Below, one piece after another: positions 1-32,000 of a stretch of DNA of 32,000 nucleotides. The first letter of the stretch is position 1; each line of letters begins with the position of its first letter. The translations under genes and the position numbers were made by a program. Source of the stretch: Edaphobacter aggregans (GTDB lineage Bacteria; Acidobacteriota; Terriglobia; Terriglobales; Acidobacteriaceae); NCBI RefSeq assembly GCF_003945235.1, contig NZ_RSDW01000001.1:2250001-2282000 (forward strand), written 5' to 3'. Under the pieces are notes generated by a model. That model was not told the DNA's origin, did not search any database, and was given only the letters and a program-made list of their open reading frames with translations.

Positions 1-133
1 GAGCCCCGTGAAGCGTTCGAGCAAAGTGACCGTAACTGGGTTGCCAAACCTTCCAAGTTACCTTCCTCATTGGGTCAGGGACTTACGCTGCTGATTAGCT
101 TCATCATCCCTCGCGGGGATTGCTTCGCCGAGT

Positions 134-1189
134 TCAGCGGTAGCTTTCGACTGTTCTTCGGAAACCCTGCTCGATGGAGTGAGCCGGGTTCCAACCGAGG
201 GCTTTGGCTTTGTCGATGTTGGGGACGGTGGAGACGATGGGGCTGACGAAGTAGTTCTGATCGGTGCGTGCGCGGCGTTCGACGGTGATGCCTTCGCTGT
301 GGAATTCAGCGACGAGGCAATCTACTAGCTCTGCGATGCTGCACTCGCCGTTTGGATTGGCTACGTTGTAGGCTTCGCCATTTTTGCCGAGGAGAAGGAC
401 GGTGAAGAAGCCGAGGGTTGCGTCGGCGAGGTAACAGAAGCTGCGGCGGGCGCTGCCGTCGCTTTGGAGAACGATGGGACCGCCTTTGAGGATGTCTCGG
501 ACGAAGTCGGCGAAGACGCGGCCGTCGTCGAGGCGCATGCCGGGGCCATAGGTGTGGAAGGGGCGGACGATGCGCGTAGGGATGCCGTATTGATGAGCCC
601 AGGCGACGCACATGGTCTCGGCCATGCGCTTGCTTTCGCCGTAGCAGGAGCGGACGTCGGTGGGATCGAGGAAGCCGCCGTCGTCTTCGGCGATGGGGCC
701 GCTGTTGCTCTTGATGATGCCATAGACCTCGCCACTGCTGAAGTAGAGGAAGCCGCGGACTGGGTGCTGCCGCGCGGCTTCGAGGAGGTGCCAGATGCCG
801 AGGACGTTTGCGGAGAGGGTGCCTACGGGGTCAGTACGGTAGAAGACGGGACTGGCCTGGCTGGCGGCGTGGATGGCGAAGTCGAAGGGCTCGCGAAAGG
901 TGAGCGGGTCGGAGATATTCTGGACGAGGATTTGGAGGTTAGGGTCGTCGAGGTGATGGCGGAAGCGCTCGCGGGCGCGGTCGAGGTTGCGAACTATAGC
1001 GATTACACGGGCGGGGCGGGCGAGGTGTGAGCGGTTGAGGTAGAGGAGGGTCTCAACCATGTAGGCGGGAAGGAAGCCGGCTGCTCCGGTGATGAGGACG
1101 GTAGTGCCGGAGAACGAATCCCAGGGGAGCGATGCGCTGACGATGGAGGCTAGGTCTTCTTCGACGATTGCATTGTTTAAAGAAGGCAT
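134..1189 (-). CDS. NAD-dependent epimerase/dehydratase, UDP-glucuronate-decarboxylase-like extended SDR
   Basis: ORF 134..1489 trimmed to the internal ATG at 1187-1189 (MPSLNNAIVEE...), 5 nt after the stop of the preceding gene (1195-1197). The 100 codons upstream are R/P-rich and overlap that gene. Motifs: ITGAAGFLPAY (Rossmann), YGESKRMAE (YxxxK), RIVRPFHTYGPGMRLDDGRVFADF resembling UXS/dTDP-glucose-dehydratase-type extended SDRs. Confidence 0.85.
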   Translation of the reverse strand: MPSLNNAIVEEDLASIVSASLPWDSFSGTTVLITGAAGFLPAYMVETLLYLNRSHLARPARVIAIVRNLDRARERFRHHLDDPNLQILVQNISDPLTFREPFDFAIHAASQASPVFYRTDPVGTLSANVLGIWHLLEAARQHPVRGFLYFSSGEVYGIIKSNSGPIAEDDGGFLDPTDVRSCYGESKRMAETMCVAWAHQYGIPTRIVRPFHTYGPGMRLDDGRVFADFVRDILKGGPIVLQSDGSARRSFCYLADATLGFFTVLLLGKNGEAYNVANPNGECSIAELVDCLVAEFHSEGITVERRARTDQNYFVSPIVSTVPNIDKAKALGWNPAHSIEQGFRRTVESYR

Positions 1190-1194
1190 ATTCG

Positions 1195-2169
1195 CTAGGG
1201 GAGCAGGCCGAGGAAACGCACCATCTCGAGATGGCGCTCGGTGTGGAGGAAGAAGAAGTTGGTCTCGACGGTGGTCTCGGTCATCTCGGCGAAGGAGTGC
1301 AGGGTGTTGCCGTCGAGCGCGAAGCACTGGTAGCCGATATCGCGGAAGAGGGCGATGATATCGTTGGGGTGGTAGTCGAAGCGGGCGGCCCACTTGCGGA
1401 GCATTTCGGTGAAGACGATGGGCTTGGCGCGCTCGAGGGTTTTGACGGCTCCGCGGAAGACGCGGAGCTCGCCACCCTCTACGTCGCACTTGATGAAATC
1501 GGGAGAGATGCCGGTGCGGTCGACGAAGGCGTCGAGGGTTTCTACAGGGCAGGTGAGGGTTTGGGTGGGGCCGAACTCTGCGCCGAGAGGGGCTCCAGAT
1601 GCGGCTCCGGAGACGGTGGGGTCGAAGTAGAAGGTGGCTTCGTAAGCGCGATCGGAGAGGCCCTGATTGAGGGCGGTGACGTTGCTGACGCCGTTGAGGG
1701 TGAGGTTGCGCTGCAGCTCGCCGTAGGTTGCGGCGACGGGCTCGAAGGCGATGAGTTTTGAATCGGGGAAGCGCTGGCCGATGGCGATGCTGTAGATGCC
1801 TACGTTGGCGCCGACGTCGAAGATGGTGCTACAGGTCTTGGCGAGACGAAGGACTGCGCCGAGCTCTTCGGATTCGTAGTTGCGGAAGTTGAGGCTGGCG
1901 ATTGCTACGTGGCGCTGATCGTTGGGCATGCACCTGAGCTTGACCCTGGGATCGCGCAGGTTGAAGATGACGCCCTGATCGGTGATTTCGATGGAGGCGA
2001 CGTTGGTGCCGGCGAGGAAGGCGGAGTATTCGAAGAGGCGCTGATGAATCTTCCAGATCTCGCGGCTGTAGGTTGCCTTGTTGAAGGCTCCGGCTTCGAA
2101 TGCGGAACGCAGCGCGGCCAGCTCCAGATGTTGCTCGGATGACAGGGCCGGATCGGGGGATGAATTCAT
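1195..2169 (-). CDS. FkbM-family SAM-dependent methyltransferase
   Basis: 324-aa ORF with ATG at 2167-2169 and GAGGA upstream. The core FDVGANVGIYSIAIGQRFPDSKLIAFEP is typical of the Methyltransf_21/FkbM family, which is common in glycan loci. Confidence 0.85.
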   Translation of the reverse strand: MNSSPDPALSSEQHLELAALRSAFEAGAFNKATYSREIWKIHQRLFEYSAFLAGTNVASIEITDQGVIFNLRDPRVKLRCMPNDQRHVAIASLNFRNYESEELGAVLRLAKTCSTIFDVGANVGIYSIAIGQRFPDSKLIAFEPVAATYGELQRNLTLNGVSNVTALNQGLSDRAYEATFYFDPTVSGAASGAPLGAEFGPTQTLTCPVETLDAFVDRTGISPDFIKCDVEGGELRVFRGAVKTLERAKPIVFTEMLRKWAARFDYHPNDIIALFRDIGYQCFALDGNTLHSFAEMTETTVETNFFFLHTERHLEMVRFLGLLP

Positions 2170-2259
2170 CTTGTGAGATTTCCTCGGATAGTTATACCAC
2201 TCAAAATAGCAGATTGGGGTTGCAGCCGGGCTACTGCAGGATGGGGGGGCTGGGTGGGC

Positions 2260-4038
2260 TTAGGGTTTGGTGAGATAGAGGAAGACCTTGGCAGCGGTGG
2301 CCGGGTCGAGATCGGGGGTCATGAGGTGGAGAGGGTTGGACTCCATGCTGCCGGAGGCCGTGACGCGGCTGCTGATTTTGGGGAAGTAGGTTTGCTCGGG
2401 ATCGATCTTGACGAGGAATGCGGCTGGTCCGGGGGCATTGAAGGCTTCGAGGAAGGCGGGGCATTGTTCGAAGCCGGGACGGAGTTCCTGCAAGGGGATG
2501 CCGTAGGCCTCGAAGAGCTTTGACCAGATGGGCATGCCAAGGCCGGTGTTGATGTCGCAGCCTACGTAACGGCCACCGAAGTAGTTTTTCTGCGTCATGC
2601 GGATGGAGGCGTAACCGTCGTCGTCGTAGAGGAAGATCTTGAGGTTGAGTTGATTGACGGAGACGGTGCCTAGCTCCTGGAGGTTCTGGGTGAAGCCTCC
2701 GTCGCCTTCGGTAAGGATGGTGCGGCGGGGACTTGCGGCGATGGCGGCTCCGATGGCTCCGCTGAGGCCGTAGCCCATGGAGGCGAGGCCTTTGTTGTTG
2801 ACGATGAGCTGACCGGCCTTCTGGTCGAACGCCTGCATCATGGTGGTGTAGGCGCTGCCGCTGGAACAGGGGATTACTACGTCGGTTTCGGTGGCGAGGG
2901 CGGAGAGCTTCTCGACGAAGACATATGGCGAGAGGAAGCCTGGGCCGGTGTTGTTGACGGGCTCGACGAGGGGAAGAGCGGCTTTGACGTCGCGGCAGAA
3001 GCTGAGCCATTCGGTGTGTGAGCCGAGGTCGGCTTTGGTGATGGCGCGGAGGACTTCGTTGGCGTCTCCGCAGATGGGAGTAGCGACTTTGGGGTGGCCC
3101 TTGGAGAGTTCGAAGGGGTCGCAGTCTACCTGGATGATTTCGCCAACCGGGATGAACTGCTGCCAGTTGAAGCCGCTCTGCTGAAGGCTGAGGCGGGTGC
3201 CGAGAGCGAGGAGGAGATCGGACTGCTGGAGGAGGATATTGGAGTAACGCTGGCCCCATGTGTTGGGGCGGCCGAAGTAGAGCGGGTGGTCGACGGGGAT
3301 GCGGTCCATGGCGTTCCAAGTGAACGTGAGGGGAACGCCGAGGTCGGTGAGAGCGCGGCTGGCGAGGAGGGCGTTGGTGGTGGCGCGGTCGATGCCGGCT
3401 CCGAGGAGGATGACGGGGCGCTGGGCGGATTTGAGGCGTGCGGCGATGCTGGCGATGGTTTCGGCGGAGATGGGCGCGAAGGTTGGGGTGAAGGCTGGGA
3501 CGGGGGTACTTAGATCGGTGGGGTCTACCTGGACGCCCTGGATGTCGAGCGGAATCTCCACAAAGACCGGGGCATGGCGGCCGTTAAGACCGGAACGCGT
3601 TATCTGCGCAAAAGCAGAGCGGTCGACGACGGCTTCCAGCAATACGGAACGTTCCGTTACTGGGCCCGCGATAGCAACTCCATTGATCTCCTGAATCCCT
3701 CGCTGGCGGACTTTTCCTCGCGAGAGGTCCGCCAACTTTACCTGGCCGCCGATGACGAGCAACTCGCGACTCTCAAGAAAGGCACCTGCTAGTGCGGTCA
3801 CAATGTTGGTGAGACCAGGGCCGGCGGTCACAAGTGCAAAGGCCTTGGGACCGAGATGCACTTCGTTGAAGTATTCAGCTGCGATGCCGGCCGCAACCTC
3901 ATGCACTACTGGAATGCAAGTCAGCTTGTGGCTCAAGCTTTCGAGCAGATGCATGATGTTGCCACCTGCAACAAAGAAGCAGTGAGTGTAGCCAAGCTCG
4001 ACGAGCCACTCGGCAAGCAAATCGCTGTATTTTTTCAT
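2260..4038 (-). CDS. Thiamine-diphosphate-dependent enzyme, acetolactate-synthase-large-subunit-like (possible YerE-type sugar C-branching enzyme)
   Basis: 592-aa three-domain ORF. N-terminal PYR domain (CFFVAGGNIMHL; VHEVAAGIAAEY with the catalytic Glu). C-terminal ThDP motif GDGGFTQNLQELGTVSVNQLNLKIFLYDDDGY. ATG 4036-4038 overlaps the stop of the upstream gene (ATGA). The family call is firm; the YerE-like role is inferred from context. Confidence 0.85.
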   Translation of the reverse strand: MKKYSDLLAEWLVELGYTHCFFVAGGNIMHLLESLSHKLTCIPVVHEVAAGIAAEYFNEVHLGPKAFALVTAGPGLTNIVTALAGAFLESRELLVIGGQVKLADLSRGKVRQRGIQEINGVAIAGPVTERSVLLEAVVDRSAFAQITRSGLNGRHAPVFVEIPLDIQGVQVDPTDLSTPVPAFTPTFAPISAETIASIAARLKSAQRPVILLGAGIDRATTNALLASRALTDLGVPLTFTWNAMDRIPVDHPLYFGRPNTWGQRYSNILLQQSDLLLALGTRLSLQQSGFNWQQFIPVGEIIQVDCDPFELSKGHPKVATPICGDANEVLRAITKADLGSHTEWLSFCRDVKAALPLVEPVNNTGPGFLSPYVFVEKLSALATETDVVIPCSSGSAYTTMMQAFDQKAGQLIVNNKGLASMGYGLSGAIGAAIAASPRRTILTEGDGGFTQNLQELGTVSVNQLNLKIFLYDDDGYASIRMTQKNYFGGRYVGCDINTGLGMPIWSKLFEAYGIPLQELRPGFEQCPAFLEAFNAPGPAAFLVKIDPEQTYFPKISSRVTASGSMESNPLHLMTPDLDPATAAKVFLYLTKP

Positions 4039-5135
4039 GAAGGGTAACTTTCCAAGACAGTCTTTATGGCGCCTTGGATGCGTAGCATCGACTCCGGCGA
4101 TTTAGGGATCTTCTTAACAATGACCTTGCCGGACGGTTCGACGAGGATCAGCACATAGCTGTCCTGTCTGTGCTTCTTGTCGGATTCGAAGCGCTCCATG
4201 ACATCTTTCAGCTGCAATTCAGCAAGCTGGCTTGAAAGACTTGGCACAACCCGGAAGATGGTGGCCAAATGATCTTCGAGTTCGCGAACTGCGGGTGCTC
4301 CAGCGTATGGATCGGAGCCGTCTTCAGGGCTCTGGCGACCGAACGCGAGAGCGCACAACATCCCCAGGCCCACGGCGATTCCATGCGAGATGCCATAGTT
4401 CGAGGCGCCTTCGATAGCGTGGCCAAAGGTATGCCCGAAGTTAAGGAGTAGACGCTGATTCTGATCGAATTCGTCGATCTCAATGAACCACTTTTTTGCC
4501 CGCAGACTGTGGGCGATAAGCATGGCGAGTGCGGACGTTTCCATCCCCGGGTGCGGGTTGCAGGCGAGATAGCTGCGGAATGACTCCGGGCTATGGCAGA
4601 AGCAGATCTTTGCCGCTTCGATGATGCCACTGGCATGCTGATCTAATGGCAGAGTGCGTGCGAACTTAGGGTCGACGAGGACTCGCAATGGAGGATGAAA
4701 GGTGCCGACGAGATTCTTGTAGCGCCCGACATTGATGGAGGACTTGCCTCCGATGCACGAGTCAACCATTCCGAGGATCGTTGTGGGAATATAAATCCAC
4801 TGCACACCGCGCATGTAGATGGAAGCAGCGAAGGCGGTGAGGTCCTGGATCACGCCGCCGCCGATTGCAACGAATTGAGTTTGCCGGTTGGCTCCAGAGC
4901 GACGGATCTGTTCGATCAGCCCCGGCGCTGAGTCGAGCGATTTAACGGATTCAGACGCATCGTAGTAAATGACCGCACGCGAAGATTCGATCCACGAAGG
5001 AAGAGCGCCTCGGAAGAAGCTGTCTGCGATTATGACAGCCTGCTGATGTTCGTCTATCTGGCGGTCGAAGGCTCCGGGCTCGATATACACAGAATAGCTT
5101 CCTGTGGAAGCGGAGATTTCAAACGATTCGAACAT
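4035..5135 (-). CDS. 3-dehydroquinate synthase family protein (sugar-phosphate-cyclase-like)
   Basis: 366-aa ORF with ATG 5133-5135. Signature set GGGVIQDLTAFAA, PTTILGMVDSCIGGKSSIN, KNLVGTFHPP, NFGHTFGHAIE, HGIAVGLGM, matching the nucleotide/metal-binding motifs of the DHQS superfamily. The start overlaps the upstream SDR gene by 17 nt. Confidence 0.85.
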   Translation of the reverse strand: MFESFEISASTGSYSVYIEPGAFDRQIDEHQQAVIIADSFFRGALPSWIESSRAVIYYDASESVKSLDSAPGLIEQIRRSGANRQTQFVAIGGGVIQDLTAFAASIYMRGVQWIYIPTTILGMVDSCIGGKSSINVGRYKNLVGTFHPPLRVLVDPKFARTLPLDQHASGIIEAAKICFCHSPESFRSYLACNPHPGMETSALAMLIAHSLRAKKWFIEIDEFDQNQRLLLNFGHTFGHAIEGASNYGISHGIAVGLGMLCALAFGRQSPEDGSDPYAGAPAVRELEDHLATIFRVVPSLSSQLAELQLKDVMERFESDKKHRQDSYVLILVEPSGKVIVKKIPKSPESMLRIQGAIKTVLESYPS

Positions 5136-5832
5136 GACTGAACCCCAAGTCGGCAGCGATGAACTGGCCTGTAATACCGGTATTTTCGGGCGAACAGAGA
5201 TAACAGACGAGCGAGGCGACCTCCTGCAAGCTGACGAGGCGATTGTATGCCGTAGCGGCGGAGAGTCGGTCGATCTGTTCCGCGCTAAGATTCTTGCGAG
5301 TCATTGGCGATTCGATTGCGCCGGGTAGCACCGCGTTGATGAGATGACCGTCCTTGGCAAGGTCTGCGGATGCGGAGAGCACAAGACCTTGCAGCGCCGC
5401 TTTGCTCATGCAGTAGGAAAGCTTTGATTGACGCGCGAGGTTCTGCCAGATGGAACTGATAATGCAAAGACGTGAAGCAGTTGCAAGGAAGCCACCTTGA
5501 AGGAGCGCTTGCAAGGTAACGAGGATATAAGTGCAGTTGGCCTCGTATATTTGTCGATGAACTGCCAGGTCAAGATTGTAGACACTGTCGTTCGCGTTGG
5601 TGCCCTGCGCCCAGCAGATGCTGGTGTAAGCGGAAGACGGTGCAATTTGTGAATAGGCAAAGTCCGCACTCAACGGATCGAGAGCAAAATATTCAACTGC
5701 AGGTAGCGGAACTTCAGGTAGCTTGCGTGCAACAGCCGTAACCTTCCAGCCGCGCTGAAGTGCTAACCGAACCACTCCGCCACCGATAACTCCGCTGGCG
5801 CCGAATACTAGGATATGCTCTACCGACTCCAT
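5119..5832 (-). CDS. Classical short-chain dehydrogenase/reductase
   Basis: ORF 5119..5931 trimmed to ATG 5830-5832 ([19 protein letters not shown]...), which overlaps the TAA of the upstream gene by 1 nt (TAATG). GASGVIG glycine motif and SYCMSKAAL (YxxxK). Confidence 0.8.
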   Translation of the reverse strand: MESVEHILVFGASGVIGGGVVRLALQRGWKVTAVARKLPEVPLPAVEYFALDPLSADFAYSQIAPSSAYTSICWAQGTNANDSVYNLDLAVHRQIYEANCTYILVTLQALLQGGFLATASRLCIISSIWQNLARQSKLSYCMSKAALQGLVLSASADLAKDGHLINAVLPGAIESPMTRKNLSAEQIDRLSAATAYNRLVSLQEVASLVCYLCSPENTGITGQFIAADLGFSHVRIV

Positions 5833-6629
5833 TAGCGATTGAGAACCGCCCAGCGTTTCTCGAGCATGTCGATCCGCTTGGCGTCTTCCTGTTGAATCTG
5901 GCTGTAGTAGTCCCGTTTGTTCAGCAACCAAAGCATCTCGAAGTGAACTGCGTTCAGCAGACCTTCACTAATGTGGTTTTCTCTTACGGCGTTCGCGTCG
6001 AAGATGACCTTGCGTGTCTCAAAGCGTGTTAGGTGCACGTCGAGCATCTCGCGAAGTACGGGAATAGAGTCGCTGGAGACGCCCCCCCCGACAACGAGAT
6101 CCAGACCGCGCGACTTGCAGGCGGCTGCCGTCTTCAGAACGTAGTCGGTGACCTCTTTGCCATTAATGGCGTCTCGCCCGAGGCCAGCAGAGAGCGAGAA
6201 GTCGACGCGGCCGAAGACGATACCAGCCAGTTCAGGTGCCTTCTTGGTCGCATCGGCCATAGCCTCAAGTTGACTGTAGGCAGAGATCGTCTCAAGGTTG
6301 AAAAGAAAGTCGGTCTCCTCTTGCTCCTCTTTCGAGTAGACCTTGTCCACTGCATCGGCGAATTTAGTGAGAGCGTAGGTGCTTTCGATCATTGGCGCGA
6401 TGATGTAATCGACGCCGAACTGCTTACTTTCGATGAGGTCGCGCATCGCCTCGCAGCCACCGATCTTGAGCCCGAACTTCAGGCTGGCCTTGCGACAGAT
6501 CTCAACGAGCCGAAGCAGTTCATCGACGCGGGTGCCTTCGGCCTCAAACTCCGCTTTGACGGCTACATAACCAAATTCGTCTCTGCCCTTTTTGAGGAGG
6601 TCCAGCATCTTGCGTTCTTTGATGTTCAT
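5832..6629 (-). CDS. HpcH/HpaI-type aldolase / citrate-lyase-beta-like TIM-barrel protein
   Basis: 265-aa ORF with ATG 6627-6629 preceded by [21 protein letters not shown] and [14 protein letters not shown]...[16 protein letters not shown] resemble the conserved strands of the HpcH/HpaI, CitE and PEP-utilising (beta/alpha)8 family. The assignment rests on remembered motifs only. Confidence 0.6.
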
Positions 6630-6735
6630 TCACTTTCCTTGGCGAGTCTTATAGAAACACGGTCAATTTTAGCAGCGATGAAGTCTACTTTGGACTGTAA
6701 GCGGAGAAGCGGTCAACTGCTTCAGGTGCAATGCC

Positions 6736-8136
6736 TTAGAGAACAATCAGGTCACCCCTGACTATCGTGTGGAAAGAATCGATAATATAGTCGATCATGT
6801 TTTCGGTTAGACCAGGGTAAACACCGATCCAGAACACATTGTTCATCACATAATCCGTATTGGGTAACTCCCCAATCTTGCGATACTTCGAATTCAGATA
6901 AGCCGGCTGACGCAAAAGGTTGCCACCGAACAGTAGCCGTGTTCCGATCTTCCGTTGATCCAAGGCTCGCACGACACGGTCACGTTTCAGTCCCCCTTCG
7001 GGCTTCACCGCAATGGGAAAGCCAAACCAACTGGGATCAGAGCCCGGCGTGGCCTGAGGCAAGGAAAAGAACTCCTCCAGATCTGCAAGGCCATCATAAA
7101 GACGTTTGAAGTTCGCCCTTCGCGCCGCGATGAAGCCCGACAACTTCCTCAACTGAGACACACCAACCGCCGCCTGCATGTCGGAAAGCTTCAGGTTGTA
7201 GCCAATGTGCGAATAGATGTACTTGTGATCGTACCCGCATGGTAGTTCACCGAGTTGCCACTCGAATCGCTTGCCGCAGGTGTTGTCCCTTCCCGGAGCG
7301 CACCAGCAGTCGCGGCCCCAGTCTCGGAACGATTCTATCAGTTTGGTCAACGCAGGCTTCTGTGTCATCACAGCACCACCCTCGCCCATCGTAATGTGGT
7401 GCGCAGGATAAAAGCTCGCAGTAGAGATATCGCCAAACGTTCCCACGCCCTGACCTTTGTAGGTAGCGCCCACCGCATCGCAGCAGTCTTCCACCAGCCA
7501 GAGATCGTGCCTCTTGCAGAAAGCCATCACTGCGTCAAGGTCAAAGGGATTGCCCAGCGTGTGCGCAATCATCACTGCGCGGGTTTGATCAGACACAGCT
7601 GCCTCAAGCTGGGAGTAGTCAATGTCATAAGTATCCAGCTGAACGTCAACGAACACAGGGACTAAGTTGTTCTGAATCGCCGGATTGATAGTCGTAGGAA
7701 AACCCGCCGCAACAGTAATAACCTCATCACCAGGCCGGAGCGCGCGGTCACCCAGACTAGGAGATGTGAGCGCAGAGAGCGCCACAAGATTCGCCGACGA
7801 ACCTGAGTTGACCAGACGAGCATCGCGGACACCCATCGCTCGTGCGAACTGGCGTTCAAATTGCTCCGCGAAACGGCCCGTTGTTAACCAGAAGTCTAGC
7901 GAGGCATCCACAACGTACTGGATGTCTTCGGCATCGAATACCTTGCCGGAGACAGGAACTGCAGACACGCCTGGGGTGAACTTGCGGGTTGGAAACGCTA
8001 CATCGTGGTACTTGGTCACCAGGTCGCGAATCTGATCGCGCAAAACCTCAGCCTGTAGCTCCCGCTCGGCGATCGCACCACCTTCTTCGCTCAGGCTAAG
8101 GCTGCCCGCTCGATTTTCAGCGATCGATTCCATCAT
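6736..8136 (-). CDS. rfbH: CDP-6-deoxy-L-threo-D-glycero-4-hexulose-3-dehydrase (E1; RfbH/DdhC)
   Basis: 466-aa DegT/DnrJ/EryC1-fold ORF (ATGATG at 8131-8136, overlapping the rfbG TAA by 1 nt). E1-specific features: [12 protein letters not shown], with His where aminotransferases carry the PLP lysine, and the Cys pattern EDCC-x57-CWC-x7-C. I counted the latter by hand, and it matches the C-x57-C-x1-C-x7-C [2Fe-2S] motif described for E1. Confidence 0.93.
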
Positions 8137-9257
8137 TAGCTCCTATTCGAAATCGGCAGGTCATATTTGGAGAGCCGTTGATAGGCAGCAATCTGATCGA
8201 GGGTGATCTGCTGCATGTCACTTCCGGCCTGCCACTGCTTGAACCATTCTACGATGAACTGCAGCGCGCCGGAGAGGGCAAGCGCTGGTCGCCAACCTAG
8301 CAGATTATGCGCGCGCGCGCAGTCTAGTTTCAGATAGGTGGCCTCATGGGGATGAACACCCTCATCAATAGCCCAGGACGCATCAGGCGACCACTGCTTC
8401 GCCAACTCACGCACAATCCATTCTACCGGCCGTGCGTCCTCCTCATCTGGGCCAAAGTTCCAGGCAGATGTAAAGCTTGCGTCGTGCGCAAGAAGCCGCT
8501 CCGCAAGCTGAATATAGCCACGGACAGGCTCCAGTACGTGCTGCCACGGGCGGATCGCATGAGGATTGCGAATCGCAACCTGTTCGCCAGCGATGAAACC
8601 GCGCATCAGGTCGGGAATTAACCGATCCACTGCCCAGTCTCCCCCGCCGATCACGTTGCCCGCGCGAGCGGTGGCGACAGCAACTCCGTGGACGCCAAGC
8701 TTGTCCGGCGGAAAGAACGAATCGCGATAAGCCGCACTCACCAATTCAGCGCACGCCTTGCTGTTGCTATATGGATCATGCCCACCCAGCCGGTCATTCT
8801 CACGATAACCCCACTGCCACTCGCGATTCTGGTAACACTTGTCCGTCGTTATCAGAACTGCCGCCTTCACCGATGCTGTATGCCGAATGCTGTCGAGCAC
8901 ATTCACTGTGCCCATCACATTCGTCGCATACGTCAATACCGGCTCAGCATACGAGCGTCGCACCAACGACTGCGCGGCAAGATGAAAAACGACATCAGGC
9001 GCGAACTCCTGCATGGCTGCTCGCAGGCGTGGCAACTCACAAATGTCAGCCTCGATATGGTGTACGCACTCACTAATACGAGCGACCTCAAAGAGATTAG
9101 GGTCGCTCGGGGGTGCCAGCGAATACCCACACACAGTGGCTCCCATCTGCGTCAGCCACAGCGCCATCCAGCTGCCCTTGAACCCAGTATGCCCTGTAAG
9201 AAATACCCGGCGTCCTCTCCAGGGAGAATCAAGCCCGAGGCTCACCACTTCCTCCAT
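8136..9257 (-). CDS. rfbG: CDP-glucose 4,6-dehydratase
   Basis: ORF 8136..9395 trimmed to ATG 9255-9257 ([35 protein letters not shown]...), the typical N-terminus of this family. The extra 46 codons lie inside rfb[10 protein letters not shown] (YxxxK). 16-nt overlap with the end of rfbF. Confidence 0.9.
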
Positions 9258-10012
9258 GGCGCCGCACCACTTTGCCACAGCTCTTCCAGTTGCGTCTTGT
9301 CGCGAAGAGTATCCATCGGCTGCCAAAAGCCTCTGTGTGGATACGCCTTCAGGTTCCCTTCTTCCGCCAGCCGTTCGAGCGGCTCTCTTTCCCATAGGGT
9401 CTGGTCGCCCTTGATATAGTCAATCACCTTGGACGAAAGAACAAAGAACCCTCCATTGACCGAGACTCCGTCGCCAACCGGCTTCTCACGAAATTCAGTA
9501 ACTTGGTCACCATCGATCAATAGTGAACCCCAACGGCCGCTGGGCTGCACTGCACATATGGTCGCTAACTTTCCATGGAGCCTGTGAAACTCGATGGATT
9601 TCACCACATCGATATCCGCAAGCCCGTCGCCGTACGTAAGACAGAAAGTATCTTCCCCAGCTAGATATTTTGCCACGCGTTTTAGCCGGCCACCGGTCTG
9701 TGTCGTATCGCCTGTGTCAACAAGCGTTACGCGCCAGGGTTCCGTCGCGCTGTCATGGACTTCCATACGGTTCTCTTCCATATGGAACGTGACATCCGCT
9801 GTATGCAGGAAGTAGTTGGCGAAAAATTCTTTGATGACATAGCCCTTATAACCCAGACATATTACAAAGTCATTGATACCAAAATGAGAATAGATCTTGA
9901 GGATGTGCCACAAGATGGGCTTCCCGCCGATCTCAACCATCGGCTTTGGGCGAACTGAGGTCTCTTCACTGATCCGAGTGCCCAATCCACCTGCGAGAAT
10001 GACAGCTTTCAT
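9242..10012 (-). CDS. rfbF: Glucose-1-phosphate cytidylyltransferase
   Basis: 256-aa ORF with ATG 10010-10012. MKAVILAGGLGTRISEETSVRPKPMVEIGGKPILWHILKIYSHFG is a near-canonical RfbF/DdhA N-terminus. Confidence 0.93.
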   Translation of the reverse strand: MKAVILAGGLGTRISEETSVRPKPMVEIGGKPILWHILKIYSHFGINDFVICLGYKGYVIKEFFANYFLHTADVTFHMEENRMEVHDSATEPWRVTLVDTGDTTQTGGRLKRVAKYLAGEDTFCLTYGDGLADIDVVKSIEFHRLHGKLATICAVQPSGRWGSLLIDGDQVTEFREKPVGDGVSVNGGFFVLSSKVIDYIKGDQTLWEREPLERLAEEGNLKAYPHRGFWQPMDTLRDKTQLEELWQSGAAPWRKW

Positions 10013-10016
10013 TTAC

Positions 10017-11474
10017 TTAGCTCTCCGGCGATAGCGTCATATCGCATGCAGGTTTTACGTTCCACAGCATCGGCTGCATCTGCATGGATCGCTTCGCAAA
10101 TTCAAGATTTGCAGCGACTACACATATTATAGTCAAGTGGAGCCAGACGTATGGACGCAGGATATTTTGATTAAGCTGCAATATCAGCCATCCATAAGTC
10201 ATCGCCCGACAGAGAGCAAGTAACATCTGCCCGAATGCATCCTTCCTAAACAATTTACCCAATTTTCTGGGAAATACCGTCGTCTGATACAGAAAAATCA
10301 AAAACGGAATGATACCGATCAACCCACTTGAAGCTAAAACTTCAGCGAAGACGCTCAGTCCCTCGTATTCCTTCGATTCCTCCATGGTCTGTGGATGAAA
10401 TCCATGAAGTGCGGCAATACTCGGTGAAACTCCTCCCAAACTGCGTCCGATAAATGGGTTTTCACGAAACACTTGAAGCGTGTCAGAAAATGCCCCTGCT
10501 CGGTCATCAACAGAGTGTGCTGTTGTTCCCTGCAAGCCAGTGCCGCTTAGAAGAAACAGGAGGTTATAATCCCGCAGAATCATATCGATGCGAGGAATGA
10601 CCATAAACATCAGAATTCCAAGTGGAAATACAAGCAATTGCCATCGATTGACCCTCCACTTTCCTACGGAAAGCCGCTTGAGTTGTAACAGGAGGGCAGA
10701 GGAGACGACTGGAATAATGCGAAGTGCGGCCTCTAACGACATGAATAGCCATGCGGTGCGGCTTGACGATAGCACGAGAGCAATTGTTTCAATGGCAAAA
10801 ATAACCTTCCATGTACTGGAAGAAAACCCTTCCACTCTCGCTATAAGTAAATGAAGAAGGGTCACCCATCCCAATAGCATGTAAGTGGCAAAATAAGATG
10901 GCTCATATGAGAATCCATTGATTCTCGCAAGATGCGGAAGCCAGAACTGAGTAACCAGGAAAGCCGGAAGTCCGGTGAGTGGAGCTACAAACTGATATAG
11001 TCCAAAAACGGCTATCGCTCCGAAGCTACCCACATAAAACCGCACGAGTGAATAGGTATATCCGCTACGGTAGTAGAGTTGAACGACACATGCTAACGCT
11101 ACTATGTTGTACCAAAGCCATATATTGTACGTAACTCCTTTAATGAGAAAGGAGCTAAAGGGTAAGAAGAGCGTCTGAACTATTCCCCAAACCACAAGTG
11201 CTGGAAAGCCAATCGGCGATATGAAACGCAGCTTCTGCTGCATGACGATCATGCCGCCAAAACATACAACCAGGAGAGCTACTTGGGAGGCGCGCACGGT
11301 CCCACCAACATTTACTACTAGCGCCAGATCGAATGAGGATGTAAGCAGAGAAAAACAAAAAAGAAAATGAAAGATCTGCATCGAAATTGACCGCGGACCT
11401 ACTGGGATTACAGGGACCAGTAGTGCTTTTTCGGCCCCAGTATAACGATCTCGGGTCTTGCGAAGTATTGGCAT
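10017..11474 (-). CDS. O-antigen polymerase/ligase-family (Wzy_C-type) integral membrane protein
   Basis: The ORF-track start at 11528 is a TTG that overlaps the PCP gene. The first ATG (11472-11474, MPILRKTRDRY...) has AGGAGAG upstream, so the start is uncertain. There are many hydrophobic spans and an SSSRTAWLFMSLEAA loop motif typical of the O-antigen ligase/polymerase domain. The gene is markedly AT-rich (hand count 22/60 GC for 10261-10320). Confidence 0.7.
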   Translation of the reverse strand: MPILRKTRDRYTGAEKALLVPVIPVGPRSISMQIFHFLFCFSLLTSSFDLALVVNVGGTVRASQVALLVVCFGGMIVMQQKLRFISPIGFPALVVWGIVQTLFLPFSSFLIKGVTYNIWLWYNIVALACVVQLYYRSGYTYSLVRFYVGSFGAIAVFGLYQFVAPLTGLPAFLVTQFWLPHLARINGFSYEPSYFATYMLLGWVTLLHLLIARVEGFSSSTWKVIFAIETIALVLSSSRTAWLFMSLEAALRIIPVVSSALLLQLKRLSVGKWRVNRWQLLVFPLGILMFMVIPRIDMILRDYNLLFLLSGTGLQGTTAHSVDDRAGAFSDTLQVFRENPFIGRSLGGVSPSIAALHGFHPQTMEESKEYEGLSVFAEVLASSGLIGIIPFLIFLYQTTVFPRKLGKLFRKDAFGQMLLALCRAMTYGWLILQLNQNILRPYVWLHLTIICVVAANLEFAKRSMQMQPMLWNVKPACDMTLSPES

Positions 11475-11514
11475 TTTCTGGGCAATCTCTCCTGCTGAGA
11501 GTAGCTGCAACTTA

Positions 11515-12780
11515 TTAGTTGCCACCAAATTTACCGCCTAGCCTCGCTGCTTCGAACACCGCTTTCAATTTCGCCTCGCTCTCCGCATTTAAGCTCATTC
11601 CCCGCACCGTTTCGCGGACAACCACCCAGATTATTCCGACCATTCCCCCAACCAAAGCGGCGAATATGGTCATCAGGGTCCGCCCTAGTCCGGCCTTGGT
11701 GTCTGGCACAACAGCATAATCCACCTCTTGCATCAACGGCGCGGAACGAGCTTCATCCAACTTGGCAGTTTCATACTGTCGAAGCAGTAACTCGTAAAGC
11801 GCCTCATGGTACTTCACATCGCGAGCCTTGCGAACATAGATCAGTTCTAGCTCGGGCACCTTTGACGTTGGTACCTGCGGATTTCCAACAGCACCCTTCG
11901 CGCTTGAGTTCTCCAGTCTGTTTAGCTGCGCCTTCAACGCCTCAATTTCTGAGCGAATACGGACTACTTCGGGATTCTGGCTTGTTGCGCCCTGACTCAG
12001 CGCCTCCAATTGAACTTCGCGGTTCGTAATCTGCGCCTGCGTTTCGGCAATCGTCTGAAGCTGAATTTGTGCCTGCCCCGAAGGATGAATAAGTCCGCTC
12101 TGTTCCTCCGTGCGCTTCAGCTCGACCTCCGCATCCGCCAGCGAATTCTTCTCTTTCTCCAGTTGTTGCTCGAAGAAGCGCCGCCTTTGACCAGCTTCTG
12201 TAAACGCAATCCTGTCATTCTGCTTGTGCAGCGCGGCAAGGTAGGCGTTCGCTAGGTCTGCAGCTCGTTTCGGATCACCATCCTCTACGTTGATGACGAC
12301 AATCGTGTCTTTGCCCGAGAATATCTTCGTATGTGACTTCAGAACCTTCTCTGTCTGACTTAGCTTCTTGGTCTTGTACACCTTCGCCAGATCGAATTGG
12401 TGGATCAAATCGTCAGCAACCGTGCGGCTTTCCAAAATCCCCACATAAATCAGAGTTGGGTCCTTGAGCCCGCTCAACGCACTTCCCGCCGACCCCAGAG
12501 CACCAAGTTGCCCGAGCAGTGCAGAGGACCCCCCTGTGGACATCGAGTTCGGCGGTAAAAAGGTTGCCTGCGCTTGATAGTAGGGCTTCTTGATCAGCAA
12601 AACGATAGCGGTAATGACTGCTGTCACCAACGCAAACTTCAAGATCAGGATCTTGTTTTGCAGCAGAATTCTGACCAGTTCCAATAGATCGATCTCTTGT
12701 TCTTCCGGTTCTCTCGTCGATTCGACGCGAGCGGAAGTCTCGGGATGATTCAATACCGTCTCTTCATGCATAGTTCTCAT
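11515..12780 (-). CDS. Polysaccharide co-polymerase (Wzz/GumC-type chain-length determinant), no kinase domain
   Basis: ORF 11515..12831 trimmed to ATG 12778-12780, 1 nt after the OPX stop (12782-12784). N-terminal Wzz-type segment with a TM helix (EIDLLELVRILLQNKILILKFALVTAVITAIVLLI), a long coiled-coil-like middle (FFEQQLEKEKNSLADAEVELKRTEE...) and a C-terminal TM helix (LMTIFAALVGGMVGIIWVVV). No Walker A motif seen. Confidence 0.8.
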   Translation of the reverse strand: MRTMHEETVLNHPETSARVESTREPEEQEIDLLELVRILLQNKILILKFALVTAVITAIVLLIKKPYYQAQATFLPPNSMSTGGSSALLGQLGALGSAGSALSGLKDPTLIYVGILESRTVADDLIHQFDLAKVYKTKKLSQTEKVLKSHTKIFSGKDTIVVINVEDGDPKRAADLANAYLAALHKQNDRIAFTEAGQRRRFFEQQLEKEKNSLADAEVELKRTEEQSGLIHPSGQAQIQLQTIAETQAQITNREVQLEALSQGATSQNPEVVRIRSEIEALKAQLNRLENSSAKGAVGNPQVPTSKVPELELIYVRKARDVKYHEALYELLLRQYETAKLDEARSAPLMQEVDYAVVPDTKAGLGRTLMTIFAALVGGMVGIIWVVVRETVRGMSLNAESEAKLKAVFEAARLGGKFGGN

Positions 12781-12781
12781 T

Positions 12782-15541
12782 TCAAAAAAGCGTGTTGGTT
12801 GCTGCGATCGCGATTCCAAACTGGCCAACAATCTGCGCGATATCTACAAGTAGTCGCATTCCCTTGCCCTTATCCAGGTTCATCGGGATCACAACCGTAT
12901 CCCCAGGATAAAGCCGCAGAGAGTCGAATCCATTGCCACGCAGCAGCGACGAGCTGTATTGCCTGCTGACCACCGAGCCTCCAGCGCGAATAACGTAGGC
13001 ACGGTTCGCGTCCGCATCGCGGTTCGCTCCACCGGCCAATCGCACATAATCGCCTACGCGGCGGCGCGGATCGTATAAAAACGTATTCTGATTGTAGACC
13101 GCACCATCTACACTTACAGTCGAAGGCACCCGGGGCACGATAAACCGGTCTCCATCTTCCAGCGGAAGATCAGGCAACGCGGACACATCGCGGCTATCCG
13201 GCGGCATTTCCAGAACGATGCGCCCCGTGGCCCGTGCCTGGCGCAAGCTATTGACGATGTTTTGGTTCTGCTGAGCGGCAGCGGACGCCGCAGCAGTATC
13301 CTGAGCGCTGATCGAACGATTCGCGTTGCCCGCTGCATTCGCGCTGGCCTGCAGCGAGATCTGGTCGACATACTCATTCAGCCGCTGCTGCTGCACGCGG
13401 CGCGTCGACTCGCGCGTAAACTCCGATCCATAGAGATAAGCCTCAGGCGTCAAACCTCCAGCTCGTTGCACCAACTGCCGTAGCGTCTCACCTGGCTTCA
13501 CGCTGTAAACGCCAGATCCGACAAACTCTCCCTCCAGCCGCACCAGCCGCGTTTGCTCCGCCTGGGGCACGTGAATGTCGGCCTTTGAAAAGATCGTCAC
13601 CACATCACCCGGCTCCAACTCCAGGTTTTGCGAAACGTCCCCTTGCATCACGACCTTACCCAGATTGAACGGTAGCAGTGTTGTGGTTAGATCCTCTTTA
13701 CCCTGTCGCTCGATGACTGCGTAGCTCCAATTGATATCCGGTTCACTCAATTTCACATCAAATCGAGCCCGAAATTGCGTCGAGGAAGCGCCCACGCTCG
13801 CCTCAGCCGTACTTACACGATTCGAACCAGCGGTATTCTGGGGCAACTGCAGCAGGTTCTGAGTTGTTGCAGTAGGGTTGGTTGTTCCCTGCGCCGGCAC
13901 CGTTCCCTGCGACTGCGACTGCGCCTGCGCCGACGGTGTATATCGATCATTCATTCCGCTTGCAGATGTCTGGGACTCATTTGGTGTCCCGCAGTCCGGT
14001 CCACCGTCGGTCGTCGGACCGTCCGTCATTTGACTTGAACTACCCTCAGAATTCCCGAAAGGCAGGCCAAACAGATTTGGATTTCTTGTCGACGAATATC
14101 TCCAGTTAGGATTATCCCCTTCCTCTCCCACTGGAATTCCGTACCGGAGGCTGGGAATGCCAAAGGGCGTCCTTGGTGGGCACGTTGGAATAAAGGTCAG
14201 CCCAGGCTGGCCCAGTTGTGCGCGCTTCAGCCAGTAGTCGCGGGTAATCAGCGCATCCTTATCGGGAATCAGGTCCTTGACGCGCATTCCCGGCTTCCAC
14301 GTGTAGCGTCCAGGATTCGCCACGTTTCCTCGCAACGTAACCGCATCCTTATACTGGTTGGGAATCGCAATCATTGACAGAATGTCGCCATCCTGCAGGA
14401 CCGTCGCCTTACCCTTGGCATCGATCCCAAGCTCAAGAAAACTGCGACCGCGCCCCTCGCTTACACGCTCCAGCCGAATCTTCTCGCTCGCGGCCACATT
14501 CGTCAAGCCGCCTGCCAGTTCAATCATCTCCCCTACGGTCGTGCTGTCGGCAGACTTCAACTCATAGATTGCAGGCTCGTTCACGCTGCCGGTCAACGCC
14601 ACCTGTGGCCCCACAGATGGAATAAAGATGACGTCGCCGGGAAGCAGTTGCACGTCCTTCGACTTGTCTCCGTGAAGCAGCAAATCGTACAAATCGAAAT
14701 CGACGATGACCTGGCCGCTCCGCTTCAGTTGGATGTGGCGCACACTACCCTGGGGCGTCGGGCCGCCGGTCACAAAGAGCGCATTCACCAGCGTGCTCAA
14801 CGAGCTGATCGTATAGTTTCCCGGACGCCGCGCCTGTCCCACCACAAATACCTGGATCGAACGCAACTGCCCCATGTTCACGTTCAGGTCGAAATTTCGG
14901 AAGACTCTACTTATCTGCGTCTTCAGACTGTCCTGCAACTGCATGAATTTCAGGCCTGCCACATGCAACGTGCCTACCTGCGGGATGTAGACGTTGCCCA
15001 TCCGGTCCACCATGAAGCGCCCGTTAAGCGTGACCTGCCCCCATAACTGCACCTGCAACTCGTCACCCGGACCAACTACATAATCGGGGGTCACCGGCAC
15101 CATGTTCAGTGGCGCAAAGGTTGAAGGCGGATTGCGGAAGAGCTTCGCGCCATAGATCGGCAGCATCTTCCCTGTCGCATTGGCGACCATGTTCTGAAAT
15201 TCAGTCGGCGAATCCAGGGGAAGTTTGGGCTCAACAGTGGTCAGATTCTGACCCTGCTGCTGCTGATTGCCCGTCTGCGCGTTCGTATTGTTCTGATTCG
15301 TCTGATCAGATTGCAGCACGATCCCCTGAGAGGGAGTAACCGGGATATTCCCTTGCAATGGAATACGTGTCTGATCTACGCTCTGGCAACCAGAATCGGT
15401 CGGATTACAGGCCTGCTGTTGCTGGCCACCAGTTCCACCAAGCACCTGAGATATCTGTGCCGATACCCTGCTCGCTCCGAGCACGGTAACCAAAACAACG
15501 CATCCAACCTGAACTACTCTGAGCGAGCCACCAAACTGCAT
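12782..15541 (-). CDS. Outer-membrane polysaccharide export protein (OPX/Wza-like, multi-SLBB), unusually large
   Basis: The ORF-track start at 15559 is TTG. The first ATG is 15539-15541 (MQFGGSLRVVQVGCVVLVTVLGASRVSAQ, signal-peptide-like). The PDYVVGPGDELQVQLWGQ Poly_export motif is followed by repeated SLBB-like PGD/DGD turns (LLPGDVIFIP, LQDGDILSM, LEPGDVVTIF, LEDGDRFIVP, LYPGDTVVIP). Confidence 0.85.
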   Translation of the reverse strand: MQFGGSLRVVQVGCVVLVTVLGASRVSAQISQVLGGTGGQQQQACNPTDSGCQSVDQTRIPLQGNIPVTPSQGIVLQSDQTNQNNTNAQTGNQQQQGQNLTTVEPKLPLDSPTEFQNMVANATGKMLPIYGAKLFRNPPSTFAPLNMVPVTPDYVVGPGDELQVQLWGQVTLNGRFMVDRMGNVYIPQVGTLHVAGLKFMQLQDSLKTQISRVFRNFDLNVNMGQLRSIQVFVVGQARRPGNYTISSLSTLVNALFVTGGPTPQGSVRHIQLKRSGQVIVDFDLYDLLLHGDKSKDVQLLPGDVIFIPSVGPQVALTGSVNEPAIYELKSADSTTVGEMIELAGGLTNVAASEKIRLERVSEGRGRSFLELGIDAKGKATVLQDGDILSMIAIPNQYKDAVTLRGNVANPGRYTWKPGMRVKDLIPDKDALITRDYWLKRAQLGQPGLTFIPTCPPRTPFGIPSLRYGIPVGEEGDNPNWRYSSTRNPNLFGLPFGNSEGSSSQMTDGPTTDGGPDCGTPNESQTSASGMNDRYTPSAQAQSQSQGTVPAQGTTNPTATTQNLLQLPQNTAGSNRVSTAEASVGASSTQFRARFDVKLSEPDINWSYAVIERQGKEDLTTTLLPFNLGKVVMQGDVSQNLELEPGDVVTIFSKADIHVPQAEQTRLVRLEGEFVGSGVYSVKPGETLRQLVQRAGGLTPEAYLYGSEFTRESTRRVQQQRLNEYVDQISLQASANAAGNANRSISAQDTAAASAAAQQNQNIVNSLRQARATGRIVLEMPPDSRDVSALPDLPLEDGDRFIVPRVPSTVSVDGAVYNQNTFLYDPRRRVGDYVRLAGGANRDADANRAYVIRAGGSVVSRQYSSSLLRGNGFDSLRLYPGDTVVIPMNLDKGKGMRLLVDIAQIVGQFGIAIAATNTLF
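13907..13930. repeat. Hexanucleotide tandem repeat (ctgcga x2, ctgcgc x2) inside the OPX low-complexity insert
   Basis: Read directly as ctgcgactgcgactgcgcctgcgc. It encodes AQAQSQSQ on the minus strand and stays in frame. Confidence 0.7.
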
Positions 15542-15573
15542 CTTCCGTAATCCTCGCAAAACCTCTAAACTTC

Positions 15574-15583
15574 AACACGTGTT
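15574..15583. promoter_or_regulatory. Perfect 10-bp palindrome AACACGTGTT just upstream of the OPX start; candidate operator
   Basis: Self-complementarity checked by hand. It lies 15-42 nt upstream of the candidate starts at 15559 and 15541. Function is inferred only. Confidence 0.25.
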
Positions 15584-15667
15584 CGCGCCATAAGACGCCC
15601 ACTAAAATCCGAGGCGAACTCTCTCGCACCGAACAAATCCCAATGAAATCGCTACCTTCAGCATACC

Positions 15668-15679
15668 CGAATGCATTCG
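15668..15679. promoter_or_regulatory. Perfect 12-bp palindrome CGAATGCATTCG in the gatA-OPX gap; candidate operator
   Basis: Self-complementarity checked by hand. A 12-bp perfect palindrome is expected only about 0.05 times by chance in a 200-bp gap (4^-6 per position). Function is inferred only. Confidence 0.25.
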
Positions 15680-15760
15680 CCAAGCCACAAAGAAGTACGG
15701 GGGCGCACCTGCCGCATCATCCTCGATTCCTGCGGGCTCTCGGACGCCGGCATTCCCACC

Positions 15761-17275
15761 CTACCTCTGCTGACATTCCACCACCTGTGCCACCCGCAGC
15801 ATCGTCGCCTCATCAAAGTGCTTGCCGATGAGTTGCACTCCGATCGGCAATCCACTCTTCGTCTCCCCGCAGGGCACGCTTATCCCGCAAACCCCTGCCA
15901 GACTCGCTGCCACCGAATAGATGTCCTCGAGATACATCTGCAGCGGATCGTCCGTCTTCTCTCCAAGTTTGAAGGCCGGAGTCGGCGTCACCGGAGCCAC
16001 CAGCACATCGACCTCATTGAAAGCCGTAAGAAAGTCCCGGGTCAGCAGAGTCCGTACCTGTTGAGCCTTCTTGTAATAAGCATCGTAGTAACCTGCGCTC
16101 AGAGAATACGTTCCCAGTAGGATCCGTCGCTTCACCTCGGCCCCAAATCCGGCATCCCGCGTCTTGCGAAACATCTCCGACAAGGTCTTCGCCTCGGCAT
16201 CCCGCAATCCGAACCTCACGCCATCGAAGCGCGACAGGTTGGACGAGGCCTCTGCCGTCGCAATCACGTAGTAGGTCGGAATCGCGTATTTCGTGTGGGG
16301 TAAACTTACCGGCTTTACCACGCATTTTGCCATCTTCAAACCATCTAAAACCGTCTCGATGGCACCACGAATCTCGGGATCCAGCCCCTCCCCGAAGTAC
16401 TCCTCCGGAACTCCAATCCGTAGCCCCTCGACTGGCTTGCTGAGCGCAGCCACATAGTCATCCACAGGACGATCGGATGAGGTCGCGTCCATATGATCTT
16501 GTCCTGCAATGACTTGCAGCACGGTCGCTGCATCTTTCACATTCCTGGTAAATGGTCCCACGCGATCCAGAGAGGACGCAAACGCAATCAACCCATACCG
16601 ACTCACACGCCCATACGTCGGAAGCACACCAACCACGCCACAAAAAGCCGCTGGCTGCCGAATCGACCCCCCCGTATCCGTACCAAGCGTCGCCACCGCA
16701 AAATTTGCCGCCACCGCCGCAGCCGACCCGCCGCTCGATCCACCTGGAACTCGATCCAAAGCCTTTGGATTCAACACCGGGCCGTACGCCGAGTTCTCGT
16801 TCGAACTGCCCATCGCAAATTCATCACAGTTCAATTTCCCAAGTAAAACCGCACCCGCAGCCTCAAGCTTCGTCACCACGGTAGCGTCATAAGGTGGCCG
16901 ATACCCTTTTAGAATCAATGACCCAGCAGTGGCCGGAGCGCCCTGCATCGTCAATACATCCTTGATACCTACGGGCACTCCGGCCAAAGTCGGCAGCACC
17001 TCACCCTTCGCGGCCATCGCATCGATCTTTCCCGCCTGAATCAAGGCCCGTTCACGGCTCAAAGCCAGAAAACTATTGATTTTGCTATCCCCGACCTCAA
17101 TACGGCCATAATGCAGTTCGGCTAACGCTGTGGCAGTTGTCTCGCCCGAAACAACTGCGGACCGCGTCTCCTCAATCGCTAAATTCTCTAATTCCATCGC
17201 CTTTACGCTCACGCACCTTGCCTCAAAATTCCCGTCATCGCCGCCCTTGCAGCCTTCCGGTGTTATCAAGCTCAT
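15761..17275 (-). CDS. gatA: Glu-tRNA(Gln)/Asp-tRNA(Asn) amidotransferase subunit A
   Basis: 504-aa ORF with the amidase signature (GGSSGGSAAAVAA, GTDTGGSIRQPAAFCG). ATG 17273-17275 overlaps the gatC stop (ATGA). An alternative ATG at 17195-17197 (MELENLAIEETR...) would give a more typical ~478-aa protein. Confidence 0.93.
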   Translation of the reverse strand: MSLITPEGCKGGDDGNFEARCVSVKAMELENLAIEETRSAVVSGETTATALAELHYGRIEVGDSKINSFLALSRERALIQAGKIDAMAAKGEVLPTLAGVPVGIKDVLTMQGAPATAGSLILKGYRPPYDATVVTKLEAAGAVLLGKLNCDEFAMGSSNENSAYGPVLNPKALDRVPGGSSGGSAAAVAANFAVATLGTDTGGSIRQPAAFCGVVGVLPTYGRVSRYGLIAFASSLDRVGPFTRNVKDAATVLQVIAGQDHMDATSSDRPVDDYVAALSKPVEGLRIGVPEEYFGEGLDPEIRGAIETVLDGLKMAKCVVKPVSLPHTKYAIPTYYVIATAEASSNLSRFDGVRFGLRDAEAKTLSEMFRKTRDAGFGAEVKRRILLGTYSLSAGYYDAYYKKAQQVRTLLTRDFLTAFNEVDVLVAPVTPTPAFKLGEKTDDPLQMYLEDIYSVAASLAGVCGISVPCGETKSGLPIGVQLIGKHFDEATMLRVAQVVECQQR

Positions 17276-17598
17276 CGCTCAATTACTTTGGGAACCTTGA
17301 AGAACCTGCCATCCGTCTCGGGTGCCGAGGCCATGACCGTCGCACGGTTCACCAAGGGGCGCACCGCGTCGGTCCGCAACGTCTCCCCACAATCTAGAAT
17401 GGCTCCGCCTAGCATCTCGCCCACCTGCGCCATAGGGGAGACATTCGCCGTATCCAATTCATTTAACTGTGCAATATGCCCCAGAATTGCGTTCAAGTCC
17501 CGCTGCATTCGTGGTTCTTCGTCCGACGTCAACTCCAGATTTGCCAGCTCTGCCACGCGCCGCACATCATCGATTGTTACGCTTGTCTGCTCACTCAT
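17272..17598 (-). CDS. gatC: Glu-tRNA(Gln)/Asp-tRNA(Asn) amidotransferase subunit C
   Basis: 108-aa ORF. IDDVRRVAELANLELTSDEEPRMQRDLNAILGHIAQLNELDT is the typical GatC core. It lies directly upstream of gatA and overlaps it. Confidence 0.93.
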   Translation of the reverse strand: MSEQTSVTIDDVRRVAELANLELTSDEEPRMQRDLNAILGHIAQLNELDTANVSPMAQVGEMLGGAILDCGETLRTDAVRPLVNRATVMASAPETDGRFFKVPKVIER

Positions 17599-17923
17599 TG
17601 CTGGTCATTCCTTTTTCCAAGGGCCTCGTTCCACGCGGTTCTTTTGGCCCGCTCACTTCAAAGTGTATCCCGACGACCTTCACTCCCGCGATCCGCGCCA
17701 TCTCTCCAACAAGCTGAGCCTTCATACTCATCATCTGACGCAACCACGCTCCGTCCGCGACCTCTACATGAACCAGCCCGTCAGCATACCCTACTACGCT
17801 CCCCCGCTCTGCCAACGCCTTGCCACAGACCACCGGCCACGCCACGGCAAGTCTGTCCTCATCCCGCATCGCGTGCAAGCTTCGCCGTAAGGACCCCTTG
17901 AGCAGATCTCTCATGCCCTGCAT
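17591..17923 (-). CDS. DUF721 (DciA-like) protein
   Basis: ORF 17591..18043 trimmed to ATG 17921-17923 (MQGMRDLLKG...), 5 nt after the GT4 stop. AWPVVCGKALAERGSVVGYADGLVHVEVADGAWLRQM fits the DUF721 pattern (aW..vvG..la..t....l.dG.L.v.v.s.aW). 8-nt overlap with gatC. Confidence 0.7.
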   Translation of the reverse strand: MQGMRDLLKGSLRRSLHAMRDEDRLAVAWPVVCGKALAERGSVVGYADGLVHVEVADGAWLRQMMSMKAQLVGEMARIAGVKVVGIHFEVSGPKEPRGTRPLEKGMTSNE

Positions 17924-17928
17924 TGTCG

Positions 17929-19074
17929 TTACAGGCTTTCCGACATGATAGATGCCATTGCTATTGCTGCTTCCGGCATCTTTGCCAGTACGAATTCCCG
18001 CATTCGCCGTAGAAACACCGGAGTAGCAAATTCTGCTGCCCACGCCTGAATAATTGCCGTATCGAAAACTCCAGCAGCCTCGTTTGCCTCAAACCGTAGA
18101 ATCCCTTCCATCATGGATTCCACAGTCTGCTCTCCAAAATAGATACCGGTCGGTGAAGCCCCTAGCCCGCGTACCGTCTCCAGCGACCCTCCCGCACCGT
18201 ACGCAATTACCGGTCGTCCACAGGCTTGAGCCTCGAGCGGTACCATGCCGAAATCTTCATCAGCCGCAAACAGGAGAGCCCTGCATTCTGCATACTCCTT
18301 CCACAGCGCCTCTGTAGTCATCTCTCCGAGAAACGTTATCCCTGAAGCCTTTGCGATCTTCTTTAAGCGAGCCTCTTCGGGCCCACTCCCCGCGATCCTC
18401 AACGTCCGTCCGAGGCGAGCGCATGCCTCAATCATCAATTCTGTACGCTTATAGCCCACCAGACGTCCAGCACAAAGATAGTGTTGCCCAGGCACTTCGG
18501 CCACTCTGGCTCGATGCAGATCAATCGGCGGATGAATCACCATGCTCTGTCGCCCGTAGAGCCGTTGTATCCGGCTCGCCACATACTCTGAGTTCGCAAC
18601 AAAATAGGTAACCGCTCTGGCCGCCCTCATGTCCCACTGTCTTACCCGGTTCGCGGTTGCAGAAAACAGCGCCCTAGTCACCGGCCCCATCCGAGTCCGG
18701 TAACTCTCATATCCGTCATACAGATACCGCATAGGTGAATGGCAATAACAGATTTGCACCGTCCCCGAATCTACGCGAACCCCCTTAACCGGCCCACTAT
18801 CCGATGAAATCACGAGGTCGAATCCCCGTAGATTTAGGCTTTCAGTTGCCGCAGGATAAAACGGCATCATGTGTCTATGGTAGTTTCTCGCCAATGGAAC
18901 CATCTGCAAAAATGAGGTATGAATTCGACGCGTAAGTAAGCTATCTGGAATTCCGGGAGTGTCCGCCATAAGAGTGAAAATCTCCGCCTGGGGAAACAGC
19001 GAAGCTATGCACTCGGCAACACGCTCTCCGCCACCTCGCGTCACAAACCAATGATGAACGATGGCGACTCGCAC
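17929..19074 (-). CDS. Glycosyltransferase family 4 (GT-B)
   Basis: 381-aa ORF with a GTG start at 19072-19074 and AGGAG 5 nt upstream. N-terminus MRVAIVHHWFVTRGGGERV. C-terminal donor-binding region FAADEDFGMVPLEAQACGRPVIA (EX7E-like). Confidence 0.85.
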   Translation of the reverse strand: MRVAIVHHWFVTRGGGERVAECIASLFPQAEIFTLMADTPGIPDSLLTRRIHTSFLQMVPLARNYHRHMMPFYPAATESLNLRGFDLVISSDSGPVKGVRVDSGTVQICYCHSPMRYLYDGYESYRTRMGPVTRALFSATANRVRQWDMRAARAVTYFVANSEYVASRIQRLYGRQSMVIHPPIDLHRARVAEVPGQHYLCAGRLVGYKRTELMIEACARLGRTLRIAGSGPEEARLKKIAKASGITFLGEMTTEALWKEYAECRALLFAADEDFGMVPLEAQACGRPVIAYGAGGSLETVRGLGASPTGIYFGEQTVESMMEGILRFEANEAAGVFDTAIIQAWAAEFATPVFLRRMREFVLAKMPEAAIAMASIMSESL

Positions 19075-19105
19075 CCATACTCCTAATTCTTTTACAACAC
19101 TTGGT

Positions 19106-19885
19106 TCAAAACGCTCCGTCTTGTTTCAACACAGTCGAGAACGTTTTCAACAGAATCACTCCATCTCTTCCCAAGGTCCACCGGTTGACATAGTCACAAT
19201 CGAGGGCAACACGTGCGTCATAACTGATCTCGCTCCGCCCCGATACCTGCCAAAGTCCTGTCAATCCGGGCTTTACCCGGCAATAGCAATCGAAAAACGT
19301 ACCGTATTTCTCCACCTCAGCCGCCACAATCGGCCGTGGCCCCACAAGACTCATTTGTCCGGTCAACACATTCCATAATTGAGGCAGTTCGTCCAGGCTA
19401 TAGCGACGCAAGAAAGCACCGATAGGAGTGATCCGCGGATCATTTCGTAGTTTATGCGTCTTATTCCACTCCATCCTTGCCTTGGGGTGTTTGGCCAAGT
19501 ACTCCTCCAACACTTCAGCCGAATCGAGGCACATCGTTCGGAACTTCCACATCGAGAAGAATGCTCCATTCTTCCTTATCCGACGATGCGAATAGAGAAT
19601 CGATCCAGGCGAGCTCAACATAACGGTCGCCGCCACGACTCCCAATAGAGGCAACGTCACCGGGGCTGACACTATCACCAACACAATGTCGATGAAGCGC
19701 TTAATTACCCTGTATCGGAAAAGGTCCGACGGTGCACGATCCACCTGCCTGGACTTGAGGACCGGCAGGCTCACCGTTTCTGTATACGAATAAGAATCTT
19801 CAATAATCGCTGTAGGCGACTGGGGAGATTGATATTCACCCTGCATTGAAATCCTGTATCTGTATGACGACCTCCCCAAATCCAT
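19106..19885 (-). CDS. Polyprenyl-phosphate sugar-phosphate transferase (bacterial sugar transferase family, priming enzyme)
   Basis: 259-aa [26 protein letters not shown] (re-entrant helix), [28 protein letters not shown]. The start could instead be M14 (ATG 19844-19846, AGGA 5 nt upstream). Confidence 0.88.
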
Positions 19886-20223
19886 ATGGTGACGTCGTCC
19901 ATACGGTTAAGAAACTACAATCTTTTGCGGCGGCTGAATTTGTGATCCTGGAGTCCTTAAGCCGTCAGTGCCGCGCTTCCACTTCCGAAAATGTTGTTCC
20001 CTCTTTGCAATAGTCTCTTCTGTCCTGCCGTCCGCTATTTACATCGACAACCCGGAAAAGGAAGTTCAAGTATTTCATGCCAAAAGCTTATTGGCTTGTT
20101 CAGTCTACTAGGTCAACCTCTTGATGCCGGAAAAAACATTTTGAGGTTCGTTTTTAATTTGCCTTTCCGGGTGCCTTTGCTGTCGGGTTTACCTCTATCC
20201 GCTTTCCTCGCTAAACTGCTTGG

Positions 20224-20796
20224 ATGCAAGTTATAAGTACCTCGCTGCACGACGTCAAACTCCTTGAACCCCGCCGTTTTGGGGATAGTCGCGGTTGGTT
20301 TGCGGAAGTTTTTAATCAGACAACCTTTGCTGCTGCTGGGCTTCCGGACAATTTTGTTCAGGATAATCAGTCTTTCTCTGGAAAAGGCGTCCTTCGAGGG
20401 CTCCATTACCAACTTGGTAAGCCCCAGGGGAAGTTGGTTCGGGTTTTATCTGGCCATATTTGGGATGTAGCGGTGGATTTGAGGCGGGATTCGCCTGATT
20501 TCGGGAAGTGGGCTGGGTTCCATCTGCGACCGCTGAATGAGGCTGGGGAGATGGAGTTGCTCTGGATTCCGGAGGGGTTCGCGCACGGGTTTCTGGTGCT
20601 GTCGGAGACGGCGGAGGTGCTGTACAAGACTACGAATCCCTACTATCCGCAGGGGGAACGCTGCATTCTCTGGGATGACCCTACGCTGAAGATCGACTGG
20701 CCGCTGGGGGAACTGGGCGGTCTGGAGCCTTCGGTTAGTTCGAAGGATGCTGTGGGGGCGCTCTTGACGGAGGCGGATCTGCCTCCGGTGGGCTGA
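20224..20796 (+). CDS. rfbC: dTDP-4-dehydrorhamnose 3,5-epimerase
   Basis: 190-aa ORF. LLEPRRFGDSRGWFAEVFN, LRGLHYQ, KLVRVLSGHIWDVAVDLRRDSPDFGKW and IPEGFAHGF are classical RmlC motifs. Confidence 0.93.
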   Translation: MQVISTSLHDVKLLEPRRFGDSRGWFAEVFNQTTFAAAGLPDNFVQDNQSFSGKGVLRGLHYQLGKPQGKLVRVLSGHIWDVAVDLRRDSPDFGKWAGFHLRPLNEAGEMELLWIPEGFAHGFLVLSETAEVLYKTTNPYYPQGERCILWDDPTLKIDWPLGELGGLEPSVSSKDAVGALLTEADLPPVG

Positions 20797-20998
20797 GGAT
20801 TGCCATATTTTTTTATCTCTGGTAAAGCCCTGTTTTTGTTGAGCTTTCTGGGAAAATTGAGCGTAGGATGTGGTGGTTTATGGACAGCTAGCGGTCAAAA
20901 GCGTGGCAAAGGTGGTAACTGGACGCACGCTTTTCTGGGCCGAGATGGTGTCCGCGCTCTTTTCCACAGCCTTGACAGGGCCGTGTCGGGGAGTACCT

Positions 20999-21439
20999 AT
21001 GGTCGATCTGGGAACAATCGTTCTTGCAGGGTTCGTGGCTGGAGTATTGGATTTAGCCGCTTCGACGACGGTGTTTCTGGCGCAGGGCGTCCCGTTTGAG
21101 CGGCTTCTGCAGGGGATTGCCAGTGGCGCTCTTGGATCTGCCGCTTTCAAGGGCGGTAGGTTTACGGCGGCTTTGGGGTTGGTCCTTCACTTCCTGATCG
21201 CGCTTGTGGTGGCCGCGCTTTACTATGCGGCTAGCCGGAAGTGGGTCGTGCTTATTGAAAGTCCTGTGTTTTATGGGACTTTATATGGGGTTGCGGTTCA
21301 TTTGGTGATGAGCCGGATTGTGGTTCCCCTGTCGCGGGCTCCGAAACGGGAGTTTTCGGCCAAGGCTTTTCTGATTCAGATGGGGATTCATGTCTTGTTT
21401 GTGGGTTTGCCTATTGCTCGGATTGTGAGTCTTTCGTGA
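20999..21439 (+). CDS. Small hypothetical integral membrane protein (about 4 TM segments)
   Basis: ORF 20870..21439 trimmed to ATG 20999-21001 (MVDLGTIVLAGFVAGVLDL...), preceded by GGGGAG 5 nt upstream. Four hydrophobic stretches. No family recognised. Confidence 0.5.
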   Translation: MVDLGTIVLAGFVAGVLDLAASTTVFLAQGVPFERLLQGIASGALGSAAFKGGRFTAALGLVLHFLIALVVAALYYAASRKWVVLIESPVFYGTLYGVAVHLVMSRIVVPLSRAPKREFSAKAFLIQMGIHVLFVGLPIARIVSLS

Positions 21440-21497
21440 TTCCTCTTGTTTCTGTGGCCAAACAGGCGAGAGCCCCTCGTAATCTGGCCGGTATTTC

Positions 21498-21660
21498 GCA
21501 GGGCTAAAGCCCTGCGCTTCCACCAAAAGACGACGGATATGAAGCGGTTCCCCGCCCTGTGCGAGAGGGGCGCGACAACGTACCTCAGCGGCTAAAGCCG
21601 CGCTGAAGCAAATTGCTTACGGTACAGCTGAAGCCGTGCCCTTAAGCAGAACGGCAGAGC
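21498..21660. repeat. Cluster of REP-like palindromic units built around GCTAAAGC / GCTGAAGC cores
   Basis: Read directly. There is a perfect hairpin gcagggc-taaa-gccctgc (21498-21515). The unit gtacctcagcggctaaagc (21580-21598) recurs at 22315-22333. There is a palindrome aagcaa-a-ttgctt (21606-21618), gtacc/ggtac arms at 21580-21584 and 21621-21625, and cagctgaagccgtgccc (21626-21642). Confidence 0.55.
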
Positions 21661-21668
21661 GGATCTTG

Positions 21669-22250
21669 TTAGTAGCTTCTTGAGTCAGCCTTGCTAGCGG
21701 CTTCTTGAGCTAACAGCCATTGCTCTACTTCGGTTAGGGTTTCGATTTTGAGGTAGTTGCCGGTGCAGGTGGAGGGTTCGGTTCCGTGGATGAGGAAGGC
21801 CTGGCGGAGGCCGGCGGCGTTGGCGGCGGCTATGTCGGAGCAGCGGTCTCCTATCATGATGCTGTCTGATAAGGAGATGCCGAACTCGCGTGCGCCGCGG
21901 CGGAGCATGCCTGTGCCGGGTTTTCTGTCCTCGTGCTCGCGTTTGTAGGGGCCTACACCGTGCTCGGGGTGGTAGGGGCAGTGGTAGACCGCGTCGAGCT
22001 CGATGCCTTCGGCTCGGAGGGCTTCGCGAATCCAGTCCATGAGGGTTTGGAAGTCTCCCTCGGTGTAGAAGCCGCGGGCGATTCCGGCCTGGTTGGTTAC
22101 GACGATCAGGCGATAGCCGAGGGAGACTGCTGTTCGGCAGAGAGAGAAGATTCCGGAGACGAAGCGTACTTCTTCAGCGCGGTGGAGGTAGCCGACTTCT
22201 TCGTTGACTACGCCGTCACGGTCGAGGAAGAGGGCACGGGGTTGGTTCAT
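21669..22250 (-). CDS. gmhB: HAD-IIIA phosphatase, D,D-heptose 1,7-bisphosphate phosphatase (GmhB)-like
   Basis: 193-aa ORF. LFLDRDGVVNEE (DxDx nucleophile motif), VVTNQAGIARG, VYHCPYHPEH...DRKPGTGML and IGDRCSDIAAANAAG follow the GmhB/histidinol-phosphatase-like HAD pattern. Confidence 0.75.
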   Translation of the reverse strand: MNQPRALFLDRDGVVNEEVGYLHRAEEVRFVSGIFSLCRTAVSLGYRLIVVTNQAGIARGFYTEGDFQTLMDWIREALRAEGIELDAVYHCPYHPEHGVGPYKREHEDRKPGTGMLRRGAREFGISLSDSIMIGDRCSDIAAANAAGLRQAFLIHGTEPSTCTGNYLKIETLTEVEQWLLAQEAASKADSRSY

Positions 22251-22298
22251 GAGGATATTGTCTCGTGTGTGGGGTTGGGTGGGGTGCTGAAAAGTGGT

Positions 22299-22440
22299 CG
22301 CGACGAAAGAGGATGTACCTCAGCTGCTAAAGCATTTTCGGAGTGAGGTGGCGAGCAAAAAACAGGCAACAGCAAAGACAAAGGCAAAATGCGGGGGTTC
22401 TTCCCCTTCGACTGCGCTCAGGGTCAGAATGACAAACTTC
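22299..22440. repeat. REP-like unit plus an A-rich / GC-hairpin element
   Basis: cgcgac...gtacctcagctgctaaagc (22299-22333) matches 21571-21598 (18/19 in the core). It is followed by caaaaaacaggcaacagcaaagacaaaggcaaaa and then gggggttcttcccc / ctgcgctcagggtcagaatgac. The latter looks to me like a dispersed intergenic repeat type seen in soil-bacterial genomes, which is recollection and not verified. Confidence 0.45.
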
Positions 22441-22468
22441 TTTCAGGTCCTCTACACCATCAGCGAAA

Positions 22469-23392
22469 TTACAGTTCTGCCAATACTTTTTGCAGGGATT
22501 CGTGCCAATTCGGCATGCGCCAGTTGAATCGTTGCTGGAGTTTGGTGCAGTTCAGGCGTGAGTTTGCGGGGCGTTTGGCGGGGAGTGGGTACTCGGTGGC
22601 GGGGATGGCTTCGATCTCTGCGAAGCGTATGCCGGGTTCTCGTTCGCGCTGCTGACGGACGGCCTCGGCGGCGAAGCCGTACCATGTGGTCTCGCCTGCG
22701 CCTGAGATGTGGTAGACGCCGCTGGAATCGACCAGGGGAGCGGTCAGGTTTTGTCCGTTGGCGGCTGCTTCGGCTTGATCGATGACGTGGGCGGTCATTT
22801 GGGCCAGGTCGCGGCTCCATGTGGGAGCGCCGTACTGGTCGCCGATTACGCGCAGGTGCTCGCGTTCGCGGGCGAGTTTCAGGATGGTCAGGAGGAAGTT
22901 TTTGCCGCGTGCTCCGTAGACCCAACTGGTGCGGAAGATCAGATGAGCGGCACCGCTTTGGGCCAGGGTCTGCTCTCCGGCGAGCTTGCTTGCGCCGTAG
23001 ACGCTGACTGGATTGGTGGGATCGGTCTCGACGTAGGGTTTGGTGCCGGTGCCGTCGAAGACGTAGTCGGTGGAGAAGTGGATTACACCCGCGCCGATGG
23101 TGGCGGCTTCTTCGCCGATAACGCGGACAGCGTCGCGGTTGATGGCGTAGGCGAGGTCGGGCTCGGTTTCGGCTTTATCGACCGCGGTGTAGGCTGCGGG
23201 GTTCACGATCCATCGGGGGCGGAGGGTGCGGATGGTGTCGCGGATGGACTGGAGGTTTATGAGGTCGAGGGTGGAGCGCAAGGGAGCGATGACTTCGCCC
23301 AACGGTGACAGGGTATTGAGGAGTTCGCCGCCGACTTGTCCGGTTGCTCCGGTGAGGAGGATGGGGCCTGTGGTTGTTTTTGTGGGAATCAT
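22469..23392 (-). CDS. rfbD: dTDP-4-dehydrorhamnose reductase
   Basis: 307-aa ORF with ATG 23390-23392. ILLTGATGQVGGEL, NPAAYTAVDKAE, STDYVFDG, YGASKLAGE, RTSWVYG are the RmlD hallmarks. Confidence 0.92.
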   Translation of the reverse strand: MIPTKTTTGPILLTGATGQVGGELLNTLSPLGEVIAPLRSTLDLINLQSIRDTIRTLRPRWIVNPAAYTAVDKAETEPDLAYAINRDAVRVIGEEAATIGAGVIHFSTDYVFDGTGTKPYVETDPTNPVSVYGASKLAGEQTLAQSGAAHLIFRTSWVYGARGKNFLLTILKLAREREHLRVIGDQYGAPTWSRDLAQMTAHVIDQAEAAANGQNLTAPLVDSSGVYHISGAGETTWYGFAAEAVRQQREREPGIRFAEIEAIPATEYPLPAKRPANSRLNCTKLQQRFNWRMPNWHESLQKVLAEL

Positions 23393-23408
23393 TCGATGTG
23401 TGCTTTCC

Positions 23409-23450
23409 GCTCTCTATGGTATTTCACATGGGGACAATGCCATAGTGAGC
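23409..23450. promoter_or_regulatory. Imperfect inverted repeat (13/15-nt arms, 12-nt spacer) 17 nt upstream of the rfbD start; candidate operator or 5'-UTR hairpin
   Basis: Arms gctctctatggtatt (23409-23423) and aatgccatagtgagc (23436-23450) were compared by hand. In the mRNA sense the distal arm ends directly before GGAAAG, a possible SD. Function is inferred. Confidence 0.3.
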
Positions 23451-23649
23451 GGAGGTTTTGGTAATGCCAATTTCCGGTTTGCCGACGATACACTCGGAAC
23501 AATTCGACAAGTTGTCGGTGTCTAAGGAAACCGCTTGCTCCGGTGAGGGGAAAATAGGCAAGATAGATGGTCTTCGAAATGGCAGCGGGTCGCCGAATCG
23601 CGATGCAGAAAAGTCTGTCTCAAGCGGTGCGACTTATTGAGGCGGTCAT

Positions 23650-24417
23650 CTAATGAGACGCCGGTGGGTGCGATACCTCACTCTGCGCCTCTCCGTTGCC
23701 TTTCCACCCCAAACCCTCATATTCCAGAAGCTTCGCAGTCTGCTCAGCACGAACGGGTCCAACATAAAGCTTCACGATGTGTAACGCGAGATCGATTCCC
23801 GAACTCAACCCACCCGCCGTGAAGATGACCGCGTCACTCTGAACAAACCGTCTGTTCTTCTCAAGAAGCACATCGGGGAATGCGTTGTGGAACTCATCGT
23901 AGTAGAGATGGTGCGTAGTTGCTGGTTTGCCCTTGAGCAGGCCTGCATCTCCAAGAACATCGGCGCCTGTGCACACCGACATGACGACGTCGCTTTGCAA
24001 TGTCATCTTTCGTATCCAATCGAGCATCTTCGTCGACCTGCCACTTTGTGCAGGAATGACCACGATCGTGGGCGGTGGCGCATCATCGAAGGTGTAATCA
24101 GGCACAATTTGCATGCCCCCGGAGGTCTTCACAGGCTGCCGAGAATCCGAGACCGTATACAGGCTGAACACGAATTGCTCGGCCATCGTCTTGCCACGTT
24201 CCTGAATCAGAACATCCTTGAAGACCTCCCATGGCCCGGCAAAATCGATAGTGACCGCATCAGCGGAGATGACAAACGCAACTGGAATCTTACCCTTTTC
24301 TGGTAGCCGGTACTGCGGAACGTGTGAGGATGTGGAGGGAGCTTGCTGCGCGCCACCGGATGTGGAAACGGTCAAGAACACCAGAAGGCTAAGGATGGCA
24401 CAATTCAATCGATTCAT
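23650..24417 (-). CDS. Secreted DJ-1/PfpI (class I glutamine-amidotransferase-like) family protein
   Basis: 255-aa ORF with GGAG 4 nt upstream of the ATG. N-terminal signal-like MNRLNCAILSLLVFLTVSTSGGAQQ. Nucleophile-elbow motif VMSVCTGADVLGDAGLL, followed by ATTHH. Confidence 0.85.
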   Translation of the reverse strand: MNRLNCAILSLLVFLTVSTSGGAQQAPSTSSHVPQYRLPEKGKIPVAFVISADAVTIDFAGPWEVFKDVLIQERGKTMAEQFVFSLYTVSDSRQPVKTSGGMQIVPDYTFDDAPPPTIVVIPAQSGRSTKMLDWIRKMTLQSDVVMSVCTGADVLGDAGLLKGKPATTHHLYYDEFHNAFPDVLLEKNRRFVQSDAVIFTAGGLSSGIDLALHIVKLYVGPVRAEQTAKLLEYEGLGWKGNGEAQSEVSHPPASH

Positions 24418-24663
24418 GAATCTCCAGTGCAGAATTAATCGGGATTAGCTTAAGCCATGTGGGGAGGCGCACCTTGAACGAGATCCTGCCACCAATCAAG
24501 AAGCAACAGAAGCGATCACGGTGAGTGTCACAAATTGGGCATGGCAGAATCATCTGCCAGACTCCACACCAGAGCTATGCCGTTTACTGCAGCAATCAGT
24601 TCGTCCACTGCATTTCCGACCTGGCGAACTCTCAGGCGAGCAACCGAGACTTCGGTCGAACGC

Positions 24664-25539
24664 TCAGTAGACGGTGTCTTCGAGGATGCGCAGGAGGTAT
24701 TGGCCGTAGGTGCTCTTGGAGATTTTGGCGGCGAGGGCTTTTAGCTGGTCTGCGGTGATGTAGCCGAGGCGGTAGACGATCTCTTCGGGGCAGGCTACTT
24801 TGAGGCCCTGGCGCTTTTCGATGGTGTGGATGAAGGTCGCGGCCTCGAGGAGCGAGTCGTGGGTGCCGGTGTCGAGCCAGGCTATGCCTCGGCCGAGGAC
24901 TTCGGTGCGGAGCTGGCCGCGTTCGAGGTACCAGCGGTTGACGTCGGTGATTTCGAGTTCGCCGCGCGGGGATGGCTTGAGGGATTCGGCGATGCCGACG
25001 ACCTGGGCGTCGTAGAAGTAGATTCCGGTGACGGCGTAGCGGGACTTTGGCTTGGTGGGCTTCTCCTCGATGGAGATGGCGCGGCGTTGGGCGTCGAACT
25101 CGACTACGCCGTAGCGCTCGGGGTCGAGGACGGGATAGGCGAAGACGGTTGCGCCCTGCTTGCTGAGAGCCGCTTGCTGGAGGGTCTTCGCGAGGTCGTG
25201 GCCGTAGAAGATGTTGTCGCCGAGGACGAGGCAGCAGGGTTCTCCGGCGAGGAAGTCTTTGCCGATGAGGAAGGCTTGCGCGAGGCCGTCGGGTGAGGGC
25301 TGGACGGCGTAGTTGAGCGTGATGCCCCACTGTTCGCCGGTGCCGAGGAGTTGCTGGAAGCGCGGGGTGTCTTCGGGGGTGGAGATGATGAGGATCTCGC
25401 GGATGCCGGCCAGCAGCAGGACCGAGAGGGGGTAGTAGATCATCGGCTTGTCGTAGACGGGCAGGAGCTGCTTGCTTACCGCCTGGGTGACTGGATGAAG
25501 CCGGGTGCCGGAGCCGCCTGCGAGGATGATTCCCTTCAT
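24664..25539 (-). CDS. rfbA: Glucose-1-phosphate thymidylyltransferase
   Basis: ORF 24664..25653 trimmed to ATG 25537-25539 ([39 protein letters not shown]...), which overlaps the rfbB stop (ATGA). Canonical RmlA sequence throughout. Confidence 0.95.
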
Positions 25540-26675
25540 CGTGCACCCTCCGCGGAGACTGCGGCTTCGCGGCCGGAGTAGTTCTGGGTGACCCAATGCT
25601 GATAGGCTCCGCTGGTTACGTGCTCGACCCAGGTGGCGTTGGCTAGGTACCACTCGACGGTTTTGCGGAGGCCGGTCTCGAAGCTTTCCTCGGGGAACCA
25701 GTTGAGGTCGCCCTGGATCTTGCGGGCGTCGATGGCATAGCGGCGGTCGTGGCCGGGGCGGTCCTGCACGTAGGTGATGAGCTGGGCGTGAGGCTTGTGA
25801 GGGGATGCGGGGACGAGCTCGTCGAGGAGGGCGCAGAGGGTATGAACGACGTCGAGGTTGGCGCGCTGGTTGTTTCCGCCGATGTTGTAGGTTTCGCCGA
25901 TGCGGCCTTGATTGAGCACGGTGCGGAGGGCTCGGCAGTGGTCGAGGACGAAGAGCCAGTCGCGGACTTGCTGGCCGTCGCCGTAGACGGGGAGCGGCTT
26001 GCCCTTGAGGGCATTGGCGATCATGAGGGGGATCAGCTTCTCAGGGAATTGGTAGGGGCCGTAGTTGTTTGAGCAGTTGGTGATGATGGCGGGGAGGCCG
26101 TAGGTGTGGACCCAGGCGCGGACGAGGTGGTCGCTGGCGGCCTTGGATGCGGCGTAAGGGCTGTTGGGGGAGTAGGGGGTGTCTTCGTGGAAGGCCGGGT
26201 CGTTGGGGGCGAGAGTGCCGTAGACCTCGTCGGTGGAGACGTGGAGGAAGCGGAAGTGTTCGCGCTCTTCGCCTGTGAGTGAGGCGTAATACGTGCGAGC
26301 GGCCTGAAGGAGGGTGAAGGTGCCGTCGATGTTGGTGCGGAGGAAGGCTTCGGGGCCGTGGATGGAGCGGTCGACGTGGCTTTCGGCGGCGAAGTGGACG
26401 ATGGCGCGGGGGCGGTGCTTCTCGAGGAGGCGAGGGACCAGCTTTGCGTCGCAGATATCGCCCTGGACGAAGGTGTAGCCGGGGTTGTCTTCGACTGCGG
26501 CCAGGTTTTCGGGGTTTCCGGCGTAGGTCAGCTTGTCGAGGTTGACGATGGGACTATTGCCGGTGGCCAGCCAGTCGAGAACGAAGTTTGAGCCGATGAA
26601 TCCGGCGCCTCCGGTTACGAGGATGGGGGCCGTGCGGGTTTCTGCGTTTTCTTCTGACTTCTGATTGAAACTCAT
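25536..26675 (-). CDS. rfbB: dTDP-glucose 4,6-dehydratase
   Basis: 379-aa ORF with ATG 26673-26675. [38 protein letters not shown] and [17 protein letters not shown] are the RmlB hallmarks. Confidence 0.95.
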
Positions 26676-26802
26676 GCTGTTATCGATGCCTCCGCGGACT
26701 GTGCCGCACGCCTCTACAGATTACCGGAGGCAGGGAGTTTACCCAAGGAGGCAACCGGAGGGGTAAAAAGACTCCTCCAATGTGGTCTGAAAGGGCCAAG
26801 CC

Positions 26803-27027
26803 ATGTCCGCAAAGAATGATGCGCCGCGATCTTCCGTTCAAACACACACGCCGGACGCAAAAGAGGTAGCGGAGCAGCCGTCGGGGCCGCTGGGGGACAA
26901 TCCAGGTACGGCAGGTCCGGGACAGACGGCGGTGCGCTCGAAGACGCCGGAAAATGCCGCCGGCCACATCAACCCTTCCGCTCCCGAGGACTCTAATACG
27001 ACGCCGGGAAGTACGGGCAAGAAGTAG
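26803..27027 (+). CDS. Possible small hydrophilic, low-complexity protein (74 aa)
   Basis: This is the only ORF in the 390-nt rfbB/neprosin gap, with ATG 26803. Its codon endings (ccg/acg/gcg-rich) resemble neighbouring real genes. The product is P/G/T/S/A/E-rich with no hydrophobic core. There is no clear SD and no family recognised. Confidence 0.3.
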   Translation: MSAKNDAPRSSVQTHTPDAKEVAEQPSGPLGDNPGTAGPGQTAVRSKTPENAAGHINPSAPEDSNTTPGSTGKK

Positions 27028-27066
27028 ATGCAGCCGACGGCAATGCGACCTAGTCAGCAGTGTGGC

Positions 27067-28338
27067 TTAGCAGTTGGAACCTCCGGGGCCACCGTAGAAG
27101 ATGGTCTCGTTCCACGGTGAGGCGAAGTTGTTGACTGTTACGGTGTAGCACTGCGGTGAAGTCGTGGAAGGTGTGAGACTGGCCCAGGCCGACCCTCCGC
27201 CTGTCTGGTAGTAGTAGATCTGCCGCTGGTAGCAGGCCTTCTGCCATCCTTCGGCGGCAAGGTGGCCGCTGCCCATGGGCGGCCAGCTGGTGGTCCCGAC
27301 GACCTCGCCGCCATAGTCGATTTCGGCGGCATGGGTAGCCATGACACCGTTACCGTACTGTGAGGCAGGATAATAGCCAATGGCATTGGCCGCTGCAGTT
27401 CCCTTGACATAGAGCCACCAGCGACCGCCGGTGAGGTAGTAGGCAATCTCGAGTTCCCACTGCTGTCCTCCGTAGGTGCTGATAGGGCCGATTGCGCCGC
27501 CGATTGGCCACGACTTGTTGGTCTGGACGAAGTTGCTGCAGGTGAGGTTGTAGCATCCGGTCTTGTTGTAATCGTCCGCTGTCCAGTAAATGAAGAAGCA
27601 GGGATTGGGGCCTCCGTAGAGTCCGGGATAAACCTGCAGGCCCACCTCCGCTGTCTGCAATGCGGCCCCGGAGCCACCAACGTACCAGTGCTGCGAGAGC
27701 GAAAAGATCTGGTTGGCACCGATGGCCGGCTTCCAGATGTTAATGAAGCTGTGTCCGCCGATGTTATTGACGTTCTGGAACGCATGAGCCCACTTGTGAG
27801 TGGCCGCGACGTTAGGGCTTGCTCCCTGGGGGGGCCTGACCTCTTTGTCCAGTGGGCTCTTTTGAAAAAACTGTTGGAGGCTTTCAAAGCGTGACATGCC
27901 TTCGAGGGTGAGGCGGCGCATGGGGATGGTGCCGTCGGGGCATTCCATTTTGTTGCCGAGCGTATCGACCTTGCCTGGACCGAGAGGTGACTCGATGTGG
28001 CTGGCCTGGCGCTCGTCTTTGGCACCTGCGGCGTGGGGTTCCGCCGGCTGGGGCAGGTCGGGGGCTTTGGGAACTGTAGTTTCCTTTCCACGCAGACCAG
28101 GCTGCTGTTCGACAGGGACGCAGTCGAAGATGGAGCCGTTCGCGTCGACAAAGGAGTGCTGTACTGTGACACCTTCGTAGTGCTTGAGGATGTGGGCGCG
28201 CATCTCAGTAATTGCCTGCGCGTTGGCTCGCTTGCCGGTGGTCGAAGCCGCAGCCACAGCGGCCGCAAAGGTTTCCGGCTTCGCTTGATTGACGGAATCA
28301 ATGAATTCTTTAAATGGGGTGATTTTTTCGTTTGCCAT
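27067..28338 (-). CDS. Neprosin (DUF239) family protein with N-terminal neprosin-activation-peptide-like region
   Basis: ORF 27067..28353. The preferred start is ATG 28336-28338 (MANEKI...), with GGAG 9 nt upstream. Recalled family hallmarks: SFVDANGSIFDCVPVEQQPGL (pro-domain), HKWAHA, FSLSQHWYVGG, TAEVGLQVYPGLYGG, CFFIYWTADDYNKTGCYNLTCSNFVQTN, GGRWWLYVKG, IGYYPASQY. No Sec-type signal peptide is visible. Confidence 0.8.
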   Translation of the reverse strand: MANEKITPFKEFIDSVNQAKPETFAAAVAAASTTGKRANAQAITEMRAHILKHYEGVTVQHSFVDANGSIFDCVPVEQQPGLRGKETTVPKAPDLPQPAEPHAAGAKDERQASHIESPLGPGKVDTLGNKMECPDGTIPMRRLTLEGMSRFESLQQFFQKSPLDKEVRPPQGASPNVAATHKWAHAFQNVNNIGGHSFINIWKPAIGANQIFSLSQHWYVGGSGAALQTAEVGLQVYPGLYGGPNPCFFIYWTADDYNKTGCYNLTCSNFVQTNKSWPIGGAIGPISTYGGQQWELEIAYYLTGGRWWLYVKGTAAANAIGYYPASQYGNGVMATHAAEIDYGGEVVGTTSWPPMGSGHLAAEGWQKACYQRQIYYYQTGGGSAWASLTPSTTSPQCYTVTVNNFASPWNETIFYGGPGGSNC

Positions 28339-28603
28339 AGGATCGATCTCCATTCAGTAGGCTTTTTTTGTTGCGTTGTTCTTCAGCTTCTCGGATAGGC
28401 GAAGGACAAAAGTGCCGCACTTTGATGGACTTGGCTCACGACAGACGACAGGTCGGCCTTGAGCGACAAGGGCTTCTGCGGCTTCAATTGACCAAAAGGG
28501 GAAGTGACGGGATCCCAGGAAGTGCTTGGCCCGCGTTCGCTGCGAACATACGCGCCCCCGTGCTAACCTGTCAAACCACATGGCCTTCCACGGAGGTGCC
28601 GCT

Positions 28604-28834
28604 ATGCCGAACAACGTTTACACCGAACACTATCGGGGCGAACCGGTCGAAATCACCACGCAGCAGAGCACCGACGGCAGATGGACTGCTACCGCCGCGC
28701 TGAGCGGGCAGGCTGTGCCATCGGCGGTGGAGAGCGGCACAACATTTGCCACGGAAGGCGAGGCTCGGCAGAGCGCTCTCTCCGCAGCAGCCGCGGCGAT
28801 GGATCGTGCTCGCAGCCATATTGGAAAGCCGTGA
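28604..28834 (+). CDS. Small hypothetical protein (76 aa)
   Basis: ORF 28526..28834 trimmed to ATG 28604-28606, which has GGAGG 7 nt upstream. Sequence MPNNVYTEHYRGEPVEITTQQSTDGRWTATAAL...TEGEARQSALSAAAAAMDRA. No family recognised. Confidence 0.45.
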   Translation: MPNNVYTEHYRGEPVEITTQQSTDGRWTATAALSGQAVPSAVESGTTFATEGEARQSALSAAAAAMDRARSHIGKP

Positions 28835-28984
28835 CCGCGGCTTTCTAAGCGCAGAATCCCCTTGCCATCGGCATCTGCGGAGAGCAAGATGGGGAGCATT
28901 GAAAACCGGGCGTCGTCTGAAACTAGCTGCTGGGTATTTCCCAGCGATCTGCAGTCGGTTGTTATTGCAGTAGTGGAGGAAGCT

Positions 28985-30064
28985 ATGGCCAGCCTGAATC
29001 CTGTCCCCCTCATTGATGAAGCGAAACTCAACGCCTTTATGGGCCGTGCCGTGCAGGATATGGGTGCGGCGATGCACGCGTCGCTGGTGGTTATCGGCGA
29101 CAAGCTTGGCCTTTATAAGGCTATGGCTGGAGCCGGTCCACTGACGCCGGCGCAGCTTGCCGCAAAAGCCCATACCGACGAACGCTACACACGCGAGTGG
29201 CTCAACGCCAATGCAGCCAGCGGCTATGTGGACTACGATGCCGCAACGAAGACCTACACGCTGCTTCCGGAGCAAGCCTTTGCGCTTGCTCAGGAGGACA
29301 GCCCCGCTTTTCTGCCGGGAGCATTCCAGATCATCGAAGCACTGACGCGCGATGAGCCGAAGATCACCGAGGCGTTCCGCACGGGGCGCGGCGTTGGCTG
29401 GCATGAGCATGATCCGGAGATGTTCCAGGGGACGGAGCGATTCTTCCGTCCTAACTATGCCGCCAACCTGATCTCGCAGTGGCTGCCTTCGCTGACTGGG
29501 GTCGTCGAGAAGCTCAAAGCTGGCGGGCGCGTCGCCGATGTTGGCTGCGGGCATGGTTCTTCGACGATCCTGATGGCGAAGGAATTTCCGAAATCGACGT
29601 TCTTCGGCTTCGACTACCACGCACCCTCGATCGAGTGGGCGAGACGCACTGCCAAGGAGGCCGGGGTCGGCGACCGCATTACGTTTGCCGTCGCGTCAGC
29701 GAAGGAATTCCCGGGCAACGACTACGATCTCGTCACGTTCTTCGACTGCCTGCATGACATGGGGGATCCGGTGGGTGCGTCCGATCATGTTCGAAGCACT
29801 CTGTCGTCAGAGGGAAGCTGGATGATTGTTGAGCCCTTCGCGAACGACAATGTCGAAGACAACCTGAACCCGGTTGGCCGTGTGTTCTATTCAGCGTCCA
29901 CGCTGGTGTGCACACCGGCTTCACGGTCGCAGGAGGTTGGGCTCGCGCTTGGCGCTCAGGCGGGTGAGGCGCGCATGAGGGACGTGGTTCTTAGTGGAGG
30001 CTTTACGCAGTTTCGACGCGCCAGCCAGACTCCGTTCAATCTTGTATTCGAGGCCCGACTTTGA
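28985..30064 (+). CDS. Class I SAM-dependent methyltransferase with N-terminal winged-helix-like domain (Rv2258c-like)
   Basis: ORF 28862..30064 trimmed to ATG 28985-28987, with GGAGGA 4 nt upstream. SAM motif I VADVGCGHGSSTILMA, post-I FGFDYH, and motifs YDLVTFFDCLHDMGDP and GSWMIVEP. Confidence 0.85.
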   Translation: MASLNPVPLIDEAKLNAFMGRAVQDMGAAMHASLVVIGDKLGLYKAMAGAGPLTPAQLAAKAHTDERYTREWLNANAASGYVDYDAATKTYTLLPEQAFALAQEDSPAFLPGAFQIIEALTRDEPKITEAFRTGRGVGWHEHDPEMFQGTERFFRPNYAANLISQWLPSLTGVVEKLKAGGRVADVGCGHGSSTILMAKEFPKSTFFGFDYHAPSIEWARRTAKEAGVGDRITFAVASAKEFPGNDYDLVTFFDCLHDMGDPVGASDHVRSTLSSEGSWMIVEPFANDNVEDNLNPVGRVFYSASTLVCTPASRSQEVGLALGAQAGEARMRDVVLSGGFTQFRRASQTPFNLVFEARL

Positions 30065-30534
30065 GACTCTCCTACATCGCGATGATTGTTTTGATTGCGG
30101 CGTGTGTTTCCGTACCTTTACACGCTGCTGAAAAGTTGAAGGGTTTCTACTCCGGCAGCGGCGGCATTACTGCGGAGGTACACCGCGTTCTGCTGGTTCA
30201 GTTTGCCGCCGACGGGACGGTGATTCTGCAGCAGACGTGGGACAACAAACCTACACAGACATGGCACGCTCATTGGGCGCAGGATGGCAAGGAGGTCAAG
30301 ATTACCTTCGACCCGGTCAAAGACGGGACAACGCCTACTCCGCTGGCCATGAAGATCGATCACGGCACTCTGACTGCTACGAGTTGGGATGCTACGGCAC
30401 TTGGACCGCTTGGCCCACCCAAACTCGCGCCCTTCAGCGGCAAGAACGTGCAGAAAAACACCGTCTCAACCTGCCAGAGTTTGAACTCCCGCGATCCAAG
30501 CGCAGACTGCGTTACGTGGAGCACACGACAGTAA
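30061..30534 (+). CDS. Secreted hypothetical protein
   Basis: 157-aa ORF. The TTG start at 30061 overlaps the TGA of the methyltransferase gene, and an alternative ATG lies at 30081. Signal-like N-terminus MRLSYIAMIVLIAACVSVPLHA/AEK. No family recognised. Confidence 0.6.
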   Translation: MRLSYIAMIVLIAACVSVPLHAAEKLKGFYSGSGGITAEVHRVLLVQFAADGTVILQQTWDNKPTQTWHAHWAQDGKEVKITFDPVKDGTTPTPLAMKIDHGTLTATSWDATALGPLGPPKLAPFSGKNVQKNTVSTCQSLNSRDPSADCVTWSTRQ

Positions 30535-30610
30535 GATCGGAAGGCTGGCTGAGAAGCGGCACTCATGCACCTCTCTCAGCAAGAGTCTTCTGAGTGCGCT
30601 ATTGCTCGAT

Positions 30611-32000
30611 TTATTGCTCGGGAGCGGCAACCTGGTGTGACGAGGGGCTACTTTGAACTCGCGCCCGAAGCAGGTTACAGGTCTCTATCTCTTTCTGTGC
30701 GTCTGCTGGCCGAAGAGCCGCAGTGTAAGCATCAGCCAGTTGCTGATGGAATTTCTCGCTGTTCGGCAACAGCTTCGTCGCCGCCTCAAGTTCGGGAATG
30801 GCTGCGGCCGTGTCCCCGCTTTCAAACTCCATCTTGCCGAGATCGTAATGCGAATCAGCATCACGTGGGCTTAGCTGAATAGCAGTGCGAAGTTCTTCGA
30901 GCGCCTGCTGCTTCTTTCCCTGCTGACTCAATGCTTCTCCCAAGGCGCGATGTACATCAGGAATTTCTGGATGCAACTTCTCCAGCGCAGCCAGCCGCTC
31001 TGCGCCAGGGGCGATTCGCCCAGTCTTGATCATCGACTCGGCGTAGACATACTCTGCCTGTGGAGCAAGGTCAGTTTTTCCGATCACGGGCTCCAGCGCT
31101 TCGATGCAACCGGGATAGTTTCCTATCATGAACTGGCTGATGGCCAGGACGCTGCGGGCACCGGCGTCATCCGTGTGCGACTTCAGGTAACGCGTTAGCG
31201 GCATGATGGCATCCGCAAATTGCAATCCCGCAAATGCCGCTCGCCCCAAGTTATAGTCGAGTCCTTCGAGCGACGGATTCCACAAGGCGGCACGCTTAAA
31301 GTAGGTGACTGCGTCCGAATAGTCGTTGTTGGTTGCCGCGATAGCGCCGAGATTGTTATAGCTGTCGGCCACGGGGAGTCTGAGCTGCTCTCTCATTGAT
31401 TCGACACTGCGCGGCGTCAGCGCATCCCCCGTTGGCGCACGGCGGGGAGACGCTGCCCTGGCTTCTGCCGCGGGTACTTGAGCATCCTGAGACCCCGTTG
31501 GGTTCAGCAGTCCTGCCAGCTTGGTTTTATCCTGCGTGAGCGTTTTGTTGGCCAGATCGCGTGAAATATCCATCTCGGCATGTGCTGCCTGCTGCTGCCC
31601 TTGCTGCATCAGAATTCGGCCCAGAAGGAAGTGCGCTTTCTGAACCTGATATCGATTCTGCGAAACATCCGTTGTAAGACGGATGGATTGACGAAGAGCC
31701 GTTTCTGCATCCGCGAAACGATTCATGTTGAAATACATCTGCCCAAGATAGAGATAGGCGTCAGGACTTCGTGGTTCAAGTGAGATCGCCTTTTTCAGAT
31801 ATGTTTCTGCTTCAGCGTAGTTATTGCGACCTACCTCAATCTTGCCGAGCGCCGCATACGCCATGGAATCGCGCGGAGAAATTGCCAGTTCTTTTTTCAA
31901 TTCTGCTTCCGCGGTATCCAAAGGATTTTCCACGTTACCAGCCGTCAACAAGGCTGCTGCGAGCAGATAGTGCACGCCTGGCAAATTTGGGTTTTCCTCG
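30611..32000 (-). CDS. Tetratricopeptide-repeat protein (5' end outside the window)
   Basis: The reading frame stays open from the stop at 30611-30613 to the window edge. It contains repeated 34-aa TPR-like units (AYLYLGQMYFNMNRFADAETALRQSIRL, AHYDLGKMEFESGDTAAAIPELEAATKL, and others). Confidence 0.85.
   Translation of the reverse strand, partial: EENPNLPGVHYLLAAALLTAGNVENPLDTAEAELKKELAISPRDSMAYAALGKIEVGRNNYAEAETYLKKAISLEPRSPDAYLYLGQMYFNMNRFADAETALRQSIRLTTDVSQNRYQVQKAHFLLGRILMQQGQQQAAHAEMDISRDLANKTLTQDKTKLAGLLNPTGSQDAQVPAAEARAASPRRAPTGDALTPRSVESMREQLRLPVADSYNNLGAIAATNNDYSDAVTYFKRAALWNPSLEGLDYNLGRAAFAGLQFADAIMPLTRYLKSHTDDAGARSVLAISQFMIGNYPGCIEALEPVIGKTDLAPQAEYVYAESMIKTGRIAPGAERLAALEKLHPEIPDVHRALGEALSQQGKKQQALEELRTAIQLSPRDADSHYDLGKMEFESGDTAAAIPELEAATKLLPNSEKFHQQLADAYTAALRPADAQKEIETCNLLRARVQSSPSSHQVAAPEQ

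Follow-up and report, generated by a model that had tools for sequence, protein, structure and literature searches.

The window, a 32,000-nucleotide stretch of the Edaphobacter aggregans genome, contains nine minus-strand open reading frames between positions 134 and 10012, all of them intact and in frame with zero internal stops. In gene order, these encode glucose-1-phosphate cytidylyltransferase (RfbF/DdhA; 9242-10012), CDP-glucose 4,6-dehydratase (RfbG/DdhB; 8136-9257), the PMP- and [2Fe-2S]-containing CDP-6-deoxy-4-hexulose 3-dehydrase (RfbH/DdhC, or E1; 6736-8136), an HpcH/HpaI-like aldolase (5832-6629), a small classical SDR (5119-5832), a DHQS-like (AroB-related) NAD/metal enzyme (4035-5135), a YerE-like ThDP carboligase (2260-4038), an FkbM-family SAM methyltransferase (1195-2169), and an extended SDR (134-1189). 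The genes are tightly packed: rfbF and rfbG overlap by 16 nt (9242-9257), rfbG and rfbH by 1 nt (TAATG at 8136), the aldolase and small SDR genes by 1 nt (TAATG at 5832), the SDR and DHQS-like genes by 17 nt (5119-5135), and the DHQS-like and ThDP genes by 4 nt (ATGA, 4035-4038), and 5 nt (1190-1194) separate the FkbM and extended-SDR genes. Two larger gaps, of 106 nt between rfbH and the aldolase gene (6630-6735) and of 90 nt between the ThDP and FkbM genes (2170-2259), contain no sigma-70-like promoter and no terminator-like site above background. Each overlap and gap listed in the first-pass annotation is present, and the inner ATG starts that it implied, at 9257, 5832, and 1189, are backed by homologues over the longest open reading frames. 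The 1-, 17-, and 4-nt overlaps at the aldolase/SDR, SDR/DHQS-like, and DHQS-like/ThDP junctions recur identically in the related loci L001, L002, L003/L004, and L086, so the packing is conserved and not due to chance.

The description of these genes as a nine-gene operon holds for the genes and their junctions but probably not for nine as the full unit. Upstream on the same strand lie genes encoding a multi-pass membrane protein without a Pfam match (10017-11528), a Wzz/GNVR chain-length protein (11515-12831), and a Wza-like SLBB export protein (12782-15559), the latter two with Pfam matches. The membrane protein gene stops 4 nt before rfbF and overlaps the Wzz-like gene, which itself overlaps the Wza-like gene; all three export/polymerisation genes (10017-15559) probably belong to the same unit. 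At the other end, the extended-SDR gene ends at position 134, which is 133 nt from the window edge, and in the nearest relatives a GtrA-like gene and/or a GT2 gene follows the extended SDR, so that the operon probably continues past the edge.

Judged by their scores and motifs, RfbF, RfbG, and RfbH are bona fide members of their families, in agreement with the earlier ddhA, ddhB, and ddhC assignments. RfbF (Pfam NTP_transferase) scores 455.7 bits against the TIGR02623 equivalog (cut-off, 300), RfbG scores 497.9 bits against the TIGR02622 equivalog (cut-off, 278), and RfbH scores 743.8 bits against the NF011936 RfbH model (cut-off, 423). RfbH also aligns end to end with E1 of Yersinia pseudotuberculosis (PDB 3BCX; 607 bits) and carries both FYPAHHIT, with the His that replaces the Schiff-base Lys, and [12 protein letters not shown], the Cys cluster. 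DdhD had been taken as given in the first-pass annotation, but a search by motif only, covering the window and 84 related loci, found no ddhD/E3 gene. The three enzymes would produce CDP-4-keto-3,6-dideoxyglucose together with an unlinked E3-type reductase.

The aldolase belongs to a distinct family of about 265 amino acids that comprises 245 clusters (50% identity) at an E value of ≤1e-30. Its Pfam HpcH_HpaI score is 30.7 bits (cut-off, 25), and its AF2 model (pLDDT 89) is a TIM barrel whose best fold matches are HpaI, HpcH, and SbnG, with a TM score of about 0.6 and 10 to 15% identity. The small SDR, which is strictly coupled to the DHQS-like gene, matches Pfam adh_short_C2 (81.6 bits) and contains a YxxxK motif (YCMSK) and the glycine-rich GASGVIGG. 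The DHQS-like protein contains the Pfam DHQ_synthase and DHQS_C domains and scores below cut-off against both TIGR04425 (277 bits; cut-off, 400) and aroB TIGR01357 (246 bits; cut-off, 305). The ThDP protein has three TPP domains, and all acetolactate synthase (ALS) equivalog models score far under their own cut-offs; its closest solved relative is the YerE-like JanthE (PDB 8RPH; 290 bits), with weaker matches to Escherichia coli AHAS I (205 bits) and to another solved YerE-like enzyme, PpYerE (5AHK; 166 bits). The earlier reading of this ALS-like enzyme as YerE type is thus upheld, and the protein is proposed to install an acyl branch at C4 on the CDP-4-keto sugar.

The extended SDR has the NAD-dependent epimerase/dehydratase fold (Pfam Epimerase; 140.6 bits), and its best PDB match is UXS1 (146 bits); the first-pass annotation called it UXS-like. 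However, it is a full-length homologue (32% identity) of the extended SDR whose gene follows the ThDP gene in L001-type loci, with identity rising to 78% in L021, and an extended SDR after the ThDP gene is a feature of most related loci. It is most simply read as a YerF-type reductase of the branch carbonyl and not as a decarboxylase. The FkbM enzyme (TIGR01444, 101 bits; Pfam Methyltransf_21, 67.9 bits) probably performs an accessory tailoring step, O-methylation. At the equivalent position, convincing FkbM homologues are absent from all of the related loci, and L021, the closest of them, carries an Acyl_transf_3 gene instead.

The aldolase-SDR-DHQS-like-ThDP block occurs in the same order and with the same overlaps in L001 to L004 and L086, and a search across other genomes found it in Acidobacteriota, Proteobacteria, Actinomycetota, and other phyla, usually beside rfbF, rfbG, and rfbH. 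Among 55 well-flanked loci (at least 4.5 kb on either side of the aldolase gene), the ThDP gene lies within 6 kb of the aldolase gene in 51, and rfbF, rfbG, or rfbH lies within 10 kb in 44. The small SDR and DHQS-like genes occur together in 42 of the 55; the SDR gene is never found without the DHQS-like gene, and the latter is always accompanied by the small SDR and always inside a nucleotide-sugar locus. For sugars with long acyl branches, a published "unifying scheme" combines an aldolase, a YerE-like ThDP enzyme, and a reductase (PMC9306805). In the Mycobacterium marinum LOS locus, MMAR_2331 is the aldolase, MMAR_2332 the ThDP carboligase, and MMAR_2333 a GT2, and mutants without MMAR_2331 or MMAR_2332 no longer add caryophyllose (PMC9306805, PMC5706390). 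A supplementary table lists for the caryophyllose locus a CDP-glucose dehydratase, RfbH, a cytidylyltransferase, a GT2, a ThDP protein, an aldolase/citrate-lyase protein, and a "3-dehydroquinate synthase family protein" (PMC12395582). The M. bohemicum and M. ahvazicum loci are ordered rfbG, rfbH, rfbF, GT2, ThDP, HpcH, SDR, DHQS-like, and FGGY kinase, in agreement with the annotated MMAR_2336 to MMAR_2329. On gene content, then, the block forms a conserved module that is associated with rfbF, rfbG, and rfbH and shared with the caryophyllose locus, and the HpcH aldolase and DHQS-like genes, which recur in many loci, do not form the non-canonical tailoring set that they had been taken for. The shared core genes point most clearly to a caryophyllose-like 4-C-acyl-branched 3,6-dideoxyhexose, which upholds the first-pass suggestion that the product is methylated and chain-extended like erwiniose or caryophyllose. 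The locus is likely to make a CDP-activated sugar of this type, with a long polyhydroxylated acyl-derived branch at C4 and probably, in this organism, an O-methyl group.

Comparison with relatives of the operon gives a hint of how the terminal oxygen is removed from the branch. Ten of the 55 loci lack the SDR and DHQS-like genes and encode a HAD phosphatase within 3 kb of the aldolase gene; one further locus has both the phosphatase and the pair, and three have neither. The HAD gene lies directly between the aldolase and ThDP genes in seven Acidobacteriaceae loci, six of which encode aldolases 81 to 90% identical to that of the window (72% in the seventh, L031), the same range as in DHQS-type loci. 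The ThDP enzymes form two clades, HAD type and DHQS type. Because the HAD phosphatase replaces the SDR/DHQS-like pair, the branch precursor is probably a sugar phosphate. The pair would strip the phosphate by elimination and reduction to leave a terminal deoxy group, and the HAD enzyme would leave a terminal hydroxyl instead. The extended SDR persists in both types of locus and the small SDR is absent from the HAD type, so the small SDR goes with the DHQS-like step. As far as our literature search reached, this replacement in some Acidobacteriaceae is new.

Residues equivalent to the metal, phosphate, and carboxylate ligands of DHQS vary little or not at all among 61 cluster-associated homologues, which share the signature GGGxxQD, with an invariant Gln where the GGGxxGD loop has Gly, Ser, or Thr. 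Residues were mapped to Aspergillus nidulans DHQS numbering with a constant offset compatible with the alignment ranges, and their presumed roles are those given in the 1DQS literature. An Arg/Lys pair, which we take to bind the C1 carboxylate in DHQS and to be replaced in carboxylate-free cyclases, is part of the conserved set, which fits a DAHP-like 3-deoxy-2-ulosonate phosphate as the substrate. The DHQS-like protein is accordingly modelled as a putative phosphate-eliminating lyase and the small SDR as a candidate reductase of the keto group that remains. No biochemistry for any member of either clade turned up in the searchable literature.

The aldolase would start the proposed pathway by linking an aldose phosphate, for which erythrose 4-phosphate is the likeliest candidate, with pyruvate (or PEP) to give a DAHP-like 3-deoxy-2-ulosonate phosphate. 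The DHQS-like enzyme would catalyse the opening half of the DHQS reaction, in which transient oxidation by NAD is followed by beta-elimination of phosphate and re-reduction, and the coupled SDR would reduce the resulting omega-1 ketone to a 3,omega-dideoxy-2-ulosonate. Because the enol intermediate of DHQS cyclises readily, the SDR would have to capture it quickly for ring closure to be avoided. The ThDP enzyme would then decarboxylate the dideoxy-ulosonate and attach the acyl anion at the C4 keto group of the CDP sugar, the extended SDR would reduce the new branch carbonyl as YerF does, and the FkbM enzyme would methylate a hydroxyl. Candidate branch lengths are C5, C6, and C7.

Aldol condensation before dephosphorylation is the favoured order. 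The reverse, in which the DHQS-like enzyme and SDR convert erythrose 4-phosphate to 4-deoxytetrose (2,3-dihydroxybutanal) before the aldolase adds pyruvate, would give the same end product and is unlikely. It agrees with the published scheme, where, contrary to the first step proposed here, a non-phosphorylated deoxy-aldehyde is the aldolase substrate (PMC9306805); the chemistry can be written on a tetrose phosphate, and the HAD replacement fits either order equally well. The near-invariant DHQS ligands, including the presumed carboxylate-binding pair, point instead to an ulosonate, and DHQS-type catalysis works on a pyranose with an exocyclic CH2-O-phosphate, a ring that a tetrose is unable to form.

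There is a small chance that the DHQS-like protein is a true cyclase, making a dehydroquinate-like ring as the ThDP ketone acceptor or cyclising a phosphorylated side chain after attachment, and so yielding a sugar akin to caryose or bradyrhizose. In favour of this reading, the complete DHQS catalytic set is retained, the closest curated model bears the name "sugar phosphate phospholyase (cyclizing)," and YerE-like enzymes take cyclic ketones in vitro. Yet the same gene set occurs in the M. marinum locus, whose product, caryophyllose, has a chain that is open and terminally deoxygenated, and a HAD phosphatase as substitute is readily explained by phosphate removal but not by ring formation. 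A dehydroquinate-type product, being an alpha-hydroxy acid, cannot be a ThDP donor, and the tight rfbF/rfbG/rfbH linkage argues for a CDP-keto sugar as the acceptor. The carbocyclic, caryose-like product also raised in the first-pass annotation has no positive evidence and is a poor fit with acyclic caryophyllose. Very improbable is an ordinary yersiniose (C2 branch from pyruvate) or unbranched 3,6-dideoxyhexose, with the HpcH, SDR, and DHQS-like genes merely co-located and serving an unrelated pathway, e.g., to an aromatic or aminocyclitol product. YerE itself uses pyruvate and JanthE takes it among other donors, but here these genes are translationally coupled to the ThDP gene through conserved overlaps, they keep company with the aldolase and ThDP genes across the well-flanked loci, the ThDP clades follow the type of dephosphorylating enzyme, and the MMAR_2331 aldolase mutant lacks caryophyllose.

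The caryophyllose-type pathway favoured here resembles several known systems in part. Yersiniose A synthesis in Y. pseudotuberculosis (DdhA-D, YerE, and YerF) likewise proceeds through CDP-4-keto-3,6-dideoxyglucose as the acceptor, a ThDP flavoenzyme-type carboligase, and then a nucleotide-sugar reductase; pyruvate supplies its C2 branch, for which an aldolase, a DHQS-like protein, and a small SDR are not required, and its cluster encodes DdhD, which the motif search did not find in the window. The erwiniose cluster of Pectobacterium atrosepticum (ErwE/F/I/J) and a putative branched-sugar cluster of Rhodopseudomonas palustris CGA009 follow the same logic, in which an aldolase forms a 4-hydroxy-2-oxo acid that is added to a deoxy-keto sugar by a YerE-like enzyme and then reduced. 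The R. palustris sugar is O-methylated, and the cluster also encodes a SAM methyltransferase. In the erwiniose cluster, however, the aldolase ErwI is of the BphI type and not HpcH-like, is paired with an acetaldehyde dehydrogenase, and gives a C4 branch.

M. marinum MMAR_2329 to MMAR_2336 share with the window the glucose-1-phosphate cytidylyltransferase, CDP-glucose 4,6-dehydratase, RfbH, HpcH-family aldolase, DHQS-family protein, and ThDP protein, and the syntenic M. bohemicum and M. ahvazicum loci also place a small SDR between the aldolase and DHQS-like genes. Identities to the window proteins are 58 to 60% for the aldolase, 50% for the ThDP protein, and 59 to 60% for RfbH, and only about 30 to 40% for the DHQS-like and SDR proteins. 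The mycobacteria have the ThDP gene before the aldolase gene and an additional FGGY kinase, absent from the window, and GT87, in a glycolipid locus, whereas the window has the FkbM methyltransferase and extended SDR in a Wza/Wzz-type polysaccharide export locus.

Compared with AroB and the sugar phosphate cyclase superfamily, the DHQS-like protein has the same fold, domains, and metal, NAD, phosphate, and carboxylate ligand positions but differs in its sub-cut-off scores, its invariant loop Gln, its small-SDR partner, and its proposed outcome, deoxygenation without ring closure. Kdo-8-phosphate synthase/KdsC and DAHP synthase/DHQS each join a C3 unit to an aldose phosphate, and the terminal phosphate is then lost through a HAD phosphatase or DHQS-type elimination. 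The same two solutions alternate among the loci related to the window, where the condensing enzyme is an HpcH-like TIM barrel and not of the KdsA/AroG type, and where its product would be consumed by the ThDP carboligase.

The nine minus-strand genes between positions 134 and 10012 that the first-pass annotation had joined into a CDP-sugar operon are all in frame and free of internal stops, with inner ATGs at 9257, 5832, and 1189. Every junction that it had described is present, namely, overlaps of 16, 1, 1, 17, and 4 nt, a gap of 5 nt, and two longer ones of 106 and 90 nt. Within 2260-6629, all three overlaps are unchanged in homologous loci with only 56 to 84% protein identity, which indicates a conserved packing rather than an artifact of how ORFs were called. 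The transcription unit is probably longer than nine genes. The end of a multi-pass membrane ORF lies 4 nt upstream of rfbF; this ORF overlaps a Wzz-like gene, which in turn overlaps a gene for a Wza-like SLBB exporter. At the other end, a GtrA-like gene, a GT2 gene, or both follow the last (extended) SDR gene in the closest relatives (loci L021, L086, and L001 served as proxies for the sequence past this edge), and the edge of the window lies 133 nt beyond that gene. Promoter and terminator scans gave nothing over background, and Rfam and tRNA scans of the window returned no matches. The membrane ORF next to rfbF (10017-11528, minus strand) encodes a 503-aa protein without a Pfam match, possibly a Wzy-type polymerase, an O-antigen-ligase-like protein, or a GT-C-type transferase.

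The operon begins with genes encoding RfbF (9242-10012), RfbG (8136-9257), and RfbH (6736-8136), all of which belong to their families by wide margins over the equivalog cut-offs. RfbF scored 455.7 bits against TIGR02623 (cut-off, 300.25) across residues 1 to 256 of 256, RfbG scored 497.9 bits against TIGR02622 (cut-off, 278.45), and RfbH scored 743.8 bits against its equivalog (cut-off, 423). RfbH also aligned over its full length with the structure of Yersinia E1 (3BCX; 607 bits) and retains both the histidine that takes the place of the PLP-binding lysine and the cysteine cluster for [2Fe-2S], each aligned with its counterpart in the Yersinia enzyme. A motif search of the window and of 84 related loci revealed no ORF combining the plant-type ferredoxin Cys motif and the FNR motifs of E3 (DdhD/AscD), nor was there an FNR-like product among window ORFs of at least 150 aa. 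By this search, the window does not contain a complete Ddh pathway with E3 encoded alongside E1; because E1 needs an E3-type partner, E3 would have to come from a gene at another place in the genome, or a general reductase would stand in for it.

The ThDP protein (592 aa; 2260-4038) contains TPP_N, TPP_M, and TPP_C domains but scores well under the cut-off of each acetolactate synthase model, the best of which gave 242 bits against a cut-off of 870. Among solved structures, its nearest match is JanthE (8RPH; 290 bits), which has been described as a YerE-like, ketone-accepting carboligase, compared with 205 bits for Escherichia coli AHAS I and only 166 bits for PpYerE (5AHK). On the basis of its domains, its greater similarity to JanthE than to acetolactate synthases, and the position of its gene beside genes for a CDP-keto-sugar, the protein is classified by sequence as a YerE-like enzyme.

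The aldolase encoded at 5832-6629 (265 aa) is, as judged from its profile match and predicted fold, a marginal and remote member of the HpcH/HpaI family. It matched Pfam PF03328 (HpcH_HpaI) at 30.7 bits, against a gathering score of 25, over residues 65 to 179 only, and a PDB sequence search gave no match under an E value of 0.03. The AF2 model (pLDDT 89) is a TIM barrel whose best fold matches are HpaI, HpcH, and SbnG, with TM scores of 0.56 to 0.64 and identities of 10 to 15%. Together with relatives of similar length (about 265 aa), the protein forms a family of its own, which comprises 245 clusters (50% identity) at E <= 1e-30 and in which K55, E82, E113, R141, and D143 are invariant or nearly so, as judged by conservation within the family only.

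Between the aldolase and ThDP genes lie a gene for a small, classical SDR (5119-5832) and a gene for a 366-aa DHQS-like protein (4035-5135) that has both DHQS domains. The DHQS-like protein scored 246.5 bits against the aroB equivalog TIGR01357, below the cut-off of 305, and eight homologs from other loci scored 228 to 255. TIGR04425, which describes an AroB-related putative sugar phosphate phospholyase (cyclizing), was the best-scoring model for all nine proteins, with 277 bits for the window protein and a range of 269 to 325, yet all scores were under its cut-off of 400. Across 61 cluster-associated homologs, the equivalents of R130, D146, K152, N162, E194, K197, K250, R264, N268, H271, H275, H287, and K356 are invariant or nearly so. 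These positions, in Aspergillus nidulans numbering, are the metal, phosphate, and carboxylate ligands of DHQS; the numbering offset is compatible with the alignment ranges. All 61 proteins also carry the motif GGGxxQD (Q97 in the window protein), and the solved AroB enzymes that were aligned have Gly, Ser, or Thr at the Q97 position; the motif may be a diagnostic signature of this clade. Literature searches for a connection of DHQS-family proteins with caryophyllose or with branched sugars gave nothing relevant, and no role was found assigned to the DHQS-like gene in open-access texts.

The operon ends with genes for an FkbM methyltransferase (1195-2169) and an extended SDR (134-1189). The latter protein had been taken for a UXS-like enzyme; it is instead homologous over its full length (32% identity) to the extended SDR whose gene follows the ThDP gene in most of the Acidobacteriaceae relatives, and a uronic-acid pathway is absent, so the assignment as a UDP-xylose synthase was rejected. 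It shares 78% identity with its counterpart in L021, a locus from a close relative, and by position and analogy with YerF it is predicted to reduce the branch carbonyl. The FkbM gene is accessory: an Acyl_transf_3 gene occupies its position in L021, and other loci carry different methyltransferases. In Rhodopseudomonas palustris, the relative of the Mycobacterium marinum sugar carries a 3-O-methyl group and a methyltransferase is encoded in its putative cluster, from which an O-methylated product of the window locus is plausible by analogy.

A genome scan with the aldolase family, using a 15-sequence alignment and one genome per species, yielded 541 relatives, of which the best 80 loci were examined. 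Within these 80 loci are those of Acidobacteriaceae (Edaphobacter, Granulicella, and Terriglobus), in which the aldolase is 79 to 90% identical, together with loci from alpha-, beta-, and gammaproteobacteria (including Pararobbsia silviterrae, Bradyrhizobium canariense, Pseudomonas sp. 286, Thiomonas, and Methylomonas), Actinomycetota (including Mycobacterium ahvazicum and M. bohemicum), and further phyla. The window proteins were compared with all loci by tblastn, and genes were counted in the 55 loci with at least 4.5 kb on either side of the aldolase gene, 3 of which had been collected through the DHQS-like protein. A ThDP gene was present within 6 kb in 51 of the 55, and rfbF, rfbG, or rfbH was present within 10 kb in 44; the block is therefore not found mainly outside nucleotide-sugar contexts, the distribution that would have refuted the first-pass annotation.

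The small SDR and DHQS-like genes were never found apart in these 55 loci. The pair alone was present in 41 loci, a HAD-type gene alone in 10, both in 1, and neither in 3. In seven Acidobacteriaceae loci (L005, L006, L007, L011, L017, L020, and L031), a HAD phosphatase gene replaces the pair and occupies the site between the aldolase and ThDP genes (for example, L006:10798-11493). One of these loci, L006, shares 90 to 91% identity with the window in rfbF, rfbG, rfbH, and the aldolase but only 68% in the ThDP enzyme, and in a neighbor-joining tree the ThDP enzymes of HAD-type loci form a clade of their own. The extended SDR is retained in both locus types. A second, deeply separated ThDP clade, 32 to 34% identical to the window enzyme, occurs in the proteobacterial loci L040, L046, L049, L073, L076, and L079, and its gene is located after an extended SDR in L040, L049, and L073; the aldolase, SDR, and DHQS-like module thus pairs with two different ThDP lineages.

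The simplest reading of the alternation at one site, together with the separate ThDP clade, is that both gene sets serve to remove a phosphate. This phosphate would be borne by the aldolase product or by its aldehyde substrate and would be taken off ahead of ThDP coupling. Hydrolysis by the HAD protein would leave a terminal hydroxyl, whereas DHQS-type elimination followed by ketoreduction would leave a terminal methyl group, and the ThDP enzyme would be adapted to the donor that results. The second route agrees with the deoxy terminus of caryophyllose, whose C6 branch would correspond to a C7 3,7-dideoxy-2-ulosonate minus CO2; such a compound has the carbon skeleton of DAHP, which is what a condensation of pyruvate or PEP with erythrose 4-phosphate would give. 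The order of these steps could also be reversed, with the DHQS-like protein and the SDR carrying out dephosphorylation ahead of the aldol step. Retention of the DHQS ligand equivalents in the 61 homologs points to a ulosonate phosphate as the substrate of the DHQS-like protein and favors the aldol step coming first, and the reverse order is considered improbable.

With the aldol step placed first, it is proposed, at a likelihood somewhat short of even, that the DHQS-like protein and its coupled SDR constitute an undescribed "phosphate-eliminating deoxygenation" system that provides the donor used for branches of the caryophyllose type. The DHQS-like protein, as a sugar phosphate cyclase superfamily member hypothesized here to be non-cyclizing, would halt after beta-elimination from a DAHP-like 3-deoxy-2-ulosonate phosphate, and the SDR would capture the open-chain 6-ketone to give the 3,7-dideoxyheptulosonate donor; the HAD phosphatase would be the interchangeable alternative leading to omega-hydroxy branches. 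Such a system would explain the origin of the caryophyllose terminal deoxy group and would allow branch structures to be predicted from the sequences of hundreds of soil bacteria that have not been cultured. The alternation between the HAD protein and the DHQS-like/SDR pair offers a specific and testable mechanism for side-chain deoxygenation and the origin of the deoxygenated polyol chain, for which culturable organisms such as P. silviterrae, B. canariense, Pseudomonas sp. 286, M. bohemicum, and M. marinum are suited. Caryophyllose, erwiniose, and gastriose are rare, long acyl-branched surface determinants with immunological effects, and to our knowledge clusters for such sugars have been described in only a few organisms. 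ThDP enzymes are sought as biocatalysts for tertiary alcohols, and a map of ThDP clades to donor types would be of practical use.

Base composition changes abruptly near position 4000. Over the ThDP, FkbM, and extended SDR genes (1-4000), GC content is 0.60 to 0.61 with a plus-strand GC skew of +0.22 to +0.30; over the DHQS-like, SDR, and HpcH-like genes (4000-7000), it is 0.53 to 0.55 with a skew of about 0. Together with the uneven identity to L006 along the operon, this break suggests a mosaic operon assembled from modules by recombination. Arg/Pro-rich or Gly/Ala/Glu/Asp-rich ORFs of 188 to 362 aa in the GC-rich part, such as 2231-3319 (minus strand) and 464-1030 and 1168-1761 (plus strand), overlap real genes in other frames or on the opposite strand and were treated as probable shadow ORFs. 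Elsewhere in the window, a housekeeping-looking amidase gene (15761-17275, minus strand; GatA-like by eye) interrupts the polysaccharide locus, separating the Wza-like exporter gene from the glycosyltransferase and initiating-transferase genes at 17929-19885. The transferase genes are followed by rmlC, rmlD, rmlA, rmlB, and a GmhB-like HAD gene (20224-26675). A Neprosin-domain protein (192.7 bits in Pfam) with a neprosin activation-peptide match is encoded at 27067-28353 (minus strand); this glutamic-peptidase family is best known in plants.

GT2, GtrA, and large unannotated membrane proteins adjoin many of the cassettes. In three related loci, proteins of 467 to 697 aa without Pfam matches are encoded downstream of the cassette beside GT2 (L001:15363-16880, minus strand, where GtrA is also adjacent; L086:15052-17145; L006:15292-16695), and these may be periplasmic transferases for a lipid-linked branched sugar. 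Given these neighbors and the GT87 present in M. marinum (PMC12395582), it is tempting to speculate that transfer proceeds through a polyprenyl-phosphate-linked sugar.

The window operon brings together the elements of a published "unifying scheme" (PMC9306805), in which a functionalized 2-oxo acid formed by an aldolase is joined to CDP-4-keto-3,6-dideoxyglucose by a YerE-like ThDP enzyme, after which a reductase completes the branch: ddhABC-type genes, a YerE-like ThDP enzyme, an aldolase, and an NAD(P)H reductase are all encoded in one operon. The mycobacterial loci recovered here have the order rfbG, rfbH, rfbF, GT2, ThDP, HpcH-like, SDR, DHQS-like, and FGGY kinase. The same order is seen in M. 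marinum, with MMAR_2336 (CDP-glucose 4,6-dehydratase), MMAR_2335 (RfbH), MMAR_2334 (cytidylyltransferase), MMAR_2333 (GT2), MMAR_2332 (ThDP protein), and MMAR_2331 (aldolase), a gene content taken from a published supplementary table (PMC12395582) and not from a recovered locus, as the 80 loci examined omit M. marinum, R. palustris CGA009, and Trinickia (Burkholderia) caryophylli. The mycobacterial loci differ from the window in having an FGGY-family carbohydrate kinase gene directly after the DHQS-like gene (L080:12680-13957 and L067:12619-13935), which may supply a phosphorylated aldehyde or acid where erythrose 4-phosphate is not the source. The gene content of the window operon matches MMAR_2329-2336, and this shared core, including the DHQS-like gene, is the caryophyllose-type set rather than a novel tailoring set. 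The module is common in soil Acidobacteriaceae and spread across several phyla. The first-pass interpretation thus holds in part: judged by gene content, the locus most likely directs the biosynthesis of a caryophyllose-type acyl-branched 3,6-dideoxyhexose, with no support for the carbocycle pathway suggested earlier.

Follow-up and report, generated by a model that had tools for sequence, protein, structure and literature searches.

A candidate side-chain arm of a caryophyllose-type branched deoxysugar pathway, with a dehydroquinate synthase-like enzyme, in Edaphobacter aggregans

In the window of genomic DNA from Edaphobacter aggregans analyzed here (32,000 nucleotides), genes for an aldolase, an SDR, and a dehydroquinate synthase (DHQS)-like protein adjoin the gene for a YerE-like thiamine diphosphate (ThDP) enzyme. 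On balance, this triad and the ThDP enzyme probably form the side-chain arm of a pathway to an acyl-branched deoxysugar of the caryophyllose type, an assignment that we rate as somewhat better than even and for which a stepwise mechanism is proposed below. The YerE-like enzyme is the key to the function of the triad. Clusters of this kind are already known (Steitz et al. 2022); here one is found in an Acidobacteriaceae genome, and for two of its enzymes the literature searched assigns no role. Nine genes on the minus strand, running from 10012 to 134, make up the locus:

9242..10012, minus strand: glucose-1-phosphate cytidylyltransferase, RfbF (TIGR02623, 456 bits, cut-off 300)
8136..9257 (start refined), minus strand: CDP-glucose 4,6-dehydratase, RfbG (TIGR02622, 497 bits, cut-off 278)
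6736..8136, minus strand: RfbH/DdhC (E1), CDP-6-deoxy-4-keto-hexose 3-dehydrase (NF011936 RfbH, 744 bits, cut-off 423)
5832..6629, minus strand: HpcH/HpaI-like class II aldolase, 265 aa (Pfam HpcH_HpaI, 30.7 bits, cut-off 25)
5119..5832, minus strand: classical SDR, 237 aa (adh_short_C2, 81 bits)
4035..5135, minus strand: DHQS-like (AroB-related) NAD+/metal enzyme, 366 aa (DHQ_synthase, 124 bits, and DHQS_C, 80 bits)
2260..4038, minus strand: YerE-like thiamine-diphosphate enzyme, predicted carboligase, 592 aa (three TPP-enzyme domains)
1195..2169, minus strand: FkbM-family methyltransferase (Methyltransf_21, 68 bits; TIGR01444, 101 bits), probably a tailoring step
134..1189 (start refined to 1189), minus strand: extended-SDR NAD-dependent reductase in the YerF position (Pfam Epimerase, 141 bits)

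The three overlapping minus-strand reading frames at 4035-6629 described in a first-pass annotation of this DNA are confirmed by direct reading of the frames and by HMM matches, with the start of the SDR, whose longest reading frame spans 5119-5931, placed at the ATG at 5832 by alignment of homologues. Read directly at the junctions, the stop codon of the HpcH-like gene and the start codon of the SDR gene share 1 nt (TAATG), the SDR gene has its stop codon 17 nt within the DHQS-like gene, and the DHQS-like stop codon overlaps the ThDP start codon in the ATGA at 4038-4035, so that overlapping stop and start codons run across the middle four genes. As a unit, the triad was thus correctly drawn for its three genes but lacked the translationally coupled YerE-like gene (2260-4038). 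Because the HMM matches are strong, homologues number in the thousands, and the gene order is repeated in dozens of genomes, the arrangement lies far beyond chance. An E3 (DdhD-type) reductase, needed by RfbH, was not found within the 32,000-nt window.

The best solved relative of the ThDP enzyme is 8rph (JanthE, a YerE-like enzyme; 3.4e-85), and the protein also matches PpYerE (5ahk). Its TPP domains, its closest similarity to YerE-like enzymes, and the RfbF/G/H genes upstream of it identify a YerE-like carboligase, for which carboligation of a 2-keto acid onto a keto sugar is predicted. In clusters for acyl-branched sugars, an aldolase provides a 4-hydroxy-2-keto acid, which the ThDP enzyme decarboxylates and adds to C4 of CDP-4-keto-3,6-dideoxyglucose, the resulting 1'-ketone then being reduced by a reductase (Steitz et al. 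2022, PMC9306805). This scheme, drawn for yersiniose (YerE/YerF), erwiniose (ErwE/F/I/J), and the cluster of R. palustris CGA009, has the aldolase, the YerE-like ThDP enzyme, the CDP-4-keto-deoxyhexose, and the reductase in common with the window, and the CGA009 cluster includes a methyltransferase as well. The aldolase function is variable among these systems, erwiniose, whose ErwE rejects pyruvate, relying on an aldolase-dehydrogenase pair of the BphI/BphJ type and yersiniose needing no aldolase. Unlike the window, the scheme as set out in the main text includes neither a DHQS-like enzyme nor an additional SDR.

A caryophyllose-type cluster is expected to contain genes for an aldolase, a ThDP enzyme, a reductase, and the supply of a CDP-3,6-dideoxy-4-ketohexose, and all of these occur in a single locus of the window. 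Going by product names, the caryophyllose sub-cluster of the LOS locus of Mycobacterium marinum (MMAR_2329-2336) has an identical gene set, with a DHQS-family protein (MMAR_2329), a protein of the aldolase/citrate-lyase family (MMAR_2331), a ThDP enzyme (MMAR_2332), and RfbF, RfbH, and a CDP-glucose 4,6-dehydratase (2334-2336). Caryophyllose is lost in knock-outs of 2331, 2332, and 2333. In the searchable literature no role is assigned to MMAR_2329 or MMAR_2330, nor to the DHQS-like or SDR gene of such clusters. The two loci also differ, as M. marinum belongs to the Actinomycetota and carries the sugar on a glycolipid, whereas in the acidobacteriotal window the carrier is probably a polysaccharide of the Wzx/Wzy type, with Wza and Wzz, and the FkbM methyltransferase is an addition to the mycobacterial sub-cluster. 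In caryophyllose the side chain, a hydroxylated 2',6'-dideoxy C6 chain, is linear and attached to C4. Since it has been made synthetically from an acid of digitoxose configuration (2,6-dideoxy-ribo), it is both 2'-deoxy and 6'-deoxy, as expected of a chain derived from a 3,7-dideoxy-2-keto acid.

For the 366-aa protein, membership in the DHQS/sugar phosphate cyclase superfamily is indicated by matches to PF01761 (124 bits) and PF24621 (80 bits). The four motifs quoted in the first-pass annotation are all present (GGGVIQD at 92, DSCIGGK at 125, GHTFGHAIE at 234, and HGIAVGLGM at 251). Its best sequence matches in the PDB are all DHQS (about 1e-40), with DOIS, ValA, and DDGS ranking behind, and by Foldseek its fold superimposes on many DHQS structures with a TM of about 0.8; by sequence and fold together, the top PDB matches listed are all DHQS, DOIS, or other sugar phosphate cyclases. 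With Fe-ADH_2 scoring 23 bits, under its cut-off of 28, and a glycerol-1-phosphate (G1P) dehydrogenase model reaching an E-value of 0.002, the protein has a DHQS fold rather than that of the iron-ADH/GldA type. Compared with E. coli AroB and all clade members, it keeps the metal ligands E173, H235, and H251 and likewise R109, D125, K131, N141, K176, K214, R228, N232, H239, and K320/321, so that the inspection of substrate-pocket residues proposed earlier finds every AroB pocket motif residue retained. The roles of these residues are those in the A. nidulans DHQS structures; in DHQS, the residues at the positions of K214, R228, and N232 hold the carboxylate/hemiketal end of DAHP. The complete retention of the pocket argues for a DAHP-like 2-ulosonate phosphate as substrate.

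The protein is nevertheless set apart from AroB, with which it shares fold, NAD+/metal motifs, pocket residues, and a likely course of transient oxidation and then phosphate elimination, by its constant pairing with an SDR, its location in glycan loci, the acyclic outcome proposed below, and a score of 246.5 bits against the aroB equivalog TIGR01357, under the cut-off of 305. It also carries a clade signature of its own (Q97, C127, DEFD, and HG[IVL], in the contexts GGGxxQD, VDSC, DEFD, and HG[IVL]AV), which occurs in all 150 nearest representatives and is lacking in E. coli AroB. The best-scoring curated model is TIGR04425, [quoted passage not shown]; the window protein reaches 277 bits, short of the cut-off of 400, and is not a member. 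That model is a hypothetical equivalog only.

An AF2 model (pLDDT 88) of the 265-aa protein matches SbnG, HpcH, HpaI, YfaU, and CitE-like lyases/CLYBL in Foldseek with probability 1.0, at a TM of 0.5-0.6 and 11-17% identity, and together with the Pfam match (PF03328) this bears out the proposed aldolase fold, a TIM barrel of the HpcH/HpaI/citrate-lyase type. Residues E113 and D143 align, at a low hhalign probability, with the Mg ligands E153 and D179 of E. coli YfaU. The aligned stretch does not reach the position of the catalytic Arg, whose place may be taken by K55. The protein belongs to a divergent, very conserved subfamily, the top 120 hits among its homologues being at least 83% identical. 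The 237-aa protein has the features of a classical SDR (GASGVIG at 11, SSIW at 126 with S126/S127, and Y140-x3-K144), its nearest solved structures being FabG-type ketoreductases.

How consistently these genes travel together was assessed in 80 genome loci collected with the DHQS-like protein as seed. Every one of the 79 loci with room has an SDR gene directly upstream of the DHQS-like gene. Of 74 related loci, 71 contain the ThDP gene (immediately adjacent in 59), which in most loci is followed by a homologue of the reductase in the YerF position. RfbF is present in 40 of the 54 fully covered loci, and CDP-glucose/RfbH genes are usually close by. The HpcH-like gene occurs in 66/77 related loci and was not found within 10 kb in the other 11. 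In a sister branch, TIGR04425 proper (429 bits for a representative), the clade signature is shared and an SDR is again upstream in nearly all loci having upstream sequence, but the module differs, with a 2-hydroxyacid dehydrogenase, GFO/MocA, and SIS proteins and without the ThDP enzyme. Some sister-branch loci combine the SDR-DHQS-like pair with a canonical HpcH aldolase and a cytidylyltransferase of the CMP-ulosonate type, which fits a product that has remained a 2-ulosonic acid instead of becoming a carbocycle.

In the mechanism that we propose, the aldolase would join pyruvate to a C4 aldehyde bearing a phosphate, D-erythrose 4-phosphate being the simplest candidate, to give a 3-deoxyheptulosonate 7-phosphate, either DAHP or the epimer of DAHP at C4. 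The DHQS-like enzyme would carry out the opening half of DHQS catalysis, with transient oxidation by NAD+ and then beta-elimination of phosphate, and would free an acyclic or pyranose 7-deoxy keto product without carbocycle closure, a step that would make the terminal methyl of the side chain. The SDR, in favor of which its FabG ketoreductase type is counted, would reduce the leftover ketone at C6 or C5 to yield a 3,7-dideoxyheptulosonate. Decarboxylative transfer of this donor onto the CDP-4-keto sugar by the ThDP enzyme, and subsequent reduction of the 1'-keto group by the extended SDR, would give a 1,3,4,5-tetrahydroxyhexyl branch with a methyl end, the side chain of caryophyllose; the FkbM protein would methylate this branch further. 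As a mechanistic analogy only, nucleotide-sugar 4,6-dehydratases also achieve terminal deoxygenation through transient NAD+ oxidation, beta-elimination, and a separate ketoreduction, although they have an unrelated SDR fold, eliminate water, and act on a nucleotide sugar. All first-shell DHQS residues are kept, and nothing in the sequence of the DHQS-like protein indicates that cyclization has been lost. The enol-pyranose intermediate of DHQS cyclizes spontaneously in solution, and a non-cyclizing outcome would therefore need a mechanistic departure, for example delivery of hydride to C7 or rapid ketonization.

The order of these steps could be different. Deoxygenation might come first, the DHQS-like enzyme and the SDR generating, from a sugar phosphate, a free C4 aldehyde deoxygenated at C4, with which the aldolase then condenses pyruvate to the same end product. 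We regard this as rather unlikely. Erythrose 4-phosphate, by chemical reasoning, is unable to form the pyranose bound by DHQS-family enzymes, no member of that family acting on a C4 sugar is known to us, and the retention of K214, R228, and N232, with the roles given above, points away from such a substrate. In its favor, the SDR-DHQS-like pair is the invariant core of these loci and is found in the 11 lacking the HpcH-like gene, and for the M. marinum and R. palustris aldolases Steitz et al. draw pyruvate with a free, not a phosphorylated, aldehyde (“28”; PMC9306805). Alternatively, the ThDP enzyme might transfer a phosphorylated side chain whose terminus the DHQS-like enzyme and SDR deoxygenate on the CDP-sugar. 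Such late action seems quite improbable: the gene order (aldolase, SDR, DHQS-like, ThDP) leaves the order of reactions unfixed, and late tailoring of nucleotide sugars is common, but the DAHP-type pocket with its carboxylate binders suits a free ulosonate, and the sister branch has the pair at work in loci without a ThDP enzyme.

The first-pass annotation favored a cyclitol or carbasugar, and a true carbocycle, a quinate- or dehydroquinate-like cyclitol, could be made by aldolase, DHQS-like enzyme, and SDR as a separate component or substituent of the polysaccharide, with pyruvate as the substrate of the ThDP enzyme, as it is in yersiniose formation. The DHQS fold with its full catalytic set, the spontaneous cyclization of the intermediate noted above, and the word “cyclizing” in the name of the nearest NCBIfam model, though a hypothetical equivalog, speak for it, and Burkholderia caryophylli is a producer of caryophyllose as well as of caryose, which is a carbocyclic sugar. 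We nonetheless hold it to be distinctly unlikely. Translational coupling and co-inheritance tie the four genes together, some sister-branch loci include the cytidylyltransferase of the CMP-ulosonate type, and a C6 side chain requires a methyl-terminated C7 2-keto acid that no other gene of the cluster would supply. In M. marinum, moreover, the DHQS-family gene stands beside an aldolase gene needed for caryophyllose, yet no carbocycle is among the LOS sugars described in the literature covered (caryophyllose, an N-acylated 4-amino sugar, methyl-rhamnose, and glucose). The gene set of that locus, compared by product names, is also why the present locus is read as a caryophyllose-type cluster and not as a cyclitol pathway. 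What stands of the earlier interpretation is its family assignments and its link of the triad to the CDP-sugar, and its second option, a 3-deoxy-ulosonate decorating that sugar, comes close to the explanation preferred here. A further reading, in which a second housekeeping AroB is encoded and the three genes adjoin by accident, has in its favor that databases label the DHQS-like protein 3-dehydroquinate synthase; given the sub-threshold aroB score, the signature foreign to E. coli AroB in all of the nearest representatives, and a neighborhood kept in 80 genomes, it is highly improbable.

The association extends beyond close relatives. In seven distant metagenome loci, the SDR, DHQS-like, ThDP, and HpcH-like genes are kept together with their order shuffled. 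The earlier statement that DHQS-like genes are not standard in glycan loci fails for loci of the present type, in which this DHQS-like subfamily recurs across at least four phyla.

The three open reading frames that the first-pass annotation had singled out as an aldolase, a short-chain dehydrogenase (SDR) and a dehydroquinate synthase (DHQS)-like protein lie where it had placed them, within a longer minus-strand run of CDP-sugar and carboligase genes. The genes of this region are as follows.

9242-10012, minus strand: RfbF, glucose-1-phosphate cytidylyltransferase, above its equivalog cut-off
8136-9257, minus strand: RfbG, CDP-glucose 4,6-dehydratase, above its equivalog cut-off
6736-8136, minus strand: RfbH/DdhC, above its equivalog cut-off
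5832-6629, minus strand: HpcH-like aldolase, 265 aa; weak but significant match to HpcH_HpaI (30.7 bits, cut-off 25)
5119-5832, minus strand: classical SDR, 237 aa, starting at the ATG at 5832
4035-5135, minus strand: DHQS-like protein, 366 aa, matching two DHQS domains
2260-4038, minus strand: ThDP enzyme, 592 aa; best solved relative 8rph (3.4e-85)
1195-2169, 3' of the ThDP gene: FkbM methyltransferase
134-1189, 3' of the ThDP gene: extended-SDR reductase, YerF-like
Elsewhere in the window: Wza, Wzz, a polytopic membrane protein, glycosyltransferases, an initiating sugar transferase and rmlABCD

The locus as a whole is a surface-polysaccharide locus. Its junctions, read directly, show that the three genes and the ThDP gene are tightly coupled: the stop codon of the aldolase gene shares one base with the start codon of the SDR gene (TAATG), the 3' end of the SDR gene lies 17 nt within the DHQS-like gene, and the stop codon of the latter overlaps the start of the ThDP gene (ATGA). 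The longest reading frame of the SDR extends to 5931, and the ATG at 5832 is the start in all homologues. Treating the aldolase, SDR and DHQS-like genes as a unit had overlooked the adjoining ThDP gene, which is the decisive neighbor.

The solved relative of the ThDP enzyme, 8rph, is the YerE-like carboligase JanthE. A unifying scheme for acyl-branched sugars, proposed and partly demonstrated by Steitz et al. 2022 (PMC9306805), has an aldolase provide a 4-hydroxy-2-keto acid, which a YerE-like ThDP enzyme (ErwE, MMAR_2332 or MyGE) decarboxylates and adds onto CDP-4-keto-3,6-dideoxyglucose, the branch then being completed by a YerF-like reductase. The clusters named there are that for caryophyllose in Mycobacterium marinum and one in R. 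palustris CGA009, the latter also with a methyltransferase, and M. marinum mutants in 2331, 2332 and 2333 lose caryophyllose addition (PMC9306805), those in 2331 and 2332 accumulating LOS-II*. The M. marinum sub-cluster further includes a GT2 glycosyltransferase (MMAR_2333), RfbH (MMAR_2335) and CDP-glucose 4,6-dehydratase (MMAR_2336), according to RefSeq names (PMC12395582 supplement); its likeness to the window is one of such product names, not of alignment. By this comparison the window carries a further cluster of this type, in an Acidobacteriaceae genome, and the product of the locus is probably a caryophyllose-like long-branched sugar. The link to the CDP-sugar drawn in the first-pass annotation was correct. 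Caryophyllose and other long-branched sugars are surface determinants, and caryophyllose-bearing lipooligosaccharide (LOS) of M. marinum inhibits TNF-alpha secretion by macrophages (PMC9306805).

A homologue search seeded with an actinobacterial locus (L056) returned no mycobacterial protein among its best 120 matches, and the plasmid collection contained no homologue. No role for a DHQS-family or SDR gene was found in the full-text literature covered, and full-text queries pairing dehydroquinate synthase with LOS, O-antigen or YerE gave nothing relevant. YerE-like clusters reportedly number more than 200, a count attributed to Krug et al. in 2024. RfbH, the E1 component, requires an E3 reductase; none of the DdhD/AscD type (an iron-sulfur flavoprotein) occurs among the scanned open reading frames of window positions 1-32000 or, by product name, among MMAR_2329 and MMAR_2331-2336 of M. 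marinum.

The family assignments of the first-pass annotation held, both for the DHQS-like protein and for the aldolase with its HpcH_HpaI match. Among the PDB sequence matches listed for the DHQS-like protein, 3-dehydroquinate synthases come top at about 1e-40, with 2-deoxy-scyllo-inosose synthase (2e-29), the ValA cyclase (2e-26) and 5tpr (9e-20) lower down, and the predicted structure (pLDDT 87) gives TM values of about 0.8 on DHQS structures. The four motifs quoted earlier, GGGVIQD, DSCIGGK, GHTFGHAIE and HGIAVGLGM, lie at residues 92, 125, 234 and 251. The opposing assignment, to iron-alcohol or GldA-type glycerol-phosphate dehydrogenases, had been set in advance as a test; it is ruled against by sub-threshold scores for both models and by the DHQS fold. 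A housekeeping AroB, in keeping with the name 3-dehydroquinate synthase that databases give to the relatives of this protein, is rejected on a score of 246 bits with the aroB equivalog model (cut-off 305), on synteny and on a signature peculiar to its clade. In the alignment with E. coli AroB the pocket motif residues are all kept (R109, D125, K131, N141, E173, K176, K214, R228, N232, H235, H239, H251 and K320/321); their roles in binding metal, phosphate and carboxylate are presumably those seen in the A. nidulans DHQS structures. Specific to the clade are GGGVIQD, where AroB has G at the Q position, VDSC, where AroB has S at the C, DEFD in place of DERE, and HGIAV in place of HGE. The signature GGGxxQD / VDSC / DEFD / HG[I/V/L]AV is present in all 150 of the best representatives of 50%-identity clusters (P0241-P0390), which reach down to 36% identity. 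By sequence comparison the clade is deep and separate from AroB. The nearest curated model, TIGR04425, excludes the window protein (277 bits, cut-off 400), and TIGR04425 proper is one branch within the clade.

The model of the 265-aa protein (pLDDT 88) matches SbnG, HpcH, HpaI, YfaU, RipC, CLYBL and malyl-CoA lyases in Foldseek with probability 1.0 and TM 0.5-0.6, at an identity of just 11-17%, and bears out the aldolase fold claimed for it. In a low-probability profile alignment with E. coli YfaU, E113 and D143 fall at the two metal-ligand positions, and the catalytic arginine position falls beyond the part that aligned. The subfamily is unusually conserved, with at least 83% identity across the best 120 matches.

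A genome scan seeded by the DHQS-like profile, with neighbors counted by tblastn using window proteins as queries, provided 80 loci. Represented among them are Acidobacteriaceae, with Terriglobus roseus DSM 18391 and Granulicella rosea DSM 18704 in their number, as well as Caulobacteraceae, Sphingomonadales, Hyphomicrobiales, Methylomonas, Pseudoduganella and one Solirubrobacterales MAG. The SDR gene lies immediately upstream of the DHQS-like gene in 79 of the 79 loci with room for it; a ThDP gene is found in 71 of 74 (adjoining in 59), an HpcH-like gene in 66 of 77, and RfbF in 40 of the 54 fully covered loci. Across the window and its 80 relatives, the DHQS-like enzyme and the SDR thus constantly accompany the aldolase and the ThDP enzyme. 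The closest MAG locus (L001) is collinear with the window, at 87.5% nucleotide identity, over the stretch that opens with RfbF and closes with the ThDP gene. In more distant metagenome loci the SDR, DHQS-like, ThDP and HpcH-like genes are grouped in shuffled order, and their staying together despite rearrangement is good evidence for one shared pathway.

Some loci depart from this pattern. Several carry only the SDR, DHQS-like and ThDP genes, with no HpcH-like or Rfb gene within 10 kb (L024, L028, L031, L032, L041-L043 and L050 in Acidobacteriaceae; L063 and L079 in Sphingomonadaceae), and in the two sphingomonad loci L063 and L079 a luciferase-like monooxygenase lies upstream and the ThDP gene is absent. 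Either the partners are elsewhere in these genomes or the SDR-DHQS-like pair has a further use. In four proteobacterial loci (L071, L075, L078 and L080) the three genes are kept alongside a ThDP enzyme of a different subtype, 34-35% identical to that of the window and accompanied by its own reductase, which suggests that ThDP partners have been exchanged.

How these enzymes might together supply the side chain can be approached from the sugar itself. The C12 sugar caryophyllose bears a hydroxylated C6 chain at its tertiary C4, and the published scheme does not state the origin of the terminal methyl of this chain (PMC9306805). Chemical synthesis of the chain starts from a digitoxose-configured (2,6-dideoxy-ribo) C6 acid, so the chain is 2'-deoxy with a methyl end; with the logic of the ThDP reaction, the donor must then be a C7 2-keto acid that is both 3-deoxy and 7-deoxy. 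In the route proposed here, pyruvate would supply the 3-deoxy position through a class II aldol reaction on D-erythrose 4-phosphate, giving a 3-deoxyheptulosonate 7-phosphate. Given the D-ribo side chain, this would be the C4 epimer of DAHP, the two distal centers being erythro as in erythrose 4-phosphate. The DHQS-like enzyme, with its DAHP-binding type of pocket, would carry out NAD+-dependent oxidation and then beta-elimination of phosphate without ring closure, and the SDR would reduce the leftover ketone, at C6 if the enol ketonizes or at C5 if C7 takes the hydride back in the manner of sugar 4,6-dehydratases. The YerF-like reductase would reduce the 1'-ketone, and FkbM would methylate the product.

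This route would explain the three genes, the invariable pairing of SDR and DHQS-like enzyme, and the translational coupling to the ThDP enzyme. Its weak points are several. No feature of the sequence demonstrates a block on ring closure, and the enol-pyranose intermediate of DHQS cyclizes spontaneously in solution. No HpcH-like gene is nearby in 11 of 77 loci, where no DAHP synthase was found as a substitute and the upstream genes are unrelated (GT87, histidine kinase, TPR protein, PhzF, luciferase-like protein). The published scheme draws the aldolase substrate as a free aldehyde (PMC9306805). On balance, deoxygenation of the aldol product in this manner by the DHQS-like enzyme and the SDR seems about as likely as not, and the combined statement, a caryophyllose-type cluster with this side-chain route, is favored by a small degree. 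Between the cyclitol and the ulosonate put forward in the first-pass annotation, the ulosonate came near the mark and the carbocycle is unlikely.

The branch formed by TIGR04425 proper offers a view of the same pair in another setting. Metagenome loci of this type (L084:4727-13011, also L086, L097 and L112-L114) combine the SDR-DHQS-like pair with a 2-hydroxyacid dehydrogenase, a GFO/MocA oxidoreductase and a SIS isomerase, and none of these module loci has a ThDP enzyme. L084 and L086 add two DUF386 genes, a CTP_transf_3 cytidylyltransferase, a "cyclase", a canonical HpcH aldolase and a GT2. The canonical aldolase (132 bits) also occurs in a few other TIGR04425-type loci, and the cytidylyltransferase is of the CMP-ulosonate kind. 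The module resembles a route to a CMP-activated deoxy-ulosonic acid. An HpcH aldolase alongside a CMP-type cytidylyltransferase fits a DHQS-like product that remains a 2-ulosonic acid, which supports the proposal independently. More tentatively still, with the balance just against it, the whole clade (window protein, MMAR_2329, TIGR04425 and relatives) may consist of non-cyclizing ulosonate-phosphate phospho-lyases that, with their obligatory SDR partner, deoxygenate aldolase-made 3-deoxy-2-ulosonate phosphates at the terminal carbon.

The widely conserved SDR-DHQS-like pair opens the origin of the caryophyllose side chain to direct test. If the proposed route is right, a large uncharacterized clade mislabeled as 3-dehydroquinate synthase would gain a function, and a superfamily known for carbocycles would gain an acyclic reaction outcome. 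The route would also make chiral polyhydroxy 2-keto acids available to ThDP biocatalysis, and it predicts sugars like caryophyllose in, among others, Acidobacteriaceae, Caulobacteraceae and Methylomonas. Extended to the whole clade, the activity would be a new reaction outcome among the sugar-phosphate cyclases and a general route to 3,omega-dideoxy-ulosonic acids, serving as ThDP donors for long-branched sugars or, CMP-activated, as glycan units. If the side-chain route is wrong, the locus is still one more rightly recognized case of a cluster type already known.

Variation is also apparent along the locus itself. In the ThDP, FkbM and reductase genes (134-4038), GC3 is 0.76-0.83 and the GC skew of the coding strand about -0.25 to -0.28; in the aldolase, SDR and DHQS-like genes, GC3 is 0.57-0.70 and the skew about 0. 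Homology to L001 breaks off precisely at the 3' end of the ThDP gene; L001 there has neither FkbM nor a reductase of the type at 134-1189. The shift in composition and this end of homology suggest that the operon tail is a recombined mosaic. Elsewhere in the window, the Wza-type exporter (12782-15559) is unusually long at 925 aa; it contains several SLBB domains and long low-complexity stretches rich in Q, N, T and S. The exporter gene is separated from the glycosyltransferase genes by an amidase gene (15761-17275), and a neprosin-family peptidase gene (27067-28353) lies past the rml genes.
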